From IMG/VR virus record IMGVR_UViG_3300046808_000337, positions 6,038 to 70,037 of that record: a stretch of DNA of 64,000 nt. One strand, written 5' to 3'. How positions within the stretch are numbered: the first letter of the stretch is position 1; every line of letters begins with the position of its first letter. Both the position numbers and the translations under genes were made by a program. The notes beneath the pieces were generated by a model that had not been told where the DNA came from, did no database searches, and worked only from the letters and a program-made list of their open reading frames with translations. This stretch comes from a virus. This document shows positions 1 to 64,000 of this stretch, one piece after another.

Positions 1-532
1 CCTGGCCTATGTTTTGTGCCGCACCCATTAAGTTTTCTCTCCATGCGTTTTCCATACGCTCTCTTGCAGCGGATTCCTCGTACCAATTTTGTTGTTGGTC
101 AGCAATTACCTTTTCCTGGTATCCGGCCATGGCTCCATATGCCCCAGCTAGGTCTTGTTGGCGTTCAGTGTAGTTTTCAGACGCCTGCAAACCTAAATTT
201 TGCTGCAATTCCATGCCTCTCTGACCAAGACCTTGTATTATCCCGGCAGCATCCTGCGCGTTACCAACTCGGCTCATTTGACCCAATGCTTTAGATTGCT
301 CTAAGTCAATCATGTTCTGCATCAGTTGTTGACCCGGCATAGTTCTCGACACCGCCATGTTTTCGTAAAGAGCAAGAGCTTTCTTTGCCTCTTCGGGTAT
401 TTGATAGTTAACCCTTGGGCCAAGATTTCTTGCCATCTCTTCCGACTTCCTTTTTTGCCCAATAGCTGTCAACCCCTGAACAACGGTGGGAAGAGCAGCT
501 GCGGCAAGCGGTATCAATAATGGAGCTGGCAT
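1..532 (-). CDS. Putative internal virion/ejection protein, partial (runs off window start; not in ORF track)
   Basis: ATG at 532 with an open frame to the edge: MPAPLLIPLAAAALPTVVQGLTAIGQKRK... Hydrophobic Ala/Gly N-terminus, then Q/A-rich helical region; follows the tail stabiliser as podovirus ejection genes do. Confidence 0.65.
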   Translation of the reverse strand, partial: MPAPLLIPLAAAALPTVVQGLTAIGQKRKSEEMARNLGPRVNYQIPEEAKKALALYENMAVSRTMPGQQLMQNMIDLEQSKALGQMSRVGNAQDAAGIIQGLGQRGMELQQNLGLQASENYTERQQDLAGAYGAMAGYQEKVIADQQQNWYEESAARERMENAWRENLMGAAQNIGQ

Positions 533-557
533 ATTTATTTTTTTTAAAACAACAAAT

Positions 558-3500
558 TTATGATAAAACACCCTTAATTCCAACTGAGAAAAGAATGGAC
601 GATTGGTTTGCCAGTGACGGGTCAAAGTAAAGATTGTGAGTCAAGGCGTTTGCCCTCATGTCCTCACCATTTACCATTGCCCTGTCGCTATTGTACCAAT
701 ACCCATTTACACCAAAACTACCTGGTTCTTGGTCAGCAAGTACTATTAAGGTGTTGTCATCTGGGATGCTATAAGTTGCCGATATAACTTCCCCTGAAAA
801 TATAGTTCCGTCGTCCTGTATAATGGTTATGTTTTGAGCCAGCAAATCCTGCTGATCCCCAAGAACAAGCCATCCATTTACAGTCAAACCATTTGGCGGA
901 TCGTAGTTACTTACGGTTGAAGTGCCGGTGTTAAAGAACCTGGGGTCATACAGATTCTTTCTGTAATAAGTCTTGCCATATCCCTCGTAAATGTTTACGA
1001 TGTTGGTTGGCATCGTTGTTTTCATTCCAAGCGGATAACTTCTGTTGGGCTCTGAATAAGCCTCAATTGAGAACGTGTCATCAGAAACAAGAGCTATGTC
1101 TTGATACCTTTTGACCCTCAAAGGTTCTTCGTTGGAAACAAACGATATTTTTTGAATAAAGTTTTCTCCGTGAAAATTCCAGTTGCCATACTGATTGTGG
1201 AGATACATCTGGTTGTTCCTATCCCAGCCAACCAGGGTCTGGCCTAGGCTGCAAAACTGCTGGAAATTGTAATCGTATGTAGACCTCCATCGCATATTTA
1301 CGTAGTCAAACACAACGTGGTCGTATGTGAAACCGCTAGTAGTGTAGTAATATGCCGGAACCAGATACTCAGAAGCAGATGGGCCGGAGTCGTTTATCTG
1401 AATGGTTGTATAGTTAAGCCCTTCGTCCCAAATGGCCTGTGTAACAGTCCCTGTATAAACGACTCCATTCTCGTGAACGACAACTATTTCTAAACCAAAT
1501 AAATTTTCAGCATCTACGCCAACAACTACCCAAACATCGTCAGTCAAGGACGGTGGGTTAAATCCTCCCAGCATTTCTCCGGTTAGTTGGTCTCCAAACC
1601 TAAACGCAAAACCAACCTCCCCAACTGTTTCATTCACATAAGTTCTAACTACCGGTCTGTTTGTCGAATTGTATGAAGCGGCAAGCTGTTTTGTTTTTGT
1701 TCTAAACTTGTAATCCTTTCCTGAACCAGGATCCACCTCACTTACAACTATTTGCCCGTTAGCACCAGAATATATAAATACTCCGGCCTTGTTGTCAAAG
1801 TACATAGTTGTGCCATCAGGCAGTATTGCATTTGCTCCAGTGTCTGAACAACCAAACAATGTCTTGTAGTCAAACCAAGAAGCAAATGTTCTGTTAGATA
1901 CGCGCACTGTTGAGTCAGATCCTACTTCGTTAGGGTAGAATTGGATGTAGATAGAGTTCTCCTTCCTTGGCTGAAGACACTTGAGAGTTTTACCCTCGCG
2001 ACCAGACATGTACGTTCTAGTCACAGGACCGAACAGTGCGTTCATGTCCTCGATGTTGTCGTTCAACAAAGAGAAAGAAGACAAGCCATTTACCTGTGTC
2101 CCTACAATAAATGAGTCTGAGTGAATAGACGTCGCCTGACGGTGATTCATCTTAGCGTTTGGATCCTCAATCCTTGTTCTTCCTGTCTCGTGTATATTGC
2201 TTGACCAGTAGTCTGAGTAGTTTGGATCTTCAACAAAATAATAAGCCTGAGCCGATCCACCGGCCATACCTGTCTGATAGTTTCTTTGTCTTACATACAC
2301 GTCCCCGTAGCCTAAAGCAAAAGTAGCAGGCCTAGATGAAAGTAAATCATTTGAAATTTGATACTCGTTCGTTTCGGCATCAAATGGGGCACTATCTATT
2401 GTGATATAAGCCATGCTAGACGTGGCCGAAAACGCAAAGATAAGATTGGTCTGATTTTGGGTTTGATCGTAAGCTGCAAGAGTAACTGACGAACTAATTG
2501 AGGTAGTAGTACCGTCTAAATTGTATATTGTTATAGAATAAAAATTACCCTCCAAAAACGTGTAGTCTCCGTTCATAGCAAACCTATACGGTCCGTCGCC
2601 GAATATATACACGTAATATAGAGGCGGAGCTCCGTGCGCCCTGTCTTCTGTGTGTGGGTTTCTTATGTCTATAGCCTCAGTTACATCTTTCCAAGTCGAT
2701 ACAAATAAACTGCCTGTATCATCTACCGAAGGTGTTGGCGTGTATATTTCTATCAGTTGACCAAACAACTGTCCTTCAACCAAGTCTAATCCAGCCTGCG
2801 TCTCTATAAGACTTGTGTCAAATATATTTGTGTAAATTATTTGGCGTTGCTGTTCACCTCCCACCGGATCGTATCCTACAACATCTAGTTCAAGATAAGG
2901 CAAATAGGCAACCTGGTCGGCAGTTGTTGCCGGTCCATCCAGCCTTCTTCTTATGAATCTTATCTTGTCTCCAACTTTAATCTCATGGGCTATTGAAGCT
3001 CCAACGTTTTGATTTACATAGTACTTATCTATGTTTATTATGTATCTATTGTTCGTTACCGTGTCCAGATATATTGAAGAAACATAACCACTTCCCCCAA
3101 CATTATTAATCAGACTAATGTCATTTGCGTTGGTTGTGTACTGTCCAAAACTAGAAATTTCAGTTGCCGGTTTTGCTACTATCCAATACCTATCAGCCCA
3201 TACCGGAGGTATGTGATCTATAGTAAATCTTGCATTTACCGTGAACGGATTGTCGGCATTGCTAAGTCCAGTCCTGTCCAAATCATAAAACCAGGGAACA
3301 AATAGGTTCATGGAATCTACCGTGTAAACAGTGCTGTCCCTATACGCCCTGTCTCCGTATACAATACCAAACTCATGTGTAGCCCCAACTTTCAGAGATG
3401 GAGCAGAAAGCGTTTGTCTGTATGATCTTACCCTTGGATTAACAATCGGATCTGGATTAGGACCCGCCGTAAAGCTGTATATAACAGCGTTACCCGATGG

Positions 3501-4901
3501 AGCCGCCGAACCGGGAGCGTATCCTAATTGAGACATGAAAGAGTTACATATGATATCCATTATCGCTACGTTCCAATCCATTGGAGTAGCCCCCGCCGCT
3601 AATGCCGCGTCGATATCCGCTTGAGTTATTTGATAAACAAATTGACCAATTGAAGCACTACTTGGTGCCGGACCTTGAAGCACCAAGCCGGCAGAAAACG
3701 GAAACACATCGTTTGCGTTAAAATCATCAGTGTCTGTTGCTATTGATGAGGACGCAAGGCTATATGTAATGTCAAGATCAATTGCCGCAAATGGGTTCCA
3801 GTTTATTTCGTTTAATTGATAGCCAACCCCAACGTCAAGGATAAAAGGCTCCTCTGTGGGTTTGTCGTACCCCTCTCTGAAGTTAGTGTACACTATCTGG
3901 CTTGTGGGGAGGTACTCTTGACAGCTTGCGGTTATAGGTAGTCGATCGTAGTTCTTAAACACATCTATAGCCGGAGTCGTGGCAACCCCTCCGTAAAATT
4001 GAACAGTCCAAATGGTATTGTTTGGTATTACGTCCTGGTCCTTGTCCAACTGAAGAAATACACCAAACGGAGGTTCTACGCCAAACAAGTCCTTGTCAAA
4101 CTGTTGTACAGCAATGTTGAACTTTCTTATTATGCTAGGACCTGTTTCAAACTGTATATTGATTCCGTTACTATTGTTTGGATAAACCCAATTGGTTCCG
4201 GGTATCAACTCAGACTGCTGAGGCAACTCTAAATTAGAATACATCGACCAAACGCCAACCTCTCCATTCTCGTAAATAGGCTGAATAATAAACTTGAACA
4301 GTTTATTGCGGAGTTTGTTGTCTTGTCTTGTGGGGTCTGTAAAATAAGATACGCGAGGCGGGTCCATAGGCCACTTTATCGCGTCAATTGTTTGAAGCGT
4401 AATACCACCCGTGTAAAAGTTATCAAGAACCTTTTGTATGTTTATCTGATATGGCGGATTGAACAAACGTGTTCCATCAGCCTCATACATCTGAGGGTCC
4501 CAGCGTCCATCAGTCCACTTCAAGATATCATCAATTACGTTTGCGTGGTAGATAGGAAATTCTCGGCTGAAATTAAGTGCTGGAGCTGCAACTAAAAGAT
4601 TATGTGTTTGTGTATCAATATAGTACAACCATATCTCATGCAGTCCGGTGGCTTTAAAAACAAAGTATACGATTGCATTTTGCTTTTGCCAAACGGTTGC
4701 CCCAATTATTTGGTCTTGAATTGAAATAAATGGATTAGGGATCAATAACGTCCCATCAGAAGTTTCTACAGCGTATGCGTTGCCAGAGTTGTAACCAAGG
4801 CGACAATAAGAGAAATCTCTATAATCTCCTTTAGGTACACCCTGTGGCGTATCGTCGGTGTTTATACCGCCGGCAAAAACTATGACTTCGTTAAACTCCA
4901 T
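558..4901 (-). CDS. Tail stabilisation/nozzle protein (crAss-like muzzle, P22 gp10 analogue)
   Basis: 1447 aa beta-rich; N-terminal GGINTDD..P..V..GDYRD and ILKWTDG..NPPYQINI motifs; lies downstream of ring proteins. Confidence 0.75.
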   Translation of the reverse strand: MEFNEVIVFAGGINTDDTPQGVPKGDYRDFSYCRLGYNSGNAYAVETSDGTLLIPNPFISIQDQIIGATVWQKQNAIVYFVFKATGLHEIWLYYIDTQTHNLLVAAPALNFSREFPIYHANVIDDILKWTDGRWDPQMYEADGTRLFNPPYQINIQKVLDNFYTGGITLQTIDAIKWPMDPPRVSYFTDPTRQDNKLRNKLFKFIIQPIYENGEVGVWSMYSNLELPQQSELIPGTNWVYPNNSNGINIQFETGPSIIRKFNIAVQQFDKDLFGVEPPFGVFLQLDKDQDVIPNNTIWTVQFYGGVATTPAIDVFKNYDRLPITASCQEYLPTSQIVYTNFREGYDKPTEEPFILDVGVGYQLNEINWNPFAAIDLDITYSLASSSIATDTDDFNANDVFPFSAGLVLQGPAPSSASIGQFVYQITQADIDAALAAGATPMDWNVAIMDIICNSFMSQLGYAPGSAAPSGNAVIYSFTAGPNPDPIVNPRVRSYRQTLSAPSLKVGATHEFGIVYGDRAYRDSTVYTVDSMNLFVPWFYDLDRTGLSNADNPFTVNARFTIDHIPPVWADRYWIVAKPATEISSFGQYTTNANDISLINNVGGSGYVSSIYLDTVTNNRYIINIDKYYVNQNVGASIAHEIKVGDKIRFIRRRLDGPATTADQVAYLPYLELDVVGYDPVGGEQQRQIIYTNIFDTSLIETQAGLDLVEGQLFGQLIEIYTPTPSVDDTGSLFVSTWKDVTEAIDIRNPHTEDRAHGAPPLYYVYIFGDGPYRFAMNGDYTFLEGNFYSITIYNLDGTTTSISSSVTLAAYDQTQNQTNLIFAFSATSSMAYITIDSAPFDAETNEYQISNDLLSSRPATFALGYGDVYVRQRNYQTGMAGGSAQAYYFVEDPNYSDYWSSNIHETGRTRIEDPNAKMNHRQATSIHSDSFIVGTQVNGLSSFSLLNDNIEDMNALFGPVTRTYMSGREGKTLKCLQPRKENSIYIQFYPNEVGSDSTVRVSNRTFASWFDYKTLFGCSDTGANAILPDGTTMYFDNKAGVFIYSGANGQIVVSEVDPGSGKDYKFRTKTKQLAASYNSTNRPVVRTYVNETVGEVGFAFRFGDQLTGEMLGGFNPPSLTDDVWVVVGVDAENLFGLEIVVVHENGVVYTGTVTQAIWDEGLNYTTIQINDSGPSASEYLVPAYYYTTSGFTYDHVVFDYVNMRWRSTYDYNFQQFCSLGQTLVGWDRNNQMYLHNQYGNWNFHGENFIQKISFVSNEEPLRVKRYQDIALVSDDTFSIEAYSEPNRSYPLGMKTTMPTNIVNIYEGYGKTYYRKNLYDPRFFNTGTSTVSNYDPPNGLTVNGWLVLGDQQDLLAQNITIIQDDGTIFSGEVISATYSIPDDNTLIVLADQEPGSFGVNGYWYNSDRAMVNGEDMRANALTHNLYFDPSLANQSSILFSVGIKGVLS

Positions 4902-5632
4902 TATCCTAAATTAAATTCTGAACTCTGTGAAAGTGCGTCAATCATTTCACTCAGTCGTGGCGCTTTTATCAAAAGGTTCGCACTCCACTGAGCTGCCTCA
5001 TATTGCATCTGCAATTCTTTGTATTTAGCCTTGTCTTCGCTATTTCCTTTGTGCAAGCAATACTCACTCATCAAGTACAAACGAAATGGCTCAGAATAAG
5101 CAACATCAATCATGGTGTTTTCGTTTACCTCCGATCCGTTTGAGAAGTATTCTATAATCAATTGACCATCAGGTATATTGTGACTGAAAATGATATTGTT
5201 ACCATCTATGCGGTAGTAGTTCTCATTGCGTCCACCACCAGCGGTGTAGTTTGGGTAGTTGTAAAAGTAACCAAAATAACCCGTTGGGAAAAACCCATCC
5301 AATACTACGTCGTCATTCTGATCGCTCTCGCATTGGAAGAACTCTTCTGGGTAAGTAAGCGAGGTGTCCGGTGTTAAAGTCCAAATGCGACGACCTGACT
5401 TCAATCCTATCTTGGAAATCCTCATACAGTCTCCTGGCATCGTGAACACCCGCGCCCCCGTATCTATCTTAGCGTATATTGTCTTTAGGCTCACATTCCC
5501 GTCGAGTGGAGCCTTCTCGCTCAAGTAATCAATAGCCACCTGAGTCATCCACGTAAGCTCACGACCGGCTGGGTTCTTACCTAAGCGGTACAAAGCTGAT
5601 GTGGCGATATATTTTATATTCTTAATGGTCAT
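4901..5632 (-). CDS. Tail ring/adaptor protein
   Basis: 243 aa; MPGDCMRISKIG and YYRIDGNNIIFS...IIEYFS motifs typical of crAss-like ring proteins; translationally coupled. Confidence 0.6.
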   Translation of the reverse strand: MTIKNIKYIATSALYRLGKNPAGRELTWMTQVAIDYLSEKAPLDGNVSLKTIYAKIDTGARVFTMPGDCMRISKIGLKSGRRIWTLTPDTSLTYPEEFFQCESDQNDDVVLDGFFPTGYFGYFYNYPNYTAGGGRNENYYRIDGNNIIFSHNIPDGQLIIEYFSNGSEVNENTMIDVAYSEPFRLYLMSEYCLHKGNSEDKAKYKELQMQYEAAQWSANLLIKAPRLSEMIDALSQSSEFNLG

Positions 5633-6228
5633 GATCTAGCCGCTGCGGTTTGTGCATCAATTGAGTCGTTGTTCAAATCGTCTTGGAACCCTTGGGTTGA
5701 CAAGACCTGCATACACATTTGAAAAAGCATCATTTCTCCCTTACCCGTCTCGTCACTTGGAATGATAAGAACATCGTCGTCATCCATCTGGTACACGTTA
5801 GGAACCATAGTAACCGTTACATTACCCTCTGGCTTTTTGTTGAAACGCAACTTATCTTTGAAAAGGATTGCAGCTGAGTTGTTTCCACCACGCAGTACGT
5901 TCAATGCGGTTGATTCCGCCTTGGTCTGTACCGAGTATGAATTAAACCCAGACGACTCGTCCTCCACACTAAAGATTGCCATCGTCCCAGCAATCGGCTG
6001 TGGACTGAGGGTCACATAATACCCATTGGCGTCAGTAGCCGGAGTAAACACGTATGGAACCGCCATGTCGCTTGCCTCATACGGATCGCGTGACACGGTG
6101 TCTGCAAGGGCTAAGTTGAGTACTCGAGAAATAATCGAACGAGGGTACAGACGGCGCAAGTCTTCAGGGGTGTCTCCCCCAGTCAATCTGTGCTGTATTA
6201 GTTCGATGGCTTGACGTTTTGTAATCAT
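5629..6228 (-). CDS. Tail ring/adaptor protein
   Basis: 199 aa; ATGA overlaps; synteny within the ring-protein cluster. Confidence 0.5.
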   Translation of the reverse strand: MITKRQAIELIQHRLTGGDTPEDLRRLYPRSIISRVLNLALADTVSRDPYEASDMAVPYVFTPATDANGYYVTLSPQPIAGTMAIFSVEDESSGFNSYSVQTKAESTALNVLRGGNNSAAILFKDKLRFNKKPEGNVTVTMVPNVYQMDDDDVLIIPSDETGKGEMMLFQMCMQVLSTQGFQDDLNNDSIDAQTAAARS

Positions 6229-6980
6229 ACTTTACTTGGCATTTGAGTCTGAATGTTCCATTGGTTTTCGTTACCAATACCGATGTAAGTCTTAATCAAA
6301 TCAGTTAGGTGGTCCACGCAGCTTTCAGGATATTCAAATTCAACGCTTGCACTTGGAGTGCCGATTGGAGCTGTAGTTGCATTTGTGTGAGTAGACCCCG
6401 GTGGTAAATATACAGGGATTCCGTTCTCAATTTGATAATCAAATACAGGCTGAATTGGCTCTCGTATGTAAGTAAAGGTTATCCGTGGCATATACGGATA
6501 AATGAAATACTTGTCATTTCGTGTAACAAGTATTGGATCGTTTTCTTGTGGGTTGTCTACCGGGCTTGTAATCGAATTACGCATCTTGGCGTCAAACTCG
6601 TGTTGGCTTACAAACTCTACGCTTCGGTAGTTTGTTTCGTATGAACACTCCTTATTCAATATCTCAAGGAAACTTGCCGTTGCCTGATACCAAATGTCGG
6701 CAGGAATGTTTGCGTATCCGCCACGTTCTGGTCGTCCTGCTAAAACAGGAGTGAACGACATTGCTGGGTACTGAGGTGAACCTAAGGTCTTGATAAATGT
6801 CTGAAGGTCACTAGTAATCTCTCGGCTATTTTCAAAGTTGTCTACGAGCGTGTTCAAGTAACGCTGGTTTACAATCTTAATCGCACGATTGAAGTCATCG
6901 GGCGTGATGTAGCCGCCCCTCAGATCCTTTCCGGCTCTGAAGAGAAGCTCATCATATATTTGACCGAGGTTAGTAGTCAT
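6225..6980 (-). CDS. Tail tubular/ring protein (P22 gp4-like)
   Basis: 251 aa; GYITPDDFN, IYP..ITFTYIREP and EFEYPES motifs. Confidence 0.65.
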   Translation of the reverse strand: MTTNLGQIYDELLFRAGKDLRGGYITPDDFNRAIKIVNQRYLNTLVDNFENSREITSDLQTFIKTLGSPQYPAMSFTPVLAGRPERGGYANIPADIWYQATASFLEILNKECSYETNYRSVEFVSQHEFDAKMRNSITSPVDNPQENDPILVTRNDKYFIYPYMPRITFTYIREPIQPVFDYQIENGIPVYLPPGSTHTNATTAPIGTPSASVEFEYPESCVDHLTDLIKTYIGIGNENQWNIQTQMPSKV

Positions 6981-9349
6981 TATGGGTAGATTTCAATTTT
7001 GATTCTAGCGTTTGAAATCAAATCGGCAAGTGTACCTGTCAAATTATAATTTGATACATCTATACTATTAGAATATATTGCAGCGCTAAATGTAGATCCT
7101 AAAACAGGAGTTATAAAGATTGCAGCATTAGCAAATACGCTTGATGATGCTGATATTAGATATTGACCAGTGGTTGCGTAGTCAAGAGTTATTGTAGCTC
7201 CAGTATTATTGAATATCTGTGTTAGCGAAGCAGTTGGGCCATTACCTGTTACCCTTCCTACATAAACCAAAGGACCACTTGAACTTGTAGTCTGAACCAC
7301 ATTACCCGAAGCGTCAACGCCAAGCAGGTATGCTGGGGCCGGATCTTCAAAGGTTGTGCTGTTGTAGCCGTTAAGAGTAACAGACTTGTCCGCATTGACG
7401 GTGAGTCCAATATCTAATAAACCTCCTTCGGTAATTGCAATTTGAAAGTCTGAATCCTGTGCAGCGGCGTCTGTCCAACGACTTCTGATGACCGCTGTTC
7501 GGTTTACTGCTCCAGCTGTGGTTTCAGCTTGGAACTCTATTGAGCTTCCTATTCCGTTAGCTCCCGAACCGCCATCAACTGACGTTTGCAAAACTAAGTT
7601 TTGACCAACGCTTGGGAACGCTCCGTCCACTAATAAAACCAATGGATTTGTGGCGTCAACAATCGAAAGTGAGTTTCCGTCTACGTCAATCGTAGTAGCC
7701 GCGTCAAGAGTACCTCCAAGTCGGAAGTCATCCCCAACCCTCGTCAAACCATTTATGCCGTCAAGGGCAGTCACGGTATTTTGAAGATCGGTTATATCGG
7801 CATTAAACTGAGCGTTCGCTAACAACTGAGCGGCAAACTGAGTGTTTGCTTGGCCTAGCTGATCCTGCACGTTGTCAGACGACAGATACGGGAGGTTAGG
7901 TGTAGCCGGAACATCTAAAGCAATAGGCAATACGCCTGGAGCATAATACTCTACCCATACGGCTTCAGAAGCCGTGTTTTCAGTACAACGATATATTATT
8001 CCCGTGTCCGTATTTTGCCACAACGCACCAACCTCAACACCTTGAGTTTCGTCATCATCAACCGTAGGAGAACCCGGGCCAGCAGGGGTGAGCGAAAACA
8101 AACGAAATTGGAACGATCGAATAAGGCTTTCTATTACAGATTCTCCAGAGTTGTTTGAAACCCAGTAGTAGGTGTTTTCATCACAACAAGCACACTCGCA
8201 TCCCGAAGAGTCGAGGTTCTGCTTAATTAATTCAAGTGTGGCTCTGTAGTTAGCTGTATCTCCGCAAGCCCTGTAGTTCTGAGCCTCCGCATAATACAGA
8301 AGCACATTGTCTACAAACACTTGATACTTTGAAATTCGATTGCGCTGGAGTTCAACTGCGTGAGCTGCGCGAAGATTCTCAATACAAGGAGTGAGACCGC
8401 AAAGGCTACCGGCACAGCTTACTTGAAACTCTTTAACTACAGACTTAGTGTAAAGCACAACCAAGCCGCTTGTTTGAGTTTGCTGTATCTGCTGCGTAAG
8501 CGAAACACTATAAGTTCCAGTTGCAAGTGGAGTTTCTGTTCCAGCAGGCGGGTAAGGAAGTGAGTTGGTAACTATGTTCCCAGGAAACGTAGGACTAAGT
8601 GTGGTCCAAGATGGGTAATTAATCGAACAACTTAAACTTGCAACAACTTCGTTTGAGGCAAGTGGTGTTGTGTTAGCTACACCCCAAGTTCCGCTGTCTC
8701 CATACTCGCAATCGTAAGTAAAGCTAACATCTGCGTTTACCTGTGTACATCCAGAATATGTGTATACTCCGTTAAACTGTACGTTCTGTAAGTCAAACAG
8801 AATGATTTCGGCAACAGGAATAGTATAATCTGAAACGGTTATCTCCGCGTCTGCGTCTACCTGTTCCAACGCCTCTACTGTAACATCCTCAAAGTCTACA
8901 CCCGGATCAGCTAGACGTATCACGTTTCCAACCTCCAGATATTGAGTTATCCATTGGTTAGAGGCCACGTTAATTAAGTCAGGCGGGGTGAGTGTAATCG
9001 CAACAGGAATAGTAAACGAGTTGACTCTGAGTCTATAAATAAACGTATAAACCCCGTTTGCCACATTTCCGTTTAGGTCTAGTGGTAGATCAAAGTAGGC
9101 GGTAGGAACCCCATCATCGACAAAATTCCAACCTTGAAGGTCGATAATGGGGCTGCTAATAGAATTGCCATCGACGATAATATCGCCGTTAAAGGTGACC
9201 TGCCCCAATCCTTTCAGTTCGTAAATTATTGGATCGAGACCCAATCCGATGTAGTCGGTAGAGTCAACGATAACGCCTCGTGGCTGTAACGCACCGGTGC
9301 CCGGGTTGGTGTACGTTAAGTCAAACGAAAAGGATATGGTGCTAATCAT
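6980..9349 (-). CDS. Virion structural protein (fibre/hub-like)
   Basis: 789 aa; Cys cluster (CAGSLCGLTPC, CECACC), coiled coil, then fibre-like NGLT..RLGGTL and LLGVDASGNVV modules shared with the 47979-52664 protein. Confidence 0.55.
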   Translation of the reverse strand: MISTISFSFDLTYTNPGTGALQPRGVIVDSTDYIGLGLDPIIYELKGLGQVTFNGDIIVDGNSISSPIIDLQGWNFVDDGVPTAYFDLPLDLNGNVANGVYTFIYRLRVNSFTIPVAITLTPPDLINVASNQWITQYLEVGNVIRLADPGVDFEDVTVEALEQVDADAEITVSDYTIPVAEIILFDLQNVQFNGVYTYSGCTQVNADVSFTYDCEYGDSGTWGVANTTPLASNEVVASLSCSINYPSWTTLSPTFPGNIVTNSLPYPPAGTETPLATGTYSVSLTQQIQQTQTSGLVVLYTKSVVKEFQVSCAGSLCGLTPCIENLRAAHAVELQRNRISKYQVFVDNVLLYYAEAQNYRACGDTANYRATLELIKQNLDSSGCECACCDENTYYWVSNNSGESVIESLIRSFQFRLFSLTPAGPGSPTVDDDETQGVEVGALWQNTDTGIIYRCTENTASEAVWVEYYAPGVLPIALDVPATPNLPYLSSDNVQDQLGQANTQFAAQLLANAQFNADITDLQNTVTALDGINGLTRVGDDFRLGGTLDAATTIDVDGNSLSIVDATNPLVLLVDGAFPSVGQNLVLQTSVDGGSGANGIGSSIEFQAETTAGAVNRTAVIRSRWTDAAAQDSDFQIAITEGGLLDIGLTVNADKSVTLNGYNSTTFEDPAPAYLLGVDASGNVVQTTSSSGPLVYVGRVTGNGPTASLTQIFNNTGATITLDYATTGQYLISASSSVFANAAIFITPVLGSTFSAAIYSNSIDVSNYNLTGTLADLISNARIKIEIYP

Positions 9350-9352
9350 CTT

Positions 9353-10282
9353 TTATATTTTTCTTAATTTGCCTAATAATTCTTCATTTACCTTGAGGTG
9401 GTCAATCAGAGCAAATGCAGCCTCGCTACCCGTCTGCGCTGATTCAAAAAATGGTGTCTTCAACCACTTTGTTCCATCGCCTCTACGGTCGCGAATATAC
9501 CACATTCCGTCTTCATTTTTGATAAAATTCTCATTCAAAAGACGGTTAACTAATTCATGGATAGACTCTCCCTCTGGAGCCTTAGACTCCTGAGGCTTAG
9601 ATGAGCCGATGATCTCGAACGCATTCTTTTTGAATGTTTCGCTTCCCTTCTTGATAGCGTCATGAAGTGCTACGCGGGTCTCCTCTTCAGTGAACAAAGG
9701 CTTCATACCCAAGCCTTCCATAGCTTTTAGGATGGTCTTGTAGTCAAGATTAAAGTAGATGAGGTCTTCAAGCTCACGTGCTGCCTTGGCTGCGTTGATC
9801 TTAGACTTAGCATCAACATCTTTTTTCTCATAAATAAACTTCTGCTTTCCAGACTTGTAAAGTGACTTGTTTCCGTCAATAACCGGACAGATGTATTGAA
9901 GGTAAAACAACAAGTCTTTTTGATGTGGCTGGACTGTAAATCCATCATTTATATTTAGGCGAGTGTTGCCATATCTGTAAACTCCACCAATGTTACTTGG
10001 TGCCGTGGTCGTGTAAAGCAGTGTGTACTCAGACTCGCCCTCCTTGTCGTAAAAATTACCCTTCGTTTTTACAGAAAAAGCTCCCGGAGACTGAACCATC
10101 AAAATTGGTTCAGCATCTGTGTTGTTAGTTGGAACCTTATAGGTCTTTATTTTGTATTGGTCTTTGATGCGCAAAACAACTGGCCTTTTTTCATTAAAGA
10201 AGTAAGGGAAGTCGTTTTTCATTTCCTGTTCTGCCCATTCCGGAACATCTACCGCTTGGTTGTTGCTTAAATCAAATAACAT
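9353..10282 (-). CDS. Conserved protein downstream of MCP
   Basis: 309 aa; occupies the position of the conserved post-capsid gene in crAss-like phages; function not inferable. Confidence 0.45.
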   Translation of the reverse strand: MLFDLSNNQAVDVPEWAEQEMKNDFPYFFNEKRPVVLRIKDQYKIKTYKVPTNNTDAEPILMVQSPGAFSVKTKGNFYDKEGESEYTLLYTTTAPSNIGGVYRYGNTRLNINDGFTVQPHQKDLLFYLQYICPVIDGNKSLYKSGKQKFIYEKKDVDAKSKINAAKAARELEDLIYFNLDYKTILKAMEGLGMKPLFTEEETRVALHDAIKKGSETFKKNAFEIIGSSKPQESKAPEGESIHELVNRLLNENFIKNEDGMWYIRDRRGDGTKWLKTPFFESAQTGSEAAFALIDHLKVNEELLGKLRKI

Positions 10283-10307
10283 ATCGTTTTATTTTTTTGT
10301 TTGTTAA

Positions 10308-10339
10308 AAATAGGGAGGGGTTTCCCCCTCCCCATTTTG
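10308..10339 (-). terminator. Intrinsic terminator after MCP
   Basis: GGGAGGGG/CCCCTCCC stem with T-run on the minus strand, just after the MCP stop. Confidence 0.8.
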
Positions 10340-10351
10340 AGTTTACTAAGA

Positions 10352-11812
10352 TTAGACTGTGAACAGACCGTACTTGTTAGCGTTTACAAACTTGTAAGCT
10401 ACTTCAGATACGATGTGAACACCGAGCTGCCATACATCAGTCTTGTTAGCTGCTGCACGACCACCTGTCTGCCACATGTTCATGAATGCTCCTGGCTTGT
10501 GACATACGCGGATATACTTACCCATGTTACCCATACCATCGTCAACACCTCCATTGGTGCTCAATGGAATGAAGAACGCGTATTGTTTCCAAGGGTTATC
10601 AGTAGCGTCAGCACCAGCACCGAACATTGTTGGGTTGTCGAAGATGCCCATACGAACAAACGCGAAGTTCTTGTTATTAAACACGAGGTTGTTGAATGAG
10701 AATGTACGACTCATCAAGTCAGCGTAAGCGCCCTCGCCCCAGAAGGTCTTCTCCAACTGAGTCTTGTTAACGGTCACGTTGTAGTTAAGCGCTGAAGCAC
10801 CTGGGCCAGCAGCTTGGAAAAGCGCTTGCTCTAATTGGGCTTGCATGTAACCGCTTGTCCACACCATATAGTTCTTTACAGAACCGTCCTGTGAGGTCAA
10901 AGCAGCTTCCATTGCGTAGAAGTCTTCAATATCAATTCCAGCACCAGCTCCACCGCCAATTGATATCGCAGTATTGATACCACCACCGTTTGCGCCAGAT
11001 TGGTTGTTTTCAATCGCGTTTACCAAACCTTGTGTGGTCTGGAAAGACGTAGGTGTAATGGTAGCGTTGTAACCTGTAGATGTAGATGGAACACCGGCAA
11101 AGAACGTGTTTACCAAGGCAACTTGGTGCTCACGCTGCAAGTAGATGATGTCACGTGAGTTAGAGTATGGAGTCTGAACCCCGTTCTCCAACTGTGAGTA
11201 CCAAAGCTGGTTGTAAAGCGCCTCTGAGCTAGAGGTGGTGTCGTTACGGAAAGTCTGCAAAGGAGAGGTGTGAACCGTGTCGAATGTAAACTTAGAAGCG
11301 TAAGCACCAGTGTTTTCACCAGCTGAGTTACCTACGTAGAACATCAAACCACTAGGACCTGCTGCGCCTGTTGTGATTAATGGCGCCATGGTAACTTCAG
11401 CAGCATCATTCGGATTCTTTGCTGTGATCTGGTATAGAGCACCAGTGGCAGCATTTCTCCAGATGTCTCCAACCGCTGGCCAAGAGTAGTCTACACCGCC
11501 AACAGTTGTAATGCTGGTACCGTCCAAAGTTACTGTATACGGACCTGGATTTGCACCAGCTGAGGTAACAGTAATTGGAGCTTCCATGCGGGTCATTTCA
11601 AACCAACGAACACGTGGGTTCTTCGCGATTTCGCGGTTACCTACTGCGTTCATGATCTGGTTCATCGCATCGAAATACTCATCACCAAATGGAAGATATG
11701 CTACCGCATCAAAGTCTTCCATGATTGCATCCCAGTTGTTCTGGATGCCCCCGAAGTTCATTGCACCCGTACTGATAGGGGGTGCAATTGGGTCACTTAC
11801 TACAAATGCCAT
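10352..11812 (-). CDS. Major capsid protein
   Basis: 486 aa; order TerL-portal-acidic protein-MCP-terminator; strongly biased codon usage. Confidence 0.8.
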   Translation of the reverse strand: MAFVVSDPIAPPISTGAMNFGGIQNNWDAIMEDFDAVAYLPFGDEYFDAMNQIMNAVGNREIAKNPRVRWFEMTRMEAPITVTSAGANPGPYTVTLDGTSITTVGGVDYSWPAVGDIWRNAATGALYQITAKNPNDAAEVTMAPLITTGAAGPSGLMFYVGNSAGENTGAYASKFTFDTVHTSPLQTFRNDTTSSSEALYNQLWYSQLENGVQTPYSNSRDIIYLQREHQVALVNTFFAGVPSTSTGYNATITPTSFQTTQGLVNAIENNQSGANGGGINTAISIGGGAGAGIDIEDFYAMEAALTSQDGSVKNYMVWTSGYMQAQLEQALFQAAGPGASALNYNVTVNKTQLEKTFWGEGAYADLMSRTFSFNNLVFNNKNFAFVRMGIFDNPTMFGAGADATDNPWKQYAFFIPLSTNGGVDDGMGNMGKYIRVCHKPGAFMNMWQTGGRAAANKTDVWQLGVHIVSEVAYKFVNANKYGLFTV

Positions 11813-11837
11813 TTTATTAAATTTTTTTAATAGTTAA

Positions 11838-12899
11838 TTATGATTTTAGCATCTGTGACGGTAAGGCAATACCACGCTCCATGAGATCTCTTTGAGCCGG
11901 GGTAAGTCCCTTGTTGTCTACAGACGTTTTGCCTACACGGTTCGGCGTCTTAGGCTGACCATTGTAGACCTCGCGTACCACCTTTTTTTCGGTTTGAGCA
12001 GTAAGTGACTTGGCTATTTGAACACCGAGATCCCCAGACTGAACCTTATGAATGAGGATTTGATTTGTTAACCATTCACGCACCGCTTGTTTACCTTCCT
12101 TTGTGGTGGTATCAAAGGCTTGACCTAAATAACCAGCATACTGCGACTTCAAAATCGATTCGACCTCTTCGTTTGAAACTTGTAACGAAACTTCCGTATC
12201 GCCGAATTTGTAGGGGACCTCCTTTAGCTGCTTACCGTAGGACTCTGCCTCGGTAAGTGCTATAGTCTGTCTTTCCGCAATCTGTTTTTGACTTTGGCTC
12301 TTTAGCTCTTTTGCAAAGGTAAAAGGATTCTTTACTGTTTCAACATCTTTTTTGGTCTTTTCAATCATCTCAATAGCATCGATTGCATCAGACTTTAAAA
12401 GGGCTGTAGCGTAATATTCTCCGTCACCTAAGTTATACTTTTCACGAATGGCTTCCTCAATAGTTGACTGGCCAAGTCGCTTAAATTTATCTGGATTCTT
12501 TACCGCCTCAGCAAGGACTAGTGCCTTCAAGGGGTCTTCCATCAAGCTGTCGGGGTTAGAGGACACGATCTGGTTGGCTATAGACGAGTTGATACCCTTT
12601 TTACCAAAAGCAACCATTGTGCGAGCCTCTTCGATGCCGCCAAATGGATCGTCTGCCTCCTGCAAAAGCGCTAAACCATCCTCTATCTCCTTTTGTTTAT
12701 GGGTTAACTCTTCCGCCAAACCTTTGTATGACCGTAATTGCTCGAACTCATTTTTAAACGAATCCTCGCTATCGTACCCATAAGCAGCAAACCACGGGCT
12801 ATCTTGTGGGGATACCTCTTCATTAACATGTTCAGTTCCTTGGTTGGTTAATTCTTCGTTTACCAACTCATTTTGATTGTTCAATTCGTTGTTTTCCAT
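11838..12899 (-). CDS. Acidic helical protein, probable scaffold
   Basis: 353 aa, E/N-rich N-terminus, located between portal and MCP. Confidence 0.55.
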   Translation of the reverse strand: MENNELNNQNELVNEELTNQGTEHVNEEVSPQDSPWFAAYGYDSEDSFKNEFEQLRSYKGLAEELTHKQKEIEDGLALLQEADDPFGGIEEARTMVAFGKKGINSSIANQIVSSNPDSLMEDPLKALVLAEAVKNPDKFKRLGQSTIEEAIREKYNLGDGEYYATALLKSDAIDAIEMIEKTKKDVETVKNPFTFAKELKSQSQKQIAERQTIALTEAESYGKQLKEVPYKFGDTEVSLQVSNEEVESILKSQYAGYLGQAFDTTTKEGKQAVREWLTNQILIHKVQSGDLGVQIAKSLTAQTEKKVVREVYNGQPKTPNRVGKTSVDNKGLTPAQRDLMERGIALPSQMLKS

Positions 12900-12904
12900 A
12901 TGTT

Positions 12905-15301
12905 TTATACTCTACCTGTTATTTCGTTTCCTAACTCAGCCTCAAGAGTAGCCTCAAGATTTATTTCTTCTAACGCCTGTTGTCCCTTGAGCATTTGTAC
13001 TTGGTAATCTGCATCAGCCTTCATCTTAGCCAACTGCTGTTCTTTCATGAGGTCAAGGTTAGCCTTTTCTCTGTGTGCCGCAATCTCCATTTGCATCTTT
13101 TGCATCATGGTCTGTCTCTTAGCCTCTTCCGTTACAATGGCAGATTCTTGCTGACCCTGAATAGTTTGCTGCAACATCATCTGAGAGTATTGCTGCTCTC
13201 TCTGGCGTGCCTCTGTTTCCTCTGTTGCCATGAACCACAACGCCTCGTCAACATCTCCGTTTTTCAGTAACTGAGCCACTCGCTCTACACTAGAAGGGCT
13301 CAACAAAACAGCACCATCTTTAGTAGGCATCTGTGACATTTGCATAGCGCGTTGTAAAATAGCACTCTTTTCCTTTTCATTAGGAAGAACCTTGCATGTA
13401 ATTGCGAGCTGATCCAAAGACAATCCCTCAATATCATCCAGGGCGTTAATCATTGTCTCACCAATAATTGCTTCATAAAACTCGCGGATCTTCGGGTCGT
13501 ACTCTATATCTATCCTGGCCTGATGTATAATTCTTTCACCAAGTTTTTGTTTAAATTGTCTTTCCGATTCACGTAACGGCCAGTTGGCGTGGTTACCAGC
13601 AACATAGTCGGCCTCCATAACACCAACCAAACGCTCCGCTGATTGGTCAGGACTTGCGGCCATAGCATCCGGAATACCCATAAGGTCCTTGATCATCATT
13701 TGGATATTTGCTATCTGGGCAAGCCATTCTTGGCCTTGTGGTCCCAAACCATTGTCCATTTCTGCCAATGGCTGAGATACATACTTGCCTGTTGCCGCGT
13801 TAAACTTAGTAGCGACAATCTGAATACCGTTTTGACGGTGGATGTGCATGAGGTCGAACAGGTCGTACTCTACACCTCCAATCTTGATGTTGGCGGCTTC
13901 GCCGACATCAATTCTGTATCCTTTCGGAGCAGCAGCCCATACCGCCGCACGTAACTTCAATACCGCAAACATCAAATCATCAAGCAATCCTTTCACGCTG
14001 CGTGTCGGAGACTGACCATTGATGCGGTGAATAACATAAGAACTCATTGGAGAAAGGCCCTTCTGCATTTGGTTAGGTTTCTTCTTCCATTCGTAAATTT
14101 TATCTTGTCCTGTACCAGAAATGATGTAAGACCCTTCGTACCAGTAGTTGCAGCTTACCTCGTCATATGTGTCGTTTGGGTTCTTCTTCTTCTCGTCTAC
14201 CGGCTTGTTGTTGCGGATATAACTTCCATATCCCTGCTTGTTTACTCGCTCTACGTACTGTTTGTAGTCTGTAGATAAATATTCAAACTTTAACACGTAT
14301 ATCTTAAAATCCATCCAAACCCAACGGTTTGTGGTAGAGTCTTTGCGCTCAAATGCCCACTGAGGAATGGTTGATACGTTGGTTTGGTATGGAACATACG
14401 ACTTTGCCATCGCCTGTATCTGTGCCTCAGTAAATCCGGCGTCAATCAGCTTGTCAAAAATAGACTGAACAGTTTCAGCCTCTATGTGTCCAATAGCCAC
14501 AGGCTCTTCCTGATTGTCTTCATTCCAAAGCATGACCATTCGGGCAGGATCTATGTACTGAAACTTTACCTGTCCGGTAATTGGATCATTGTAAATCTTA
14601 GCGGCACGGAAGTGAAAGTCAATCGCGTCACGATTAAACTCCATACGCTGACCCGCCCAGTTAGAAGCACGAAAACCAGACTCAGCAAGTTTCTCTAAGG
14701 CAACTTCATATTTGCTCTTGAAAAAACCAAGACGGTCAGCCATCTCAAGCATTGTCTCGTCCTTAGGAACAAAAGGTAACTTAAACTCTGGCAGACCTAA
14801 TTGACGCGCTAGTGGATTTGTGTAATTTGCCTTAGCGTACAAATCATATTTTTGACGCTTCTTTTTATTGATGATGTTTTTATCAAGAGAAACACAATCA
14901 AGTTTATAGTCGTTATCTGCAAGAATCGATAGAAGAACATTCGATAATTTTCTCATTGGAGAGAAAATGTCATAGCTAATGTTAGCCATTGCTTTTCTCT
15001 GAGCCTTACTTAATCCCTTAGTACTTGAATTGGCCTCATTTTGACTTATGCCTTTTGTGCCAATAGGAGACCCGTTTGTAAACCAATTTTTATACCTTTC
15101 CTGAGACTGATTTCCAGCGCCATAATTTCTAACTTCCTGCATCTCAGGTAATTGCGTATAAGTAAAATATGTACCACCGGCACAAAAACGAGTGTATAAA
15201 GCGCGTCCAACACGTAATCCGTACTCTGGCTTTAACTTGTCAATCTCGGGGATGTTGTCACTTGGGAACAACATGCTGCCGAGTATCTGCGGTAATATCA
15301 T
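12905..15301 (-). CDS. Portal protein
   Basis: 798 aa; follows TerL; C-terminal Q/E-rich coiled-coil barrel; crAss-like size and N-terminus. Confidence 0.8.
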   Translation of the reverse strand: MILPQILGSMLFPSDNIPEIDKLKPEYGLRVGRALYTRFCAGGTYFTYTQLPEMQEVRNYGAGNQSQERYKNWFTNGSPIGTKGISQNEANSSTKGLSKAQRKAMANISYDIFSPMRKLSNVLLSILADNDYKLDCVSLDKNIINKKKRQKYDLYAKANYTNPLARQLGLPEFKLPFVPKDETMLEMADRLGFFKSKYEVALEKLAESGFRASNWAGQRMEFNRDAIDFHFRAAKIYNDPITGQVKFQYIDPARMVMLWNEDNQEEPVAIGHIEAETVQSIFDKLIDAGFTEAQIQAMAKSYVPYQTNVSTIPQWAFERKDSTTNRWVWMDFKIYVLKFEYLSTDYKQYVERVNKQGYGSYIRNNKPVDEKKKNPNDTYDEVSCNYWYEGSYIISGTGQDKIYEWKKKPNQMQKGLSPMSSYVIHRINGQSPTRSVKGLLDDLMFAVLKLRAAVWAAAPKGYRIDVGEAANIKIGGVEYDLFDLMHIHRQNGIQIVATKFNAATGKYVSQPLAEMDNGLGPQGQEWLAQIANIQMMIKDLMGIPDAMAASPDQSAERLVGVMEADYVAGNHANWPLRESERQFKQKLGERIIHQARIDIEYDPKIREFYEAIIGETMINALDDIEGLSLDQLAITCKVLPNEKEKSAILQRAMQMSQMPTKDGAVLLSPSSVERVAQLLKNGDVDEALWFMATEETEARQREQQYSQMMLQQTIQGQQESAIVTEEAKRQTMMQKMQMEIAAHREKANLDLMKEQQLAKMKADADYQVQMLKGQQALEEINLEATLEAELGNEITGRV

Positions 15302-15326
15302 ATCTTGTAAATTTAGTTTACCAGCA

Positions 15327-15334
15327 CAAATGTA
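15327..15334 (-). promoter_or_regulatory. Bacteroidota -7 promoter element for the portal/capsid operon
   Basis: TACATTTG (TAnnTTTG) in the TerL-portal intergenic gap. Confidence 0.6.
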
Positions 15335-15364
15335 GTAAATTTTTTATTAAATAGCTGAAAACAA

Positions 15365-17827
15365 TCATTCTACATCAAACATTGCAAAGCCTCCTTTTAT
15401 TTCTATTGGCTGATAAACCTCTTTGTAAAGGTCTGGCATCCTGCTCTTTATAGCCCTCATGCACCATCCTGTAGCGGCACACAAGTCATGGTTGGTCAAG
15501 TCATCAAGGCCCCTCATCTGGCTCCATTCTTCTACTATCTCCCACATTTTTACATACTTAACATTGTTGTTGAAGAACGTCATGATGTCTCCGGCCATTT
15601 CGTTTTTCTCAGCCTCTCCCGCCCATACTCCCGGTCTTGCATCCTGCTTTCCATCAGACCCCAAATCCTTCAAAAGGTAGCCATCAAACCCATTGTCTCT
15701 AAAGTATTCCACTAGAGCTTCTCCATCCGGCCATTCAGGATAAACATATGCACCAAGGAATATGGCTGCCTTCAGCCACTCCTCGTGATACTCAGCCTTG
15801 TCTTCAGTTTGTCTGTTGTAAATCAGAATCCAGTCGTTACTCACCCATTCGTTTCTAGGTTTGCTGTCTGGATCTACCTGACTATCTCGTTTGTAGAAAA
15901 CCGCTGCTGCTGCGTTTGACTTCTTTTTACCTACTGTGTTTCGCTTATGGAACTTTACCGGGTCACAACAAAGGAAGTACTTGTTCATTACCGAAGGATC
16001 CGGCGCGTATATTGGGCCCCTTTCTTTGGGAGGTATATACCCTTCTTCTGCTGTCACAACTGTTCTTCTGTTCCTTTGATCGTGTGGGGGCAGGTAAGTC
16101 ATAGTCCAACTCCCCTTAGGGTCATTTTCCACATAAACATCCCCCCCAAACTTGTCTCCAATCCATTTGAAGTTTACCTTAGTGCTTATTGGGGTCCTTA
16201 AAAACTTCAATTCAGATATGCGGTCACGCATCTTCTCGATAGGCATACCCATGTCTTTTGGAATTACAGCAAACGCCTGCTTCCAAGTCATTGGGAAGTT
16301 CTGCTGCAACTTAATGAGCTTCTGCCATTCCCGCTTGCGCTCGAAGTAGTCTGCTTGGTTTAACAGATACGACTTGGCGCCCTTGGTAATCCACTTGCCT
16401 TCGTTGGACATCACGGGTTCCTTCGGGTCGTCAATAATGCTTGCACCGTACTCGTCGATGTACCCCTCCACTGCGTAGTAACCGGGCAGAAAAAAGTTGA
16501 TGAGTCCTGACGGAGTTGTTCCGTTCTCGTTGCGATCAGAGAAGTGTGAATCGTTGGCAATGTCAAAGAACTGTGCTCCACCGCCTGTGTCCATGTCACC
16601 CACCGTAGACGGCATGATGCAGAACCCACGAATGTTCTCACCTCGCTCGATCGCTGGCTTCATCGTGTTGTACCACCACGTCGGGATGTTTTGGTCTGCC
16701 GCCTTCGCGTCCGTTTTCTTCGCTGGCTCGTCACGATAGACAAATGCGATTTCCGCCTCTCCGTCCGCCGCCTTTTCCGACGACGAGAGTGGCGTAATGA
16801 AACATTCCATTTGTTCGGGGATGATTCCAGCCCTTGCTGCTGATGCGATTGCTCCTTCATATTGGAAACGTAATCCCTCTTTCGCCTCAATCCTTCCGCG
16901 ATAGTGTGGTCGGAAGAAGAAAGGAAGTTTACTTACGGGGGTTTGTATCTGCTTGATAAATATCTTGTTAACAGCCTGATCCTCGTTCATCGCCTGGATG
17001 ATAAAGGTCTGGTCTGGCATATTGAGAGTGCCCCAAGTACAAAAACAACATGCAATTGCTGTCTTGGCGATACGACGTCCGGAAACGAAGTTAATGCCGT
17101 GCACAGTCCTCTTTCCTCTTCCGACCGTTACGTTTACGTTTGGCTCAACGTAGTATTCTACCCCTTGATCGTTCATATCCTCAACGACACTTTTCACTTC
17201 TTGGTTTGAATACCTTGTCTTTACCACTCCGTTTTCCCGGTACAGAATCTTGTGCTTATAAAATGCATCCTCTGTGGTGTAGGCGTACATAAACAGGTGG
17301 AACATCTTTCGCTGGTAGTCGCGGTAGTCTGGACGGTTGTTGTTTTTTCCAAAATTCTTTACGGTCCAGAAGTTCAAGAAGAAGTAGTTCGCCCCGTTGA
17401 TGTATGTAGGTTTTCCTTTGATGAAACACCAATACCCAACATATCTACGCTTAATTTGGAGTTTGATCCATTCAATCTCCATGGCATAGTACTTCTGATT
17501 GGACTCAATTTCCTCGTAAATGTCCTCAAGCCTTACGTCGCCTACTTCCTTGTATTTGGATTTGTTAGTTGCGTGTTTCTTATTGAACACGACCTCATAG
17601 ATTAACTTTATCTTCTCAGGTGTTTCCTGATAAGTAAACTTTTGATCTTTAGGATTTAATCCATATCCATCGACAAAAGTAAGCGCTTCCTCTCTTGTTA
17701 TCTCTCGCTTTAGATGGTGAGAATACCATTCTTCCAGGCGCGGAAGCGGGATACGGATTGTATCTAACTCGTCATCATCCTCATGGAACGAAACATATTT
17801 GTCCTCCTCGTCGTATTCGTACTTCAT
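15365..17827 (-). CDS. terL: Terminase large subunit
   Basis: 820 aa; YINGANYFFL..PDYRD adenine-binding region, variant Walker A (SGRRIAKT), Walker B (FVYRDE), PST coupling motif, nuclease CCDP and HDL. Confidence 0.85.
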   Translation of the reverse strand: MKYEYDEEDKYVSFHEDDDELDTIRIPLPRLEEWYSHHLKREITREEALTFVDGYGLNPKDQKFTYQETPEKIKLIYEVVFNKKHATNKSKYKEVGDVRLEDIYEEIESNQKYYAMEIEWIKLQIKRRYVGYWCFIKGKPTYINGANYFFLNFWTVKNFGKNNNRPDYRDYQRKMFHLFMYAYTTEDAFYKHKILYRENGVVKTRYSNQEVKSVVEDMNDQGVEYYVEPNVNVTVGRGKRTVHGINFVSGRRIAKTAIACCFCTWGTLNMPDQTFIIQAMNEDQAVNKIFIKQIQTPVSKLPFFFRPHYRGRIEAKEGLRFQYEGAIASAARAGIIPEQMECFITPLSSSEKAADGEAEIAFVYRDEPAKKTDAKAADQNIPTWWYNTMKPAIERGENIRGFCIMPSTVGDMDTGGGAQFFDIANDSHFSDRNENGTTPSGLINFFLPGYYAVEGYIDEYGASIIDDPKEPVMSNEGKWITKGAKSYLLNQADYFERKREWQKLIKLQQNFPMTWKQAFAVIPKDMGMPIEKMRDRISELKFLRTPISTKVNFKWIGDKFGGDVYVENDPKGSWTMTYLPPHDQRNRRTVVTAEEGYIPPKERGPIYAPDPSVMNKYFLCCDPVKFHKRNTVGKKKSNAAAAVFYKRDSQVDPDSKPRNEWVSNDWILIYNRQTEDKAEYHEEWLKAAIFLGAYVYPEWPDGEALVEYFRDNGFDGYLLKDLGSDGKQDARPGVWAGEAEKNEMAGDIMTFFNNNVKYVKMWEIVEEWSQMRGLDDLTNHDLCAATGWCMRAIKSRMPDLYKEVYQPIEIKGGFAMFDVE

Positions 17828-18477
17828 GGTATTACCTCCGGGAATATTTCTTTCTTCTCACGCCATATGCGGGAGTAGTGTTCTGGCTGTATACCCAAGT
17901 TTTCTGAACGAACCGAGAACGTGATTGCTTTTTGTAAAGTTATGCTAACCTCATCGTTCATGATTCTAGTCCGCGCATCTACTAGGGTTTGACGCCAACT
18001 CTCAAGTCCTGCTTGAAAGTTCTTATCGTCATTTGACCTGTCCACGGGCTGAGTCAATAACGCTCTTTGCAATGCTGCGATTCGGATGTCTGCGGTACTC
18101 ATAATCGAATAGTCCTCCGAGCATTGTAGGCGGGTGAATACGATGTAACGCTCCACCGCCCAGTCCACATTCATCATGCAGAGCTGGGCGTACCCGTTGT
18201 CTGGATCCGTGTCATCAACCATTATGTTGAGTTTGTTCAGCGTATATCGTTTGCGCTGGTTGATGTCCGGATAGGCATCTTTTACAGGTGTTCCTGGAGC
18301 GAACATATATATGAGATAGCGCACAACCTTGTCAGCGCTAACCCCCTCAGGAAGGTCGTCAGACCTGTCGAGAATATGGGCTTGACTGGCCAGGTCCGAG
18401 AAACGGTATACGACCGCCTCGTCATCCGGGATGCCTTCAATGTTGTACGATATTTTACTAAAGTCTAGTTTTATCAT
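17824..18477 (-). CDS. Hypothetical protein, candidate terminase small subunit
   Basis: 217 aa helical; ATGA-coupled immediately upstream of TerL. Confidence 0.4.
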   Translation of the reverse strand: MIKLDFSKISYNIEGIPDDEAVVYRFSDLASQAHILDRSDDLPEGVSADKVVRYLIYMFAPGTPVKDAYPDINQRKRYTLNKLNIMVDDTDPDNGYAQLCMMNVDWAVERYIVFTRLQCSEDYSIMSTADIRIAALQRALLTQPVDRSNDDKNFQAGLESWRQTLVDARTRIMNDEVSITLQKAITFSVRSENLGIQPEHYSRIWREKKEIFPEVIP

Positions 18478-19277
18478 CTTTGGTACGCAAGGATCACCCT
18501 TGACTGGAATCTAACGTATTCTGTTGTCTTGGCAAGTGTAGGGTCTAACTTTGTTGCGTAGGCTCTCCTTACACATACAATGTCCCCCTTCTTGACCTCA
18601 TTGTTTGACCAAACATCTGGCCTTGTATATACCGGTGTTCTTGCTGGAGGAACAACAACTTCAACTAAAGTAAGGTCGTTGTCTACCATGTGGATTGACC
18701 CTATCTTCCTTTCATTACCAAGCAGTTTTCCTATAATGTACCCATTCAAGCTAACTATTTCATCACCGCGCTTGGCCGCGTATATCGACTTCTTAGAAAT
18801 CGTTAGGTATATTTTTCCGTCTACTATACAGCCACCTTCTCCCTCGGTTATCATCTCTCGGGTAAAAGTAGCGTCAAACCAAACTTCGTCACCTTCAACG
18901 GCATCAAACTCACACTGATAGTCCCATCCCTGTTCGCCAAGGTCAGCCTCAGAAATTTTAATTATTTTCCCTCTCCTTACAGCCTGTTTGTCTTGAATGT
19001 TTTCCTTGTCCGGGTCAGCCTCTTGTTGTGACTCAGCATGAATCCTATTGTATTCAGCTATCAACTTCTTGTCCTTATACCTTGACTTTCTTATACCATC
19101 GACAAGGTCAAACATATAGTTATGGTCTACGTCTGATACATAAGTCTTTACCTTGTTGACTATCTTGAGTTTACCTCCATTAAAGTCTATCTCGTCTTCA
19201 GTAAGCGCATGAAGCTGAATTATACACTCTCCGTTTATTAAACGGATCTTGTCCAGATCTATCCCGTTTAAATTCAT
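18474..19277 (-). CDS. Tandem GroES-like co-chaperonin
   Basis: Two GroES-like units: (AVEGDEVWF..IVDGKIYLTI.KKSIYA) and (SLNGYIIG..GSIH..VKKGDIVCV..SRVIL). Confidence 0.6.
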   Translation of the reverse strand: MNLNGIDLDKIRLINGECIIQLHALTEDEIDFNGGKLKIVNKVKTYVSDVDHNYMFDLVDGIRKSRYKDKKLIAEYNRIHAESQQEADPDKENIQDKQAVRRGKIIKISEADLGEQGWDYQCEFDAVEGDEVWFDATFTREMITEGEGGCIVDGKIYLTISKKSIYAAKRGDEIVSLNGYIIGKLLGNERKIGSIHMVDNDLTLVEVVVPPARTPVYTRPDVWSNNEVKKGDIVCVRRAYATKLDPTLAKTTEYVRFQSRVILAYQR

Positions 19278-19531
19278 TTGTTTGCTATTTTTTGTTCGTA
19301 AATCTCAAGCACCTTCTTTTGCTTGTCAAAGTTCTTCTTTCCAATTGGAATTTTTTTCTTTAACTTGTTTACGCACCTCCTCAATGAAGAGTAGCTACCA
19401 AACACCATAACGGCATCCCAGTCAGACATCAAGCCCTCAACTTTTACGGGATCCACCTGCTCTCTCCTAATGTAGTACTCGTATACCTCTATGATTTTGA
19501 GGTAGTTATTTTTTGTTTTTGTTCTTATCAT
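19274..19531 (-). CDS. Hypothetical basic protein
   Basis: 85 aa, coupled within the operon. Confidence 0.55.
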   Translation of the reverse strand: MIRTKTKNNYLKIIEVYEYYIRREQVDPVKVEGLMSDWDAVMVFGSYSSLRRCVNKLKKKIPIGKKNFDKQKKVLEIYEQKIANK

Positions 19532-19808
19532 AATGCTCTTGCAGTGTTTTGAAGAACGAAGACCTCTTAATCCTTGTCTCGACCTTTGTCTGTGAAATCT
19601 CAGTCATCGTCTCCTTATAGCGTCTTATCGCCTTTTCTACTTCGTCAAGGTCTTGTGAAGTTATGTTAGGGTCACAGTACAACAACCTCCTACGAGACTT
19701 CGTGGCCATTGGGGTGAATATTCTCATCACCTCGTATATCTCAATCTTCTCATCAATCATAGTGTTGAGGAGTAGTATTGCCCTGTCCCAATTCTTAATG
19801 TTATTCAT
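19506..19808 (-). CDS. Hypothetical protein
   Basis: 100 aa, coupled within the operon. Confidence 0.55.
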   Translation of the reverse strand: MNNIKNWDRAILLLNTMIDEKIEIYEVMRIFTPMATKSRRRLLYCDPNITSQDLDEVEKAIRRYKETMTEISQTKVETRIKRSSFFKTLQEHYDKNKNKK

Positions 19809-20016
19809 ATACCAAAACTATATGTCGCTCGTGTACAGAGTACTCCGTAACATCTTGCAGTTCAACCTTGTCTACCTTTCCTACAATGCAAACCCGCTGC
19901 CCAACCTCAAAATCACAAAAATTACCAACCTTGGTTATTACCGCATCGATTTGCTGTTTTGTATGGTTTTCTATCTGAATAAATACCCGGTGATCGGGTG
20001 GAAATAAGTTACTCAT
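19801..20016 (-). CDS. Minimal GroES-like protein
   Basis: 71 aa from ATG 20016: LFPPDHRVFIQ..AVITKVG..FEVGQRV..KVELQD..SVHERHIVLV follows the GroES pattern without a mobile loop. Confidence 0.55.
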   Translation of the reverse strand: MSNLFPPDHRVFIQIENHTKQQIDAVITKVGNFCDFEVGQRVCIVGKVDKVELQDVTEYSVHERHIVLVYE

Positions 20017-20020
20017 GTTG

Positions 20021-20088
20021 CAAATATACAAACAAATCACACAGTGTCAAGTTCTTGCTTGTAAACAATACTATTTTGCGTAAATTTG
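20021..20088. promoter_or_regulatory. Divergent promoter pair at the strand switch
   Basis: TATATTTG (minus, 20028-20021) and TAAATTTG (plus, 20081-20088), each 4 nt before an ATG. Confidence 0.7.
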
Positions 20089-20092
20089 CGCT

Positions 20093-20284
20093 ATGTTTAT
20101 CTGCTCAATTATATTGGTCCTACTATCTCTTGGTTTCATGATGAAAAACTCCATATATGGCTGTGGCAAAAGGTGTTACAAGACTCGTAAGGAGGCTCAG
20201 GAACATTGTGACTATGATCAGCAGGTTTATATGTGCTGGGACTGTGAAACCTGGCATATAAAAAATAATGAAGAAAATCCTTGA
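20093..20284 (+). CDS. Small Zn-binding protein with hydrophobic N-terminus
   Basis: 63 aa; CGKRCY..KEA and VYMCWDCETWH motifs. Confidence 0.55.
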   Translation: MFICSIILVLLSLGFMMKNSIYGCGKRCYKTRKEAQEHCDYDQQVYMCWDCETWHIKNNEENP

Positions 20285-20425
20285 CAACCTCGCGTGGTTG
20301 TTTTATGTTTGCTAAAATATTCCGCCCCCCGTTTGTTAAGAGCAACAACAACCGGGGGTTGGAAGGTGGTTACAAATCATAACCAACTCAAAAACCCGTA
20401 AAGTTGCTCTTACGGGTTTTTTTTA
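20281..20425 (+). promoter_or_regulatory. Promoter plus structured attenuator leader of the replication operon
   Basis: TATGTTTG at 20304-20311; hairpins 20320-20364 and 20367-20385; terminator 20390-20424 ending just before ATG 20430. Confidence 0.7.
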
Positions 20426-20429
20426 TTCT

Positions 20430-21119
20430 ATGAACACAGGACAAATAGTTAAAGGGAAACGCAAGCATGACTTCGCAATTATCCCAAACGAAATCTCACA
20501 ATCCAACCAGCTTACAATGGAGGAAAAGGGAATGATGTGCTTCCTTCTTTCACTTCCGGACAATTGGGTACTTTACAAAAAGAACATGTATGATCAGCTT
20601 CCCGATGGGAAACACGCAATTGACCGTGTGTTTAAGTCCCTGCAAGAGAAGGGGTATGTGCTTAGTTGCCGTCACATGGATACTGCTACAGGTAGGATGT
20701 TGGGTTGGAACCATATTGTGTACGATGAACCACAACTTGACCGAGAAGCGGATTTACCGACATCTGGTTTTCCCGTTGTCGGTGATAGCCAACAGTCGGG
20801 TGGCATCGATATATATAAAGAAACAAATACCAACAAAGAAACAATAAAATACAAATACGCATTTGAGGACTTTTGGCTTGCATACGACAAGAAGGTGGAC
20901 AAGAAACAAACCCTTGCTGTATGGAACAGACTATCTGCTGAGGACCGCATACTTGCAGTAGAAGGCGTGGGAAACCATAAGAATGGGCGCGAGAAAAAAT
21001 ATTGGAAGGATCCGGTGCGATATCTTCGCGACAGAAGGTGGGAAGACGAAATGACAACAACGAATGTAAAACAAACAAACTATAGCTATGATCCAAATGA
21101 CCCAAGGAATAAATGGTAA
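20430..21119 (+). CDS. Phage replication initiator (HTH replisome-organiser type)
   Basis: N-terminal FAIIPN..LT.EEKG...LLSLPDNW wHTH; C-terminal FEDFW.AY.KK..K...W...YL...RWEDE. Confidence 0.8.
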   Translation: MNTGQIVKGKRKHDFAIIPNEISQSNQLTMEEKGMMCFLLSLPDNWVLYKKNMYDQLPDGKHAIDRVFKSLQEKGYVLSCRHMDTATGRMLGWNHIVYDEPQLDREADLPTSGFPVVGDSQQSGGIDIYKETNTNKETIKYKYAFEDFWLAYDKKVDKKQTLAVWNRLSAEDRILAVEGVGNHKNGREKKYWKDPVRYLRDRRWEDEMTTTNVKQTNYSYDPNDPRNKW

Positions 21120-23034
21120 GGTATCTATCTACAAAGACTTCAACGACCTGCAAGGATTCCAAATTAGTGTGCTGGGCGCACTTGAACGAATTAGGACTGG
21201 AAAATCAAAGGCACTTGTTGAGAAGGCGAGGGAAGCCAAGACCAAGAAAGAGGCGGACGAGTTAAAAAAGAAACTCCCTGCCGTCTGTTTTAGTGGCACT
21301 TTTTCTAAAAGAAAGGACTCTGAACTGCTTGAACACTCCGGATACATAGTTTTGGACTTCGACAACGTGGCGGATATATCCCAAAAACGAAGCGAATTGT
21401 GTTCGGTAAGGTACATTACCGCAGTGTGGGTTTCACCGTCAGGAAAGGGCTTAAAAGCGCTCGTCCAAATTGAATGGAAAACCATGCATAAAGAGCATTT
21501 TGATGCCTTAATGAATGATATGCCGGACATTGACAAGACTGGACGCAATGTTTCTCGTCTGTGCTTTGAGTCGTATGATCCTGATTTATACTACAATCCG
21601 AGCGCCGAAACTTACAAGTGGTTACCCGTAAAAAAGTCAGACAGAAGGTTGCCTCAACAGACAACTACCGAGACGATTAACGATGACGACAAGATATTCC
21701 AAAACCTTTTGACATGGATGACATCTAAAGGTGATGCGTTCCGCGAGGGTGAAAGGAATCACTTTGTGTTTAAGTTGGCTGCAAGCTGCTGCCGATTTGG
21801 TATGATGGAAGAGACCTGCTACAACTTGATGATGATGCACGTCACTCCCGACTCTAGTTTTAGTCAGAAGGAATGCCGCCAGGCTATCCGCAGTGCGTAC
21901 AGGGCTAACATGAATCAGTGGAACACCGCTGAGTTTACCAAGGACCAACTGGTTACAAAAACTAACCACTTGGAGGTAAAGATTGAACTCACCGAGCAAG
22001 ACCTGGAAGAGATAAGCAAGGACGACGTGATATACGCTGAGGAGGTAATGGAACAGGCTTCTGAAATTTACCACAAGGGATATCAGGCAGCAATGCCTCT
22101 TGGGGTTCCATTACTCGACAAGCACTTCAAAAGAGTCAAGGGCGAATTAACAATTGTTTCCGGAATAGGAAACTACGGTAAGTCATCGTTTATGAAATGG
22201 GAGATGATATTCCGCATGGTCAAGTTTGGGGAGAAGGTGGCCATCTTCACCCCGGAGGAATTACCGGCAGAACAGTTCTATCACGACCTTGTAGAAATTT
22301 ACTTTGGCAAGGACTGTACTCCAAACAATTACAACAGGCCTGGGTACGATGCGTACATGAAGGTGTACAAGATGATTGGCGAACACATCTTCATGGTGTA
22401 CCCCAAGAACGTAAGCCCAACACCCGACTACGTGAAGGAGGTCTTCCTAAGCATGATTATTAAGCACGGTGTGGACCGTGTGATTATCGACCCGTTCAAC
22501 CAAATGGCAAACGACTACACAAAGGGCGGTGGACGTAGCGACAAGTACCTTGAGACGTTTCTGTCCGACTGCACCCGCTTTGCTCGAAAGAACAACGTTT
22601 ACTTTGACATCGTAGTCCACCCACACAAGATGCGTAAGGCTGACGACGGCAACTACCCGTGTCCAGAAGTGTTTGACTTAGCTGATGGTGCGATGTGGAA
22701 TAACAAGGCGGACAACATAATTATTTACCACCGCCCACTTGCTCAGACAGCCCCGGAAAGTCCTTTGTGTGAGTTTCACTCCAAGAAGATCCGCAGACAG
22801 AAGATTGTTGGAATCAAGGGATTCTTTGATTTTGAACTTGTAAGGTCTACTCGCAGGTTTACGTTCGAGGGCGTCGATTACCTTCGTTTGGCGATCGAGG
22901 GTAAATATGTACAGTCTGAAATCAAACAACCAACCGCGATAAAACCGAATAGGAATTGGACTGACTCAAAAGAAGTAAAGGAATGGGAAGAAGACGCAGG
23001 ACACCCGAACGGTTACAAGGAGGCGTGGGAGTAA
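21088..23034 (+). CDS. Primase-helicase (BT4734/VirE-N + PriCT + SF4 helicase)
   Basis: LKKKLP, HSGYIVLDFD, SPSGKGLK and SRLCFESYDP; EGERN PriCT; Walker A GIGNYGKS, IIDP, VVHPHK and WNNKADN. Confidence 0.85.
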   Translation: MIQMTQGINGKVSIYKDFNDLQGFQISVLGALERIRTGKSKALVEKAREAKTKKEADELKKKLPAVCFSGTFSKRKDSELLEHSGYIVLDFDNVADISQKRSELCSVRYITAVWVSPSGKGLKALVQIEWKTMHKEHFDALMNDMPDIDKTGRNVSRLCFESYDPDLYYNPSAETYKWLPVKKSDRRLPQQTTTETINDDDKIFQNLLTWMTSKGDAFREGERNHFVFKLAASCCRFGMMEETCYNLMMMHVTPDSSFSQKECRQAIRSAYRANMNQWNTAEFTKDQLVTKTNHLEVKIELTEQDLEEISKDDVIYAEEVMEQASEIYHKGYQAAMPLGVPLLDKHFKRVKGELTIVSGIGNYGKSSFMKWEMIFRMVKFGEKVAIFTPEELPAEQFYHDLVEIYFGKDCTPNNYNRPGYDAYMKVYKMIGEHIFMVYPKNVSPTPDYVKEVFLSMIIKHGVDRVIIDPFNQMANDYTKGGGRSDKYLETFLSDCTRFARKNNVYFDIVVHPHKMRKADDGNYPCPEVFDLADGAMWNNKADNIIIYHRPLAQTAPESPLCEFHSKKIRRQKIVGIKGFFDFELVRSTRRFTFEGVDYLRLAIEGKYVQSEIKQPTAIKPNRNWTDSKEVKEWEEDAGHPNGYKEAWE

Positions 23035-23048
23035 TTTAACGATTTTTT

Positions 23049-23080
23049 TTTGCATAAAAGAAACATATATGCTACATTTG
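23049..23080 (+). promoter_or_regulatory. Bacteroidota promoter for ssb
   Basis: TTTG-N20-TACATTTG. Confidence 0.7.
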
Positions 23081-23112
23081 CGAATATAACCAATTAATTA
23101 ATCAAAAAATCT

Positions 23113-23745
23113 ATGGGATTAAATCAAGGTGGTTCATCAAACCGTACTTACCTCAGTATTTCTAATGGTAAGATTGCCAAGCGAGTTCCGGAAGGCACAG
23201 CTGGCTCAATTAAGTGTAACAGCAAGGACGGCACCAAGGTGTGGTATGAGCAGCGATTTGCTTCGCTATCTGGCTACATCGTAGACGTGTTCAAGCGCGT
23301 ATCTGAACAAGGGTATGGGGATCAGCTCTGCGTTGTGTTGAGTGACAACGGCGAGGAGTACCAAATTCAAATGCCGTGGTCATCACGCTACTCTTCAGGT
23401 TTCTTTTTGTCAATGCCTAACATCGACGCCGGTAAGGAGATTACTCTTACACCGTGGTCTAAGGAAATTGACGGCAAGACTCGTACAATGCTATACCTCC
23501 GTCACGGACAGGAGGACATCAAGTGGGGATGGACCAAGGACAACCCCGGTAATATGCCTGAGATGAAGCAGATCAAGGTAAAGGGTCAGGTTGTATGGGA
23601 CGACTCAGAGCGCCAGGAGTTCTTTGAGAAGCACCTCAACGACATCTTCCTTCCGCAAGTTAAGGCCGTGAGCTCTGTAAAGAAACTAGACTCATACGCG
23701 GCGCCGGCTGTAGAAGATCCGGACGACGACGGATTGCCATTCTAA
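23113..23745 (+). CDS. Single-stranded DNA-binding protein (putative)
   Basis: 210 aa; acidic tail DPDDDGLPF; adjacent to the helicase. Confidence 0.65.
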   Translation: MGLNQGGSSNRTYLSISNGKIAKRVPEGTAGSIKCNSKDGTKVWYEQRFASLSGYIVDVFKRVSEQGYGDQLCVVLSDNGEEYQIQMPWSSRYSSGFFLSMPNIDAGKEITLTPWSKEIDGKTRTMLYLRHGQEDIKWGWTKDNPGNMPEMKQIKVKGQVVWDDSERQEFFEKHLNDIFLPQVKAVSSVKKLDSYAAPAVEDPDDDGLPF

Positions 23746-23811
23746 TCTTAACCAAGGCCGTGGCGGGGGATAAACGCAGGCAAACCCGCTGCGGCCTAAA
23801 CCTAAACAAAC

Positions 23812-24297
23812 ATGAGATACACATACAAAGATTTAGTCGATTTGGTTCACGTAAAAAAACGAGGTGAGTTTACAAAAATTTACGAGTACCTACACAAGGT
23901 AGATAATCCGCAAGAGAACGATATTCTTGAAAAAGTTAGCAAGCATTTTGAAGTGCCTACTGGAGAAATAAAAGGCAGAAAGAAATTTGCAGATATAGTG
24001 TTTGCAAGGCAGATGTTTATGACTACCATTAAGGTGTGTAGCACCAAAACTCTTGCACAGGTTGCCAGGATAGTAGAAAGAGACCATGCAACGGTTTGTC
24101 ATGCGTTAAAGACGCTTCGTGTTGACTACGAATACGATCCGGTAAGAAGAAAAAAGATAAGACACTTCATAGCCGATCTAGACCCAGCAAAACAAGAACT
24201 TTTATTAGACTTTTTTAATGAACGGAATCCCAATATACTTGCCGCCTACTCCGTCGACGCTGACCGAGTTACAGCACCTGCGGAAATTGAGGCATAA
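23812..24297 (+). CDS. DnaA C-terminal-like HTH protein
   Basis: IKGRKK..DIVFARQM...TLAQVARIVERDHATVCHA matches DnaA domain IV. Confidence 0.75.
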   Translation: MRYTYKDLVDLVHVKKRGEFTKIYEYLHKVDNPQENDILEKVSKHFEVPTGEIKGRKKFADIVFARQMFMTTIKVCSTKTLAQVARIVERDHATVCHALKTLRVDYEYDPVRRKKIRHFIADLDPAKQELLLDFFNERNPNILAAYSVDADRVTAPAEIEA

Positions 24298-24484
24298 GCT
24301 CCTCACTGAGGACATGGAGTACCCTAAAATGGGTGTGTACAAGCCAATGCACAAATACAAGCGAGATAAGTCGCTAATGCGCTTGATAAACAACAGATTG
24401 TATGAGCTGACCGGAAATGATATGTATCTTTGGCTTGGCGGAAATTATAACGAACTCAAAAAAATAGAAGATGGGCAGAATTGA
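24218..24484 (+). CDS. Hypothetical protein
   Basis: 88 aa; overlaps both neighbours. Confidence 0.45.
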   Translation: MNGIPIYLPPTPSTLTELQHLRKLRHKLLTEDMEYPKMGVYKPMHKYKRDKSLMRLINNRLYELTGNDMYLWLGGNYNELKKIEDGQN

Positions 24485-24746
24485 AATTAAAGACGCAAAA
24501 CGCACAATAGACGGTAAGAAGATTAACGCATACCGCGTGAAGACAATTGGCGAAAACAATGAAGTGTTGCAGACGTCAGAAGTCCTGAACACCATGGAAG
24601 CTGTTCTGGTGCACATAAAAGCAATGGCGTATGCGTGGAAAAGCGAAGGCGGATGCAGTGTAGTTGATTGTACTTATAGAGGCAAATTCAACGGAAAAAC
24701 AATACAATTGATCCTAATTGACAGGATAAAGTTTAATGTGGTCTAA
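24471..24746 (+). CDS. DUF1508/YegP-like protein
   Basis: YRVKTIGENNEVLQTSE resembles the A.NGE.I..SE motif. Confidence 0.45.
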   Translation: MGRIEIKDAKRTIDGKKINAYRVKTIGENNEVLQTSEVLNTMEAVLVHIKAMAYAWKSEGGCSVVDCTYRGKFNGKTIQLILIDRIKFNVV

Positions 24747-24765
24747 ACCTATAAATTTGGAGCTA

Positions 24766-24999
24766 ATGAAAAAATTTATCAAGCACATGTTGGAGTTGCC
24801 CAACATAACCCTTACGGCATTTTTAATTGCCTTCTGTATCGCAATATTTGTCTCTCTATGGGTTCGAGACTTTGTCAGCGCGTTTGCTTGCTTCCTTACC
24901 GTGGCCAGCATACTTCCTATAAAGTACTACGCATGGAAGAAATCGCAAAAGACGACTATAGAAAACAAGCAAAAAGTCATCGTAATCAAACGAAAATGA
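24766..24999 (+). CDS. Small two-TM membrane protein
   Basis: Two hydrophobic segments and a basic tail. Confidence 0.55.
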   Translation: MKKFIKHMLELPNITLTAFLIAFCIAIFVSLWVRDFVSAFACFLTVASILPIKYYAWKKSQKTTIENKQKVIVIKRK

Positions 25000-25028
25000 G
25001 CAAACTAAATTGTTTGTCGATACATTTG

Positions 25029-25112
25029 CTGAGGATGCGTGCTTCACGCAAGTTCAGTTTGTTTTATTTCATTTCGTTTGTGGAAACCGTCTCTTAACCG
25101 AGGCGGTTTTTG
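25029..25112 (+). ncRNA. Candidate small RNA
   Basis: TACATTTG at 25021-25028, 5' hairpin, U-rich single strand, then terminator AAACCGTCTC/GAGGCGGTTT. Confidence 0.55.
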
Positions 25113-25139
25113 CTGTATTGGTGATAGTGATTATATTTG
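25109..25139 (+). promoter_or_regulatory. Bacteroidota promoter
   Basis: TTTG-N19-TATATTTG. Confidence 0.7.
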
Positions 25140-25154
25140 TAACATATCAACTAA

Positions 25155-26189
25155 ATGAAAAATAACGTACAAAACTATCTCAACGTCTTAAACGATACAA
25201 GAGATCTAAGCCAAAATAAAAAGCTGGAGTTAGAATACGAAAACGTAACGTCCGGAACAAGCCTAGATTCCTTCAAGCGGGCATTTATGGCTTGGAAGAA
25301 AAGCAACTCATCGAAGTATGTCAAGCCTGGGGCTGTAAAAAAAGCCAAGATCAACCCGTACAAGGTGGCGGGGGGCTTCCAGGAACTCGTTAACGAACTG
25401 ATTCCCGACAGTAACCCATTATCGTTGCCCGAATCAAAGGAAAGGGAATGGAAGCCATATAAATTACCAGTAAATCACAATGATATTCTTTTTCTTACCG
25501 ACATACACGTACCATACCACAACATTCCTGCGCTCACAGCGGCCCTCAAGTACGGACTCGAAAACGAAGTCAACACCGTCTACATCAACGGAGACCTCGT
25601 TGATTTTTATGCCATTAGCCGTTTTCAGAAGGATCCTCGCAAGCGCGACCTTGCTTCCGAGATTTACATGGCGCGGGAGTTCCTCTACACGCTGCGGAAA
25701 CTGTTCCCTACGCAAGCAATATACTTCAAAGCAGGGAACCACGACATCCGGTGGGACCACTACCTAATCAACAATGCGTCTGAACTTGTAGGAATTGAGG
25801 AGTTTTCATTGGAATCCATCCTGCACCTCAAGCAGCTCAACATTACGTTTATCCCGGACAAGCAACTTGTTCAGATGGGTAAGTTAATTGCCGTACACGG
25901 CCACGAGTTTGGACAAAGCATGTTCAGCCCGGTAAACATCGCCCGTGGACTTTATCTTCGAGCCAAGGACAACGCAATCTGCGGACACCACCACCAAACC
26001 TCAGAGCATACCGAGCCAAATATCAACGGAAAGGTAACCACCTGCTGGTCGGTAGCTTGCCTATGCGAACTACACCCAGACTATATGCCGATCAACAAGT
26101 TTACACACGGTTTCGCTCACATCAAAGCGTTTGATAATGATGAGTTTGAGGTTTTAAACTACCGGATCGTAAACGGCAAGATTAAATAA
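25155..26189 (+). CDS. Calcineurin-like metallophosphoesterase
   Basis: DIH, GDLVD, GNHD, HGH and GHHH motifs. Confidence 0.85.
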   Translation: MKNNVQNYLNVLNDTRDLSQNKKLELEYENVTSGTSLDSFKRAFMAWKKSNSSKYVKPGAVKKAKINPYKVAGGFQELVNELIPDSNPLSLPESKEREWKPYKLPVNHNDILFLTDIHVPYHNIPALTAALKYGLENEVNTVYINGDLVDFYAISRFQKDPRKRDLASEIYMAREFLYTLRKLFPTQAIYFKAGNHDIRWDHYLINNASELVGIEEFSLESILHLKQLNITFIPDKQLVQMGKLIAVHGHEFGQSMFSPVNIARGLYLRAKDNAICGHHHQTSEHTEPNINGKVTTCWSVACLCELHPDYMPINKFTHGFAHIKAFDNDEFEVLNYRIVNGKIK

Positions 26190-26256
26190 CGGGCGGTAAC
26201 ATTTTCTGCTTGTTTTTTGTTACGGGGGTCTAAGAAATTTTTCCTTATTTTGCTAT

Positions 26257-26499
26257 ATGGAAAACTTGGTCGTAAAAGAAAGAAAGTTGGGGAGGGAAAA
26301 GGCTAGAGGTCTTTACCACGAGCATGGCTTGATCGAGATCGATCCCCGGTTGCCGGCCAAGGAGTGTCTAGAGGTCTTAATTCACGAGTTTTTACATCAC
26401 GAGTTCAAGCACTGGGAAGAAGATTATGTGAAAGAATACGGAATAAAAATATCCGAGTTCTTGTGGGAGATGGGTTACAGGAAAGTAAATTTGGATTAA
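26257..26499 (+). CDS. Minimal HEXXH zincin-like protein
   Basis: GLY...IEIDPRL...VLIHEFLH...EE. Confidence 0.65.
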   Translation: MENLVVKERKLGREKARGLYHEHGLIEIDPRLPAKECLEVLIHEFLHHEFKHWEEDYVKEYGIKISEFLWEMGYRKVNLD

Positions 26500-26500
26500 C

Positions 26501-26755
26501 ATGCTTAGAGTCATCCTTCCTGTTGTAATAGACAACGACGAGAAAAGAATCGCGGACTTGGTTGGCTCTACGCCAGAAAAGTTTGAATGCGAGCCGGCTG
26601 TCTTCTATTCTGTGGACAACGTAAGGCCGTACTTAAACTACAAGAATCTGTGCATAGTTAGCTCTGGTGGGGATGACTTTATCATCGGTATGTCAATGGA
26701 ACAGGTGGACGAAATCATCATGAGCGACGTGAGCTTTATGTTCAGCGCAAATTAA
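26501..26755 (+). CDS. Hypothetical protein
   Basis: 84 aa, operon position. Confidence 0.55.
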   Translation: MLRVILPVVIDNDEKRIADLVGSTPEKFECEPAVFYSVDNVRPYLNYKNLCIVSSGGDDFIIGMSMEQVDEIIMSDVSFMFSAN

Positions 26756-26813
26756 AGTTAAAATTCTTGACTTAATCCACGCGTGGTGTATATTAGCCAC
26801 CTAAATAAACGAA

Positions 26814-27296
26814 ATGAACGATCTAGAAAGAAAAAAACGACTGATTGTGACCGCTTTGGGCGCACAACAAATTTATGCACAGTGTCACGACGAGTGCGTA
26901 GACCTAAAGTTCTTCAAGCATGACCTGAAGATGCATTCTAAGAACCTTATTGCCAAGTTGGAGCGTGAAATGATGCCAATCTTTGGCATTTTGGGCAACG
27001 TAGAGGGCGGAAGTCCGTACTCAAGCGCTGTAGAGTCGATGGAGGTCACGCTACAAAACCTCGCAACGCTCCCGGTCGAGTACTGGGCGCTAGTAAACCA
27101 AGGAATTAACGACATAAAACGACAAATTGATGAAAAAGACCAAGCAGGGGCTGCTGGAGTTTCTGACGGAACAGCTACAGACAGCCAATCCGGACCAGAA
27201 ACAGAGGATAATGGAGATAGTGTCGAAGAACATACCGACACTGAGGAGTATGAGACAAGAAGACGTTCAAAGCCTGTTAAAAAAGTGTCAAAATGA
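26814..27296 (+). CDS. Hypothetical protein
   Basis: 160 aa after a promoter-like TTGAC..TATATTAG; acidic tail overlaps the next ORF. Confidence 0.55.
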   Translation: MNDLERKKRLIVTALGAQQIYAQCHDECVDLKFFKHDLKMHSKNLIAKLEREMMPIFGILGNVEGGSPYSSAVESMEVTLQNLATLPVEYWALVNQGINDIKRQIDEKDQAGAAGVSDGTATDSQSGPETEDNGDSVEEHTDTEEYETRRRSKPVKKVSK

Positions 27297-27339
27297 TCTT
27301 CGCGAGCAGGCCGATACCGGTGGTGACCCCGTTGGGTGA
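27130..27339 (+). CDS. Hypothetical helical protein overlapping the previous gene
   Basis: MKKTKQGLLEFL...; amphipathic sequence. Confidence 0.4.
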   Translation: MKKTKQGLLEFLTEQLQTANPDQKQRIMEIVSKNIPTLRSMRQEDVQSLLKKCQNDLREQADTGGDPVG

Positions 27340-27484
27340 CGGCTACATCCTTTACATTACACCAAGCGGGTTCTTAGAAAACGACGAGATAACGGTTGTG
27401 TTGTGTAAGGGAGGCGAAATCAGGCACTTTTCAAGCGATCAGGTGCGTGTGTGGAAAAACTCAACCTACGGGATACATGAATAA
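27293..27484 (+). CDS. Hypothetical phage protein
   Basis: IPVVTPLGDGY...ENDE...GGEIRH; ATGA-coupled. Confidence 0.55.
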   Translation: MIFASRPIPVVTPLGDGYILYITPSGFLENDEITVVLCKGGEIRHFSSDQVRVWKNSTYGIHE

Positions 27485-27665
27485 CTACGTGATAACGATA
27501 TGGGACGGCGAGAAGATCGTCCACAACGCAAAATCCAAAGCAAAGAGTCCTGAGTCAGCCAAGACCAAGGTGTTGAACGACTGCTTCAAGCTCGATAAAA
27601 TGATGGGAACTGAACATAAATGGTTAAGCTACAGATGGGACATACAAGCGACAATAAGCCGATAA
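27477..27665 (+). CDS. Hypothetical protein
   Basis: MNNYVITIWDG...; coupled. Confidence 0.5.
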   Translation: MNNYVITIWDGEKIVHNAKSKAKSPESAKTKVLNDCFKLDKMMGTEHKWLSYRWDIQATISR

Positions 27666-27856
27666 AACACGCATCGGACCTACTCAACGAGGTCATCGTG
27701 GACATGATTATGCGTGAAAAGAAGGGTTTTTCACAGTATAATCACACAATGGACCGCACGGACCTCACCGAGAAGCAGTGGATCCAACACGCATACGAGG
27801 AGGCGCTTGACCTTGCGCTGTACCTAAAGAAGATTATGGGGACAAATCGTCCCTAG
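27620..27856 (+). CDS. Small all-alpha MazG/NTP-pyrophosphatase-like protein
   Basis: G..QY..TMDRTDL...WIQHAYEEALDLALYL, a common phage family. Confidence 0.5.
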   Translation: MVKLQMGHTSDNKPIKHASDLLNEVIVDMIMREKKGFSQYNHTMDRTDLTEKQWIQHAYEEALDLALYLKKIMGTNRP

Positions 27857-27869
27857 GTAGAAAAATGTT

Positions 27870-27965
27870 AGTCAGGTGGCAGAAATGAGTAATTGCAAGT
27901 GTTCTTCAAACGGCAAGTGTACATAGCCTACCTTTTTACAGGTTCGAGTCCTGTCCTGACTACCA
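27870..27965 (+). ncRNA. tRNA-like RNA with non-canonical anticodon arm
   Basis: Acceptor AGTCAGG/CCTGACT followed by ACCA; T arm ACAGG-TTCGAGT-CCTGT; no anticodon stem-loop. Confidence 0.6.
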
Positions 27966-28018
27966 TGTTAACCCACAAAGACTAGAAACGGGTGACAGCT
28001 CGGAAAGACGAGCAATAT

Positions 28019-28088
28019 GGAGTGATAGCATAGTGGTATGCGTTGGGGTGAAATCCCAAAGAGTTAGGTTCGACTCCTGGTCTCTCCA
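28019..28088 (+). tRNA. tRNA-Phe(GAA)
   Basis: Cloverleaf: GGAGTGA/TCTCTCC (one mismatch), D arm GCAT/ATGC, TTGGG-GTGAAAT-CCCAA, TTCGACT loop. Confidence 0.8.
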
Positions 28089-28094
28089 CAACAT

Positions 28095-28186
28095 AGTCAG
28101 GTGGCGGAATGGTAGACGCGGTGAATGGCAATGTACACACCATGGGTGAGAAACCCTGCTTACAGGTTCGAGTCCTGTCCTGACTA
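28095..28186 (+). ncRNA. tRNA-Leu-like RNA with expanded anticodon loop
   Basis: Same acceptor and T arm as 27870; Leu-type D arm GGCGGAATGGTAGACGC; long variable arm; GGTG-N14-CACC in place of the anticodon arm. Confidence 0.65.
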
Positions 28187-28194
28187 CAAAACAA

Positions 28195-28491
28195 ATGAAT
28201 ATGAAAAAGAAAACAACCTACACAATCTTTGCCTACGAGCCGGGCACAGAGGTTTACGCCATCTCCATGTGGAGCGACAACGGCAGGCCAACAGACCACA
28301 TAGCAATCTACAAGGCCAAAGTTTCTTCCTGGAGCTTTGACGCCGAGGAGAAGGACGTGATGTACTACCTAGAAACCCCGCGTGAGGGCAAGTGGTGGGG
28401 TGAAGCTATCAAAGGAGAGAACGTGTCCGACGACTTCAACCAACTGCTTGAGTACGCTAAAGAACTTTGGAGAAATGAAGCGGAAATATAA
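28195..28491 (+). CDS. Hypothetical protein
   Basis: 98 aa. Confidence 0.55.
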   Translation: MNMKKKTTYTIFAYEPGTEVYAISMWSDNGRPTDHIAIYKAKVSSWSFDAEEKDVMYYLETPREGKWWGEAIKGENVSDDFNQLLEYAKELWRNEAEI

Positions 28492-28581
28492 CTTCTTCAA
28501 CAGCCTCGAGTTCGAGCGGCTCGTGCCCTACCTCGTCCTGCTTGCGATATACGCGGTAATAATGCTAATACTATTTTCACT

Positions 28582-28860
28582 ATGAGAGAACCAAAAGAAT
28601 ACAAGAACTACCTAGAGCTACTGCTTGACCTTTACCCGGAGGACGAGTTCCTTATCGCGGACGGGTTTGACGACGCCGTGATCGGTGTTGACTACGGATC
28701 GTCACGCCTAATCTATTCCTGCAAGAAGTGCCTAGAGATCCTCGTCGAGGTCGAGGGCATGGACCCGGAAGACGCCATCGAGCACTTCCAGTACAACGTG
28801 GCTGGCGGATACGTGGGCGAAAAGACACCCATCTGGTGCGAGGATAGCTACGAGCTATAA
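28582..28860 (+). CDS. Conserved acidic phage protein
   Basis: ADGFDDAVIG...YS...EDAIEHF.YNV.G.YVGE.TP, a widespread phage family. Confidence 0.65.
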   Translation: MREPKEYKNYLELLLDLYPEDEFLIADGFDDAVIGVDYGSSRLIYSCKKCLEILVEVEGMDPEDAIEHFQYNVAGGYVGEKTPIWCEDSYEL

Positions 28861-28885
28861 AAAAACCGGGAGTTACCCCGGCTTT
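28859..28885. terminator. Terminator between convergent operons
   Basis: A-run, CCGGG/CCCGG stem, then CTTT. Confidence 0.65.
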
Positions 28886-28926
28886 AGTCGTAAATATAAC
28901 GGGCCATCTACACAACCCGTGCATCC

Positions 28927-29187
28927 TTAGCAGTCCCACTTGCGTAAAGCCAGTGCCTTACGTGTAGGCTTGCCGTTTGGTTTCTTCATAGGACCAGGCA
29001 TGCCACCCATCCTAGCACAAAATGACTTCCTCCGGGCCGCAGCCTTAGGCGACTTCTTTGCCTGCTTTGCAGACACTGGGGGCTTGAGGTTGTGGCCCTC
29101 TCGCTTAGCGGAAGCTCTTCCTTTAGCGTTCAATCCTCCTGAGGGGTTCTTTCCCTCCTTACGCTGCCATGCCGGGGACTTTGCCAT
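28927..29187 (-). CDS. Small basic protein (DUF6321-like)
   Basis: AWQRKEGKNP.GGLNAKGRAS...RRKSFCARM...ALRKWDC. Confidence 0.7.
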   Translation of the reverse strand: MAKSPAWQRKEGKNPSGGLNAKGRASAKREGHNLKPPVSAKQAKKSPKAAARRKSFCARMGGMPGPMKKPNGKPTRKALALRKWDC

Positions 29188-29190
29188 CCT

Positions 29191-29349
29191 TTATTTTTTT
29201 TTGGTTTTTTTTGCTGTCTTCTTTGACTCCTTGAAGTCGTTTGCCGTGGGAGCACCTGGTGCACCCGGCTTCCTCATACTCTCGCCTGATCCAGCTGCAA
29301 TCCTCTTGCGCTTGGCGTGAATGTTTGCGTATAGCCCCCTCCTTGCCAT
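29191..29349 (-). CDS. Small basic protein
   Basis: 52 aa MARRGLYANIHAKRKRIAAGSGE.MRKPG..GAPT; true start is 29349 (TAATG coupling). Confidence 0.7.
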   Translation of the reverse strand: MARRGLYANIHAKRKRIAAGSGESMRKPGAPGAPTANDFKESKKTAKKTKKK

Positions 29350-29543
29350 TACTTTTTCTTTTGAATGTTCTTGTAAGTTGGGATCGGAACCGGCTTCTCT
29401 CCGCCAGGCTTCGGCTTGTAGTTCGGTATAGCTACCGGCTTTTCCCCACCAGGCTTCGGCTTGTAGTTGGGAATAGTTGTAGGCTTTTGAGTCGTGCCGA
29501 TCGGCTTTGACTTCGGAGTTGGTTGTCTTTTTATGTTTCTCAT
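29349..29543 (-). CDS. K/P-rich peptide with tandem repeat
   Basis: 64 aa; IPNYKPKPGGEKPV twice. Confidence 0.6.
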   Translation of the reverse strand: MRNIKRQPTPKSKPIGTTQKPTTIPNYKPKPGGEKPVAIPNYKPKPGGEKPVPIPTYKNIQKKK

Positions 29544-29659
29544 CCCTGTCCTCTTGATGGTTTTGTTTTCTTGTCCATGGGAGACTTGCGCTTACACGCC
29601 TTGCCATCCCTTCGCTTGCCAAATGTCGTCTTGGCACCGTTTCCTAGTGACTTTGCCAT
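29540..29659 (-). CDS. 39-aa basic peptide (not in ORF track)
   Basis: MAKSLGNGAKTTFGKRRDGKACKRKSPMDKKTKPSRGQG; coupled on both sides. Confidence 0.6.
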   Translation of the reverse strand: MAKSLGNGAKTTFGKRRDGKACKRKSPMDKKTKPSRGQG

Positions 29660-30030
29660 TATTTTTTCTTTAAGTAGTCAGGCTTAGGTGGCCCAACAAA
29701 CGTATTCTTGGTCGATGGCACAAACGCCTTAGCCTTGTTCTCAGTAAACTCCTTCTCCCGCTTTTCCTTCTGCTTGGCAGACAACACCTCGTTCTTTTCA
29801 CCGCTGGCACCTTTGTTCTTACCGGTAGACCCGCTGCCCTTGTTTGACTGACGACTAGGACCATCTCCGCCACCGTATGCAGGACAGTCCTTGCCCTTCT
29901 CACAGCTAACATCCACGTTGTCCGGATTGTCAGCAGATCCGTTCTTACCCCGTTTCCCCTTCTTGAGGAACTGCCTTACGCCACTCATGCCGTATGCGTT
30001 GTCTCTGTAGTCCTGTGATGCGTAGTCCAT
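29659..30030 (-). CDS. K/G-rich disordered protein
   Basis: MDYASQDYRDNAYG...; start 30030 lies just after the upstream stop. Confidence 0.6.
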   Translation of the reverse strand: MDYASQDYRDNAYGMSGVRQFLKKGKRGKNGSADNPDNVDVSCEKGKDCPAYGGGDGPSRQSNKGSGSTGKNKGASGEKNEVLSAKQKEKREKEFTENKAKAFVPSTKNTFVGPPKPDYLKKK

Positions 30031-30034
30031 AGTA

Positions 30035-30193
30035 TTATTTTTTACAGCCACAATCGTGATCGCCCTTGGCCTCCTTAGCCATACGGGCCTCCATCTCCTC
30101 CTGGGCCATTCTATAGCGGTTCTTTACCATCTGTCTTGCTGGGGTGTATCTGCCAAACATGTTGGCCGTATAGTCCTGCGATGCGTATCTCAT
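30035..30193 (-). CDS. 52-aa peptide (not in ORF track)
   Basis: MRYASQDYTANMFGRY...CGCKK; preceded by promoter TATATTTG (30213-30206). Confidence 0.6.
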   Translation of the reverse strand: MRYASQDYTANMFGRYTPARQMVKNRYRMAQEEMEARMAKEAKGDHDCGCKK

Positions 30194-30239
30194 GGCTTTT
30201 TTTTACAAATATATGCAAGGTCGTCAATTATCCAAATTT

Positions 30240-30267
30240 TAGACATTCCTAGACATTTTTAGACATT
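30240..30267. repeat. Three TAGACATT repeats at 10-bp period
   Basis: Copies at 30240, 30250 and 30260. Confidence 0.75.
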
Positions 30268-30360
30268 TCGTAAACTATCCCGGGTTGGGGTCCCCCCCTA
30301 GTCCCCCCCGCGAGAAAAAATTTCCCGAAGTCGATATGGCAAACGGGGTGGGGTCGAATA

Positions 30361-30376
30361 CGTTCCACGTGGAACA
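30361..30376. promoter_or_regulatory. parS-like palindrome
   Basis: CGTTCCACGTGGAACA, 15/16 identical to TGTTCCACGTGGAACA. Confidence 0.65.
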
Positions 30377-31204
30377 TCGGCACCCGCCTCGCTCGCTTGC
30401 TTGCCTAGGCTCGGGAGAAAGTAAAGTATTATGTACAGCTATAACATAGGGTATTCTTGGTATCCCATCGGTGGACAAAGTAGACTAACATACTGATAAC
30501 CAACCACATACCGCAAGAATAACTTGTAGTGCTACGTTTATGCATGCGGTTATCTATACGAAATGCAGCCCGCTCCCCTGTATTTAACTTATCATTAACA
30601 GGCCTGTGCCGTCTGCCCTGTGGCCCGCGTGTTTAGTTAATGCCCTGTTAATTCGAGGCCTAACATGCTGAGAATCAACTGCTTGGGCCAGATTCTGCCT
30701 TATTTAGAACCATTCCAAATAGCATTTTGAGGGGGCATAGAGGCATTATCTCGGGCTCGGATGTATGTAGATACCACCTAGGGCGAGAAAGTCGATTTAA
30801 AGCAATTTCCGCGTGTTTACAGGGGTTCTAGCAGGCCCGCTCTTTTTGGTTAGGGCAACCTAGCTCGGGAAGGCCTAATGTGCGGGCGCGCATGAGTGCT
30901 TTGTATGCCTATTGGCTAGTTTGTGCCGGTGCTTTGTGTGTCTCTATAGGGATCTATGGGAGGGCCTTGTGTGGGACTGCCCGCGCTCGGGGCTAGGTTT
31001 GCAGTGTTAACTGCTATGAGAACCAATAAGTTAGGTGGGAATTTCCCCAAATATAGGGTATGTTGGCCCCATATCCAAATATACCCTTAACTTTTTTGTA
31101 CACTGATTATCAACACGTTACATTAAAAACATTATGTTATGACATAAAAAGTGTTACTGAAATGTTAATGTCGAGCTCACAGCGAGCAGACCCCCCCATC
31201 TTTG

Positions 31205-31570
31205 CCCTGTTCAACGGAACAACAGCTGTACTGACCATGTATCTACCATACACAGCGCAGTTGCACGGGGGTCGCATCCGAGACAACACGACAACTAGAG
31301 GTTATAGCCACCTAGGCAAGCGAACCAAAAGGTCGCTCATCGGCTCACTAACTGAAAAGGCAGCGCAAGCGGCTGAATGAAAGGGTGTGAGATGCAAAGG
31401 CATACGACAGATAGCGGGAACGTCGATAAAGCCCGCAGTTCTTTGAAGTACTGAGACCATGTGTGCAAAGCACGCCACCGAACAGGTGGGGAAACCGCAG
31501 GGAGGCCGATGACACCCTCTACTAGTTGCGCTGATAGCCGAAAGGACGCGCCATACATGGACTCGCAAGA
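31205..31570 (+). ncRNA. Large structured leader RNA of the early operon
   Basis: Nested long-range helices, several GNRA-type loops, no credible ORF. Confidence 0.55.
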
Positions 31571-31583
31571 CAACAACTAAAAC

Positions 31584-31633
31584 AACAACGCCACCGACGG
31601 GGTGCTCATCTAGGTTCGACTCCTAGCGTTGTT
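31584..31633 (+). ncRNA. tRNA-top-half mimic 1
   Basis: 7-bp AACAACG/CGTTGTT plus CTAGG-TTCGACT-CCTAG. Confidence 0.65.
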
Positions 31634-31657
31634 CTAAACTTATACACAACACAACAC

Positions 31658-32008
31658 ATGGAAACACAGGAATTACTCAAGTCACTTAGCGGCATGCAGG
31701 TGGCTAAATTTGAAGACAACACAATCTACATGACTAACGGCATGGAGGTGCGTCACTACGTCAAACTCAACGAGTGGATAAACTTCGACTCATACGGGCG
31801 GCCCGACGATTTGGCCCTGCAAATGCAGTTGATTGTGCTATTCAACGGCGCACAGGTAATGACATGGGGCGCCGAGACCGAGCTAGACAACGCCTTGCTA
31901 GTGCGTTGGTGGAAACAACACTCGGCCATAGGTAGAAACAAGAGCCAAGAGGTGCAGCAGGACCTAGGCAAGGTCGGCTACACGCTGCTAATGCAGGGCA
32001 TTGACTAG
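31658..32008 (+). CDS. First early gene, hypothetical
   Basis: 116 aa; CAA-rich leader. Confidence 0.65.
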   Translation: METQELLKSLSGMQVAKFEDNTIYMTNGMEVRHYVKLNEWINFDSYGRPDDLALQMQLIVLFNGAQVMTWGAETELDNALLVRWWKQHSAIGRNKSQEVQQDLGKVGYTLLMQGID

Positions 32009-32059
32009 GTAAACTGACGAGTCTTCAATAGACGAAACCGCCTGCGGGCGGTCTTTACC
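32008..32059 (+). ncRNA. Type I hammerhead ribozyme 1
   Basis: GGTAAA-CTGACGA-GTCT/AGAC-GAAA-CCGCC/GGCGG-TC-TTTACC; predicted cut after C32053. Confidence 0.9.
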
Positions 32060-32072
32060 AACACACAACAGC

Positions 32073-32282
32073 ATGAAAAAACGATTCTTTTTCCGCCGCC
32101 CGTCGCAATTCTCATTCGACATGGTGGTGACAATCAACGACGACAGGCACGAAGCCAACTTCCTAGCCTCCATGGTGCGCAAGGGCTACGAGATAGTAGA
32201 CACCGAGACATACCGCGCCGAGTGCGCTATGTTCGCACCATTCAGAAAGACTAGACTATCATACGGCGGACGCAAATTCTAA
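32073..32282 (+). CDS. Early hypothetical protein
   Basis: 69 aa; CAA leader. Confidence 0.6.
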   Translation: MKKRFFFRRPSQFSFDMVVTINDDRHEANFLASMVRKGYEIVDTETYRAECAMFAPFRKTRLSYGGRKF

Positions 32283-32301
32283 CATTAACACACAACATAA
32301 C

Positions 32302-32583
32302 ATGGAAACTACTGAAAAATTCGCTCGCATATGCAGCGCAACAAACGAGGGTATGAATGAGGGCTACCTATTCGAAGAGTCCCTCATGTATTTCATTGAG
32401 CATGAAGACGCCGAACGCTACGCAATTGAGCTAGGCTATGCCGACCTCGACGAGGCATACGACGACGACGCGTACTGCTACACCGAATGGGACGTAGAAG
32501 ACGAGCGCGAATGGTATGAGAAGCATGCCGGCCAATGGTACGAATGCACACAGGACAGCAAGATATTAATCAACAACAACTAG
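32302..32583 (+). CDS. Very acidic early protein
   Basis: 93 aa, D/E/Y-rich; possible DNA mimic (inference). Confidence 0.6.
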   Translation: METTEKFARICSATNEGMNEGYLFEESLMYFIEHEDAERYAIELGYADLDEAYDDDAYCYTEWDVEDEREWYEKHAGQWYECTQDSKILINNN

Positions 32584-32588
32584 TCAGC

Positions 32589-32852
32589 ATGATACACAAC
32601 GAGCACCTACAGAAAGCGGACGAACTATACGAGGTCCGCCACGACAACAACGGCAACGCTATACACGTCTATGTAAAGGACGGCGAGGCTATCGTATTCC
32701 CCTCACTACATGACTTTGTGATGAGGGTATACTACGGACAGGAGGTCGAGCGCTTCTACCTAGACGAGGAAGAGCTGACCGACCTGTATAACGAGAGCGC
32801 ATACGACTACTACACGCTCAAGGCTAAACACGAGGCAATACAGAACAGCTAG
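32589..32852 (+). CDS. Early hypothetical protein
   Basis: MIHNEHLQK...; start adjusted to ATG 32589. Confidence 0.6.
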   Translation: MIHNEHLQKADELYEVRHDNNGNAIHVYVKDGEAIVFPSLHDFVMRVYYGQEVERFYLDEEELTDLYNESAYDYYTLKAKHEAIQNS

Positions 32853-32892
32853 GCATGGTGGCCATGGAGGGGTTCGCTTCCCCTCCCTAGCT
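32847..32892 (+). ncRNA. tRNA-top-half mimic 2
   Basis: 7-bp AGCTAGG/CCTAGCT plus GAGGGG-TTCGCTT-CCCCTC. Confidence 0.55.
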
Positions 32893-32925
32893 CTAATTTA
32901 TTAACAACAATTTATATTCAACACT

Positions 32926-33849
32926 ATGAACAACAATTTCAACCTCGACAGCATGCTGTCAACAATCGCCACAGGCGCTAAGACAATCGAAACCCTCCAA
33001 GCTACAGGCCTCGATTGGCAGGTAAACAAGGTACAACTCTACACACCCGACGGCACACCTGTCGACAGCGCATGGGCCAATCAACGAGCGGACAACGGCG
33101 CTATCCTAGGCGTAATGTCCGAGCAGTACGCAGTCTTTCAGAACGAAGAGTTGGCTGAGCTATGCGAGGCAATCGCAGGCGAGTTTGGCTACACCATCCA
33201 CAAGGGCGGCGCTCTCAACGGCGGCAAGAAGGTCTACCTACAGCTGTCAGCGGGCAGCGTTACAGGTATCGGTGACAACAACGACCGCGTAGAAAAGTAC
33301 GTGACGGCGCTCAACTCATTCGACGGCAGCAGCAGCGTTTGCTTCGGGTCCCTAGGGTACACGATTAGCTGTCAGAACACGTTCTACCGCGCAGCCCGCG
33401 ACAAGGCCATGAGCCGCGTGCGCCACACCTCTAGCATGCGCGACCGAATCGAGGCAGCCAAGCACCAAATCTTGGGTATCATCAAGGCCGACGAGAGCCT
33501 GTACGACACCTTCTTCAAGATGGCCAATGCTCAGATGACCCCCGAGATTGTACGCAGTGTGGTGCAGCAGTTGACCGACGTCGACATTACCAAGACGCCG
33601 AGCAGCATCAAGGCTGACCACAGCGCCCGCAAATTCAACATCGCAAGCGACCTGCTAGACAGCATACGCCGCGAGACTTCATACAAGGGCGGCTCGCTAT
33701 GGGGACTGATGAGCGGGGTTACTCACTACACCACTCACAAAGCCTCCGCTCCTAACCGCGAGAATGGCCGTATCGAGGCTAAGATGACAGGCAACGCAGG
33801 TTCAATGGACGCGCAGGCCTTCGATATCCTAGCCAAGATTGTAGCATAG
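32926..33849 (+). CDS. DUF932/DUF945-family early protein
   Basis: GLDWQV, LGV.S..Y...QN, GALNGGKKVY, NSFDGSS, CQN and SLWGL..GVT.Y.TH motifs. Confidence 0.8.
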   Translation: MNNNFNLDSMLSTIATGAKTIETLQATGLDWQVNKVQLYTPDGTPVDSAWANQRADNGAILGVMSEQYAVFQNEELAELCEAIAGEFGYTIHKGGALNGGKKVYLQLSAGSVTGIGDNNDRVEKYVTALNSFDGSSSVCFGSLGYTISCQNTFYRAARDKAMSRVRHTSSMRDRIEAAKHQILGIIKADESLYDTFFKMANAQMTPEIVRSVVQQLTDVDITKTPSSIKADHSARKFNIASDLLDSIRRETSYKGGSLWGLMSGVTHYTTHKASAPNRENGRIEAKMTGNAGSMDAQAFDILAKIVA

Positions 33850-33908
33850 GTAAACTGATGAGACTTCAGTAGTCGAAACCACGGGGCCCTGTCCCTGTGG
33901 TCTTTACC
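33849..33908 (+). ncRNA. Type I hammerhead ribozyme 2
   Basis: GGTAAA-CTGATGA-GACT/AGTC-GAAA-CCACGGG/CCTGTGG-TC-TTTACC; predicted cut after C33902. Confidence 0.9.
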
Positions 33909-33918
33909 AACAACTTAT

Positions 33919-36831
33919 ATGAACACAATGTACGTCATCAAGATTACGCGCACGACATCGGGAGAGGTGACCCTGCGCAAGGAAGTCAGCGGCTACACTA
34001 GGGCCTACAACCTATTCACGGAGCTATGCGACATGCACGGCTACGACATCCAAGAGAACCCCATGGAGGGCGGCTACCTAGCGGGCGGCCACAGCCACGA
34101 CTTCATCATCGAGCTGTACGAGCCTAGCGACGACAACGAAGAAACTCAATACGAACCCTTTTAACAACACCAAATCATGAAGACTAGACTAACCCTCATC
34201 GCGGTGTTTATCGCGGCCCTATGGCTCGCTTCTGACATCGACAAGCACATGCTGCTGCAAGATTGTGTGCAGCAAACCGACGGCAGCGACGCTGCATGCG
34301 ACAGCTGCTACTACGTAATCTACGGAGCATACCCAACCCACTAAACCCACAGCAACATGGCAAACTACCAATCAGCAATCGACGCTGCAAAGCAGCAGCA
34401 GGCAATCGACGAGGTTACAAACTTCATCGAGTACTTCACGTCCGACGACGACTTCCGCATCATGATGCAGCAGTCTCTACAGGACTACATGAACCACGTT
34501 TGGAAACCATAAACACAACAGCAACATGACAACTCAGCAAATTAAACAGCGCCTCCTGTTCATCATTGAGGACGCAAACAGGCTCATGCAGCACATCGAA
34601 TCGGGCAACGGCATGCAAGACCCTACGGCCTTTGCCGACAGCGGGTGGACTCACCTGTCTAACATTCAGATAGCCGCCGACCCCGAGGACACCGAGTCCG
34701 ACCAATGGAAAAAAGAATCATTAAACTAAACACAACAGCAACAATGACAACTCAGAAACTCACAGCAGACACTATCGACAGACTGATAGGCCGCACCATT
34801 CACAGCGCAGGCGACAATTGGATACAGCTAGACAACGGCATCCGAATCTATCTAGACGACAGCGAAATCGAACACCTTAATTAACAACAGCATGAAACAA
34901 GAGTACATGGGTATCAGCGGCAAGGTTAGCCATGACCCAGAATTAAGCAAGCAGTACAACGCCCTGCTACAGAAGCTAGGCACGGAAGGTATGCTCGTCC
35001 TCATCGAACGATGGATGGACGACAGCGACCTGCAATCAATCATCGCATACGACGACAACTACTAAACACAACAACAACAGCAACATGAAGACCTTATTTC
35101 TATTGGCAGCGCTTGCCATACAACAGCTAACAGCCGACGTTAAATTCCGCGAGATGCAAGACGACGGCACAATCGTGTACGAGGGGCAAGACCCCGACAC
35201 GGGACGAGACTTGTACATGATCATGCTGCCGGACAGCAGCGTGGCCCACTACGCATACCGCGAGGAGGCCATAGAGTACATCAAGACAGGCACATTCAAA
35301 TACAACGACTTCATTAAATAACAACAACATGAGAAAGATTACAGCACAGGCAGTGCAAGCCTTTGAAAATGCAACCCCATTCAAGAACGGCAACACACAG
35401 GTTGAAGTGACACCCAACTGCACAATCTTGAAACTATTTGGCAACCCCATAGCATACCGGTACAACGACCCCGAGCGCACACTCAGCATAACCAACTGCG
35501 GGTGGCCTACAGACACGACGCGAGAGAGACTCAACGGCATAGAAGGCGTGAGTGTATCGCAGTCCGCAGGCAAGTGGTACCTCAACGGCGTTGAGTGGGA
35601 CGGCAATCTAATCGATGTAAACGTAAAACCAATATAACAGCAACATGAACAGACAAGACAGACTCAGAAAGTACGACCGCATTATGTCGGCTGTAGTTGT
35701 AGCAATCGTGCTCACCATGCTCCTAGCATCCTGCACAGCCCCACGGGGCCTTGGCTACCAAGACCACCTGCGCTCAACACCTAGCAACAATTGGGTACGC
35801 CACGACAACGGCGGATGCGGGTGGAACAATTAACATTCACTAACAAGCGGGTGCAGTATGCGGCAGGTATATTGCACCCGCAATCTAAACACTAACAACA
35901 TGAACGAAGAGAAAGTAATCAGCTACATCCAAGAGCAAATCATGAACGAATGGCGCTCGGTAATGAAGTACGAAGACCAACTACGCAACATCGCGTTTCA
36001 CACCGAGGAAGACCACATCATCCACGACTGCATCGCCAACGCGAAGGAACGAATCGAAATGTATACAATAATCCTAAACAAGTTTGAACAATGAGCATCA
36101 ACAACGACGCATGGAAGCTATCCAACCCCGACGACGACGGGCACTACACTGAAGACCACACACCTCGCATTCAATCGTGCATCTACTACAAGTTTATCTC
36201 AGACCACAGGCTATCCAACCGCCCCGTGTACGGGATGTTCACGACCTCCGGTCACGACATCAAGATATGGAACTGGTTCGGCATCGAGACAATCGACATC
36301 GAACCGATCGGTACAGAGGTGGAAGAGATTGAGTCAGAGATATACCGCATCAAACAGAACTACACCGGCTACGAACTGATAGCAAAGGACGAGTTCTTAG
36401 AGGTGTTCAACTCGGTACAGGAACGAATCAATAAACTAGTCAGCCATGAAGCAATGTATTGACAACATAGCATTCGCCCTCATGACGTGGCTCCTAAAGG
36501 ACATCGACAAATGAACATCGACTACCGCGCAGGCGACGAGATTGTTTGCATAAGGGACCACTCACAGGGTGTCGTCAAGAAGGGAGAGATATACACCGCA
36601 CACAAGTTGAATCGCAACGGGTGTGGGTGTATACTCCTTGTTGACGTTGGGTATATATCTGACAGGCCGTTCACTAAGTGTCCTGCCTGTGGAATGAACG
36701 ACGAGAAGACCGACGACGTGTGGTGGATAGACGCTCGCTTGTTCCGGAGACTTCTCACCAAGTCAGAAGAGGAAGACCTCGCTGACGTGCTGGCTGAGGT
36801 GTTCCAAGAGGAACTAATTAGCCTTAATTAA
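33919..36831 (+). other. Array of about 12 small early genes
   Basis: ORFs 33919-34164, 34177-34344, 34357-34512, 34526-34729, 34744-34884, 34892-35065, 35085-35321, 35329-35637, 35645-35833 (lipobox LASC), 35900-36094, 36091-36462 and 36511-36831; most are preceded by a (T)AAACACAACAGCAAC-like leader. Confidence 0.65.
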
Positions 36832-36879
36832 TAATAAACAACAGCAACATCAGCATGTTGCACTATATTTGTAAAAGCA

Positions 36880-37086
36880 ATGGCAACACTATTCAAACTC
36901 AAAGATGGCTACGAAATGGTCACCAACTCGCGTGACATTTATGCAATCAGCCACACCGGTAGGACGATTAAATACATCGGCAGGGGCACACCGGAATACA
37001 AGTCCCGAGGCAAAAAACTCTCGGAAATACCGCCCGAAATCAGACAGACATTCTTCGACATACAACGACACAAATCAGAAATCTAA
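36880..37086 (+). CDS. Hypothetical protein
   Basis: 68 aa after TATATTTG at 36864-36871. Confidence 0.55.
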   Translation: MATLFKLKDGYEMVTNSRDIYAISHTGRTIKYIGRGTPEYKSRGKKLSEIPPEIRQTFFDIQRHKSEI

Positions 37087-37091
37087 ACAAC

Positions 37092-38087
37092 ATGAATTGG
37101 AACCTACAACAGCTATGGAATGAATGCGTTTATTCCCAACAACGTGCGCTAGAGCCACGCGATTATTGCTATGCATCAGAAATCGGACAGCCCCTTGTCG
37201 ATCGGTATCTGAAGATGAAGGCCGTCACGCCAACTAACCCGCCTAACATGCGCAGCCTCCGTAAGTTCGAGGCAGGCAACCTTGTCGAGTGGGTAGTGCG
37301 ATACGTGCTAGAGCGTGCCGGCATCATCTTCAACACACAGGAACGTGTCATGGTCGAGTACCCCAACATGCTCAAGGTGTCCGGACGTATCGACTTTCTA
37401 GCCGGTGGCCGCATCGACATCGAACGTGCCAAGCAAGACATCACATCGTCTCACCTGCCCGAGTCTATCCAAGCATCCTCCCTGTACATCGCCGAGAGGT
37501 TGTACGAGAAGTTCGGTGACAAGGAGCTAGAGACAAAGGTGCTGGAGATTAAGTCCTGCTCATCCTTTGTAATGGACATGATGGAGAAGACTGAGAAGCC
37601 TATCAAGCACCACCGCTTGCAGCTATTCCACTACATGAAGGGGCTCAACCTCAATGGTGAACTAGTGTACATATGCAAGGATGACCTCCGGATGATGTGC
37701 TTCCAATACGAGCCTACAGCCGAGCTGGAGCAGGAGTACCTCGCCGACCTCGCCGGCATCACCCACTACTTCACGTCTAACACACGCCCACCACTAGAGA
37801 AACTCATCATGGTGGAGGACGGCAAGTTCAAGAAAAACTTCGGCATCGAGTACAGCAACTACCTCAAGTTCCTGTACGACTTCGAGGAGCCACGCGACTA
37901 CGCCGACTCAGTCAAGTCACAGGTTGCACGTTGGACCCGCGTCATCGCACGCTACGCAAAGGGCGAGAAGATAACTGCCAAGAACGAAGAGGTACGCGCC
38001 GAGATCGAGGCAGCCGGATACAACTTCAGTCAGATCGTAGAGCAGGCCAAGAAGTTTGGCGTAACAGAAGAGGAAGAAGAAATCTAA
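37092..38087 (+). CDS. PD-(D/E)xK (Cas4/YqaJ-like) nuclease
   Basis: YASEIG, SGRID, LEIKS and Q..HY motifs. Confidence 0.75.
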   Translation: MNWNLQQLWNECVYSQQRALEPRDYCYASEIGQPLVDRYLKMKAVTPTNPPNMRSLRKFEAGNLVEWVVRYVLERAGIIFNTQERVMVEYPNMLKVSGRIDFLAGGRIDIERAKQDITSSHLPESIQASSLYIAERLYEKFGDKELETKVLEIKSCSSFVMDMMEKTEKPIKHHRLQLFHYMKGLNLNGELVYICKDDLRMMCFQYEPTAELEQEYLADLAGITHYFTSNTRPPLEKLIMVEDGKFKKNFGIEYSNYLKFLYDFEEPRDYADSVKSQVARWTRVIARYAKGEKITAKNEEVRAEIEAAGYNFSQIVEQAKKFGVTEEEEEI

Positions 38088-38099
38088 TCATCAAACCAC

Positions 38100-38318
38100 A
38101 TGAAGATACAAATCGAAACCAAGTTCTCCTTTGGAGACACAATCTTTTTCATCCAAGATGACAAGATTAAGTTCGGGGTGATGTACAAGATGGACGTCAC
38201 CCTTGAAGACAACGAACACAGGGTCTACCTCTACACACGAGACAACGATGGCGAGCTGTCGGTCGTGCCGGAGAGAAAGGCATTTATTTCACGAGAAAAG
38301 CTAATACAATCGCTATGA
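38100..38318 (+). CDS. Hypothetical SH3-like protein
   Basis: IETKFSFGDTIF. Confidence 0.55.
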   Translation: MKIQIETKFSFGDTIFFIQDDKIKFGVMYKMDVTLEDNEHRVYLYTRDNDGELSVVPERKAFISREKLIQSL

Positions 38319-38551
38319 AAATCAAAATCGAAAAGGGTGTGCCGATCCCTAAAACACGCGGCAACAGGAACATCTACCCGTTCAAAAAGATGAGCATAGG
38401 AGACTCGTTCTTTATCTCAGACAAGTCTAACCCGAAGAAGGCGCTGCGCAACGTGTGCTCGGCAGCCAGCTTCTTCAAAAAGAAGAACCCCAAGTACAAC
38501 TTCCATTCGAGGTCGTATGTCACCGGAGTTCGCGTGTGGAGGGTAGAATGA
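38315..38551 (+). CDS. Small basic putative DNA-binding phage protein
   Basis: IEKGVPIP..YPF..M.IGDSF...GVRVWR family. Confidence 0.6.
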   Translation: MKIKIEKGVPIPKTRGNRNIYPFKKMSIGDSFFISDKSNPKKALRNVCSAASFFKKKNPKYNFHSRSYVTGVRVWRVE

Positions 38552-38982
38552 AGCACAACGGAGTAATCACGCCACAGGGGGCATTGCGAATCTACAATCG
38601 CCCCCTCTTTGATGAGGAAGTCAGAGCCATGTCCCGTGAAAAGGACTTGGCTGTGACCATCGAAGTCAAGATGAAGAAACGTGTACGCTCCGACGTGCAG
38701 AACGCATACTATTGGGGCGTAGTCGTGTCGATGATAGTGGAAAGGCTCAGGGAGCTTGGCCATGACGTTGACCGCGACCTCGCGCATGAGTTCCTCAAGG
38801 GAAGATTCCTTTACTCTGAACTGACCGACCCGACCACCGGTGAAGTCATGAGAATCCCACGCAAAACGTCAGACCTGGCAACGGAGGAATTTATTGAGTA
38901 CATGGAACACGTCAAGCAGTTTGCTGCCGAGACGTTGGATATTTATATCCCAGACCCGAATGAGCAACTTGAGATAGGTTAA
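38548..38982 (+). CDS. NinB/YbcN-like recombination protein
   Basis: RS..QNAYYWG, HEFLK and TSDL.TEEF..Y.E motifs. Confidence 0.7.
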   Translation: MKHNGVITPQGALRIYNRPLFDEEVRAMSREKDLAVTIEVKMKKRVRSDVQNAYYWGVVVSMIVERLRELGHDVDRDLAHEFLKGRFLYSELTDPTTGEVMRIPRKTSDLATEEFIEYMEHVKQFAAETLDIYIPDPNEQLEIG

Positions 38983-39180
38983 ACCCTTGGTTCACTCAAA
39001 AGAAAAGAAGAGAAAAGAAACAAGTCAAGAAGAAACCTAAAGAGAAGAAAAGAAAAAGCCTCCCCCCGTGAAAAACAAACTACCCCGCCCCACAAAGGGG
39101 CAGCTACCCGATCCAACATACTCGCGTATGAAGTTTGCCTCTTGCACCGACAGGGCTGATTCGGGTGGTGGGGTTGGGGT

Positions 39181-39321
39181 AAAAAAAAAGCCCTCGTCTG
39201 GCTGGACCGAGGGCAATTCATAATAAGAATTTTAATTCTTATCTCCCACATTACACTGCCAGCCAGACACTGTAATGTGAGAACGCAACAAATGTATGGC
39301 GACCGCAACACGGAAGTCAAA
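39181..39321 (-). ncRNA. Antisense-strand promoter plus three-hairpin RNA ending in a terminator
   Basis: TTTG-N21-TACATTTG; hairpin 39244-39282, AT-rich hairpin 39223-39242, GCCCTCG/CGAGGGC-T9. Confidence 0.7.
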
Positions 39322-39377
39322 AGAAATAATTGCATAAACAACACACATAAGTTATCTTTGTAAAAAACAACAACGAA

Positions 39378-41194
39378 ATGAAAAAGCAAACAGCAGTAGA
39401 GTGGTTAACAGACCAACTTAGAATAGACGGCGGAACAATGCGAGACAAAGCATTAGCAATGGAGAAGGAGCAGATTGAAGATGCTTTTTTGGAAAGTCGA
39501 TTAATTCATCCAATGATTGGTTTCAAACACGAAGCATTTAACGATTACTTTAACGAAACATACGGAGGTGACAAATGACAATAGCACAGCGATTAAACAT
39601 CAAAGATTTTCCCTTTGTTGTCAGAGACAGCGGGGACAGGATTATTTACTACGAAAACAGCCACCATTTTTGGGAGATAAACGAATACGAACAAAGTGGG
39701 AAGCAAATCTATTACGAAAACAGCGAGGGGTTGATCGAAGACTACCGCCCCAAGCCAGAAGCCACAATACTCGGCCACTGGCATAAGGGGGGAAAGGTTG
39801 AAATGACCAAAGAGAAGATTGAAGAATGGCTTGACATGTATTCAAAACTAGAGAATCCATCAGTCTCGGACGCTACAAAAATGATGTGGGAAGATGTGGC
39901 AAAAATATTTTCAAAACAACTTAAAGGAGGTGAGCAAGAACATGACTGAGGAATTTAATTACTCATTAGTAGAGTGTGATATATGTAGAATCATGTGGGT
40001 TGCTGTTAGACCTATTGAAACATCAGAACTTGAATGTCCTAATTGTAATCACATGACATTTATTGAAGGAGGTGACAAATGAAAAGGCAAACAATAGCCG
40101 ATGTTATAGAAAGTGACTCATTCCAAAAAGCAATAAGAGACGCCATTGAGTGCGGGGAGCATAGGGACTGGGTGTACGATGGCGAAAACGAGTACGGCAT
40201 TGACACGTTCGATTCACAAGAAGCCCTAGAAGAGGTTATTAAGGTGATAAAAAAACATTTTACTTGACACAAATGAAAAACAAAAAAGTAGACTTTTATC
40301 AGGTTCCCAAGAACGAATGGCAGATGCCCATCGAGAAGGGATACAAGATGGCCTGTTGCGACTGCGGACTCGTCCACAGCATGGACTTCAAGGTGATTGA
40401 CCCAGACACCAACAAGGTCATTAAGAATGCGCGGGCAATCCTCAGAGCAAGAAGGCACGAGACATTGACAAAGCAGCTCAGAAAAAACAAATACTGAAAT
40501 AATATGAAAAAGCAAACAGCAGTAGAGTGGTTAATAGAGCAAATAGGATGGTATAATATCGAACTTTCATCTGAGTTGAGATTTGAAATAGATAAAGCCA
40601 AAACAATGGAGAAGGAGCAGATTGTTCATTGTTATGAGCAAGCCTATCGTGATGGATATATAGATAATGGTAAGTCTGGACAAGATTACTACAACGAAAC
40701 ATACGGAGGTGACAAATGAAGAATGTACGCATAGTTAAACGAACAATGCCAGACGGAAGGGTCTACTACTTTTATCAAGTGGAGAAGAAATTTCTATGGA
40801 AGCGTTGGTGGGCTGACTACTACGACGGATGGTATGCAAGAGACCTGTTTTATACCTTGGAAGAGGCTCAAGAGAATTTATGGTATGTACAAGAAATTAA
40901 ACCAATTGACGAAATAGTAGAAGGTGACGAATAAGTACACCACCTCCAAAATAAGTACACCAGTAAAAAATAACTTAAATGAAAGCAATACTTGAATTCA
41001 ACCTTCCTGAGGATCAGGAATACTTCGACATGGCAGTCAAAGCCCGCGAGATGGCCTACGCACTCAACGACATCAGAAACTACCTCAGAGGTAGAGTAAA
41101 GTACGAAGAGATGCCGGCTGAAAAGTGGGAGACCTGCGACGAGATATACCAAGAGTTTTTCAGATTACTAGAGCAAAACGACATCAAGCTATGA
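39378..41194 (+). other. Cassette-like array of small genes
   Basis: ORFs 39378-39578, 39575-39949, 39942-40082 (Zn ribbon), 40079-40267, 40273-40497, 40504-40719, 40716-40934 and 40979-41194; promoter TATCTTTG at 39353; two MKKQTAVEWL paralogues. Confidence 0.65.
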
Positions 41195-41649
41195 GCCCGT
41201 TACTATGCACCATAATCGTGTGGGGTGGTATGCACTACGCCACACCGGAGTGGATGGAGAAACAGATACCGGACTGGATGTGGTCAAGGTACGAGATACT
41301 CATCGCGCCCTACGGCACATCGCTTTCCGTCATCGATCCTACCATTGACTACGAGACCACGGCTCTGATAGGATTCAGTGCCGGAGGGATAGACGTACTG
41401 AAGAACTACGACAGCCGCTACGCCTTCATCGGACTGATAGACCCGTCAACGCGGCCATCGTTTCTTAACGGAACGTATGACAACGCGGCTATTGTGTACA
41501 ACCCCGCAGCGTGGGGTAGCAGCAACAAGTCTCTTGCGCCAATGGCCGACAGGATCAAGGCAACCGGAGGCGACGCGGAAAGGGTTCAGCTAAAGCATTC
41601 AGATATACCTAAATACTTTTTTAACAAATACTTTAAGCAACATGATTAA
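41191..41649 (+). CDS. Small alpha/beta hydrolase
   Basis: Nucleophile elbow LIGFSAGG, IDP, C-terminal H. Confidence 0.6.
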   Translation: MSPLLCTIIVWGGMHYATPEWMEKQIPDWMWSRYEILIAPYGTSLSVIDPTIDYETTALIGFSAGGIDVLKNYDSRYAFIGLIDPSTRPSFLNGTYDNAAIVYNPAAWGSSNKSLAPMADRIKATGGDAERVQLKHSDIPKYFFNKYFKQHD

Positions 41650-41917
41650 AATTTCAGACAAGCCATCCAAGCGGGTGGAGTACTTTACCGGAACGATAAC
41701 AATGGCCTTTCCGGGGGTCGAAAACAAAGTTTGGAACTTCACGGTCTTGCGTAGCACCAACGGAGTCACTACCTTTGCTGTAGAGGCAGACCATGAGCAG
41801 TTCAAACAATACTTCGAGCAAGATGGGGAGGAATGCTACTTCAAGGGCATTCTCGAAGAGACCGTCAAGGCGAACTTGGCTAAAGAACAGGCTGAGTGGA
41901 AACCTGCCGAAAAATAA
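41642..41917 (+). CDS. Hypothetical protein
   Basis: 91 aa, coupled. Confidence 0.55.
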   Translation: MIKISDKPSKRVEYFTGTITMAFPGVENKVWNFTVLRSTNGVTTFAVEADHEQFKQYFEQDGEECYFKGILEETVKANLAKEQAEWKPAEK

Positions 41918-41925
41918 CATAGCAT

Positions 41926-42465
41926 ATGAAGGAGAGGAGTAAGAAGTGCCGAATCTGTAGACAGGAATTTATTCCCAAGTACAGCACCATGCAGGCAACG
42001 TGTGAGAACATCGAGTGCATGATTGCCTACTCCTCCAAGCAGAAGGCCAAGAAGGTTAAGAGGGAGCTGAAGGAGGTCAAGGAGCGGAACAAGTCCGTGT
42101 CCCAGTGGCGCAAGGAACTACAGCAGGTGTTCAACCAATACATCCGGCTGAGAGACCAAGGGAAGGGATGCATATCTTGTGGTAAACAATTACAGGGCAA
42201 GTATGACGCCGGCCATTTTTATTCCGTCGGTTCCTACCCTAACCTTAGGTTTTCAGAGACGAACGTTCATGGACAATGTGTGGGCTGTAACCAGCACAAG
42301 CACGGTAACCTCCTTGAGTACGCCATTGGCATCGAGAGGCGCATAGGCAAGACCAAGTTGGAGGAGCTGAAGTCTATGCGGAATGACCGACTGAGCCTGC
42401 CGCTTGACAAGATAAAAGAATTAATATACCACTACAAAGACAAAGTAAAGGAGCTAAAAAAATGA
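41926..42465 (+). CDS. ninG: NinG/Rap recombination endonuclease
   Basis: FNQYIRLRD, CISCG, DAGH, LRF.E.NVHGQC..CN...HGN. Confidence 0.85.
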   Translation: MKERSKKCRICRQEFIPKYSTMQATCENIECMIAYSSKQKAKKVKRELKEVKERNKSVSQWRKELQQVFNQYIRLRDQGKGCISCGKQLQGKYDAGHFYSVGSYPNLRFSETNVHGQCVGCNQHKHGNLLEYAIGIERRIGKTKLEELKSMRNDRLSLPLDKIKELIYHYKDKVKELKK

Positions 42466-42508
42466 TTGAATCACCAACTTGGGAAGACCTAGGTTACGCT
42501 AATTTTGA

Positions 42509-42910
42509 ATGATGGACAAGACTAAGAACATTTACACCTTAATCATCCTTGCACTCAGTGTTGTGATCCTATTCGGAGTATTCTTTATGGTATTCCGGAT
42601 GGGCATTCTTCACACGAGCTCGGAGAATGAGACTGTGGCCATAGAAAGGCTGCATGAAATCAACGAGAAGTACATCGCACAGATGGACTCTAACCTGTTT
42701 ATCGTAACACAAACCAAGGCTGCCCTTGACTCCTTCATGGTGCAAGACCAGCAGCAGTTTGTTATGGAGCAGGAGCGCATAGAAAAAGCACAAAAAATTG
42801 TTTCACGAATACCCCGTATGTCAAATGACTCGCTTAAAACTTTATACGTTAACTCTTGGAATTATCTTCTCAACGAGTATCGCACCGGACGCTTGCGCCC
42901 AGCCGACTAG
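42509..42910 (+). CDS. Inner-membrane spanin-like protein
   Basis: N-terminal TM plus coiled coil; overlaps the next gene; adjacent to the endolysin. Confidence 0.5.
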   Translation: MMDKTKNIYTLIILALSVVILFGVFFMVFRMGILHTSSENETVAIERLHEINEKYIAQMDSNLFIVTQTKAALDSFMVQDQQQFVMEQERIEKAQKIVSRIPRMSNDSLKTLYVNSWNYLLNEYRTGRLRPAD

Positions 42911-43238
42911 CCCACAGCTCCCTAGGGAGGCTCAGGAAGTAATCTCAGCAGCCGCTGAGACCATCCGACAGGACAAGATGACGATCGAGTCCCGTTCGCA
43001 GCGTATTCAAATGATGCGCGATCAGTTAGAGGCTTGTCAAAAAGCCCTTGACTTAGCCATACAGAATGGCGACCTTTGTGAAGAGGTTCGTCAGAATCAG
43101 TTAGCGGAGATTCGTTTCTTGAAAGAACAATACGTCTTTATGAAATCTGAAATGAAGAAGGAAAGACGAAGAAAAATATTTTGGAAATGTGCAACGATCG
43201 TTACCGCTGGTACGTCGTTGTATCTGTTGTTGTTATAG
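42825..43238 (+). CDS. Second spanin-like component
   Basis: Signal-like N-terminus, coiled coil, C-terminal hydrophobic segment. Confidence 0.45.
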   Translation: MTRLKLYTLTLGIIFSTSIAPDACAQPTSPQLPREAQEVISAAAETIRQDKMTIESRSQRIQMMRDQLEACQKALDLAIQNGDLCEEVRQNQLAEIRFLKEQYVFMKSEMKKERRRKIFWKCATIVTAGTSLYLLLL

Positions 43239-43253
43239 TTGTTATTGTTGGTT

Positions 43254-43288
43254 AGGGGGGCTTCTATCGTGAGGCCCCCTTTTCTTTT
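43254..43288. terminator. Terminator at the convergence point
   Basis: AGGGGGGCTT/AGGCCCCCT followed by TTTCTTTT. Confidence 0.7.
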
Positions 43289-43877
43289 AACCCCTAAAAC
43301 GACTGGCTCTTTTCCACCTTGTGATGTGGACGTTCTTAGACAATGGCCGGATCTTGATATAGACACCATCCCGTGACCGTGAGTCACGCATCCCTTGCTC
43401 GTTGGTGTTGCCCTCTATTGTACGAATTGAATGGTCTCCTACGCGGTCTACGATACCCGTGTGACCTATGCCCTTATATCGGCCAGTGTTCTTAAACTTT
43501 TGGTACGACATAGTCATGACGAGTACATCTCCATCCCTAAAGGACTGATAGAACCTGCCGTCAGTAAAGATTACGTCTTTCCTGTTGTAAGCGGTAGGAC
43601 TCCATCCGGTTACCGTGCTTTCGATACCACACTCGTCGAGTATAGCGCGTACAAAGAAAGAACACCAAGCATAGCCTGGTTTCCATCCAACGTCAGCCAT
43701 CATTTTCTGTAGCTCGCGATCATTGAAGGCTTGGTTGTTACCTCCCTTCTCCTTGACCCCTACAAAGGAAGCGGCAGTGGCACGGACGCAGTAGCCGTCA
43801 TTATCAGCCACAATATGAATAGGAATGCTAAGAGCAAACCAAAGTAAACACAGACGTATAAGGTTATTCTTTGCCAT
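43287..43877 (-). CDS. CHAP-domain endolysin with N-terminal signal
   Basis: GVKE.GGNN, AWCSFFV, GHTGIV and TIEGNT motifs. Confidence 0.85.
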   Translation of the reverse strand: MAKNNLIRLCLLWFALSIPIHIVADNDGYCVRATAASFVGVKEKGGNNQAFNDRELQKMMADVGWKPGYAWCSFFVRAILDECGIESTVTGWSPTAYNRKDVIFTDGRFYQSFRDGDVLVMTMSYQKFKNTGRYKGIGHTGIVDRVGDHSIRTIEGNTNEQGMRDSRSRDGVYIKIRPLSKNVHITRWKRASRFRG

Positions 43878-44152
43878 GGCGTGGATGAGTATTCTAAGTC
43901 CAACTTGGCATTCTTCGAGTAGAAGTAGTTCTGCAAACCACGGAAGTTAAAGAACCCGCCAAGGAACACCACAAAGTTAGCAAAAACTAGGACAAGTGCC
44001 GCAAGGATTACCTGCTGAATGTACTCGATTGAGATGAGTCCATCACCAAAATACTCTGCGCTGTATGATCCAGCGAGGAGAAATAGAAAGAAGGCGAGTG
44101 GGATAGCCCACACGCCGTCAAACATCTGTAATTTTCTTAGTATCTTTTTCAT
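43760..44152 (-). CDS. Holin-like three-TM protein
   Basis: Three hydrophobic segments; overlaps the endolysin start. Confidence 0.55.
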   Translation of the reverse strand: MKKILRKLQMFDGVWAIPLAFFLFLLAGSYSAEYFGDGLISIEYIQQVILAALVLVFANFVVFLGGFFNFRGLQNYFYSKNAKLDLEYSSTPWQRITLYVCVYFGLLLAFLFILWLIMTATASVPLPLPL

Positions 44153-45258
44153 TACCAAAGAGATTTTTCCATTGTGTCAAGATCCAAGCAAGCACCTACC
44201 GTTTCGTTCTTACCCTGTGCAGGAAGGAACTCGAAGTCAAACACGAGTTTGCTGTCGGGTGGGTAAGTCAACGTATTAGTTGCTGAGTCATACTTCACCT
44301 CAGTACCCGCCTTGAGTTTGAGGGTTGTGTCTTGGTTAGACGCAAACATTCTGTTCCAAGCGGTTCCGTATACGTTGTCGCCTGGGGTTTTGAACTTCTC
44401 GTTGTACAACTTATAGCGACAAACAAAGTCCGGAAGGTTCTTACCATACGAGCTGATAAGGCTTGTAAACGGAATCTGAGAAGACAAGATACCATTGATA
44501 TAAGCCTCTCCCTTGATTGTGTTATCATCCACAATTACGATGTCGCTTGCAATGTTCAAGCAGTGTGTCTCATCGCTCTTGCGCTCAACGTGCCATGTGT
44601 GGCTATAGCATTCAGCGAGCTGGGTTTCGGTCATGCCAGCAAGATTGAGGAGCTGAGTGATCGTGTATCTTGGGAATGTACGGCTGAACTTGTTGAGTTT
44701 AACCCCGTCAAACGTAGACGTTTTAACGTATTCACGACGCAGGATCGAGCGAGTCACCGTGTTTGGATCGTGCGGCACAGGTTCCCCGGTGCGAGTCACG
44801 TTGTCTCCCTGCTCCCAATAGAACTTGTAGTCGTATCCATTGGCTGTAGGCACGATGTGGATCTCTGACCATCCGATCCAGCCCTTCAAAGGAGTTTCGC
44901 GAAGCACGATGTTACCCGAAGCGTCGTTGGTATACAAGTGGTCGATCTCTGTGAACGGCTTGTAAAGTTTGAAAGAACCATTGCTCATGTCAACAATGTC
45001 GTATTGACCCCAGTGGATGTGGCCAGCCGCTAAGTTGAGCGGGTACACACCAAACAGAGAAACGCTAGTCTCAACGGTAAACGTAGAAGTGCGCGTTGGC
45101 TCCATCTTTCCTGTGGTAGGGTTCTTCACCATCTTGGTAAAGTCGTTGATGCGGTTCTCTACAAGCGACTTTACAGAACGCTTGTTAACCTGTCCATTGA
45201 TAGCCCCCATCTCTGACGGGAGGTTCAGTAGTCGAAGTGTTTTATCTAAGTTTTGCAT
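44152..45258 (-). CDS. Hypothetical protein
   Basis: 368 aa with its own promoter TATATTTG (45282-45275). Confidence 0.6.
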   Translation of the reverse strand: MQNLDKTLRLLNLPSEMGAINGQVNKRSVKSLVENRINDFTKMVKNPTTGKMEPTRTSTFTVETSVSLFGVYPLNLAAGHIHWGQYDIVDMSNGSFKLYKPFTEIDHLYTNDASGNIVLRETPLKGWIGWSEIHIVPTANGYDYKFYWEQGDNVTRTGEPVPHDPNTVTRSILRREYVKTSTFDGVKLNKFSRTFPRYTITQLLNLAGMTETQLAECYSHTWHVERKSDETHCLNIASDIVIVDDNTIKGEAYINGILSSQIPFTSLISSYGKNLPDFVCRYKLYNEKFKTPGDNVYGTAWNRMFASNQDTTLKLKAGTEVKYDSATNTLTYPPDSKLVFDFEFLPAQGKNETVGACLDLDTMEKSLW

Positions 45259-45284
45259 GAGTGGATTGTTTGTGCAAATATAAG

Positions 45285-45911
45285 CTATGAAAGCGATATT
45301 GAGCTAACCGGAGGCGGCTGAGTTGGCATAATGTACCAGTTATTACAGTTTGTCACAGTGCCTTTATACGTCCACAAGGTACACGCAGCAGAGCTGTCGA
45401 TGTCCGTCACGTTCAGGTAGTCTATGTATTGGGTATTAGTCCCGTTGTTTACTAGCGTCAAAGACCGCTGGGTTCCTGGTACACTTGACCTTAAGGCAAT
45501 AGATCCCGCAGGAGTCCCAAACGCAGTCAGTCCTGCCGTCAAAATCATTGCGTCTGCAAGCTGAATGGTTGTGCTGATTGTACCAAAACGAAGGATACAG
45601 CCGATGGTTGCCCCTGCTGATATTATAGTGGAGTTTGTGCTTATGGTTATGTCAGAGGTTCCGCTTATGTTATTCGAGGCCGATAAGGTCACGTTGCCCC
45701 CGACCGTAAGCCTAGTGTTGACGATCAGGTTTCCTGTGTATCCGGTGGTAACAAGTGATAGAATTGTGGCTGTTGCCACTGTAATTGTGCATTGGCCGTT
45801 GTTAGTTCCGGTAAACACAACGTCATCCCCCGCAACAGGGACTCCGCCTGCCCAACTTGCGGCAGTATTCCATGTTGAGGCTACATTTGATATCCAAGTT
45901 TTTGTTGGCAT
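45285..45911 (-). CDS. Beta-helix-like tail accessory protein
   Basis: W....W.GGVP.AGDDV.F N-terminus; paralogous to the 45914-47734 gene. Confidence 0.55.
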   Translation of the reverse strand: MPTKTWISNVASTWNTAASWAGGVPVAGDDVVFTGTNNGQCTITVATATILSLVTTGYTGNLIVNTRLTVGGNVTLSASNNISGTSDITISTNSTIISAGATIGCILRFGTISTTIQLADAMILTAGLTAFGTPAGSIALRSSVPGTQRSLTLVNNGTNTQYIDYLNVTDIDSSAACTLWTYKGTVTNCNNWYIMPTQPPPVSSISLS

Positions 45912-45913
45912 GA

Positions 45914-47734
45914 TTATGAAATAGATGTTGATTGACGGGTCCTTGGAAAGTCCCAATTTTTCCAGTTTAAAGTACCAGCAATTATCTGTCCACCTCTTGT
46001 ATAAATTGTTTGTCCATTAGAACTATTAACAGGACCGCTGCTAACACCTCCGTTGATAACAAACATATCTTGGGACGCACCTGGAAGAAGGGTAAATATA
46101 GTGCTTGCTCCACCAGTAGGATCTGTACCCACACTCATTGCATTACCAACTACAGTTGCCCAAGAACGCATTATTAAACTTGTTCTTATCTTATACTCTA
46201 TTGATGGAAGCAGCCTAAGAGCAGATCCTGTAGATCCTGATTGTAATATGCAAGTCAGGCTATTACAGTCCCATCCTATGGTTCCCTTGTGAGTAAAAGT
46301 AAAATTTAATGTAGCTCCTGTTAAGTTAAATGTTAAAATCCTAAATGGAACTGTATCATAAAAAAACAAAAGTGTTCCGAAAGCAACACCGGCAGACCCT
46401 GTAAAATGTTCAATAGCAGGTATTGTAACACCAGCAGAACCAAAACCATAAAATGCAGCAGACTGCCCAGCCAATATACTTGCCCCGGGACTAAAAGTTA
46501 CTGCTCCAGCAGTATATGTAAAAGAACCCGCATCTCTAAATCCGATAATAGTTGAAATTGTTACTGATCCCGTTGTATTTATTTGAACCTGCCAAGCTGT
46601 ACCCCAAGATGTATTGGTTGTACTGGCACCCGATTCAGAATAAGTTACAGAAGCTCCTTGTAGTACAACAATTGTACTGCTTGCATTTCTCATACCGCCA
46701 TTATGCACAAAGTTTCCATTTGCATAAATAGTTCCTCCACTTGTTAGTATTGGAGCTTTAGTAGCAGAAAGCGGATTTGTGGAAAGAGTTCCTACGACAC
46801 ATACATTTCCAGTTATAGCACAAGCTCCTGGTGACGCCCCTACTGAGAATGTTGTAAAAGCTAGGTTGTTAAAGTTTACCCCTGTACTACTAGTCGTTGT
46901 GGCAGAAGTAGAGGAACTTCCATTTAAGTTGATTGAATATCCATTACCGCCCTGATTCCCTAATAAATGAAAAGTACCAGTGTGTATTACCGTGCCTGAT
47001 ACATAAGTAAAGTTTGTGCCTGCAACACTTACTGATCCTCCAAAACAACAGTTATTCCCTATAGTAATAGTTCCTGGAGTATCTATCACAATGCTTACAC
47101 CAAATCCTATTATAGAGTTGGCGACACCTGCAAATGTGGCCGCCACAGACCAAGTGCCTGTACCAGCCAATTTTATTGTTGTGAGAGCTGCTGCATTTGC
47201 AATTACCCTAGATGCGTTGCCAAATGATTGATATGAAAAACTACCGTTAACAGTAATGGTAAACGAGCCCTGCAAAGTCATGGCGTGATTAATTCCTGGG
47301 CCTAAAAATAAATTTTGTACAGTCCAGTTGTCCGTTATTGTAGCAATTGAGTTGGCTGCAATAAAATTGTTGTTTATCCCCAAACCGTTTGGCCATACCT
47401 TACCATTGCTAGTAAGTGTTGTAGTTCCATTGGCTCTTGTAGATATACTGCCCGTCCCTGCTACGCCCATAGTGGGGGAAAGAGTAACCGTATGACCTGG
47501 ATTTGCAGAAGCAGCAGATCCAACCAAAATACCATTGGTCATGGTTATAGTGTTAGTATAACCAGTAAAGTTCAAATTTCTACATACAGCCGTTGTAATG
47601 TTTACTGTACAGTTAGGGGAAGATGCATTAAATATAGCATCTGACCCCGCACCTGTGGCAGAGGGTAGTACCCCAGTATCCCAGTTACCGGCAGTACCCC
47701 AGTTACTATCTATGGCTCCCGTAAAGATTGGCAT
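45914..47734 (-). CDS. T/G/S-rich beta-helix tail spike/fibre protein
   Basis: 606 aa; NWGTAGNW..G.LP and FTGYT.T motifs; AT-rich DNA. Confidence 0.6.
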   Translation of the reverse strand: MPIFTGAIDSNWGTAGNWDTGVLPSATGAGSDAIFNASSPNCTVNITTAVCRNLNFTGYTNTITMTNGILVGSAASANPGHTVTLSPTMGVAGTGSISTRANGTTTLTSNGKVWPNGLGINNNFIAANSIATITDNWTVQNLFLGPGINHAMTLQGSFTITVNGSFSYQSFGNASRVIANAAALTTIKLAGTGTWSVAATFAGVANSIIGFGVSIVIDTPGTITIGNNCCFGGSVSVAGTNFTYVSGTVIHTGTFHLLGNQGGNGYSINLNGSSSTSATTTSSTGVNFNNLAFTTFSVGASPGACAITGNVCVVGTLSTNPLSATKAPILTSGGTIYANGNFVHNGGMRNASSTIVVLQGASVTYSESGASTTNTSWGTAWQVQINTTGSVTISTIIGFRDAGSFTYTAGAVTFSPGASILAGQSAAFYGFGSAGVTIPAIEHFTGSAGVAFGTLLFFYDTVPFRILTFNLTGATLNFTFTHKGTIGWDCNSLTCILQSGSTGSALRLLPSIEYKIRTSLIMRSWATVVGNAMSVGTDPTGGASTIFTLLPGASQDMFVINGGVSSGPVNSSNGQTIYTRGGQIIAGTLNWKNWDFPRTRQSTSIS

Positions 47735-47735
47735 A

Positions 47736-47972
47736 CTATAACTGATTTAGAACCTGCTCAGTAACCTGACGAGCTAATATTTTATCCTTCTCTGTGACTA
47801 TTCTGTTTTCTATATTATTCTCCACCTCTTCTACGCTTTGTGGTAGGAAGTGGTAGATTACAACATCAATAAGATCCGTAATATCCCCGGCGAATTGAAT
47901 AGAGACGTCCGTTACGAGAGCATCTCCTTCGAGGTACTTGTTGTTGATTGTATAACTATGAGTGATTGCCAT
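47736..47972 (-). CDS. Small acidic protein, possible fibre chaperone
   Basis: 78 aa directly after the fibre gene. Confidence 0.4.
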   Translation of the reverse strand: MAITHSYTINNKYLEGDALVTDVSIQFAGDITDLIDVVIYHFLPQSVEEVENNIENRIVTEKDKILARQVTEQVLNQL

Positions 47973-47978
47973 ATTGTT

Positions 47979-50900
47979 TTATATTTTAGTTACAAGCAAT
48001 TGAAGGTTTGCCCAAGAGAATACCGCAGCCCCTGACTCTACGTTAAATCCAAGGATGTCGTTAGCGGCAAGAGTAACTGATGTCCACCCAGAAGGTGATG
48101 CACTTGTTATTTGCTGTGTGGCGCTCGTTAGGAATGGCTTGGTCCCGCCTCCAACCAATGAGTTAGCTACCGTTGGGATAGCATTGTTTGCCCTCCATAT
48201 ATCAAACGTCACGGTTGCTCCCAAACCAGAATTACCTGTCAAGATCGACCATGTGTTAATTGTACAAGCGTATGGGATTCTTATGTACCCCTTCTGGCCG
48301 GCTGTAATTACACCTCCCGATCCGTCAACCGTAATACCTATGCTGAACGTACCCGATAAGCTTGGAACGCTGCCCGTTTTCCATTGGCTATCAGCCGAAT
48401 CAAAGTATATCGTATCATTATCGTTAGGCGACTGCGCCTGTACGTCATGAAGCTCATCTAACTCGTATCCGTTCTGGCATCGAACGTAGATCTGACCATT
48501 ACCCGCGTTGCTCTTCTCTACTATACCCACGTACACACGGTGTGTTGGTGCATAAGTTGGAGTTGATGTATAACCTCCGGGTGTGGTTCCGCTCAAGTAC
48601 AGGGTAGCACCTGCCGCAAACGCCGCCGTGTTGATTCCCTCTATTACACCTTGAATGATGATGTAACCCTCGCCACCCGCTGCGATTGATGAGTCGTAAA
48701 CCATACCAATCGTCTTTGCCGAAGTGTCGTCTGCATTAGCAAGAGCGAGCTTTACGCTCATCCTGTCTCCGGAAGCACCAAACGCATATACTACCTGACC
48801 CTTGGTTATTGGGGCAGCCTCTGAGTTGTGTACGTATGCAAGTAGTTGGTTGGTCACCAATCCGATTGCTTGGAAGTTTGTTCCGTCATACACGACCATG
48901 ATTTCTTGGCCTGCCTTGATATCCCCTGCCGCAATCTTTACATTGGTGTTCTTGAATATGTTGATTGGCGCAAGAGTATTTATCTGTAATGTAGACTCTC
49001 CCTCGTTGGTGCTATCAAAATTAATCATGAAGGCTTCGCCAGCCGTGTATGCGGTAACACCAGATATTGTCGCTTCATATACGCCGTCTGTCACCTGAAT
49101 AGCGTTTCCCGACTTTAAACCGCCGCCTCCGCCAGTTGGGGTAAACTCAACCACATCACCACTAGAGTTTACACCTAGCGCCCATACAGGGCTTGCATCA
49201 GGGAATTGAGCGGGGGTTTGGCCGTATTCATTTAACTTCAACTGACCAAGTGTGTCAATCTCAAGTTTGTTAACAGGAATAGGGCTTCCTGATTCCTTAA
49301 TGGAAACAAAGAAGTCAGCAGTTTCAGCATTGCCAGCAGCCGTTACTGATGTAGAAACAAATCCTATGTTACCTGCATCATAGCTTGTTGCGTTGTCATT
49401 GCTTAATGTATACAGAGTCTTGGCCCCATGTCCTATAAGTCCCCCTCCAATCCTTGTAGAAAAAACGTGGAGTGGCGTTCTTATCAAGTCTGCCACATCT
49501 GAGTTGGAACTTATTACTCCAGCCATTACTCCGTAAGATCTGCTGCCAATGGTCTGGATGTGATTATTAGTTGTTCCTAAAACGCCTATGCCTTTAGTGT
49601 TTCCTTGTCCAAAAATACCTGCTGAATTGTATGCCGCACCCGCATTTAAGCCTCCCCTAACGGCATAGGAAGCTCCAAGAGTAGCAACCAAGCTATTATT
49701 AGTCACGCTAAGCACACTAATTCCAGTTGGTGGTGTGCCAACTATTTGCAGGTTAAAGTCATCAAAGTTAAGATACCTATCCTGCGTAAACATATTGCCG
49801 ACAGTACCTGCATCTCCCGATGATAAGTACCCTAACTGAAATGTTTCGTTTGTAAGGGAGGTATTCTTGTATATGCCTTCGTTTGCGTCGTAGGTTCCGC
49901 CGCCACCGCCAAGAGGAACTTCCATTATTGACCCAGAAGCATTAACACCCAATCCGTATACCGCTGGACTAGCTGGATTTGTAAGCCAGGTTCCTATACC
50001 GTAAGTGTTAAATATCACTTGACCGTCCCCCTCAAATTGGGCAACCCTTCTGATGTTTGGGTCATTAGAAGGAAGTGTATACCCCTCTATGACAAAAGCA
50101 GTTCCATATTCTATAGCCAGTATGTTTTCCGGGCTTGCTATGTAGCCTATGTTACCTGCTTGCTTGTATCCAATACCCGTATTTGGGTCTGGTATTGCAA
50201 AAGATACCCTGGCAGACTTATCAGACGCATTTCCGGATGTTGTTGCGCTTCTCCATAGTTCTAAAACATTGTTTTGAGTATCGCTTTCTTGTAAGAAGTA
50301 AGACGCAAACTTCTGAGATACCTCCATACCGCTTACTGGAGCGTTTATTCTCAATCCAGATCCGGTTGTCGAGTCAAGATTTAATACAAATCCATCTCCA
50401 ACTGTACCTGAAACATTGAAATTAACCATCCCGCCTGGATATACGGGGTCAACACCCTCCATATTAAACGTAAACGTATCTAAGTCTACGAATCTGTTTT
50501 CTTGAAACGCTATACTAGCTTGCAGTCCAGATGGCGCACCAAGCATGAACGTGTCATTGGTAAGTGTAGTATCCTTATATACGCCTTGATTGGAGTCGTA
50601 GGTTCCGCCTCCACCATCTGCACTAAGTGTGTCGCCAGTCAAGGTCAACCCAGACCCAATAACGATCTGCTCGAAAACCCCTGTGCCTGAGCTATAACGT
50701 CCCACGAGGAATCCGCTGTCCATTATAGATGTAACAGTCCCTGTGGTTTCAATCGGATTCGGAGACGTGGTCAAGAGTCCTGTTGCGGTTACTGAGGTAA
50801 CAGTTCCTCCGCCCTCAGATAACTTCTTAAAGACGTTACCGCTCGTATCAACGGCAAGCACGTATTCGAGGTCGTTATTGATATTGCTTGTGCTGTTGCT

Positions 50901-52664
50901 GAACGCAGATGTAGCGTATTCATTCAACACAAGCTGACCAAATCCCTGCAACTCTAGCTTGTTTGAAAGCGTTCCGTTATCAACGAGTTGAACCTCAAAC
51001 CTAGTCTCCTCATTACCATCAACAAAACTTACCACCTCGGTAGACAGGCGAGAGCCTATGAAGTTTGAGCTGGCTACTACCGCGTTGTTGTTTCTGAACT
51101 GGTAGTCTATCGTCATCATGGCAAGCGATGGATCACCCGTGTAACGGAGGCGCAAAAGCGTGTCGTCCGCAGTCGGGAGGTTGCCCTCCATGTTTAACTC
51201 AAGTAACGGCTGGAGAAGGTCGACATCGCCGACGATTTCTACGGACGGATTAGGTCTTGAGCCTGATCCATAGTCCTGGAAGGTGGCTACACCGCCATTT
51301 CCAAGATTAGCCACACCAAATGGGAAGCGAGTGTCTTGGTCTGCGCTGCCTCTTACAGATAGTTGCCACTCGTTTACCGGACCGGGGCTTGCCCCCTCCG
51401 TAGTTTCTATTAAGGTATCTTCGATAAGCTGTCCGCCCAAGTGGAACACCAAAGGATCGGCAGGAGATTCTTTTGTATGAAGACCGTTTTCTACTGTGTA
51501 CACCGGGAGCGTAGCGAGTTCACCAAGTCCATTGATGTACTCTAAGGCTGTACCCGCGCCTGTTACCAAAATATCACCCGAAGTAGTAATGGGAGAATTA
51601 GTCACGGTAAATGCACTAGGCATATCAAGGCCAACGGATGTAACCGTACCTGTGCCTGCTAGGGTATATTCGACGTGACCCGAAGCGTCAAGGGCGAGAA
51701 CCATTCCCGGTGTTGCGGTTGCGTATCCGGGGGTTATGATATCTACAAATGCATTTCCCGAAATGGTTACAGCCCCCGGATCTATTTGCACAAATCCAAT
51801 TGAGCCGGCACCATCATCTGCGGTGTAAACCTGGTAAGCGATTGTGTCTATCGTGTATCGGTTTACATTAGTCCACCCAAAATTAAATCCTCCACCGTCA
51901 ACCGCGTTATTCTGCGTAAGCAAAGAACTAATGTTCAACGTGTCCTGCCAGTCTTGAACCAGCGATCCGCCAACGCTTGTAACGTCTACGCAAAGAGATG
52001 TACCAGCAGGGAATCCGGCAGGGCCGGTGAGAAGGGTAGAATCAAATTGAGCATACGTTCCTCCATCGCTATAGTTAGATAACTGATATACGCCGTAAAC
52101 AGTCGGGTCAGTCTTGCTGAAAATAAAAACCCATGAACCATCTTGGACTATAGGCCAAAAGCCTGTGAAGTCTTGGTTGTTTGCTGTGAAATAATTAAAG
52201 CGAACAGCTGACCCGCCGTCTACAAATATACCGGGGTTCTCAGCACCAGTATCACCAGCCGTATACTGAATGGAACATTCCGGCTCCGTATTCCCGCACT
52301 CGCAGCATCCCTTGAAGATAGCGGTTACAAGAAGTCGATATATTTCAACTGTCTTGGCTTGTACTACATCGGAAGAGTCTTGGAATGTAAGTGGGGTAAA
52401 TGTGTTACCACCAACGTCAGTTATCGCGTAAATTGTAAATGTAAACGAGTCCCCGGATACCTGTGAAATTGTAATGCTATCGTACCGATACGAAATGTAA
52501 GTCGGCGTCTGTGGCATGATTTGACTCATGCCTCGAACGTACTGATACGGGGCAACAGTCCCATTTAGAAAGGACACTGTGTCGTTTCCCTCTACTTGTA
52601 TTCGGGTAATTATGGGATTGTTGATATCAATCCGTTGCCTGTTCGATGTCGGTATTGTAGCCAT
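47979..52664 (-). CDS. Large tail fibre protein
   Basis: 1561 aa; GTVTSV motifs, repeated GQL.LNEY..L.V..SG.V..GGGG modules, KGQVVY and ELDELHDV motifs. Confidence 0.75.
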   Translation of the reverse strand: MATIPTSNRQRIDINNPIITRIQVEGNDTVSFLNGTVAPYQYVRGMSQIMPQTPTYISYRYDSITISQVSGDSFTFTIYAITDVGGNTFTPLTFQDSSDVVQAKTVEIYRLLVTAIFKGCCECGNTEPECSIQYTAGDTGAENPGIFVDGGSAVRFNYFTANNQDFTGFWPIVQDGSWVFIFSKTDPTVYGVYQLSNYSDGGTYAQFDSTLLTGPAGFPAGTSLCVDVTSVGGSLVQDWQDTLNISSLLTQNNAVDGGGFNFGWTNVNRYTIDTIAYQVYTADDGAGSIGFVQIDPGAVTISGNAFVDIITPGYATATPGMVLALDASGHVEYTLAGTGTVTSVGLDMPSAFTVTNSPITTSGDILVTGAGTALEYINGLGELATLPVYTVENGLHTKESPADPLVFHLGGQLIEDTLIETTEGASPGPVNEWQLSVRGSADQDTRFPFGVANLGNGGVATFQDYGSGSRPNPSVEIVGDVDLLQPLLELNMEGNLPTADDTLLRLRYTGDPSLAMMTIDYQFRNNNAVVASSNFIGSRLSTEVVSFVDGNEETRFEVQLVDNGTLSNKLELQGFGQLVLNEYATSAFSNSTSNINNDLEYVLAVDTSGNVFKKLSEGGGTVTSVTATGLLTTSPNPIETTGTVTSIMDSGFLVGRYSSGTGVFEQIVIGSGLTLTGDTLSADGGGGTYDSNQGVYKDTTLTNDTFMLGAPSGLQASIAFQENRFVDLDTFTFNMEGVDPVYPGGMVNFNVSGTVGDGFVLNLDSTTGSGLRINAPVSGMEVSQKFASYFLQESDTQNNVLELWRSATTSGNASDKSARVSFAIPDPNTGIGYKQAGNIGYIASPENILAIEYGTAFVIEGYTLPSNDPNIRRVAQFEGDGQVIFNTYGIGTWLTNPASPAVYGLGVNASGSIMEVPLGGGGGTYDANEGIYKNTSLTNETFQLGYLSSGDAGTVGNMFTQDRYLNFDDFNLQIVGTPPTGISVLSVTNNSLVATLGASYAVRGGLNAGAAYNSAGIFGQGNTKGIGVLGTTNNHIQTIGSRSYGVMAGVISSNSDVADLIRTPLHVFSTRIGGGLIGHGAKTLYTLSNDNATSYDAGNIGFVSTSVTAAGNAETADFFVSIKESGSPIPVNKLEIDTLGQLKLNEYGQTPAQFPDASPVWALGVNSSGDVVEFTPTGGGGGLKSGNAIQVTDGVYEATISGVTAYTAGEAFMINFDSTNEGESTLQINTLAPINIFKNTNVKIAAGDIKAGQEIMVVYDGTNFQAIGLVTNQLLAYVHNSEAAPITKGQVVYAFGASGDRMSVKLALANADDTSAKTIGMVYDSSIAAGGEGYIIIQGVIEGINTAAFAAGATLYLSGTTPGGYTSTPTYAPTHRVYVGIVEKSNAGNGQIYVRCQNGYELDELHDVQAQSPNDNDTIYFDSADSQWKTGSVPSLSGTFSIGITVDGSGGVITAGQKGYIRIPYACTINTWSILTGNSGLGATVTFDIWRANNAIPTVANSLVGGGTKPFLTSATQQITSASPSGWTSVTLAANDILGFNVESGAAVFSWANLQLLVTKI

Positions 52665-53311
52665 TATTTACATTCTTCTTCAGTCGCGAAGGTACAAAAT
52701 TCGTCGAGACTTTTGTACATTTTCGCATACTTAGAAGAAGAGAACTTGTCGCGCCACTCCATCTTGACCCGCGCCCACTCTGGCCCGGTTCGTACAGGCT
52801 GTGCTCGCCTTTCTTCCTTGGCGCCCGAAAAGATGAAATTAATCACAGACTTCTTGCTGGGACGACCGCCATTCTTGCGCTTACTCTCTATCAAAATCTT
52901 TACCTCGTCTAACTTTTCGTGGTTCGCTTCCTCCAGGAGTTCCACCATCTGACGAAGAGATATACAAGAATCGAGCTTACCACGGGTTATCGTAACCTTT
53001 TCACGAACGACTGGATCGCTGTCCAAAAACTTGATATCAAACCCAAGTTCGCGCATAGCGAAGGTAAGGGACAGAATATCCGCCTTGATTTGCGCCGTTC
53101 CCCTATTGGGAACTGAGGGGTAGATTGCGGAATGCCAGCTAGTCCTTTTGTCATCGTCTATAAATATTGATGTGTTGCTTATAGCATAGTCCCCAACGCC
53201 CCTTTCAACCAATACGGAGGCATCAGGAAACTTTTCCTTCAACTCACTAATTAGTACTCTATATTCACCTAATTCATGCGGCGTTGGATCCGCAAGTTTC
53301 AATTCAATCAT
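52664..53311 (-). CDS. Hypothetical protein
   Basis: Start reassigned to ATG 53311 downstream of TATATTTG (53336-53329). Confidence 0.6.
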   Translation of the reverse strand: MIELKLADPTPHELGEYRVLISELKEKFPDASVLVERGVGDYAISNTSIFIDDDKRTSWHSAIYPSVPNRGTAQIKADILSLTFAMRELGFDIKFLDSDPVVREKVTITRGKLDSCISLRQMVELLEEANHEKLDEVKILIESKRKNGGRPSKKSVINFIFSGAKEERRAQPVRTGPEWARVKMEWRDKFSSSKYAKMYKSLDEFCTFATEEECK

Positions 53312-53335
53312 AATTTCGTTTTGTTCTGCAAATAT

Positions 53336-53408
53336 AAAAGAAATCCCCGGGCCGTTGCCCAGGGAAAACCACATAAACACTAAACACTATATTACTTACC
53401 AAAACCAG
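53336..53408 (-). ncRNA. Candidate small RNA (G/U-rich)
   Basis: TTTG-N19-TATATTCG promoter, GTGTTTA repeats, terminator TCCCTGGG/CCCGGGGA-TTTCTTTT. Confidence 0.5.
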
Positions 53409-53480
53409 GGCGAATATATACGCAAGGTTCGTTTGTGCAAAATAATTTTGCATTAAATAATAAATGTCATATATTTGCCC

Positions 53481-53557
53481 CGCAAGTTCGCGCACACTAA
53501 GTGCAGTCGGGAGACGAGAACTTTGAGGGCGGGCTGATCACCGCCCTCTGTGTTTTC
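53481..53557 (+). ncRNA. Candidate three-way-junction small RNA
   Basis: TTTG-N19-TATATTTG; helices AAGTTC/GAACTT, GCAC/GTGC and TCG/CGA; terminator GAGGGCGG/CCGCCCTC. Confidence 0.5.
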
Positions 53558-53586
53558 AGAAGGTATACAACTACAGTAGGGAGAAA

Positions 53587-53802
53587 TTACTTATGGGAGC
53601 GCTTCGCCTTGGCCTTCTTATAGTGACCGTAAAGGACAACGACAGATACTGTACAAGCCAATAGTAGAGACGAAATTCGGAAGGCCCATTCGGCCTGTTC
53701 CTGCCACGATAGTACGGCTGCAAATGTTGTTAACAAAACTGATCCCGCAGCGTCTATATATCCTTGTCCTGTCATCTCCTGTTGATTTATATCATGGTGC
53801 AT
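53587..53802 (-). CDS. Small two-TM holin-like protein
   Basis: Two hydrophobic helices, basic tail; promoter TATATTTG at 53818-53811. Confidence 0.5.
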   Translation of the reverse strand: MHHDINQQEMTGQGYIDAAGSVLLTTFAAVLSWQEQAEWAFRISSLLLACTVSVVVLYGHYKKAKAKRSHK

Positions 53803-53820
53803 TGCGCTCACAAATATAGG

Positions 53821-56800
53821 TTACTTGCTAGTTTCTTTTTGTAGTTGCTTCAACTTTTTTTCGTAGTCAGCCACCGCTTCTTCAATCGTAGGAGGGATGC
53901 GCTTTCCAAGGGCCTTGAAGTACTCGTATGCCGCCGCGTTCTGTGCCAGCTTGGCCAGGTCGCCTATCTCGTCTGATATCTTTTCCTTCTTCTTCTTTTC
54001 GATGGCCATCTTCTTAGACTCCTCGTCGAGCTTGTCTTCCGGTACACCCTTCTTGATAGCCTCTGCGCGGGCCTGCTCAAGCTGGTTGTCGGTGACCTTC
54101 TCAAAGTTGGCCGGGAACTTCTTCTTGTCGTCGAGCGACGGCTTGGTGGCCGAGTATGTGTCCAAAAGGGTCGCTGCCTTCTTGCGGTAGTTTACGTTCA
54201 GCTGTACCAACTCATCGTCCGACAAAGGAACCGCGAACGTATCCTTCTTGATATCAGATATACCCTTGGGCTTAAACTCTTTTATGACTCCTGCCGTCTC
54301 CGGATTGTCATACTTCGGTGTAACCTTTTTGTCCTTGTACACGTTTATACCGGCACCTAAGAACGCATATGCGCTAAGGAAGGCCCCCTTCAGGTTTGGC
54401 TCCTCTTCAAATATTTCGAAAAGTGTGCTGGCGATCATAGGCGTCACACGCTCCTGTATCTGGTCGGTCAAAATAAAGTCCTCACCATAGGCGTTCACTC
54501 GCTTGCCATCTTCCTCGTGTGTGGTCAAGTAGTTTACAAGCAAGCTCGCGGTAGGATGCAGCTTGTTCCTTGCAAACTCAGCTATCAAGCCTCCCCGGGT
54601 GGGCGTGTTGTAGTCACCTAACTTCTTCTCCTCACCACCACGCACAAGGGCGTCGTTGTACAGGCGGGCCTGCAAAACAATGTGCTGGATAAATCCACCC
54701 CATGGGTCAATGTAGATGTCACCCATGCGGATCTTACCGAACCTAGAGCTGAGCGGGTTTAAGTCAACCTCAACCTCGTCCTCGTCGTCTTCGTTCGCCT
54801 TAAATGCTATCGTAGAGACTATACCGGTTGTAACAACAAACCATGTGATGAAGTCGCGTGCGGCCATCTTCTGTGCGACAGATGGGTAGAACGTACCCTT
54901 GTCCTTCAGCGTGAGTAAGAATATAGGAAACCCTACAGTAGACGTCTTCAGCTGGGACGCCCAGTTCTTTGGCGAGTAGAATATCTTAGAGAGTAGCCCG
55001 GCGTTCTTCTCGAGCGGTCCAAGCGAAGATCGACCGGTAAACGTGTTCACCATGTTGGCCACCTGCTTGTATGAGTCAGGATCAGTCTCGAACGTCTTTC
55101 CGTACTTGTCCCTGAGCATGGTTGCACCGTCCTCGAAGCGAAGCACACGCATGGTGTTGAGGTATCCAATACCCGCACGCTCAAAGGCCTTGAACGGGTT
55201 TGCTAACGTGACGCGTGTGTATGCGGCATTGCCGAACATCTTAAAAGGAAGCGCTAGGTAGTCCCACATGGAGTTACCCACACCACCCAAGAATCCTTCC
55301 TCCTTTTCAGACAACGACGCGTCGTACTCGGACAGTGAAAGCCCGGACTTCATCATCGTCTCGTAGTATGGCTGTGCCTTTATGAACTCTCCCCACTTGC
55401 GGGCACGGCTTTCACTCTTGAAGTGTTCGTAGGCCTTGTTGAACCCACGTATTGCGTACAGCGGGTGCGAAACGGTCAACTTGAGGCCCTGCACGAGCAC
55501 CATAGACAAGTCGAAGGTTGCCTGGAGCAGTCGGGCTATCTCCCAGAAGGCACCCAGTCCGTCCCATACCTTGGTTGGGCTGTTCTGTTTTTTAATCTTG
55601 TCGAGCTCCTTGTCGTACTGGTTCTGTAAGGTCTGGCGCTCTGCACGCAGTTCGTTCAGCTCCTCGTCTTCCTTTACCTTCTTGCGCTCCTGCTTGCTGA
55701 AGTCTCTTTCGTCAAGCCTGCGCTCGAGTTCTGCGATGCGCTTCTTTGCGTTCTCCTTGGCGTTTATCAGCCTCTGTGCGTCGCCTATGCCAGCCTCTTC
55801 GTATGCGTCCTGTATCTCCTGCGTGAGTTGCTTCTCCTTTTCGGTCAGCTTCGCCCTCTCCGAAGGCTTCTTGGCCTTGATCTTACCGGCCTGTATGTCC
55901 TCGAGCCTAGACTCCATGCGACCGATGTTGCGCAGTCTGGCGATCTCCCGCTGTATGTCGGTCTGGGTCATAGCCCGCTCACGTCCGTAACCACTTATGG
56001 CGTCGCGTATCTGGCGGTCAGTGGCGTTGGGGTACTTCTCTTGTATGCGAGACTTTATGTCCTGCACTAGCTCGTCCATGGTGGCTACCCCACTCTCTAC
56101 CGACTCACGGATAATGTTTGACGGTATGGATATCTTGCCGGGGGTGGTGCTCTGGAACTGTGCCCGCACCTGCGCCTCTACGGCCTTCTTGTCTGCGTCA
56201 GGCAGCGCCTGGAACCATGGCTCGGCACGTACAGCGTCTAGCGCAGCGTTTAAAGCAGCGTTGGATGCGGCACCGGAAAGGCTTGCCTTGGATATAAGTG
56301 AAGGCTTGCTCTTTAAATTCTTTACGGCGTTGGCTGCCGCGTCTACTATCTTGGCCCATGAGCCCTTGGGTATGCTAAGAGCGTTGCCCTTGGAGTCCTT
56401 GAACGACACAGACTTTTCCTTGAACTTCAGCACCTCAGCTGCCGCGTCGTTTGCCGTGTCCTTGATGTCTATGTTGGCCAGCTTGTCCTCGGCAGCCGCC
56501 TTGGCTATCTCGGCGAGGTTCCTTGCATCCTCTGCCTCCTTGGCCCGCTTCTCCATCTCGGCTATGCGGACGTTGAGCTCCTTTATACTCTCGTCTAGCT
56601 TGCGGTACTTCTCCTCGATCTCGGGGGATATGTAGTTAAAGTTCGCCTTCTTGTAGTCGTTGATCTGCTTGTCTAGGCTGTAGTTAAACAGCGAGTTCCG
56701 GTAGATGTCCTTGAGTGCGTTGGTGAACTGACCATAGGCAGTAGCCACCGCCGAGAACTCGTTCATCATCTTTGTCTGTAGGCTGTACAGCTCATTCTGA

Positions 56801-57324
56801 GCCTCTACAAACTCTTGTGGAGTCATGCCGCTGTCGTCCATGCTGGTCAGCTTGGCCATCTCCAAACGGTCGATCAGGTTGGCGTATACGTATGCGGCCA
56901 CCCCGTCGTTCATCTTCCTCTCAAGCACTGCATTGTACGCGGCCTCAAAACCTACGTCCTCAACAAACTTCTCTGCCCTAGCCCTAGCGTCAGTTATCGA
57001 CTGTATGTCCCGGTCTAGGCCGGTCTTGCGTAACGACTCGGCTAACCGCTCGTCTGTAGTCCCCACGAATGCCCTTGCAAGCAACGTCTTGAGCGCCCTT
57101 CCCTTCCCTGCCAGTGACTTTAAGTCTGCACGCTTCACCGGCTCTGGCTCGAATGCAATGAACGGGTTCTCCCCGCGCATGCGTCCCTCGTCAAGTGTGC
57201 CGTTGTTTATAAGGTCCATCAGCTTGCCGTCCTTGAGTATTTGCATGAACTCGTCATACGAATACTCTACGGGAGCCTCGCCCTTAGTGTTCTTAAAGGA
57301 TATCTTGCAGGGATTCTTGGCCAT
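53821..57324 (-). CDS. Large helical internal virion/polyvalent-type protein
   Basis: 1167 aa; coiled coils; C-terminal DLNPLSSRFGKI..YIDPWGG..KLHP region typical of large ejected phage proteins. Confidence 0.55.
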   Translation of the reverse strand: MAKNPCKISFKNTKGEAPVEYSYDEFMQILKDGKLMDLINNGTLDEGRMRGENPFIAFEPEPVKRADLKSLAGKGRALKTLLARAFVGTTDERLAESLRKTGLDRDIQSITDARARAEKFVEDVGFEAAYNAVLERKMNDGVAAYVYANLIDRLEMAKLTSMDDSGMTPQEFVEAQNELYSLQTKMMNEFSAVATAYGQFTNALKDIYRNSLFNYSLDKQINDYKKANFNYISPEIEEKYRKLDESIKELNVRIAEMEKRAKEAEDARNLAEIAKAAAEDKLANIDIKDTANDAAAEVLKFKEKSVSFKDSKGNALSIPKGSWAKIVDAAANAVKNLKSKPSLISKASLSGAASNAALNAALDAVRAEPWFQALPDADKKAVEAQVRAQFQSTTPGKISIPSNIIRESVESGVATMDELVQDIKSRIQEKYPNATDRQIRDAISGYGRERAMTQTDIQREIARLRNIGRMESRLEDIQAGKIKAKKPSERAKLTEKEKQLTQEIQDAYEEAGIGDAQRLINAKENAKKRIAELERRLDERDFSKQERKKVKEDEELNELRAERQTLQNQYDKELDKIKKQNSPTKVWDGLGAFWEIARLLQATFDLSMVLVQGLKLTVSHPLYAIRGFNKAYEHFKSESRARKWGEFIKAQPYYETMMKSGLSLSEYDASLSEKEEGFLGGVGNSMWDYLALPFKMFGNAAYTRVTLANPFKAFERAGIGYLNTMRVLRFEDGATMLRDKYGKTFETDPDSYKQVANMVNTFTGRSSLGPLEKNAGLLSKIFYSPKNWASQLKTSTVGFPIFLLTLKDKGTFYPSVAQKMAARDFITWFVVTTGIVSTIAFKANEDDEDEVEVDLNPLSSRFGKIRMGDIYIDPWGGFIQHIVLQARLYNDALVRGGEEKKLGDYNTPTRGGLIAEFARNKLHPTASLLVNYLTTHEEDGKRVNAYGEDFILTDQIQERVTPMIASTLFEIFEEEPNLKGAFLSAYAFLGAGINVYKDKKVTPKYDNPETAGVIKEFKPKGISDIKKDTFAVPLSDDELVQLNVNYRKKAATLLDTYSATKPSLDDKKKFPANFEKVTDNQLEQARAEAIKKGVPEDKLDEESKKMAIEKKKKEKISDEIGDLAKLAQNAAAYEYFKALGKRIPPTIEEAVADYEKKLKQLQKETSK

Positions 57325-57327
57325 GCC

Positions 57328-57819
57328 TTAGAATAGTTTTTTCTCCAACAGGAGCATGTTGAACTTGTCCTTCGCGTCTACGTCCTCGAGCATGTTGAGC
57401 TTGTCGCTATACTCAGCAACCGACTGCTTCTGTAGCATGCGGAACTGCTGTAGGAAGTCGAACACGCACAGGTCCTTCTTGAACACCTCCATTGACGTGC
57501 CTTCGTAGTCCTCGTACAGTGCATACTCGATAGAGTAAGCGTTCTCGATGACGTCGATGAGTCCGCCGAAGGTGATCTGCGGGCGCTCCACTGTTGGAAG
57601 CTCCGGATCCACGTTCCAGTCCACGAGGTAGTCCTCGATCTTCTTTGCGTGCGACAGTTCGTCTTCGGACTCCTTGGCGAAGAACTCAGCCGCCTTGAAG
57701 TAGCCCACGCCCTTACACCAGTTGCTGGCTGCGCGGTAAAAATAAAACGCGTTGTACTCGTCCTTGAGGCGAGGCAACAGCAGGTCTACGACCTCTTTGC
57801 TTAACTTATTTGGTGTCAT
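57328..57819 (-). CDS. Ferritin-like protein
   Basis: DE......Y, FF...SEDELSHAKKI..YL, IE and FLQQF...Q four-helix ferroxidase pattern. Confidence 0.8.
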   Translation of the reverse strand: MTPNKLSKEVVDLLLPRLKDEYNAFYFYRAASNWCKGVGYFKAAEFFAKESEDELSHAKKIEDYLVDWNVDPELPTVERPQITFGGLIDVIENAYSIEYALYEDYEGTSMEVFKKDLCVFDFLQQFRMLQKQSVAEYSDKLNMLEDVDAKDKFNMLLLEKKLF

Positions 57820-60800
57820 GGACAGTTACCTGATTTCGTTAAAAGTTGAGCGTCCTCGAGCATTCGAGTGATCTCCTTAAAGTTGCTGTAAATATAGGAC
57901 AGTTTAGGGTCTCTGTCCAAAATAGCGTTTATCTTCTGGCGCTCAGCCCATCCGCCACCCTCACGCATCTCGGCGTATAGGTCGGCAACCTCCTTGGCAT
58001 TGTTGTCCGCGAGCTGGGCCTTGGACTTAATCTCTGGCTTTGCCTTTATCTCCGCCAATCTATTGTTGAACTCGTCCTCGTTCTGCTTCATTGCCAGATA
58101 CAAGCCGTCGTGTGTGGTGCGCTCGTTCTTCACAGCGTCCCATATCATGTGGTGCCCGATGTACTCAGATATTGCTGGGTCAACACCAAACGCGTCTCCT
58201 ACAGCCTTCATGCGTCGGAGTATTTCCTTTTGTAACGGGGTAAGGTTCTTGAGTGACTTTAGCAACTCTGTCTGCATAGCCTGCTCCTTGGGGGTAAGCT
58301 CTCCCTTGAAGACCACGCCGCGCATCCATCCCTGGATCTCACGTGCGTCAATAACTCCACGGGTTCCTATGCCTAGGAAGTTTGACACGAAGCCAACCTT
58401 TGCCTGTGATATACCCTTGAGTTGAGCAATACCATCGAACAGCTGCTGTTGGTCCTGCACGCCGCCCTTGAGCATGTCGGCAAACTCGTTGATGTTTGTC
58501 AAGTTAATCTGCTTGCCTTCGGTGTTGCCAAACAGGTTGTTAAACTTCGACTCACCCTCGCTGAACATACCAAACGGCTTCATGGACTTGGCTATAAACG
58601 CCCGGTCCTTTGCGTCAATCTTTCCACGGCCTATGTTGTCGAGCATGCGCTTTCCTTCCGGTGTGGTGAGCAGGTACGCCATGGCGCCCTCTGTACGGAT
58701 CTTGCCGCGCTCCTTCTCCACAAATACCTCGTCCACGTTCTGTCCTATTGCGTCCTCGAACTTGCTTATTGTCAAGTCCCCTGATCGGATAGAAGACACG
58801 GCCATCATGTACGCCTTGGCCAAGTCTGTCGGGCCAACATTTCCGGAGCGGAGCTTCTCGCCCATCTCCAGGATGTGGTTCATCACGTCTCCAAGGTAGG
58901 TAGGGTCATTAGCGCCGACAATCTCAATCATGGAGTCTGTGGTAATGAACCCGGTCTCGTCGTATACGAGCTGAGCCTTGCTGGCTATCTTGGATGGTGG
59001 TAGTTGTTTGGATACTTTGTACTCTGCTTCTTTTAATTTTTTAGCAGCGCCTTTAATTGGAACAAATCCCTTACCTCCAGCTACACTTGTTGCTACGTCA
59101 GCTTGAATAGGAACTAAAGCACCTTCTATTTTTGACAAATAGTTTTCCTTGAGCGATATCTTTTTAGCGGCAGGCAACATTGTGTAAATCTTCAATGCCT
59201 CAATCGCTTTTTGCTTTTCTTCTTCGCTTATGGTTTTGTCTTTATTGATTTTATCCGCTTCTTTACGAACCTCAGCTTTATAGTCGTCAATGTTTGGATA
59301 CTGTTCTCTTACTATTTGATTCAACTCTTCATCGGGAAGAGTAATTTCCATGTTTGGTTTTGCATACTGAGCAAAATTCTCATTCACGTCATACAATCCA
59401 TCAAGCACAAAGTGGTTTGTTCCCGGGAGTTTAGCGTTAAACAAAGGGTGTTCAATTCCTTTCCCTTGTGTTACCTCAATTAAAGCCTCTCTTTCTGCCT
59501 TGCTCGTCACGTCAATTTCAAAACCAGCAACAACATATCCGCCCTCATTGTTACGCATCATTTCATCAGTCAATATGGTATCGTCACCATACTCCTTCAA
59601 GAAGTTGTAAATCGTAACCCCGTTATCTAAAAACGCTTTTTTGGTTTTTGCGCTTTTCACATTTATACGGGTATTGGGTTGATCAAGCATAAAGGTTTTA
59701 GCTATCTTGGATCTTGACTGGAACCCGGTTATTTCAAGATACTCTTTAGTCAGAGCATCCGCATTTGATTTAGGATTGATTTTTTTAAAGAAATTTACTA
59801 ATCGGTCAATGTCTTTAGCTCTTGTTTTCTCTGGATATTTACCTTTTATGCCCTTACCTTCTCTTATCAATCTTTCCATGTCCGCCTTGATTTCATTCCA
59901 ATTTTCGTTTTTTGAAATGTCAATAAGCGACTCCATGAAATATTGAGTTCCATATGAATTGTTTATGGTAGTATGTGGCGGTTGAACCATAATTAAAACA
60001 AGGGTCTTGCCTTTACCATACGCCTTATCAGCAGAAGTGTAAACTGATTTTACTGTTCCAATATTCAAACTTGCAAAACCAATTTCATCATTGACGTTCT
60101 TTAGATTGTTTGCAAATCCAGGCCCACCATAAATCTCACGTCCCTTACTGTCAACGCCATAACCTGTCGCGTCACTAGTAATAATAACTACACGACCGTT
60201 GTATTCCTTAATAACTTCTGCAAGCGATTTTGTGGGAACTGTAGCGATTGCCAAATCCTTCTTACCTTTTGGTATGATGTAATCTCCAATTGCGGATTTG
60301 CTCTTTAATTCTGATTTTACAAAATTACCATCCGGGTCTACCTCTACAGCTAAATAACCGCTGTAAGGCTCTGAAGTCATCAAGTCGTCAATAGGAGTTC
60401 CTGCCTTGATGCCTTTTGCGATTGTATTAAAAAATTCGAGCGCGTCCTTCTGGTCCTGTAGATCCTGGAACGGCTGGAATTTATCGAATGTAACCGTTGA
60501 CATTATCTTGTTGATAAGCTCTGCTATCTTACGGACGATGCCGTAGTTCAACGGGGTTTCCTTATCGGATAATATCGCTGACAACTCGGTGAGGTACTCC
60601 TCTGCCTGGCCAGCCTCGTCCGCAATTTCTTTGTACCTGTCGGCAAAGTCAGACAGTCTCTTGTTGCCGGAGACTGAGATTATCTTCTCGATCTTGTTGC
60701 GGAAGTCAATGAATGCCGCCGTGTTGTCCCCAAACGTCTTGAGAAGTATCGCGTGGGTAACCTCGTGTACCACCGTCTTTGGCGTGGCGTTGCTGAGGTT

Positions 60801-61871
60801 GATGTCTATACGCCCAACTATAGTACCGTCGCTAGACGTGTTGTACGCAAAGTTACCCTGAGAGTTCTTCTGCCCGTTAAGACCAGCCATAGCCGCTGCG
60901 TACTGCTTTGGATCCTCGTGGATGTGGATGTCCATGGATGGGAACACAGACTTCAGTGTGCGTGCAGCCTTCTTAGCCGCAGCTATCACAGCCTTCTTGG
61001 TGGCGTTGTCCGAGTGCTTGCGCTCGAGTGCGTCCATTGAAGCCTTGTTCCCGGCACGTGTGCCTGTAGGAACGCCTTCCATCTCCAAGGTCTCGTTGGT
61101 CTCAATTTCACCGGACAGGCTTGGCTTGGACTTCATCTGCTCCTGTAACGCAACCGCGTTCTCTACAGCCGCAACTAGTTCTGGCTCCACGCCATTCTCT
61201 ACCGCGTTGTGGTACGCCTCGGATATTTGCTGTGACGCAGGCTTGCCGATGGACAGCTTTACCTGCTTGGCAATAGACTCGTACACCGTAGGAAGGACCT
61301 TGGCTAGGTTCATGACCGCCGCCGTGGTGTTGTCCACGTTCTTGAGTGCCGCCTTTACCGTGTCTGTTACCGGGGCCTTTGGGAACTCCTTCTTGGCAGT
61401 AGGCTTCTTTTCTGTTGTGGTTTTCTTTTCGGGAACCGCTACCGAGCTTTCAATAATTAATTTACCATTTTCAACCTTGCTAGTAATGTTCTTTTCAGGA
61501 TACTTGTTTTTAAGTTCTTGTATATCGGAATCTATCTTCTGTCTTTGCTCAGGAGTAGCTTTAGATATATTAGGTACAACAGACTTACCAGTTTTAAGTA
61601 TATCAGCTTCCATGATTGCTAAACTTTGGTTGCCGATATTGCTGAAGAAAGACTTAATGTCTTCACTCACTGTTGTCTTTATATACCCGTTGTCGGTGAG
61701 CCACTTGGTCACGCTGCCCACGTCCATATTGCCGCCGGCGTTCTGGTACTTGGACATCATGTCCGCCAAAGCCGGGGTATAGTTCATGTGTGCAGCCAGG
61801 GACTCCTTTGAACCAAACACCTGGCCCGCATCCTTGCCTGTCTTGAGTATATATACGCAGCCTTTAGCCAT
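57816..61871 (-). CDS. Large polyvalent protein (zincin + HhH-like domain)
   Basis: 1351 aa; VVHEVTH...EEY..E metallopeptidase; C-terminal LKGISQAKVGF..FLG....VIDAR..HHMIWD. Confidence 0.6.
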   Translation of the reverse strand: MAKGCVYILKTGKDAGQVFGSKESLAAHMNYTPALADMMSKYQNAGGNMDVGSVTKWLTDNGYIKTTVSEDIKSFFSNIGNQSLAIMEADILKTGKSVVPNISKATPEQRQKIDSDIQELKNKYPEKNITSKVENGKLIIESSVAVPEKKTTTEKKPTAKKEFPKAPVTDTVKAALKNVDNTTAAVMNLAKVLPTVYESIAKQVKLSIGKPASQQISEAYHNAVENGVEPELVAAVENAVALQEQMKSKPSLSGEIETNETLEMEGVPTGTRAGNKASMDALERKHSDNATKKAVIAAAKKAARTLKSVFPSMDIHIHEDPKQYAAAMAGLNGQKNSQGNFAYNTSSDGTIVGRIDINLSNATPKTVVHEVTHAILLKTFGDNTAAFIDFRNKIEKIISVSGNKRLSDFADRYKEIADEAGQAEEYLTELSAILSDKETPLNYGIVRKIAELINKIMSTVTFDKFQPFQDLQDQKDALEFFNTIAKGIKAGTPIDDLMTSEPYSGYLAVEVDPDGNFVKSELKSKSAIGDYIIPKGKKDLAIATVPTKSLAEVIKEYNGRVVIITSDATGYGVDSKGREIYGGPGFANNLKNVNDEIGFASLNIGTVKSVYTSADKAYGKGKTLVLIMVQPPHTTINNSYGTQYFMESLIDISKNENWNEIKADMERLIREGKGIKGKYPEKTRAKDIDRLVNFFKKINPKSNADALTKEYLEITGFQSRSKIAKTFMLDQPNTRINVKSAKTKKAFLDNGVTIYNFLKEYGDDTILTDEMMRNNEGGYVVAGFEIDVTSKAEREALIEVTQGKGIEHPLFNAKLPGTNHFVLDGLYDVNENFAQYAKPNMEITLPDEELNQIVREQYPNIDDYKAEVRKEADKINKDKTISEEEKQKAIEALKIYTMLPAAKKISLKENYLSKIEGALVPIQADVATSVAGGKGFVPIKGAAKKLKEAEYKVSKQLPPSKIASKAQLVYDETGFITTDSMIEIVGANDPTYLGDVMNHILEMGEKLRSGNVGPTDLAKAYMMAVSSIRSGDLTISKFEDAIGQNVDEVFVEKERGKIRTEGAMAYLLTTPEGKRMLDNIGRGKIDAKDRAFIAKSMKPFGMFSEGESKFNNLFGNTEGKQINLTNINEFADMLKGGVQDQQQLFDGIAQLKGISQAKVGFVSNFLGIGTRGVIDAREIQGWMRGVVFKGELTPKEQAMQTELLKSLKNLTPLQKEILRRMKAVGDAFGVDPAISEYIGHHMIWDAVKNERTTHDGLYLAMKQNEDEFNNRLAEIKAKPEIKSKAQLADNNAKEVADLYAEMREGGGWAERQKINAILDRDPKLSYIYSNFKEITRMLEDAQLLTKSGNCP

Positions 61872-61874
61872 GCA

Positions 61875-62828
61875 TTAAAAAGTTATTGGTTTAGAGTCTG
61901 TAATAACTGGTTCGTATCCATAAGGAGTGCCGTTATCTATCTTCTTGTAGATTATATATTTTTTCTTTCCGTTTATTAAAAACTCACCGTAATGCTTGTC
62001 GTTAGAGTGTCGGACAGGGTACCTAGCTGTACCTATACGTACCTCTGTAGCGTATTCGGGAGTACCCATACCAGGATTGGCGTTTTGTATAGCATCTGAA
62101 TACTGCCTAGAGCTGTTCTGTGTTTCCCTTACCTGTATAATCTCGCGGTTTTCCTCGCCAATAGGCGTGCCTCCTGAAACGGGGGTTGGTGTTTGCTGTG
62201 GAACTGTTTGGGGTACTGGCTGTGGAGTCGTTTGAGGTACTGGCTGAATAATAAGTTTTTCTTGTGGTTTCCATTTGTACGTCTTTTTTTCACCCTCTTC
62301 TTTATCAAACGCTATCATGTCCTTCTGAGGACCGCCACAAAACAAAGAAGTCTTACCGTCAACGTCGCATACGTAGGCCGGTAAGTTGTCCCACGTGTAG
62401 TTTGAGTTTAGGCTCAGGTTTAACGAATTGAGGTACCTGTCACGAACATTTGGTGGTAGGTTTTGTTTCAAAAACGAGTTTCTACCCTCCTCGGTCGTCA
62501 AATCCATTACTTTACCAGTAGGGTTCTGGGCCTTCCATTCCTCAAGGGTAAGTTTCCTAGTCTGTGGTGTGCCTGTAGGTGGATCGATTGGTCCACCCTC
62601 CTCGAAAGGAATTTCACTAAGGTCGATCATAACCCCTTCCACTGCCTCCTGACCAGGACCATTATAGTTTGGCAGGCCCTGAACTAACGAGTCAATACAC
62701 TCGTGGCAACCTTCGTTCAACTTCTTTTTAACCCAGTTGACCTTGTTTTTAGGAATAATAGCCATAATCCCCGTAGTGGAGAATATCGCCATCTCGTCGC
62801 CTTCTACTTCTAACAGCTTCTTTTCCAT
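61875..62828 (-). CDS. Putative virion cargo protein
   Basis: 317 aa; LEVEGDE, AVEG/FEEGG motifs, P/Q/T linker. Confidence 0.5.
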   Translation of the reverse strand: MEKKLLEVEGDEMAIFSTTGIMAIIPKNKVNWVKKKLNEGCHECIDSLVQGLPNYNGPGQEAVEGVMIDLSEIPFEEGGPIDPPTGTPQTRKLTLEEWKAQNPTGKVMDLTTEEGRNSFLKQNLPPNVRDRYLNSLNLSLNSNYTWDNLPAYVCDVDGKTSLFCGGPQKDMIAFDKEEGEKKTYKWKPQEKLIIQPVPQTTPQPVPQTVPQQTPTPVSGGTPIGEENREIIQVRETQNSSRQYSDAIQNANPGMGTPEYATEVRIGTARYPVRHSNDKHYGEFLINGKKKYIIYKKIDNGTPYGYEPVITDSKPITF

Positions 62829-64000
62829 TATGTTATAGGGGTTAAATTCCCGTACTGATCAGGGACGTAATTTACACCATTTATTGTTACCATTTGCTGT
62901 CCGTTAGCAGAAAGTCCATGCTGATACATGTTCTGCTGGGCAGGAGCCTGTTGCATTGGCTGTTGGCCTACACCCATAGCCTTAGCTGCGTTACCAAGGT
63001 TCCGGTTTACTGGAGCCAACTTCATCGACATCTTATGTGCCGCACTCAACTTATCCCCTGCCTCAAAAGTCTTAGCCGCGTTATTGGCAACGCCTGCTGT
63101 TACGGCCATTCCTGCAACGCTACCTGCTACGTCTAAGATGCCACCCACCTTGTCAAGAGTGCTAGTGTGCTTAGACTCATCGTAGTTCTTGGCGTCTATC
63201 TGTCCCACCTGGTTTACGATGCCACCAACCGCACCAACTGCCGAAGCAATTGGGGCTGTAACAGGTATGACCTTTAGTGCGTTACCAACTATTTTACCAG
63301 CAAAGTTTGATGCATCATCGAACTTGTCGTTTCGGTACTGGTCCTCGTCAATTATGTCCTGCATAGACTTAATTCCAGCCACACTACCTACCGTTCCAAG
63401 GGCCGCATCTATTCCGGTGTATCCAACGTCTCTTAATGTGTTCCAGAATGCACCGTTCTTTGCCTTGAAATTAGGATCCTTGCCGGTGTAGTTTATCTTA
63501 CCGCCTGCAATCTCGATGTCGATACCCCCGTCTGCGTGACTCTTACCCTTGAACTCCTTCACGACGTCCCACTTACCGCCCGGGATGAAGCCCATACGCA
63601 TTCCTTTTTCGGCCTTTTTTGTACCCGGAGGACACTTTACCTCTACCCTCTTCTCCTTGACCATCTTGTCCACGTCCGTCATTGTCACAACCTTTTCGCC
63701 AAGCGCCTTCTTCATAAGGGTTTCCGCCTCGTTAAGTCCGCCCTGCTTGTTCTCCTTCTTCATCTCGGCGAGCTTTGCCTTTGTTTCGGAACTCTGCTCG
63801 AGCGACATAGGTGCGGTACCAACAGCGTCGTCGTATATCATCTTCTCCAAGGCGTTGATCGTGGCGATGCGCTGCTGTCCCTCGGTGGGAACCTCTGGCA
63901 TCTTGGGTGCCTCTGCCTTCTTCTTCTTACGTTCAGGTGTTGCCGGCTTCTCTTGAGCAGCCTTGTTTGCCTCCTCTTGCAGTGCCGTATACTTCTTACC
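62828..64000 (-). CDS. Putative virion cargo protein, partial (frame open to window end)
   Basis: G.SH..GGI motif, AEKG/AKNG motifs, Gly/Ala hydrophobic segments; no stop upstream of 63901. Confidence 0.55.
   Translation of the reverse strand, partial: GKKYTALQEEANKAAQEKPATPERKKKKAEAPKMPEVPTEGQQRIATINALEKMIYDDAVGTAPMSLEQSSETKAKLAEMKKENKQGGLNEAETLMKKALGEKVVTMTDVDKMVKEKRVEVKCPPGTKKAEKGMRMGFIPGGKWDVVKEFKGKSHADGGIDIEIAGGKINYTGKDPNFKAKNGAFWNTLRDVGYTGIDAALGTVGSVAGIKSMQDIIDEDQYRNDKFDDASNFAGKIVGNALKVIPVTAPIASAVGAVGGIVNQVGQIDAKNYDESKHTSTLDKVGGILDVAGSVAGMAVTAGVANNAAKTFEAGDKLSAAHKMSMKLAPVNRNLGNAAKAMGVGQQPMQQAPAQQNMYQHGLSANGQQMVTINGVNYVPDQYGNLTPIT

Follow-up and report, generated by a model that had tools for sequence, protein, structure and literature searches.

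A modular, conserved leader RNA with an rrn-type boxA and a tRNA-like 3' module at the head of a phage early operon

An early operon of small ORFs, about 12 kb long, lies within the 64-kb stretch of viral DNA analysed here (hereafter the window) and is preceded by some 430 untranslated bases with C/A-rich linkers. The question raised by this locus is what those bases do. A preliminary description of positions 31205–31570 had taken them for a structured non-coding leader, either a new large non-coding RNA or a put/nut-like antiterminator. We find that positions 31208–31634 of the window are an early-operon leader, a modular, folded and conserved non-coding RNA. Our preferred reading, to which we assign a probability of roughly 55%, is that it serves as a Nus/boxA anti-termination leader and is released by RNase P as a discrete structured RNA.

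A conserved non-coding RNA outside known families

Conservation with related phages sets in abruptly at a Bacteroidota-type −7 promoter box (CATCTTTG, plus strand, 31197–31204), which reads TATCTTTG or TATATTTG in relatives and is found there as a perfect TAnnTTTG. Matches to TAnnTTTG are enriched in the window (69 versus 46 ± 6.7, with 0 of 100 shuffles reaching the observed count), and the same variant box stands upstream of a host sRNA gene and of a host rrn operon. Divergent promoters and AT-rich repeats (31040–31190) adjoin the region.

Related phage contigs contain at least 27 distinct full-length versions of the RNA, comprising 22 full-length members that were classified and 5 more distinct ones counted from a scan with the 5' motif; the family was collected with a T-arm search pattern, and is to that extent subject to ascertainment bias. 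Every member starts after a TAnnTTTG-like box and runs into a tRNA-like module, followed by CTAA and then by an ATG ~20–24 nt past the acceptor end. When loci were collected by the 5' motif alone, all 12 with enough downstream sequence also ended in the tRNA-like module. An exact 24-mer of the T arm gave no matches in viral contigs, and a gapped pattern for the body returned 26 stretches, among which only already-known contigs were real by BLAST.

The conservation is that of an RNA, with 80% identity over 398 nt between the window and one relative (L003) whose neighbouring protein is 54% identical. Relatives show a 1-nt indel and a 46-nt indel and lack a common ORF, and three overlapping ORFs (31060–31380 on the plus strand, 31302–31568 and 31337–31576 on the minus strand) were rejected as genes because these indels leave no common frame; the only one of them scanned against Pfam, 31060–31380, had no match. 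The first early ORF (31658–32008, plus strand) encodes 116 amino acids with no Pfam family. It is not a fixed partner of the RNA, since at least six different ORF starts follow the RNA among relatives. This bears on a further explanation, in which the leader is a gene-specific cis-regulator of the first early ORF (a riboswitch or attenuator). Its 5' untranslated position and its multi-way junctions with conserved loops would suit such a role, but the variable first ORF, the presence of a processing module between RNA and ORF, and the lack of any expression platform over the start codon lead us to give it very little credence.

An Rfam scan of 31205–31640 returned no match at E ≤ 10, and within the 64-kb window just two tRNAs reach an Rfam gathering score. 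Covariance models for GOLLD, ROOL, group I introns and RNase P RNA do not match the leader, and ARAGORN reports no tmRNA in the window or in L003. We do not regard the RNA as a tmRNA, given this ARAGORN result and an acceptor that is formed locally instead of by the 5' and 3' ends of the RNA. The RNA elements at 10 class C and D loci likewise lack an Rfam match at E ≤ 0.1; elsewhere in such loci there are three Rfam matches, to a tRNA, a hammerhead-like element and a weak tmRNA fragment. The preliminary description had recognised no group I, RNase P or tmRNA signatures and had proposed a new large non-coding RNA, and both statements hold for what is now a conserved, covarying family without an Rfam match. 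A blastn search with 30800–32100 found no match in a public phage genome collection, and a literature search, with supplementary files outside its scope, yielded neither a description of this RNA family nor a Bacteroidota phage that copies the host rrn boxA into a large folded leader. Contigs from four runs in four studies labelled metatranscriptomic align to 31232–31600, their loose ends matching other variants of the family, although such contigs are uninformative as to ends, strand and level, and DNA may be present in libraries of this kind. None of these contigs aligned to 30900–31228 or 31605–32300, a gap that we do not read as a sign of higher leader abundance relative to the flanks.

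Local, covarying helices of the RNA body

The preliminary description had drawn five long-range helices across the leader and had named comparison with shuffled sequences as a test of the fold. The words that it paired are all present where it placed them (CCATGTAT at 31235 with ATACATGG at 31553, CAGCGCA at 31253 with TGCGCTG at 31527, CAACTAG at 31292 with CTAGTTG at 31522, TCATCGGC at 31337 with GCCGATGA at 31505, and AGGGTGT at 31382 with ACACCCT at 31512), as are GCAA and GAAA loops (e.g. 31365–31368 and 31540–31543). The predicted minimum free energy of 31205–31570 is −106.6 kcal/mol versus −104.42 ± 5.25 kcal/mol for shuffled sequences (z = −0.42, with 33 of 100 shuffles folding as well), and the minus strand gives z = 0.12; by that test, the complementarity is no more than expected by chance. 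Across seven related sequences, the five helices are paired in 73.1% of cells, which equals the shuffled mean (282 of 500 shuffles reach it), and their covariation score is 0.151 compared with 0.155 after shuffling.

The relatives contradict four of these five helices, placing the same words in other, local structures. ATACATGG at 31553 pairs with 31457–31464, with five compensatory pairs in L014, and CAGCGCA at 31253 provides the 3' strand for a nearby helix with 31228–31233, in which compensatory changes occur. CTAG at 31295 pairs with CTAG at 31312, forming a plus-strand hairpin (31295–31315) around the conserved GAGGUUAUAGCC that reads CTTG/CAAG in L004, L052 and L058. Finally, GCCGATGA and ACACCCT lie in or beside a conserved 10-nt hairpin loop, CCGAUGACAC, which is closed by three different stems in the family (GAGG/CCTC, GGCAG/CTGCC and TCGG/CCGA). 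The claim of real conserved structure stands, along with the non-coding nature, the promoter box and the boxA word; the particular helices drawn are not supported.

The structure that emerges is a series of local domains on the plus strand. The 5' sub-domain (31223–31263) comprises helices 31223–25/31261–63 and 31228–33/31253–58 and a hairpin 31238–42/31248–52, as predicted by RNAalifold from five class-A sequences; its compensatory changes exchange CAG/CTG for CGG/CCG and GTCTTG/CAAGAC for GTCTCG/CGAGAC, and its fold z is −2.33. No helix is assigned to 31264–31291. An optional hairpin at 31320–31336 is absent from L004, L052 and L058, and where present in the window (AAAA loop) and in L046 (GAGA loop) it differs in sequence and pairs in both. 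The helix CTCAC/GTGAG (31344–31391) encloses a conserved core, UAACUGA ... AUGAAAGGGU, and an optional GCAA hairpin (31359–31374); by inspection, its register is occupied by CTAGAC/GTCTAG in class C, GTAC/GTAC in L011 and GGC/GCC in L014. A hairpin GCGGG/CCCGC (31414–31436, paired as 31414–18/31432–36) sits directly 5' of boxA, in a boxB-like position, with one compensatory change in L052 (GTGGG/CCCAC). Its loop GTCG (31422–31425) can pair with CGAC (31405–31408) in a possible pseudoknot, which the relatives neither back nor oppose since the pairing is invariant among them.

The 3' domain (31452–31565) is a four-way junction closed by helices 31452–55/31562–65 and 31457–65/31552–60, with one arm at 31475–79/31485–89, a second at 31493–95/31525–27 and 31501–05/31516–20 that carries the loop CCGAUGACAC, and a third at 31528–31/31548–51 with an inner GAAA hairpin. 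The fold of its alignment contains 32 pairs, and compensatory changes are seen in 8 of these (fold z = −2.17). This domain moves as a unit, being joined to a class-C 5' half in L011 and L014 and replaced in L052 and L058. An 18-mer within it (31520–31537) matches two host genomes by chance, inside a 702-aa ORF.

Taken as a whole, the local helices are paired in 84.2% of cells versus 76.7% after shuffling and score 0.246, compared with 0.055–0.082 for slid controls. Both sides change in 31 of 81 pairs versus 11.7 in shuffled data (0 of 500 shuffles reach this), an excess that is in part circular or noise because the model was counted on the sequences from which it was derived and some domains of the alignment used (A6) lack homology in L011, L014, L052 and L058. 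The helix 31392–95/31400–03 is paired in only 42.9% of cells, and a global RNAalifold run over classes A and C is uninformative, as the domains are not homologous. These compensatory changes also bear on the idea that the region is a DNA-level element (a replication origin or operator cluster), or chance complementarity without function. The adjoining promoters and repeats, a GTTC-N4-GAAC palindrome and the whole-region z could be cited in its favour, but the compensatory changes are strand-specific and RNA-like, G–U pairs included, and the tRNA-like fold and hammerhead exchange described below make sense at the RNA level only, so that we consider this explanation most improbable.

Host-type signals, the tRNA-like module and hammerheads

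The RNA begins with a 5'-terminal hairpin, UGUUC-AACG-GAACA (31208–31221, plus strand), shared by classes A and D and a short class, and carrying a compensatory change in L045 (GTCC/GGAC). Its GTTC-N4-GAAC is also a palindrome in DNA. It is identical to the sequence with which the transcript of a chromosomal sRNA gene begins at 10 loci in Flavobacteriales-type MAGs. The underlying scan of genome contigs gave 20 matches, with ~17 expected by chance on a rough estimate; 7 lie outside Bacteroidota and have no shared flanks, and the 13 Bacteroidota matches with shared flanks were used. RNAalifold also predicts a long-range pairing of 31210–31220 with boxA (31438–31447), which raises the possibility that the 5' motif acts as an 'anti-boxA'. 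One compensatory pair is found for it (L011), alongside uncompensated changes in L052, L058, L082 and L006, and the change in L045 is compensatory for the local hairpin. Class C has no 5' GAACAACG, the candidate partner of a 3' CGTTGTTC in a tmRNA-like closure; here the search pattern fixed the 3' strand.

Anti-termination by boxA and Nus factors is textbook knowledge for rRNA operons and for the lambdoid phages of enterobacteria. The word noted as boxA-like in the preliminary description, GTTCTTTGA at 31438, proves to be a true rrn boxA by its identity with Bacteroidota 16S leaders. Together with a downstream co-motif it makes up a 20-nt plus-strand stretch (AGTTCTTTGAAGTACTGAGA, 31437–31456), of which 19 bases are identical to a site 95 nt upstream of 16S in a Crocinitomicaceae MAG (G002) that also holds locus L089; in L046 the identity is 20/20. 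GTTCTTTGA is found 63–143 nt upstream of 16S in 25 of 30 Flavobacteriales leaders sampled, and upstream of 16S in 20 of 29 Bacteroidota leaders sampled at phylum level. An exact 18-mer occurs at rrn-type places only, and because it matches just 2 of 41 genomes of one family, the Crocinitomicaceae, the boxA flank could be used as a host-range marker if our reading is right. Three exact copies of GTTCTTTGA exist in the window and the leader copy is the sole non-coding one. A passage in PMC5725501 gives the gamma-proteobacterial consensus GYTCTTTAANA, matched here at 8 of 10 specified positions, and describes how a Nus complex on BoxA prevents Rho-dependent termination.

In its setting, this boxA is promoter-proximal (233 nt past the −7 box), on the transcribed strand of an untranslated leader, just downstream of a hairpin and locally unstructured (fold z = 0.05). 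Covariation is silent on boxA, as on the 5' hairpin, because both hardly vary. Of 14 class A/C members, 13 have the word, which differs by a single base in three (L011, L066 and L068); it also occurs in the short class, and visual inspection of L070 reveals GTTCTTTGA. It appears not to be universal in the family, since class D (8 of the 22 classified members) has only GCAGTTCTGA, or GTTTTGA in L079, and GCAGTTCTGA is found in none of the 29 phylum-level rrn leaders.

Because GTTCTTTGA lies in a stretch identical or nearly identical to the rRNA-leader boxA of the putative host lineage, the leader boxA is best regarded as a nut/rrn-type signal, dependent on boxA and Nus factors, with anti-termination suggested by sequence identity and position. 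Of the earlier 'put/nut-like' proposal, the nut part is therefore probably correct and the put part probably not. An antiterminator that is independent of factors, with the folded RNA binding RNA polymerase as in HK022 and boxA being incidental, appears very unlikely to us: put is likewise strongly structured and located just past an early promoter, but among the internal words the host rrn boxA, with its co-motif, is the best conserved, which points to Nus factors, and the bodies are unconserved between classes, unlike an RNA fitting a fixed polymerase surface.

The leader ends, ~22 nt upstream of the first early ORF, in a tRNA-like module (31584–31634, plus strand) that the preliminary description overlooked. 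It consists of a 7-bp acceptor (AACAACG/CGTTGTT) on a 5-bp T stem, with a small hairpin between the strands, a T arm CTAGG-TTCGACT-CCTAG whose loop follows TTCRANY, and a discriminator C. In the long form of the module, aligned from 13 sequences of relatives, 96.3% of cells are paired and 11 of 27 pairs change on both sides (a value attained by 0 of 500 shuffles, with slid controls close to zero). Pairing reaches 100% of cells in the acceptor and T helices, double changes affect two of the five T-stem pairs, and L082 shows covariation in the acceptor (GAAACG/CGTTTC). The module comes in forms of 51 nt (the window), about 60 nt and 78 nt, the middle arm having a 5-nt loop in the 51-nt form and a 4-nt loop in the 78-nt form. 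It is not a canonical tRNA: there is no 7-nt anticodon loop, ARAGORN calls no tRNA at 31584–31634 or in L003, and the Rfam tRNA model has no match at E ≤ 10 in 31205–31640 or in L003. From the tRNA-like fold, and from its interchange with hammerheads at one site, we infer that the module would be cleaved on its 5' side by RNase P, with a predicted cut between 31583 and 31584, and on its 3' side by RNase Z or exonucleases.

Two hammerhead ribozymes lie further downstream on the plus strand, both with a CUGANGA...GAAA...NUH core and three stems. The first, between ORF 1 and ORF 2 (32008–32059, predicted cut after 32053), has a complete core (CUGACGAG...CGAAAC...GUC), a fold z of −2.16 and an Rfam RAGATH-1-hammerhead score of 28.9 bits, under the gathering score of 56.3; it is kept in L002 and L005 with stem II covarying. 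The second, directly after the DUF932 gene (33849–33908, predicted cut after 33902), scores 34.1 bits (E = 0.014), again under 56.3. At this syntenic site after the DUF932 stop, 8 loci have a mini tRNA-like element and 3, including the window, have a hammerhead; the hammerheads of the other two (L008 and L012) covary with that of the window in stems II and III. The next ATG follows 20–24 nt past tRNA-like acceptor ends and 18–24 nt past hammerhead cut sites.

These observations can be combined into a mechanism. A host-type (Bacteroidota sigma-A) promoter would fire, with transcription starting a few bases past the −7 box, and the 5' hairpin, identical to that of the host chromosomal sRNA, would protect the 5' end. 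NusB–S10 with NusA, NusG and SuhB would assemble on 31437–31456 as on rRNA leaders, and this complex would make RNA polymerase Rho-resistant across the untranslated bases and the operon behind them. The RNase P cut, together with a cut after 31634 by a 3' tRNA-end activity, would free a structured RNA of ~375 nt, which may then be stable, and would leave the first mRNA with a ~22-nt leader. Further downstream, mini tRNA-like elements or, interchangeably, hammerheads would do the same job. Should this reading hold, the leader illustrates how a phage can shield from Rho an early transcript that is long and in part untranslated.

The bodies of the RNA, at 290–549 nt, are multi-domain and rich in GNRA loops, and they differ almost wholly from class to class, which one would not expect of a leader devoted purely to anti-termination and which suggests another function as well; whole domains have been exchanged between otherwise close phages. 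It is accordingly conceivable, if on balance doubtful, that the main product is a stable, structured RNA acting in trans (a scaffold, decoy or sponge, as proposed for GOLLD and ROOL), with boxA merely securing full-length transcription, or the RNA titrating NusB/S10, and the tRNA-like end maturing or targeting the RNA. Long GNRA-rich bodies with domain swaps are more in keeping with a product under diversifying selection than with a simple cis signal, class D lacks a canonical boxA, the combination of 5' hairpin and tRNA-like 3' end is characteristic of stable RNAs, and the RNA-library contigs align to the leader; GOLLD and ROOL, according to a passage of PMC5737381, are likewise large and often found near tRNAs and in prophages. 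Against this, the leader bears no sequence or model likeness to GOLLD or ROOL (no Rfam match at E ≤ 10), no target or partner was found, the host genomes sharing just the 5' hairpin and boxA with it, and the RNA is always found in front of the early operon, where no terminator separates it from the ORFs, which makes a role in cis no less economical.

A bolder version of the Nus/boxA leader, which we regard as a rather improbable speculation, is a 'pseudo-rRNA operon' built from copied host parts (sRNA promoter and 5' hairpin, rrn boxA, tRNA-like unit). The leader would be cut out and persist as a Nus-loaded particle that protects early transcription from Rho and at the same time depletes host rRNA operons of NusB/S10, the swappable body domains would be the product of an arms race, and tRNA-like elements and hammerheads would be interchangeable punctuation leaving ~20-nt mRNA leaders. 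Were this true, the drain on NusB/S10 would be a form of host shut-off, and phage hammerheads would gain a concrete function. The substitution of tRNA-like element and hammerhead at one intergenic site may be the most useful point of all, as it makes the long-open purpose of bacterial and phage hammerheads testable, the proposal being that they punctuate the mRNA ~20 nt ahead of every ORF. The variable bodies, which fold well, may represent new RNA folds.

Comparison with known systems

The closest parallel for the boxA part of the leader is the rrn leader (boxA also being known from lambda nut, suhB and CRISPR leaders). The phage has the same GTTCTTTGA and ...AYTGA co-motif as Bacteroidota leaders, in a promoter-proximal position on the transcribed strand with a hairpin upstream, and, as in rrn operons, this boxA heads a long, mostly untranslated structured transcript with a tRNA-like unit. 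Unlike in rrn leaders, it is embedded ~230 nt deep in a folded RNA of much greater size instead of lying in a short leader, it heads protein-coding genes, class D relatives do without it, and its function is proposed from sequence. Unlike lambda nut, the leader RNA implies no phage N-like protein. HK022 put is also a structured RNA just past an early promoter that acts on the transcribing polymerase, but it is ~70 nt long with two stem-loops and is independent of boxA and Nus factors, whereas the phage leader carries the host boxA.

For the 3' module, the parallels are the mascRNA of MALAT1 and MEN-beta and the t-elements of plant mitochondria (PMC1920247), which show the same acceptor/T-arm mimicry without an anticodon loop; as there, the phage module forms the 3' terminus of a long non-coding RNA and is also found between cistrons, and RNase P and RNase Z would make the ends. 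L003 has a weak Rfam mascRNA-menRNA match (24.8 bits, under the gathering score of 42.5). The phage module differs from mascRNA in its bacteriophage setting, its three size forms, a cleavage that is as yet predicted and its place outside the Rfam family. GOLLD and ROOL (PMC5737381, PMC12286853) are large, ornate phage-associated RNAs beside tRNAs, with variable and conserved halves; the leader RNA is smaller, lacks covariance-model likeness to them, occupies a defined place at the start of an operon, and contains a boxA as well as a tRNA-like end fused to it. Phage hammerheads (RAGATH-1-type or type I) are neighbours of the leader RNA: they self-cut, whereas tRNA-like elements would be cut by host enzymes, and they share with these elements the same operon, the same syntenic site and the same distance to the start codon.

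The leader and its relatives

The virus record is 70,037 bases long and rated 100% complete, and the window, which covers most of it, includes genes for a portal protein, a large terminase and a primase/helicase. The leader RNA (31208-31634, + strand) has a leftward block on one side and, on the other, a long series of small ORFs running rightward. The window has 69 copies of TAnnTTTG, the word we take to be the -7 promoter box of Bacteroidota, where shuffles have 46 ± 6.7 (0 of 100 reach 69), and these copies often lie directly upstream of gene blocks. An AT-rich stretch at 31040-31196, kept in relatives, contains repeated TGTTA words and two minus-strand boxes of the promoter-type word TATATTTG (31048-31055 and 31076-31083); the boxes make a role as divergent promoter/operator region probable. 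A tRNA cluster (27870-28187, +) holds a tRNA-Phe (28019-28089, +), a 93-nt tRNA called with a four-base anticodon, gcaa (28095-28187, +), and a third, similar tRNA-like gene at about 27870-27961 (+) that is called by neither ARAGORN nor Rfam.

The protein encoded downstream (31658-32008) led to the related locus L003, in which 398 nt of leader are 80% identical to the window and the downstream protein is 54% identical, with the similarity beginning abruptly at the -7 box. The downstream DUF932 gene led to ten further loci with the same RNA, or a diverged one, at the same place. The RNAs at all of these loci finish with the T-loop sequence GGTTCGAnTCC, enclosed by a covarying T stem (CTAGG/CCTAG vs CGGGG/CCCCG) and a stem resembling an acceptor. 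A degenerate pattern for the tRNA-like 3' module matched at least 31 metagenome stretches which, with the viral loci, make at least 46 matches and at least 31 distinct sequences, at least 22 of them full-length RNAs. A second scan used the 5' motif alone and was thus blind to the 3' end. It returned 15 viral stretches, 14 of them new loci; two ended early, and all 12 with sufficient downstream sequence (7 distinct sequences) have a tRNA-like module at the end, followed by CTAA and, about 20 nt further, an ATG.

All members share one order: a TAnnTTTG-like box, a body of about 210-470 nt, a C/A-rich linker (CAACTATAGCAACG) and the tRNA-like module, with a 5' hairpin between box and body in classes A and D and the short class. 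Grouped by body sequence, class A/C (14 members) has the ordered motifs GAGGTTA, CTAACTGA, AAGGGTG and GTTCTTTG, class D (8 members) has a body almost unrelated to these, and the short class consists of L082 and L085. Whole domains are exchanged: in L011 and L014 the window's 3' domain follows a 5' half of class C, and L052 and L058 retain the window's 5' half with different 3' domains. Coding sequence is excluded, in agreement with the preliminary description, by indels of 1 and 46 nt in relatives and the lack of a shared ORF; a + strand ORF overlapping the leader has no Pfam match. The first ORF downstream varies among relatives, which argues against a gene-specific regulator. As had been proposed, no known family matches: Rfam gives nothing for the leader at gathering score or at E <= 10, ARAGORN calls no tRNA or tmRNA there, and no description of the family was found in the main texts of the literature searched. 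The feature is real, conserved and absent from Rfam.

Predicted fold and transcription

Four helices make up the 78-nt form of the tRNA-like module: the acceptor, a 4-bp stem whose (A/U)GG loop is invariant, a long arm with a tetraloop at its tip, and the T arm. Across 13 sequences of this form, 96.3% of cells are paired and both sides have changed in 11 of 27 pairs, a count reached by 0 of 500 shuffles; sliding the partners by 1-3 columns leaves 0-1 such pairs. In the window the module takes a 51-nt form, with T arm, acceptor and a small hairpin. For the 3' domain (31452-31565) a four-way junction of 32 pairs is predicted, with compensatory changes in 8; L014 accounts for five of these, within the closing helix (31457-65/31552-60). 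For the whole leader, a model of local helices gives 84.2% of cells paired (76.7 ± 0.9 in shuffles) and both-sided changes in 31 of 81 pairs (11.7 ± 2.5 shuffled; 0 of 500 reach this), counted on the same sequences from which the model was derived and in an alignment whose rows are not homologous in every domain. The model leaves 31264-31291 without assigned structure, and its hairpin at 31392-31403 is not kept among relatives.

Every word quoted in the preliminary description was found in place, but the complementarity within 31205-31570 is not above chance: dinucleotide shuffles average -104.42 ± 5.25 kcal/mol, and the 366 nt themselves reach -106.6 kcal/mol (z -0.42; opposite strand 0.12). 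By that description's own test, folding better than shuffles, the feature would fail; the comparative data contradict this. Single domains do beat shuffles (z -2.17 and -2.33), and the boxA stretch is unstructured (z 0.05). The five long-range helices proposed there pair no better than shuffles, as counted on the alignment also used for the local-helix model. A conserved hairpin loop, CCGAUGACAC (31506-31515), is complementary to UCAUCGG (31337-31343; in the window and L046 only) and to the conserved GGGUGU (31383-31388); these two matches, taken for helices in the preliminary description, may be loop-docking contacts.

Contigs labelled metatranscriptomic, from four runs of four studies, fall on 31232-31600, with loose ends that agree with further family variants. 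Because they show neither ends nor strand, they give a weak hint that the leader is transcribed.

Predicted processing elements in the early operon

The site directly after the DUF932 stop codon carries a mini tRNA-like element in 8 loci and a complete hammerhead ribozyme in 3 (window 33849-33908, L008 and L012), in which stems II and III covary. The window copy (+ strand, intergenic in the early operon) scores 34.1 bits against Rfam and a second complete hammerhead after the first ORF (32008-32059, +), conserved in L002 and L005, scores 28.9 bits, both below gathering; each overlaps the stop codon before it by one base. In L003, L072, L074, L081 and L082, a strict scan of the early operons found more hammerheads and acceptor/T minihelices of 42-43 nt, the minimal acceptor-plus-T-arm minihelices lying between early genes in L003 (1879-1920), L072, L074 and L081, each with an ATG 22-23 nt downstream. 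The distance to the next ATG is 20-24 nt from the tRNA-like acceptor end and 12-18 nt from the hammerhead 3' end, equivalent to 18-24 nt from the predicted cut site. That two unrelated RNA devices occupy one site at one spacing is an argument for a common product of both: a cut some 20 nt ahead of the next ORF. On the same grounds, the first mRNA would be severed from the leader by the module at 31584-31634.

Host-like parts and proposed anti-termination

Only two parts of the leader recur in host genomes: boxA, and the promoter with the first ~20 transcribed bases. The 5'-motif scan of the genome collection matched 13 Bacteroidota MAG contigs, one of them in G002, a MAG labelled Crocinitomicaceae. 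Its 16S leader reads ...ACAAGTTCTTTGAAGTATTGAGAAA... 95 nt before 16S, downstream of a TATCTTTG box, with 20 consecutive bases identical to L046 and 19 of 20 identical to window 31437-31456. Of 41 genomes sampled from this family, 2 contain the exact boxA 18-mer, once at the G002 16S leader and twice at contig ends of a second genome, G032, which we read as putative rrn flanks. In a sample of 30 leaders from the order, 25 have GTTCTTTGA at 63-143 nt before 16S, and in a sample of 29 from the phylum, 20 have it upstream of 16S. The copy at 31438, noted earlier as boxA-like and now key to the feature, is the sole non-coding one in the window. Because of this copy and the matches to 16S leaders, the leader carries what is, by sequence, the host's rrn boxA, just 3' of a hairpin.

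An identical promoter and first ~20 bases (GTTCAACGGAACAAC) begin a chromosomal sRNA gene of ~150 nt that ends in an intrinsic terminator and is present at 10 Flavobacteriales-type MAG loci (L088, L095, L087 and seven more) in Crocinitomicaceae, Cryomorphaceae and Flavobacteriales MAGs; the sRNA matches no Rfam family at gathering. The conserved 5' motif UUCAACGGAAC (31210-31220) is nearly complementary to boxA GUUCUUUGAA (31438-31447), with 10 bp and one bulge in L046, and covariation evidence for this pairing is mixed. Since the host sRNA has the same 5' motif, it could in principle pair with the rrn boxA. The same promoter and 5' motif in three Lewinella MAGs (L086, L098 and L104) head a ~650-nt non-coding stretch with two similar ~150-nt repeats, directly followed by an ORF starting MSRFNIFSKAKSAPDTINRAGG. 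Its N-terminus suggests a putative TROVE/Ro60-type protein, and the repeats could be Y-RNA-like genes.

The linkers of the leader are C/A-rich and G-poor, and such RNA is preferred by Rho. The folded bodies are large and swappable. The RNA may act in trans or titrate Nus factors. The best-supported reading is a Nus/boxA anti-termination leader, cut off by a tRNA-like processing module. Nus factors on BoxA prevent Rho-dependent termination, according to PMC5725501. The rRNA leaders have a boxB-boxA-boxC arrangement (PMC10250234), with boxB preceding boxA, and in the phage leader a hairpin likewise lies just 5' of boxA.

Follow-up and report, generated by a model that had tools for sequence, protein, structure and literature searches.

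Why do tRNA-like elements and hammerhead ribozymes stand side by side between the first genes of a phage operon? This question is raised by a locus in a 64,000-nt stretch of viral DNA (the window; positions 6,038 to 70,037 of IMG/VR record IMGVR_UViG_3300046808_000337), in which two shortened tRNA-like elements, here called mini-tRNAs, and two hammerheads sit among the first genes of the early operon of a freshwater phage. A first-pass annotation had read them as a repeated cassette of mini-tRNA, reading frame and hammerhead, in which host tRNA-processing enzymes define one end of a message and a ribozyme the other. Comparison with related loci leads us to a modified view: mini-tRNAs and hammerheads are probably interchangeable RNA-processing modules in the first intergenic gaps of an early operon that is transcribed as a single message.

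Layout of the early operon

All features of the operon described here lie on the plus strand. The early transcript would start at a putative Bacteroidota-type promoter, proposed from a -7 box (31197–31204) that is a weak match to TAnnTTTG. This box aligns with TATCTTTG / TATATTTG of relatives, and in L011, L012 and L014 TTG or TTTG is found about 20 nt before the aligned box. An untranslated leader of about 370 nt (31212–31583), which contains no credible ORF, extends from the putative promoter to mini-tRNA 1. Blocks of the leader are conserved in 10 relatives, and RNA-library contigs cover it better than any other part. Its MFE is not unusual (z −0.76), and folding of the alignment yielded only local hairpins, with some compensatory pairs and an unfavourable covariation term. 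The RNA data are assembled contigs from three riverine metatranscriptomes, which cover small parts, offer no usable depth and cannot show ends; the contig spanning 31494–31600 runs 17 nt across the predicted RNase P site at 31583|31584, an observation that speaks against a cut there.

Mini-tRNA 1 precedes gene g5 (31658–32008, 116 aa), which has no Pfam or PHROG match and whose homologues in relatives are frequently flanked by elements. There follow hammerhead 1 (32008–32059), three small ORFs with no element between them (32073–32282, 32302–32583 and 32589–32852), mini-tRNA 2 (32847–32896), gene g6 (32926–33849), which codes for a DUF932 protein of 307 aa (Pfam PF06067, E 6e-29; phrog_1221, E 3e-42), hammerhead 2 (33849–33908) and, as the next gene, g8 (33919–34164). 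Pfam (27 ORFs) and PHROG (17 ORFs, 14 of them shared with the Pfam set) scans, together covering 30 ORFs, detected no RNA-repair or tRNA-processing enzyme; they matched only a metallophosphoesterase and proteins of replication and recombination.

Structure of the mini-tRNAs

The body of mini-tRNA 1 (31584–31633) is composed of a 7-bp acceptor stem, a D-like hairpin of 4 bp with a 5-nt loop containing GG, a 5-nt linker, and a T arm with a 5-bp stem and the 7-nt loop TTCGACT. The trailing CTAA (31634–31637) extends the element to 31584–31637, and the next ATG follows 24 nt past 31633. Mini-tRNA 2 (body to 32892, CTAA at 32893–32896) likewise combines a small hairpin with an acceptor stem of 7 bp; its linker is the conserved CATGGTG, and its T stem, of 6 bp, bears the loop TTCGCTT. 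The TAG of the upstream ORF (32850–32852) lies inside its acceptor stem, and the next ATG is located 33 nt past 32892. The anticodon arm is absent from both elements. Each is tRNA-like in that an acceptor stem of 7 bp stacks on a T arm whose loop has 7 nt. The predicted cleavage sites are 31583|31584 and 32846|32847 for RNase P, and 31634|31635 and 32893|32894 for RNase Z. The positions of all four elements agree with the first-pass annotation, as do the acceptor stem, single small hairpin, T arm and CTAA, the 24–33 nt from the mini-tRNAs to the genes at 31658 and 32926, and the ending of both genes directly in a hammerhead.

Both folds are the minimum-energy structures (RNAfold), and their folding energy is unexceptional (z −1.58 and −1.94; equalled by 15 and 10 of 200 shuffles). 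The T-arm motif has seven matches in the window against 0.88 expected, three in tRNA or tRNA-like genes, two in the mini-tRNAs and two within minus-strand genes. ARAGORN called just 28019–28089 and 28095–28187 in the window, not the mini-tRNAs, and no mini element in 14 related loci. The Rfam tRNA model RF00005 left the mini-tRNAs unmatched even at E up to 10. At gathering thresholds, Rfam returned two tRNAs and nothing else from the whole window; at E up to 10 or 1, in the region and 17 related loci, it placed the mini-tRNAs in no known family and revealed no further ribozyme class.

Conservation of the mini-tRNA family

The decisive support for the mini-tRNAs is the comparative sequence data, not single-sequence folding. 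A sequence pattern blind to pairing retrieved 17 distinct type-A copies, in which 187 of 187 unconstrained pairs are standard. Among 28 distinct model matches, 99.7% of 399 cells are paired, against 53–58% in slid controls, and changes on both sides occur in 11 of the 15 pairs; since many of the compared rows are close relatives, these counts do not represent independent events. Read in the sense strand, all wobble cells are G-U, and there is a single unpaired cell. As the covariation keeps G-U and not A-C, it is specific to the sense strand, a pattern that points to selection on the RNA of the gene strand. A covariance model, searched over the related loci and five whole records, gave 41 matches in 16 related loci, 41/41 on the gene strand of the operon. 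The statement of the first-pass annotation that the two mini-tRNAs are unrelated in sequence did not hold: model R1, which was built solely from relatives of mini-tRNA 2 (69.9 bits), also finds mini-tRNA 1 (23.8 bits, E 3e-4), an element outside the training set. Counterparts of mini-tRNA 1 are located at the same site in relatives, with compensatory T-stem changes.

Several conserved features bear on the use of these elements as enzyme substrates. The D-like hairpin with its loop GG is conserved with a compensatory change (CA-UGG-UG versus CU-UGG-AG), and the acceptor-stem sequences are free to vary. Position +1 is A in 38/38 elements, and position −1 is U in 25/38 and G in 0/38. The discriminator is C, followed by U, and no CCA comes after it. 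The two tRNA genes of the phage itself do not encode CCA either, so the host must process CCA-less precursors. The T loops of some mini-tRNAs are non-canonical at 54 and 58 (CTCG..., or C/T at 58), and a U run after the element is absent in most. As described for the structure of B. subtilis RNase Z with tRNA, the contacts of this enzyme are limited to the acceptor stem and the T arm (PMC7479834).

One scanner match (L026 'mT51', also L012:8016) was discarded as a probable false positive on account of its loop TTCGCAA, the missing CT trailer and a negative R1 result. Four opposite-strand scanner matches (window 43435–43365, L007 2007–1934, L008 1407–1354 and L010 3317–3280) have no trailer and are unseen by R1 at E up to 1; they were treated as chance. 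The mini-tRNAs would add a compact, uncatalogued family of tRNA mimics, 44–81 nt in length, that annotation pipelines miss.

Structure and conservation of the hammerheads

Hammerhead 1 has the core CUGAnGA...GAAA and the cleavage triplet GUC, and its three-stem fold is the minimum-energy structure. Self-cleavage is predicted at 32053|32054 for hammerhead 1 and at 33902|33903 for hammerhead 2. The core pattern has two matches in the window against 0.04 expected. In each case, the first base of stem I is the last TAG base of the preceding gene (32008 and 33849). Core, NUH triplet, three helices and open stem I identify both as type I hammerheads (RF00163 / RF03152), with scores below the Rfam gathering thresholds (RAGATH-1-hammerhead, 34.1 and 28.9 bits versus 56.3; Hammerhead_1, 16.8 versus 34); most of the shortfall is due to a 5' hairpin in the RAGATH-1 model that does not form here. 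The catalytic core and the triplet GUC are invariant in 6/6 distinct complete copies, 100% of 106 cells are paired, and compensatory changes in 5 of the 18 pairs fall in stems II and III.

The stem I halves of the two hammerheads in the window are identical. Formation of a circular RNA via these halves was considered; relatives with one or zero hammerheads speak against a general role.

Exchange of elements at shared junctions

The elements begin at or inside the upstream stop codon. The next ATG lies 13–36 nt from the mini-tRNA end in 34/37 junctions and 13–19 nt from the hammerhead end in 6/6. Within each genome, all elements are found on one strand in one short stretch. The region is highly mosaic, and homology among relatives often ends exactly at element borders.

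One kind of element takes the place of the other at shared junctions. At the junction after the DUF932 gene, a hammerhead is present in the window, L004 and L008, and a mini-tRNA in L001–L003, L005–L007, L009 and L010. The window, L002 and L010 share both genes flanking this junction, and the element alone differs. The leader and 5' end of g8 are conserved regardless of the type of element that precedes them. Likewise, g5 is followed by a hammerhead in the window, L001 and L026, and by a mini-tRNA in L002 and L005–L007. Such replacement at the same junction supports the segmentation of a polycistronic message that the first-pass annotation had proposed.

The fixed unit of mini-tRNA, ORF and hammerhead from that annotation, on the other hand, is not conserved. 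The genome of the window has two mini-tRNAs and two hammerheads, and five relatives that are 95–100% complete hold two to four mini-tRNAs and 0, 0, 0, 0 and 1 hammerheads. Hammerheads are entirely absent from at least three near-complete relatives, and the arrangements in relatives include mini-tRNA–gene–mini-tRNA, a hammerhead alone, or nothing upstream, as in L008, where the element is missing at some junctions. From this variation it follows that the elements punctuate junctions and do not frame cassettes. The assignment of one enzyme to each end also needs qualifying: the presumed RNase P site is in or before the upstream stop codon in 20/30 junctions, and a cut there would leave the stop as U or UA in 16/30. 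Loss of part or all of the stop codon in this way seems detrimental, unless the 3' cut is the one that counts or messages of this type can be tolerated.

A DNA search of a cultured-phage collection gave no match. With the DUF932 protein, 97 matching records were obtained, all below 60% identity and mostly from actinophages. Since four of these 97 (Bolt007, NTR1, Sour and Mimi) have no hammerhead or mini-tRNA near the gene, the elements are not tied to DUF932 in general.

A proposed model of message segmentation and its alternatives

Because relatives carry one kind of element exactly where the window has the other, both kinds most likely indicate the cutting points of a single long message. 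We infer the occurrence of cuts, and the enzyme that makes each of them, from the observed structures, their compensatory conservation, strand, position and mutual replacement. A hammerhead would cut itself directly 3' of the GUC triplet; the folded ribozyme would stay attached to the upstream RNA, whereas the gene that follows would be freed with a 13–19-nt leader. A mini-tRNA would offer its acceptor/T-arm stack and D-loop-like GG to the host tRNA-maturation enzymes, with RNase Z cutting after the discriminator C and RNase P possibly at the 5' side of the acceptor stem. These cuts would part the upstream message from the next gene, which would keep a short, unstructured, A/C-rich leader. The outcome would be gene- or block-sized messages with defined ends, most clearly for g5 and the DUF932 gene. 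The products of the two would differ chemically, with a 5'-phosphate after RNase Z cleavage and a 5'-OH after hammerhead cleavage.

An extension of this model, which we regard as unlikely, couples the cuts to translation in the manner of mitochondrial punctuation. Since the element starts in or at the stop codon, a terminating ribosome would hold it unfolded, and cutting would occur once upstream translation drops. RNase P would then leave an upstream message that ends in U/UA or lacks a stop, turning the upstream gene off and freeing the next one, while the host would add CCA tails to the released mini-tRNAs, which would build up as decoys for its tRNA-directed defences. If so, a small swappable RNA kit would time the earliest genes and blunt the host. 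Rather than the cut, the released RNA itself might be the product, i.e. a stable CCA-tailed tRNA mimic that misleads host proteins binding the elbow or acceptor end (modification enzymes and tRNA-directed anti-phage toxins are candidate targets), with cutting as a by-product. The D-like GG hairpin, kept by compensation, suggests a full tRNA elbow beyond the minimal cleavage substrate, and the elements are found among the earliest genes, beside the DUF932 gene. We nevertheless consider this quite unlikely: a hammerhead, which releases no such RNA, takes the place of the mini-tRNA at the same junction, the number of mini-tRNAs differs widely between the window and three complete relatives, and the free variation of the acceptor sequences means that no particular tRNA identity is mimicked.

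It is also improbable that the elements serve as 3'-end caps only, with one 3'-side cut or none, the structure shielding the upstream message from 3' exonucleases and the separation of cistrons being incidental. Both kinds would indeed stay with the upstream RNA after a 3'-side cut, the hammerhead because its predicted cleavage site lies 6 nt from the 3' end of the ribozyme, and the stop codons overlapping the 5' side of the elements argue against a productive 5' cut. However, a plain GC hairpin would suffice as a cap, which leaves the T loop, the D-like GG, A+1, the discriminator C-U and the hammerhead core unexplained, and the proposal is largely a sub-case of message segmentation. Boundaries of module exchange or small mobile insertions acting at the DNA level, or selfishly, with no RNA role, could account for the mosaic region, the homology breaks at element borders and the dispensability of elements at some junctions (L008). 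With covariation that retains G-U but not A-C, 41/41 matches on the gene strand, shared cores of just 7–11 nt between differing stems and a hammerhead core conserved base for base, such an origin is very unlikely. Transcription terminators or attenuators, or decaying tRNA pseudogenes, are the least probable and hardly to be expected: the T arm of mini-tRNA 1 is listed as terminator-like in a consensus scan, but such sites are at chance level (6 found versus 5.2 expected) and most elements have no following U run, and decaying pseudogenes would not have retained 187/187 pairs and a fixed size and position.

Relation to known processing systems

Segmentation of a message by tRNA-shaped elements has precedents. 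In animal mitochondria, functional tRNAs between the genes direct RNase P/Z cuts that often leave stops as U/UA, which polyadenylation then completes. The mini-tRNAs resemble this system in the possible U/UA stops at the 16 junctions mentioned above and differ from it in that functional tRNAs are used there. The mascRNA/menRNA of MALAT1/NEAT1 (RF01684), which is eukaryotic, is a tRNA-like element ending a long RNA, just as mini-tRNA 1 follows the long untranslated leader. Here the likeness is one of shape only: RF01684 has no match among the window elements, and the longer relatives of mini-tRNA 1 score weakly (30.7 bits, E 0.027, L010:813-870; and 24.8 bits) against a gathering threshold of 42.5.

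The t-elements of plant mitochondria, as reported by Forner et al. 2007 (PMC1920247), define mRNA ends. Like the mini-tRNAs, they are tRNA-like without a full cloverleaf, having been found via the T-arm motif GGTTCRANYCC, and they lie at mRNA borders, their ends coinciding with mRNA 5'/3' termini, as the mini-tRNAs lie at gene borders on the transcribed strand. A role in directing cleavage by RNase Z and/or RNase P has been proposed for them and demonstrated in the case of cox1, and some are located within reading frames, giving mRNA ends before the stop, which parallels the stop-codon overlap seen here (PMC1920247). The t-elements are organellar and scattered and are not known to be interchangeable with ribozymes, whereas the mini-tRNAs cluster at the head of one operon. 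The mini-tRNAs are moreover a phage family of fixed architecture (7-bp acceptor, D-like hairpin, 5–6-bp T stem, discriminator C-U), and the likeness is one of fold and position, with no sequence relationship claimed.

The purpose of bacterial and phage hammerheads has been an open question since their discovery in 2011. Clustered hammerheads flank single small genes such as ardA in phage and prophage operons, and phage-like polycistronic transcripts of about 2 kb were cleaved in vitro, the purpose being stated as unknown (Perreault et al. 2011, PMC3088659). A 2019 review still presents hammerhead processing of polycistronic messages as a suggestion (PMC6765202). A tRNA-like substitute for the ribozyme goes unmentioned in the main-text passages of PMC3088659 on these clusters; the alternation observed here provides an independent functional clue. 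No published description of such an arrangement was found in the literature searched. The same two genes, separated by a hammerhead in one phage and by a predicted substrate of tRNA enzymes in a near-twin, amount to a natural swap experiment, which argues that selection acts on the cut itself and offers a directly testable construct pair. The closest analogues of this arrangement are plant mitochondrial t-elements and clustered phage hammerheads, and tRNA-punctuated processing would be extended from organelles to phages.

Four putative processing elements in the operon

All elements of the first-pass annotation are present where it placed them. Mini-tRNA 1 (31584-31633), a tRNA-like element without an anticodon arm, combines an acceptor stem of 7 bp with a 4-bp hairpin (GG in its 5-nt loop), a linker of 5 nt and a T arm (5-bp stem, loop TTCGACT). 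Mini-tRNA 2 (32847-32892) likewise has an acceptor stem of 7 bp, followed by a short hairpin; its T stem is 6 bp long and carries the loop TTCGCTT. CTAA follows directly 3′ of both, and the ATG of the next gene lies 24 nt (mini-tRNA 1) or 33 nt (mini-tRNA 2) from the end of the element. These genes, g5 (31658-32008) and a DUF932 gene (32926-33849; PF06067, E 6e-29), both stop with TAG, the last base of which is also the first of stem I in a type I hammerhead (32008-32059 and 33849-33908, respectively). The hammerhead core pattern has two matches in the whole window versus 0.04 expected; the Rfam matches to both are sub-threshold (RAGATH-1-hammerhead, 34.1 and 28.9 bits versus 56.3). ARAGORN and the Rfam tRNA model missed both mini-tRNAs when the window was searched. 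Their minimum-energy structures (RNAfold) are the described folds, with unremarkable z-scores (-1.58 and -1.94), and one sequence alone would not make such a fold convincing.

The mini-tRNAs form one covarying family

With the DUF932 protein as query we obtained 10 related IMG/VR loci (86-100% identity), and a sequence pattern from mini-tRNA 2, which fixed only two G-C base pairs, gave 19 stretches on 16 contigs. The stems of the 17 distinct pattern-retrieved elements are all perfect, unconstrained pairs being standard in 187 of 187 cases, and their alignment has both-sided changes at 8 of 15 pairs. When the partner was slid by 1-3 columns as a control, pairing was 50-61% versus 100% unslid. 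A covariance model trained on these 17 elements (R1) has exactly two credible matches in the 64-kb window, mini-tRNA 2 (69.9 bits) and mini-tRNA 1 (23.8 bits, E 3e-4), the latter outside the training set. The two had been annotated as unrelated in sequence; since R1 finds both, they are rather variants of one architecture. Across 16 related loci R1 gave 41 matches at E ≤ 1, each of them on the operon strand. In the 28 distinct matches at E ≤ 0.01, 99.7% of 399 cells are paired, with compensatory changes at 11 of 15 pairs; this alignment is fitted to a model that favours pairing, a bias from which the pattern-based test (187/187) is free. Wobbles among these matches are G-U, on the sense strand only.

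The family falls into size classes of 42-46 nt, with a conserved C-W-UGG-W-G mini-hairpin that shows a compensatory change (CA/UG to CU/AG), 50-59 nt, and 78-81 nt, in which the anticodon arm is replaced by a long arm and the D-like stem (4 bp) comes with an NGG loop. Because the position of the GG loop matches that of the D-loop GG, which in a tRNA docks on the T loop, the mini-tRNAs probably keep the tRNA elbow. The longer forms bear a weak likeness to mascRNA (30.7 bits versus 42.5), and ARAGORN called no tRNA for any of them. A third subtype (L012:8786-8831, L015:5311-5356, L025:1285-1330 and L026:8490-8538 of the related loci) lies deeper in the operon, with CTC in place of the trailing CTAA, the compensated mini-hairpin CU-UGG-AG and the next ATG up to 93 nt away.

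Complete hammerheads occur in six distinct copies (window, L001, L004, L008 and L026), in all of which the core, the cleavage triplet (GUC) and stem I are the same. Covariation is seen in stems II and III: pairing holds in 100% of 106 cells, and 5 of 18 pairs carry compensatory changes. The L012 locus ends within a seventh copy. As the stem I halves of both window hammerheads are identical (32008-32013/32054-32059 and 33849-33854/33903-33908), the ends of the 1.85-kb RNA lying from one cleavage site to the other could pair with each other; they would carry 5′-OH and 2′,3′-cyclic phosphate termini like RNA ligase substrates. Relatives with one or zero hammerheads argue against a general role for such end-pairing.

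Mini-tRNAs and hammerheads replace each other

The result that bears most on function is the interchange of the two kinds of element. The DUF932 gene is followed by a hammerhead in the window, L004 and L008, and by a mini-tRNA in L001, L002, L003, L005, L006, L007, L009 and L010; L002/L003 and L006/L009 are near-duplicates, which leaves fewer than eleven independent cases. The window, L002 and L010 match almost base for base at the end of the DUF932 gene and again from the leader into the start of the following gene, and the intervening element alone differs. Likewise, g5 is followed by a hammerhead in the window, L001 and L026, and by a mini-tRNA in L002, L005, L006 and L007. The whole record of the phage holds two mini-tRNAs and two hammerheads, and those of five relatives (G001-G005) hold 3, 4, 3, 2 and 3 mini-tRNAs (E ≤ 0.01) and 0, 0, 0, 0 and 1 hammerheads; in each record, all of them lie within a few kb of one another on the same strand. 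By these counts, the punctuation marks are roughly constant in number and variable in kind.

Both kinds start at the upstream stop codon, the hammerheads at -1, 0 or -5 nt from its end. Leaving out one likely false positive, the mini-tRNA overlaps this codon in 20 of 30 junctions (T/AA in 14, TA/A in 2, and a 6-nt overlap in 4, mini-tRNA 2 at 32847 among them). The next ATG follows after 13-36 nt in 34 of 37 mini-tRNA junctions and after 13-19 nt in all six hammerhead junctions. All 38 elements have A at position +1; at position -1, 25 have U, 10 have C, 3 have A and none has G. C then T follow every family member in scans without that requirement.

Leader, genome setting and host

Mini-tRNA 1 is separated from a Bacteroidota-type promoter-like motif by about 370 nt of untranslated leader (31212-31583), with sequence blocks kept in 10 of 10 aligned relatives. 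The leader may be a stable RNA set free by mini-tRNA 1; the structural signal is weak. Three RNA libraries contain parts of the phage, as assembled contigs only, with best coverage in the untranslated leader (31232-31600). One contig spans the predicted RNase P site of mini-tRNA 1 by 17 nt, weak evidence that is neutral on cutting. The segment 31407-31446 is matched by contigs diverging on both sides.

The source record (70,037 bases, of which the window covers 6038-70037) is rated 100% complete and, judged from its sequencing runs, comes from fresh water. Small plus-strand genes fill a block that extends from about 20.4 to 43 kb, on either side of which lie long ORFs of the minus strand that match nothing in Pfam. 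Among the products of the block are a BT4734-like primase, a DnaA C-terminal domain protein, NinB, NinG and a Cas4-like exonuclease. The BT4734-like primase domain, A/C-rich leaders without Shine-Dalgarno sequences and the promoter-like motif TTG/TTTG...TAnnTTTG in relatives point to a Bacteroidota host.

On the minus strand, 28900-30200 holds a series of small ORFs with many basic residues, bounded by a terminator-like two-way hairpin (28861-28885) on one side and, on the other, by a gene-free control region of 1.4 kb (30200-31580) in which C-runs and repeats such as 'tagacatt' occur; G+C here is 0.49-0.53 versus 0.41-0.47 across most of the remaining window (54-58 kb excepted). A tRNA gene at 28095-28187 (Rfam, 39.4 bits) has a 16-nt insertion in the anticodon region and a four-base anticodon (gcaa), with no amino acid assigned by ARAGORN; its L012 homologue (4120-4194) is an ordinary 75-nt tRNA, called Cys (aca). 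A degenerate paralogue at 27870-27964, called by neither ARAGORN nor Rfam, has the same acceptor stem and T arm, between which the sequence is scrambled; it encodes CCA, which the real tRNAs of the window do not.

A probable shared action in RNA cutting

When two unlike RNA structures swap at one spot, the simplest account would be that they share one action, and since hammerheads cut RNA, this action would be RNA cutting. The mini-tRNA would present the features read by tRNA-maturation enzymes. In the RNase Z-tRNA crystal structure, contacts are limited to the acceptor stem and T arm, and RNase Z is inhibited when CCA follows the discriminator (PMC7479834). CCA is never present after the discriminator of a mini-tRNA; the phage's own two tRNA genes encode no CCA, and the host must therefore process CCA-less precursors. 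Acceptor/T-arm minihelices are RNase P substrates, with U preferred at -1.

A cut on the 3′ side would be the most alike outcome for both kinds: either element would remain on the upstream message as a folded cap, and the next gene would be freed with a short leader. If RNase P also cuts the mini-tRNAs, most messages upstream would be left with an incomplete stop codon, as happens in animal mitochondria. As the element starts at the stop codon, a ribosome terminating there would sit over its 5′ half, so that cutting may depend on translation.

Comparison with known systems

In the main text of freely available articles, full-text searches turned up neither a phage mini-tRNA family nor one that alternates with ribozymes, and a search on DUF932 together with ribozymes had the same outcome. 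Clustered hammerheads around small phage genes, with cleavage of polycistronic RNA in vitro, were described in 2011 (PMC3088659), and message processing by hammerheads is still a suggestion in a 2019 review (PMC6765202). In plant mitochondria, tRNA-like t-elements define mRNA ends, and in nad6 and ccmC they lie inside the reading frames, a parallel to the stop-codon loss that an RNase P cut would cause here (PMC1920247).

What the first reader, a model, noticed from the sequence alone, without database searches (positions are those of the whole stretch)
32008..33908. Two covarying type I hammerhead ribozymes inside the early operon
Seen: both copies have the full core (CUGANGA, GAAA, GUC) and identical stem I (GGTAAA/TTTACC). 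Stem II has compensatory changes (GTCT/AGAC vs GACT/AGTC) with similar loops (TCAAT/TCAGT), and stem III differs in sequence but still pairs. Each begins on the TAG of the upstream gene and would cut 19 and 16 nt before the next ATG. Established: hammerheads leave 2',3'-cyclic phosphate and 5'-OH ends. Inference: the phage cuts its own early polycistron into separately stabilised mRNAs, independent of host RNases.
Basis: partly seen in the sequence, partly recalled or inferred. Interest (0 to 1): 0.85.

Follow-up and report, generated by a model that had tools for sequence, protein, structure and literature searches.

The report
Ribozymes and mini-tRNAs punctuate phage operon
Two genuine self-cutting hammerhead RNAs sit between genes of an uncultured freshwater phage, and close relatives carry a stripped-down tRNA look-alike at exactly the same gene junctions, which suggests that both are interchangeable marks for cutting one long message into gene-sized pieces.

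Summary
Window 32008-32059 and 33849-33908 (+) are complete type I hammerheads with an intact core and stems of 6/4/6 and 6/4/9 bp. They start on the upstream TAG and would cut 19 and 16 nt before the next ATG.

They belong to a large, almost purely viral subfamily: at least 118 IMG/VR contigs against 4 of about 185,000 prokaryote genomes. Rfam's thresholds miss it. Family traits are a stem I of exactly 6 bp flanked by A and AA, a UCAAU-type loop II, strong covariation, and a position squeezed between co-directional genes.

The idea that phage hammerheads cut polycistronic mRNA dates from 2011 (Perreault et al.) and is still untested.

What is added here: the same operon holds two anticodon-less tRNA-like elements (31584-31637, 32847-32896). 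In close relatives these elements replace the hammerheads at the same junctions. Three complete ~70-kb relatives have no hammerhead but 2-4 such elements.

Both module types overlap the upstream stop codon and leave a short leader, so the productive cut probably lies at their 3' edge.

No RNA-end data could be obtained. Earlier notes of this scan describe the same pattern in other phages. The hammerheads are new members of a known kind; the interchange is a new variant.

The parts
31584..31637 (+). tRNA-like element 1 (TLE1, long-middle subclass). It has a 7-bp acceptor stem AACAACG/CGUUGUU, a 19-nt middle with a small hairpin, a 5-bp T arm with loop UUCGACU, and a CUAA tail. The ATG of the first operon gene lies 24 nt after the acceptor. 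The predicted 3'-edge cut is 31634|31635.
   Evidence: Descriptor scan, (random expectation 0.2 hits per 64 kb). Model R2 gives only 16.8 bits, E 0.056. Homologous elements with compensatory acceptor and T-stem changes occur in L125, L127, L130 and L018.
31658..32008 (+). Gene gA (116 aa, no family match); its TAG stop overlaps HH1 by 1 nt
   Evidence: Conserved at 79% in L121.
32008..32059 (+). Hammerhead 1, type I; predicted cut at 32053|32054 leaves a 19-nt leader before the ATG at 32073
   Evidence: 72.8 bits; the minimum-energy fold is the hammerhead fold.
32073..32282 (+). Gene gB (69 aa, unknown). Across phages its orthologues are preceded by a hammerhead, by a tRNA-like element, or by nothing.
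32302..32852 (+). Genes gC (32302-32583) and gD (32589-32852), unknown function. No RNA element lies between gB, gC and gD. The TAG of gD lies inside the acceptor stem of TLE2.
32847..32896 (+). tRNA-like element 2 (TLE2, short-middle subclass). It has a 7-bp acceptor AGCUAGG/CCUAGCU, a 13-nt middle with the conserved AUGGUG, a 6-bp T arm with loop UUCGCUU, and a CUAA tail. The predicted 3'-edge cut is 32893|32894. The ATG of DUF932 lies 33 nt after the acceptor.
   Evidence: 75.5 bits; in the training set; family covariation
32926..33849 (+). DUF932 protein (307 aa), bracketed by TLE2 and HH2
   Evidence: Pfam PF06067 E 6e-29; phrog_1221 E 3e-42
33849..33908 (+). Hammerhead 2, type I; predicted cut at 33902|33903 leaves a 16-nt leader before the ATG at 33919
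   Evidence: (59.4 bits, not in the training set)
33919..34164 (+). Gene gF (81 aa, unknown). The same gene follows a tRNA-like element in L122 and L130.

Best explanation
The 31.6-34.2 kb stretch is one co-directional message of an uncultured freshwater phage, probably of a Bacteroidota host. It is punctuated by four autonomous RNA modules of two kinds, in the order TLE1, HH1, TLE2, HH2. The hammerheads cut themselves at their 3' edge. After the cut, the folded ribozyme with a 2',3'-cyclic phosphate stays on the 3' end of the upstream mRNA, whose stop codon remains intact. The downstream gene receives a 5'-OH, unstructured, A/C-rich leader of 16-19 nt. The tRNA-like elements are acceptor stem plus T arm plus a GG-bearing mini D-loop, with no anticodon arm. 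They most likely do the same job through host tRNA-processing enzymes, with the productive cut at their 3' edge, after the discriminator C (RNase Z-like). The two module types are exchangeable cassettes, because relatives carry one or the other at the same junction.

Shown here: the motifs, their covariation, their context, and the exchange.
Inferred: cleavage in vivo, the enzyme that acts on the tRNA-like elements, and any effect on mRNA stability or translation.
For: 1. Complete hammerhead cores and stems at both sites; chance is excluded.

2. Family structure. A pattern that fixes only the core and stem II matched 124 places in L003-L120, and 123 of them fold as full type I hammerheads. Stem I is exactly 6 bp in 121. 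The control with shuffled upstream sequence folded in 155 of 2480 trials. In 38 gapless members, 99.5% of cells are paired and 12 of 16 pairs carry double changes, against 32-38% paired in slid controls.

3. Context. Of 170 distinct hammerheads, 110 start within -6 to +6 nt of the upstream stop codon, and 123 have the next ATG 9-50 nt after the cut. None of 122 loci has hammerheads on both strands.

4. The tRNA-like elements are real RNA structures. In 27 distinct sequences, 99.4% of cells are paired and 11 of 13 pairs carry double changes, against 52-62% in slid controls. The T loop UUCGAUU and a UGG in the middle are conserved.

5. Exchange at the DUF932 3' junction. A hammerhead sits there in the window, L124 and L128. 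A tRNA-like element sits there in L121-123, L125-127, L129 and L130. In alignment A6 the homology stops at the stop codon and resumes at the leader.

6. Exchange upstream of gB. A hammerhead is present in the window and L249, and a tRNA-like element in L251 and L252.

7. Complete relatives. G001-G003 have 0 hammerheads and 2-4 tRNA-like elements; G004 has 1 hammerhead and none of the elements.

8. A distant phage, L045 (DUF932 35% identical), has the order TLE, gene, HH, DUF932, TLE.

9. Shared geometry. The stop codon overlaps the 5' strand of the tRNA-like element in 19 of 34 contexts and of the hammerhead in 68 of 163 contexts with an upstream frame. The 3' end of the tRNA-like element lies 13-39 nt before the ATG in 32 of 35 cases.

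10. There is no excess of sigma-70-type promoters or terminators in 30300-37200.
Against: - There is no RNA evidence. The only RNA run was contigs and covered neither site.
- Rfam does not call the hammerheads at its curated cut-offs.
- HH2's hammerhead fold is 0.6 kcal/mol above an alternative fold.
- No loop II pseudoknot was found that would secure fast cleavage at low Mg2+: 45 of 165 contexts have a 4-nt complement upstream, against 30 expected.
- The module is dispensable. gB orthologues in L250 and L253 have no element directly upstream, and most junctions of the operon have none.
- TLE1 scores only 16.8 bits with model R2.
- If RNase P cut the tRNA-like elements at the usual 5' site, it would sever the upstream stop codon in 19 of 34 cases. 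The enzyme and the site are therefore open.
- Family retrieval was biased by my own pattern and descriptor.
- The promoter scan does not cover Bacteroidota-type promoters.
Confidence: 0.62

Rival explanations
1. The modules are cis-acting structural insulators or 3'-end protectors, and cutting is not the point. The hammerhead body and the tRNA-like fold would shield the upstream mRNA from 3' exonucleases. Alternatively they would keep upstream coding RNA from pairing with the Shine-Dalgarno-less leader of the next gene, with cleavage incidental or absent for the tRNA-like elements.
For: Both module types sit directly on the stop codon and stay attached to the upstream gene. Leaders are G-poor and lack Shine-Dalgarno motifs: 10 of 98 ORFs have one. 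Terminase relatives are all phages of Flavobacteriia.
Against: The full catalytic core is invariant across the family, which a mere hairpin would not require. A simple stem-loop would serve as a protector. The tRNA elbow features (T loop, UGG) are conserved.
Confidence: 0.15
2. The function is at the DNA level. The conserved modules would be recombination joints at the borders of shuffled gene cassettes, comparable to boundary sequences of phage modules, and the RNA folds would be secondary.
For: Gene order differs between relatives exactly at the modules. For example, L124 has DUF932, HH, gD, gC, whereas the window has gC, gD, TLE, DUF932, HH, gF. Homology breaks at the module edges.
Against: Stems vary by compensatory changes while pairing is kept, which is selection on RNA and not on DNA identity. 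All modules lie on the coding strand (0 of 122 loci mixed). Stem sequences are too varied to serve as long homology tracts. This role may well coexist with the RNA role.
Confidence: 0.1
3. The two hammerheads, which share an identical stem I, release the 1849-nt gB-to-DUF932 segment with 5'-OH and cyclic-phosphate ends. An RtcB-type ligase then circularises it, as in viroid-like RNAs and retrozymes.
For: Stem I is identical in both copies (GGUAAA/UUUACC) and they have the same orientation. The end chemistry of hammerhead products suits RtcB (established knowledge, recalled).
Against: Close relatives have one hammerhead or none at these sites. Stem I is also the same in L121, L124 and L128, so the identity looks like shared descent. 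Perreault et al. looked for circular or spliced products from clustered prophage hammerheads and found none (PMC3088659).
Confidence: 0.04
4. The motifs are inactive relics or chance look-alikes.
For: Sub-threshold Rfam scores; no activity data.
Against: Randomisation gives 0.017 hits per window at looser thresholds. The core is invariant, the stems covary, and the context is strict across the viral loci fetched: 217 descriptor hits, 147 distinct sequences, in 122 loci.
Confidence: 0.03

Closest known systems
Clustered hammerhead ribozymes flanking genes in prophages and phages (Perreault et al. 2011, PMC3088659; passages read)
   Same: Several hammerheads lie in one orientation between co-directional phage genes and bracket single genes or short blocks. 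That paper proposes processing of long phage transcripts into gene-length mRNAs and shows in vitro cleavage of polycistronic fragments. One bracketed gene there (ardA) is an anti-restriction gene. By recall, not by any search, DUF932 is found in similar early or leading regions.
   Different: This is a type I subfamily with a fixed 6-bp stem I flanked by A and AA and a UCAAU-type loop II. No stem I/loop II pseudoknot was detected. It alternates with tRNA-like elements at the same junctions, which that paper does not mention in the passages I read. I could not see its Dataset S1, which may already list members of this subfamily.
Rfam RF03152 RAGATH-1 hammerhead and RF00163 Hammerhead_1
   Same: Same catalytic core and type I topology. 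RF03152 is the best Rfam match (34.1 and 28.9 bits).
   Different: Both are below the gathering scores of 56.3 and 34. The upstream hairpin of RF03152 is matched in HH1 only, and its stem II region is shorter. Across 20 related loci only 1 hammerhead passes RF00163.
tRNA punctuation and t-elements of mitochondrial transcripts (Forner et al. 2007, PMC1920247; search listing and start of abstract only)
   Same: tRNA-shaped folds that are not functional tRNAs sit between genes of polycistronic transcripts and define mRNA ends through RNase P and RNase Z.
   Different: Here the setting is a phage of bacteria. The element lacks the anticodon arm altogether, overlaps the upstream stop codon, and is interchangeable with a ribozyme. 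No cleavage has been shown.
RNase III processing of the phage T7 early polycistronic mRNA (recalled textbook knowledge, no call)
   Same: An early phage message is cut between genes, leaving a protective hairpin on each upstream 3' end.
   Different: T7 uses host RNase III on long hairpins. Here the cut is self-catalysed or uses tRNA-processing enzymes.
Synthetic ribozyme-flanked and tRNA-flanked RNA arrays and ribozyme insulators (recalled, no call)
   Same: Engineers use hammerheads and tRNAs as interchangeable processing modules between units of one transcript.
   Different: Those are artificial. This would be a natural counterpart.

Membership tests
Hammerhead ribozyme, type I | Conserved core: C3-U4-G5-A6-N7-G8-A9, G12-A13-A14, the A15.1-U16.1 pair, and a cleavage-site H17 that is not G | tested here: met
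   Both copies have CUGA(C/U)GA, GAA, an A...U closing pair of stem III and C17. The core columns are invariant in 38 family members.
Hammerhead ribozyme, type I | Three helices around the core in the order I-II-III, with stems II and III capped by loops and stem I open | tested here: met
   Stems are 6/4/6 and 6/4/9 bp. The minimum-energy fold of HH1 equals this structure. HH2's hammerhead fold is within 0.6 kcal/mol of its minimum-energy fold.
Hammerhead ribozyme, type I | Covariation supporting the three helices | tested here: met
   99.5% of cells paired, 12 of 16 pairs with double changes, covariation score 0.74 against 0.03-0.09 in slid controls. Caveat: the sequences were chosen by a descriptor that demands pairing. 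The less biased test is: 123 of 124 pattern matches fold.
Hammerhead ribozyme, type I | Score at or above the curated Rfam gathering cut-off | tested here: not met
   RF00163 gives 16.8 bits against 34. RF03152 gives 34.1 and 28.9 bits against 56.3.
Hammerhead ribozyme, type I | Tertiary contact between stems I and II (loop-loop or pseudoknot) for fast cleavage | tested here: inconclusive
   No clear loop II complement in the flanks: 45 of 165 against 30 expected. Conserved A at -1 (89%) and A at +1 (90%) and +2 (76%) beside stem I could supply a contact, but this is unproven.
Hammerhead ribozyme, type I | Site-specific self-cleavage giving 2',3'-cyclic phosphate and 5'-OH ends | not testable with these tools
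   RNA contigs of run X24 do not cover the sites.
RAGATH-1 hammerhead (RF03152) | Additional conserved hairpin 5' of stem I and a very short stem II | tested here: not met
   The hairpin is matched in HH1 (31989-32003) but mispaired in HH2. Stem II here is 4 bp with a pentaloop.
tRNA (for the tRNA-like elements) | Cloverleaf with D arm and anticodon arm; detection by ARAGORN or RF00005 | tested here: not met
   ARAGORN and Rfam call only the tRNAs at 28019-28187. On the elements themselves there are only chance-level Rfam hits, for example mascRNA with E = 1. The middle part is 10-13 nt in the short subclass and 17-28 nt in the long subclass (aligned rows).
tRNA (for the tRNA-like elements) | 7-bp acceptor stem stacked on a T arm with the UUCRANY loop and a G-C closing pair | tested here: met
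   The T stem is 6 bp in most members, not 5.
t-element / tRNA-punctuation signal | Cleavage by RNase P and/or RNase Z that defines mRNA ends | not testable with these tools
   Only the context argues for it. The position beside start codons and the exchange with a ribozyme are seen.

The most novel reading that the evidence does not exclude
Phages of Bacteroidota and other hosts run a modular 'RNA punctuation' system. In it, self-cleaving hammerheads and anticodon-less mini-tRNAs are functionally equivalent cassettes that swap freely. Both cut at the module's 3' edge. Each upstream mRNA then keeps its stop codon plus a protective fold, and each downstream gene, notably DUF932, gets a short Shine-Dalgarno-less leader. 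If so, the natural swaps would be the first comparative evidence of what bacterial and phage hammerheads are for. They would also define a new class of RNase Z-type (or other) mRNA processing signals in bacteria.
Probability: 0.5. Interest if true: 0.8.

Novelty: new variant of a known kind. Interest (0 to 1): 0.6.

Why it matters
The biological purpose of the hundreds of bacterial and phage hammerheads has been open since 2011, and a 2019 review still says so. Near-identical phages that carry either a hammerhead or a tRNA-processing signal at one and the same gene junction amount to a natural swap experiment. They point to transcript cutting as the selected function, with a particular geometry: the cut at the 3' edge, the fold kept on the upstream mRNA, and a short leader downstream.

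The question becomes testable in cultured systems. The same hammerhead subfamily occurs unannotated in Pelagibacter phage HTVC019P. A weaker match (two mispaired stem II positions) lies in a Flavobacterium phage, under a probably spurious annotated ORF.

There is also a practical gap: Rfam's thresholds miss nearly all members, and the tRNA-like elements have no family at all.

Tried and rejected
- **RNA evidence.** Laid out, its 7 contig pieces cover only 31236-31600, 34067-34184 and 34768-34889. They say nothing about the cut sites.
- **Cultured or named relatives by DNA.** blastn of 31600-34200 against 50,697 phage records gave no match. DUF932 against genome contigs gave no relative.
- **Bare sequence pattern.** CTGANGA...GAAA...TH gave 12 matches against 15 expected, which is uninformative; a structure-aware scan was needed.
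- **Loop II pseudoknot.** Not supported.
- **MAFFT alignment of the tRNA-like elements with unequal middles.** It misaligned the acceptor strands (A2). I used a 7-sequence subset (A3) and then the model-fitted alignment A5.
- **Viral scan with a T-arm pattern.** Of 121 matches, 46 lay in ordinary tRNA genes. Another 68 belonged to other layouts that I did not pursue, many with a 5-bp acceptor-like stem. Only 7 had the mini-tRNA layout. I therefore make no claim about the abundance of the tRNA-like elements.
- **blastn of TLE2 against phage records.** Only a chance T-arm hit.
- **gF as a query for more junctions.** Only one locus, from a contig I already held.
- **Hits of HH1 stem III to lambda-like phages** are chance matches. 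The crAss-like hit L260 scored 12.3 bits and is rejected.
- **Literature.** Searches found no paper on hammerhead/tRNA-like exchange in phages within the searchable library. Subscription journals and supplements were not visible.
Full report
**Observation**

The window is bases 6038-70037 of a 70,037-bp IMG/VR virus record that CheckV rates as 100% complete. At 32008-32059 and 33849-33908 on the + strand the sequence reads as two complete type I hammerheads.
- Stem I is GGUAAA/UUUACC in both copies.
- The core is CUGA(C/U)GA ... GAA ... A-stem III-U, followed by C17.
- Stem II is GUCU/AGAC in HH1 and GACU/AGUC in HH2, with loops UCAAU and UCAGU.
- Stem III is 6 bp in HH1 and 9 bp in HH2, with unrelated sequence.
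- The first G of each motif is the G of the upstream TAG (ORFs 31658-32008 and 32926-33849).
- The predicted cuts at 32053|32054 and 33902|33903 lie 19 and 16 nt before the ATGs at 32073 and 33919.

A structure-aware descriptor found only these two sites on both strands. Of 300 Markov randomisations of the window, 5 gave any hit, and that was at looser thresholds. A bare sequence pattern is uninformative: 12 matches against 15 expected.

**Rfam and folding**

Rfam reports nothing here at gathering score. With E-value thresholds the best hits are RF03152 (RAGATH-1 hammerhead) at 34.1 and 28.9 bits against a cut-off of 56.3, and RF00163 at 16.8 bits against 34. HH1's minimum-energy fold is the hammerhead fold, alone and with 20-nt flanks. 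HH2's hammerhead fold (-20.7 kcal/mol) lies 0.6 kcal/mol above an alternative fold in which its UCAGU loop pairs with the core.

**The family**

The pattern ACTGANGAGNCTTCANTAGNCGAAAC fixes only the core and stem II. It hit only 4 contigs in one genome each of about 185,000 prokaryote species, two of them Bacteroidota.

- Of the 124 matches in loci L003-L120, 123 complete a full type I fold; the exception lies at a locus edge.
- Stem I is exactly 6 bp in 121 of them.
- The free stem II pair is complementary in 124 of 124.
- With the upstream 12 nt shuffled, 155 of 2480 trials folded.

Stem I is flanked by A at -1 (89%) and by A at +1 (90%) and +2 (76%) in 165 contexts, which explains its fixed length. 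A loop II pseudoknot is not supported: 45 contexts against 30 expected.

In a gapless alignment of 38 members, 99.5% of cells pair and 12 of 16 pairs show double changes. Slid controls pair at 32-38%. These sequences were picked by a descriptor that demands pairing, so one search is the fairer test.

Model R1, built from that alignment, finds only the two sites in the window with filters off: 72.8 bits for HH1 and 59.4 bits for HH2, which was not in the training set.

Across 20 related loci, Rfam's gathering scores catch a single hammerhead.

**Context in the family**

All hammerheads of a locus lie on one strand: 0 of 122 loci are mixed. Of 170 distinct contexts:
- 110 start within -6 to +6 nt of the end of an upstream frame of 40 aa or more, and 68 of these overlap the stop codon;
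- 123 have the next ATG-ORF 9-50 nt after the cut, with the mode at 25 nt;
- 9 lie inside a same-strand ORF and 9 inside an opposite-strand ORF.

**A second kind of module**

At the site downstream of DUF932, eight of ten relatives fetched with the DUF932 protein (86-100% identity) carry no hammerhead. They carry a roughly 46-nt element instead: a 7-bp acceptor-like stem, an 11-13-nt middle with a conserved AUGGUG, a 6-bp T arm with loop UUCGAUU, and a CUAA tail.

The window itself has two such elements. TLE2 lies at 32847-32896, directly before DUF932. TLE1, a variant with a longer middle, lies at 31584-31637, before the first gene of the array (random expectation 0.2 hits per 64 kb).

Model R2, built from 7 sequences, scores TLE2 at 75.5 bits (it was in the training set) and TLE1 at only 16.8 bits. 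On 39 matches (27 distinct), 99.4% of cells pair and 11 of 13 pairs show double changes, against 52-62% paired in slid controls. This alignment is fitted to the model, so it leans towards the structure.

The conserved UGG and the canonical T loop mimic the tRNA elbow. There is no anticodon arm. ARAGORN and Rfam do not call these elements; the only hit is mascRNA at E = 1.

**Exchange**

*DUF932 3' junction.* A hammerhead is present in the window, L124 and L128. A tRNA-like element is present in L121, L122, L123, L125, L126, L127, L129 and L130. In alignment A6 the homology runs to the stop codon, is replaced by either module, and resumes at the leader AACAAC..ATATGAACAC. DNA contigs of other freshwater samples show the same replacement: 33846-33912 is exchanged for 66 other letters.

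*Upstream of gB orthologues* (window plus 8 loci):
- a hammerhead in the window and L249, which is the same contig as L121;
- a tRNA-like element in L251 and L252;
- a longer T-arm-bearing element, judged by eye and not matched by R2, in L254-L256;
- nothing in L250 and L253.

*Whole genomes.* Three complete ~70-kb relatives (G001-G003) have no hammerhead by R1 and 2-4 tRNA-like elements by R2. The 34.8-kb G004 has one hammerhead and no tRNA-like element.

*A distant phage.* In L045 (DUF932 35% identical) the order is TLE, gene, HH, DUF932, TLE. Of 118 hammerhead loci, 4 hold a DUF932 homologue, and 3 of those have a hammerhead 31-156 nt upstream of it.

**Where the cut should be**

Thirty-five distinct contexts of the tRNA-like elements were examined. 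Among the 34 with an upstream frame, the upstream stop codon overlaps the 5' acceptor strand in 19. The acceptor's 3' end lies 13-39 nt before the next ATG in 32 of 35.

A canonical RNase P cut at the 5' edge would therefore sever many stop codons. A cut at the 3' edge, after the nearly invariant discriminator C and before U, would mirror the hammerhead. In that case the fold stays on the upstream mRNA and the downstream gene gets a short leader. That a U after the discriminator and the absence of CCA favour RNase Z is recalled knowledge, not tested here.

**Host and transcription**

The terminase has only remote relatives, at 24-25% identity. Of 87 matching records, 86 are phages of Flavobacteriia. 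Shine-Dalgarno-like motifs precede only 10 of 98 ORFs. No excess of sigma-70 promoters or intrinsic terminators is seen in 30300-37200, but that scan does not model Bacteroidota promoters. 'Early' expression is plausible from the gene content and is not shown.

**Literature**

- Perreault et al. 2011 (PMC3088659, passages) describe multiple hammerheads flanking genes in prophages. They propose processing into operon-length or gene-length mRNAs, show in vitro cleavage, and found no circular or spliced products.
- A 2019 review (PMC6765202, passages) says the purpose still needs defining.
- Forner et al. 2007 on plant mitochondrial t-elements was seen only as a listing and the start of its abstract.
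- Searches found no report of hammerhead/tRNA-like exchange in phages in the searchable library. Supplements and many journals were not visible.
- The meaning of the name RAGATH is recalled.

**Earlier notes of this scan**

After I had stated my reading, a word search showed that this scan has described the same pattern in other phage genomes: e1-3488195, e1-5325268, e1-6129472, e1-5890340 and e1-5871238. The last is marked 'part of it fell', without details. These are unchecked AI notes on other DNA and are not used as evidence.

**Cultured carriers**

R1 finds a member in Pelagibacter phage HTVC019P (NC_020483.1, 2948-3008; 48 bits), in an unannotated gap of the early region. It finds a weaker one, with two mispaired stem II positions, in Flavobacterium phage vB_FspP_elemoF_6-3D (NC_055853.1, 16045-16102 complement; 37.6 bits), under a 35-aa ORF annotated on the opposite strand.

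**Verdict**

The hammerheads are real and are new members of a known kind. Its 'host-independent' clause is weakened by the tRNA-like elements in the same operon. The exchange with anticodon-less tRNA-like elements at identical junctions is the informative part. It supports transcript punctuation with a cut at the 3' edge of either module. No RNA data back any cleavage step.

Noticed in passing
window 30300-31640: About 1.3 kb upstream of the operon has no convincing gene. The 106-aa ORF at 31060-31380 has no family hit and is not conserved as a unit. The region is conserved at 67-88% nucleotide identity in blocks among relatives. Five of the 7 pieces of the only RNA run map to 31236-31600. 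It could be a long structured leader or a non-coding RNA that ends in TLE1.
   Followed up: partly
window 27866-27967 and 28095-28187: Two paralogous odd tRNA-like genes share the same acceptor stem and T arm. ARAGORN calls the second 'tRNA-???' with a 4-base anticodon, gcaa. The first is not called, has a long insert, and is followed by an encoded CCA. They flank a normal tRNA-Phe inside the same co-directional gene array.
   Followed up: no
viral loci L131-L248: Sixty-eight T-arm-bearing stretches are neither ARAGORN tRNAs nor the mini-tRNA layout. Many share ..CUGAUGGUGUAGG-T arm-CCAGG.AUUG.. with only about a 5-bp acceptor-like stem. This may be another widespread viral tRNA-fragment-like element or attachment-site remnants.
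   Followed up: no
L018:8786-8831, L082:3362-3407, L011:8402-8450, L250:2090-2135, L254:2096-2141: A subgroup of the tRNA-like elements ends in CUC(C/U) instead of CUAA. It is followed by a conserved hairpin (CCUGCAUAGCAGG-like) and a conserved gene start ..AAUGCAAC, so the module seems coupled to one particular downstream gene.
   Followed up: partly
L258 (NC_055853.1 16030-16137): The annotated 35-aa 'hypothetical protein' gp66, on the opposite strand, lies exactly over the hammerhead-like motif between gp65 and gp67. It is probably a spurious ORF call.
   Followed up: partly
window 10304-10337 (-): A G+C-rich hairpin with a U tail lies between two minus-strand structural genes. It looks like a terminator. 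It gave weak hits to Rfam Termite-leu (28.9 bits against 51) and to model R2 (16.9 bits). It is not a tRNA-like element.
   Followed up: no
window 558-4901, 53821-57324, 57816-61871 (-): Three very large ORFs (1447, 1167 and 1351 aa) have no PHROG match at E 1e-5. A fourth (1561 aa, 47979-52664) matches only in its last ~115 residues.
   Followed up: no
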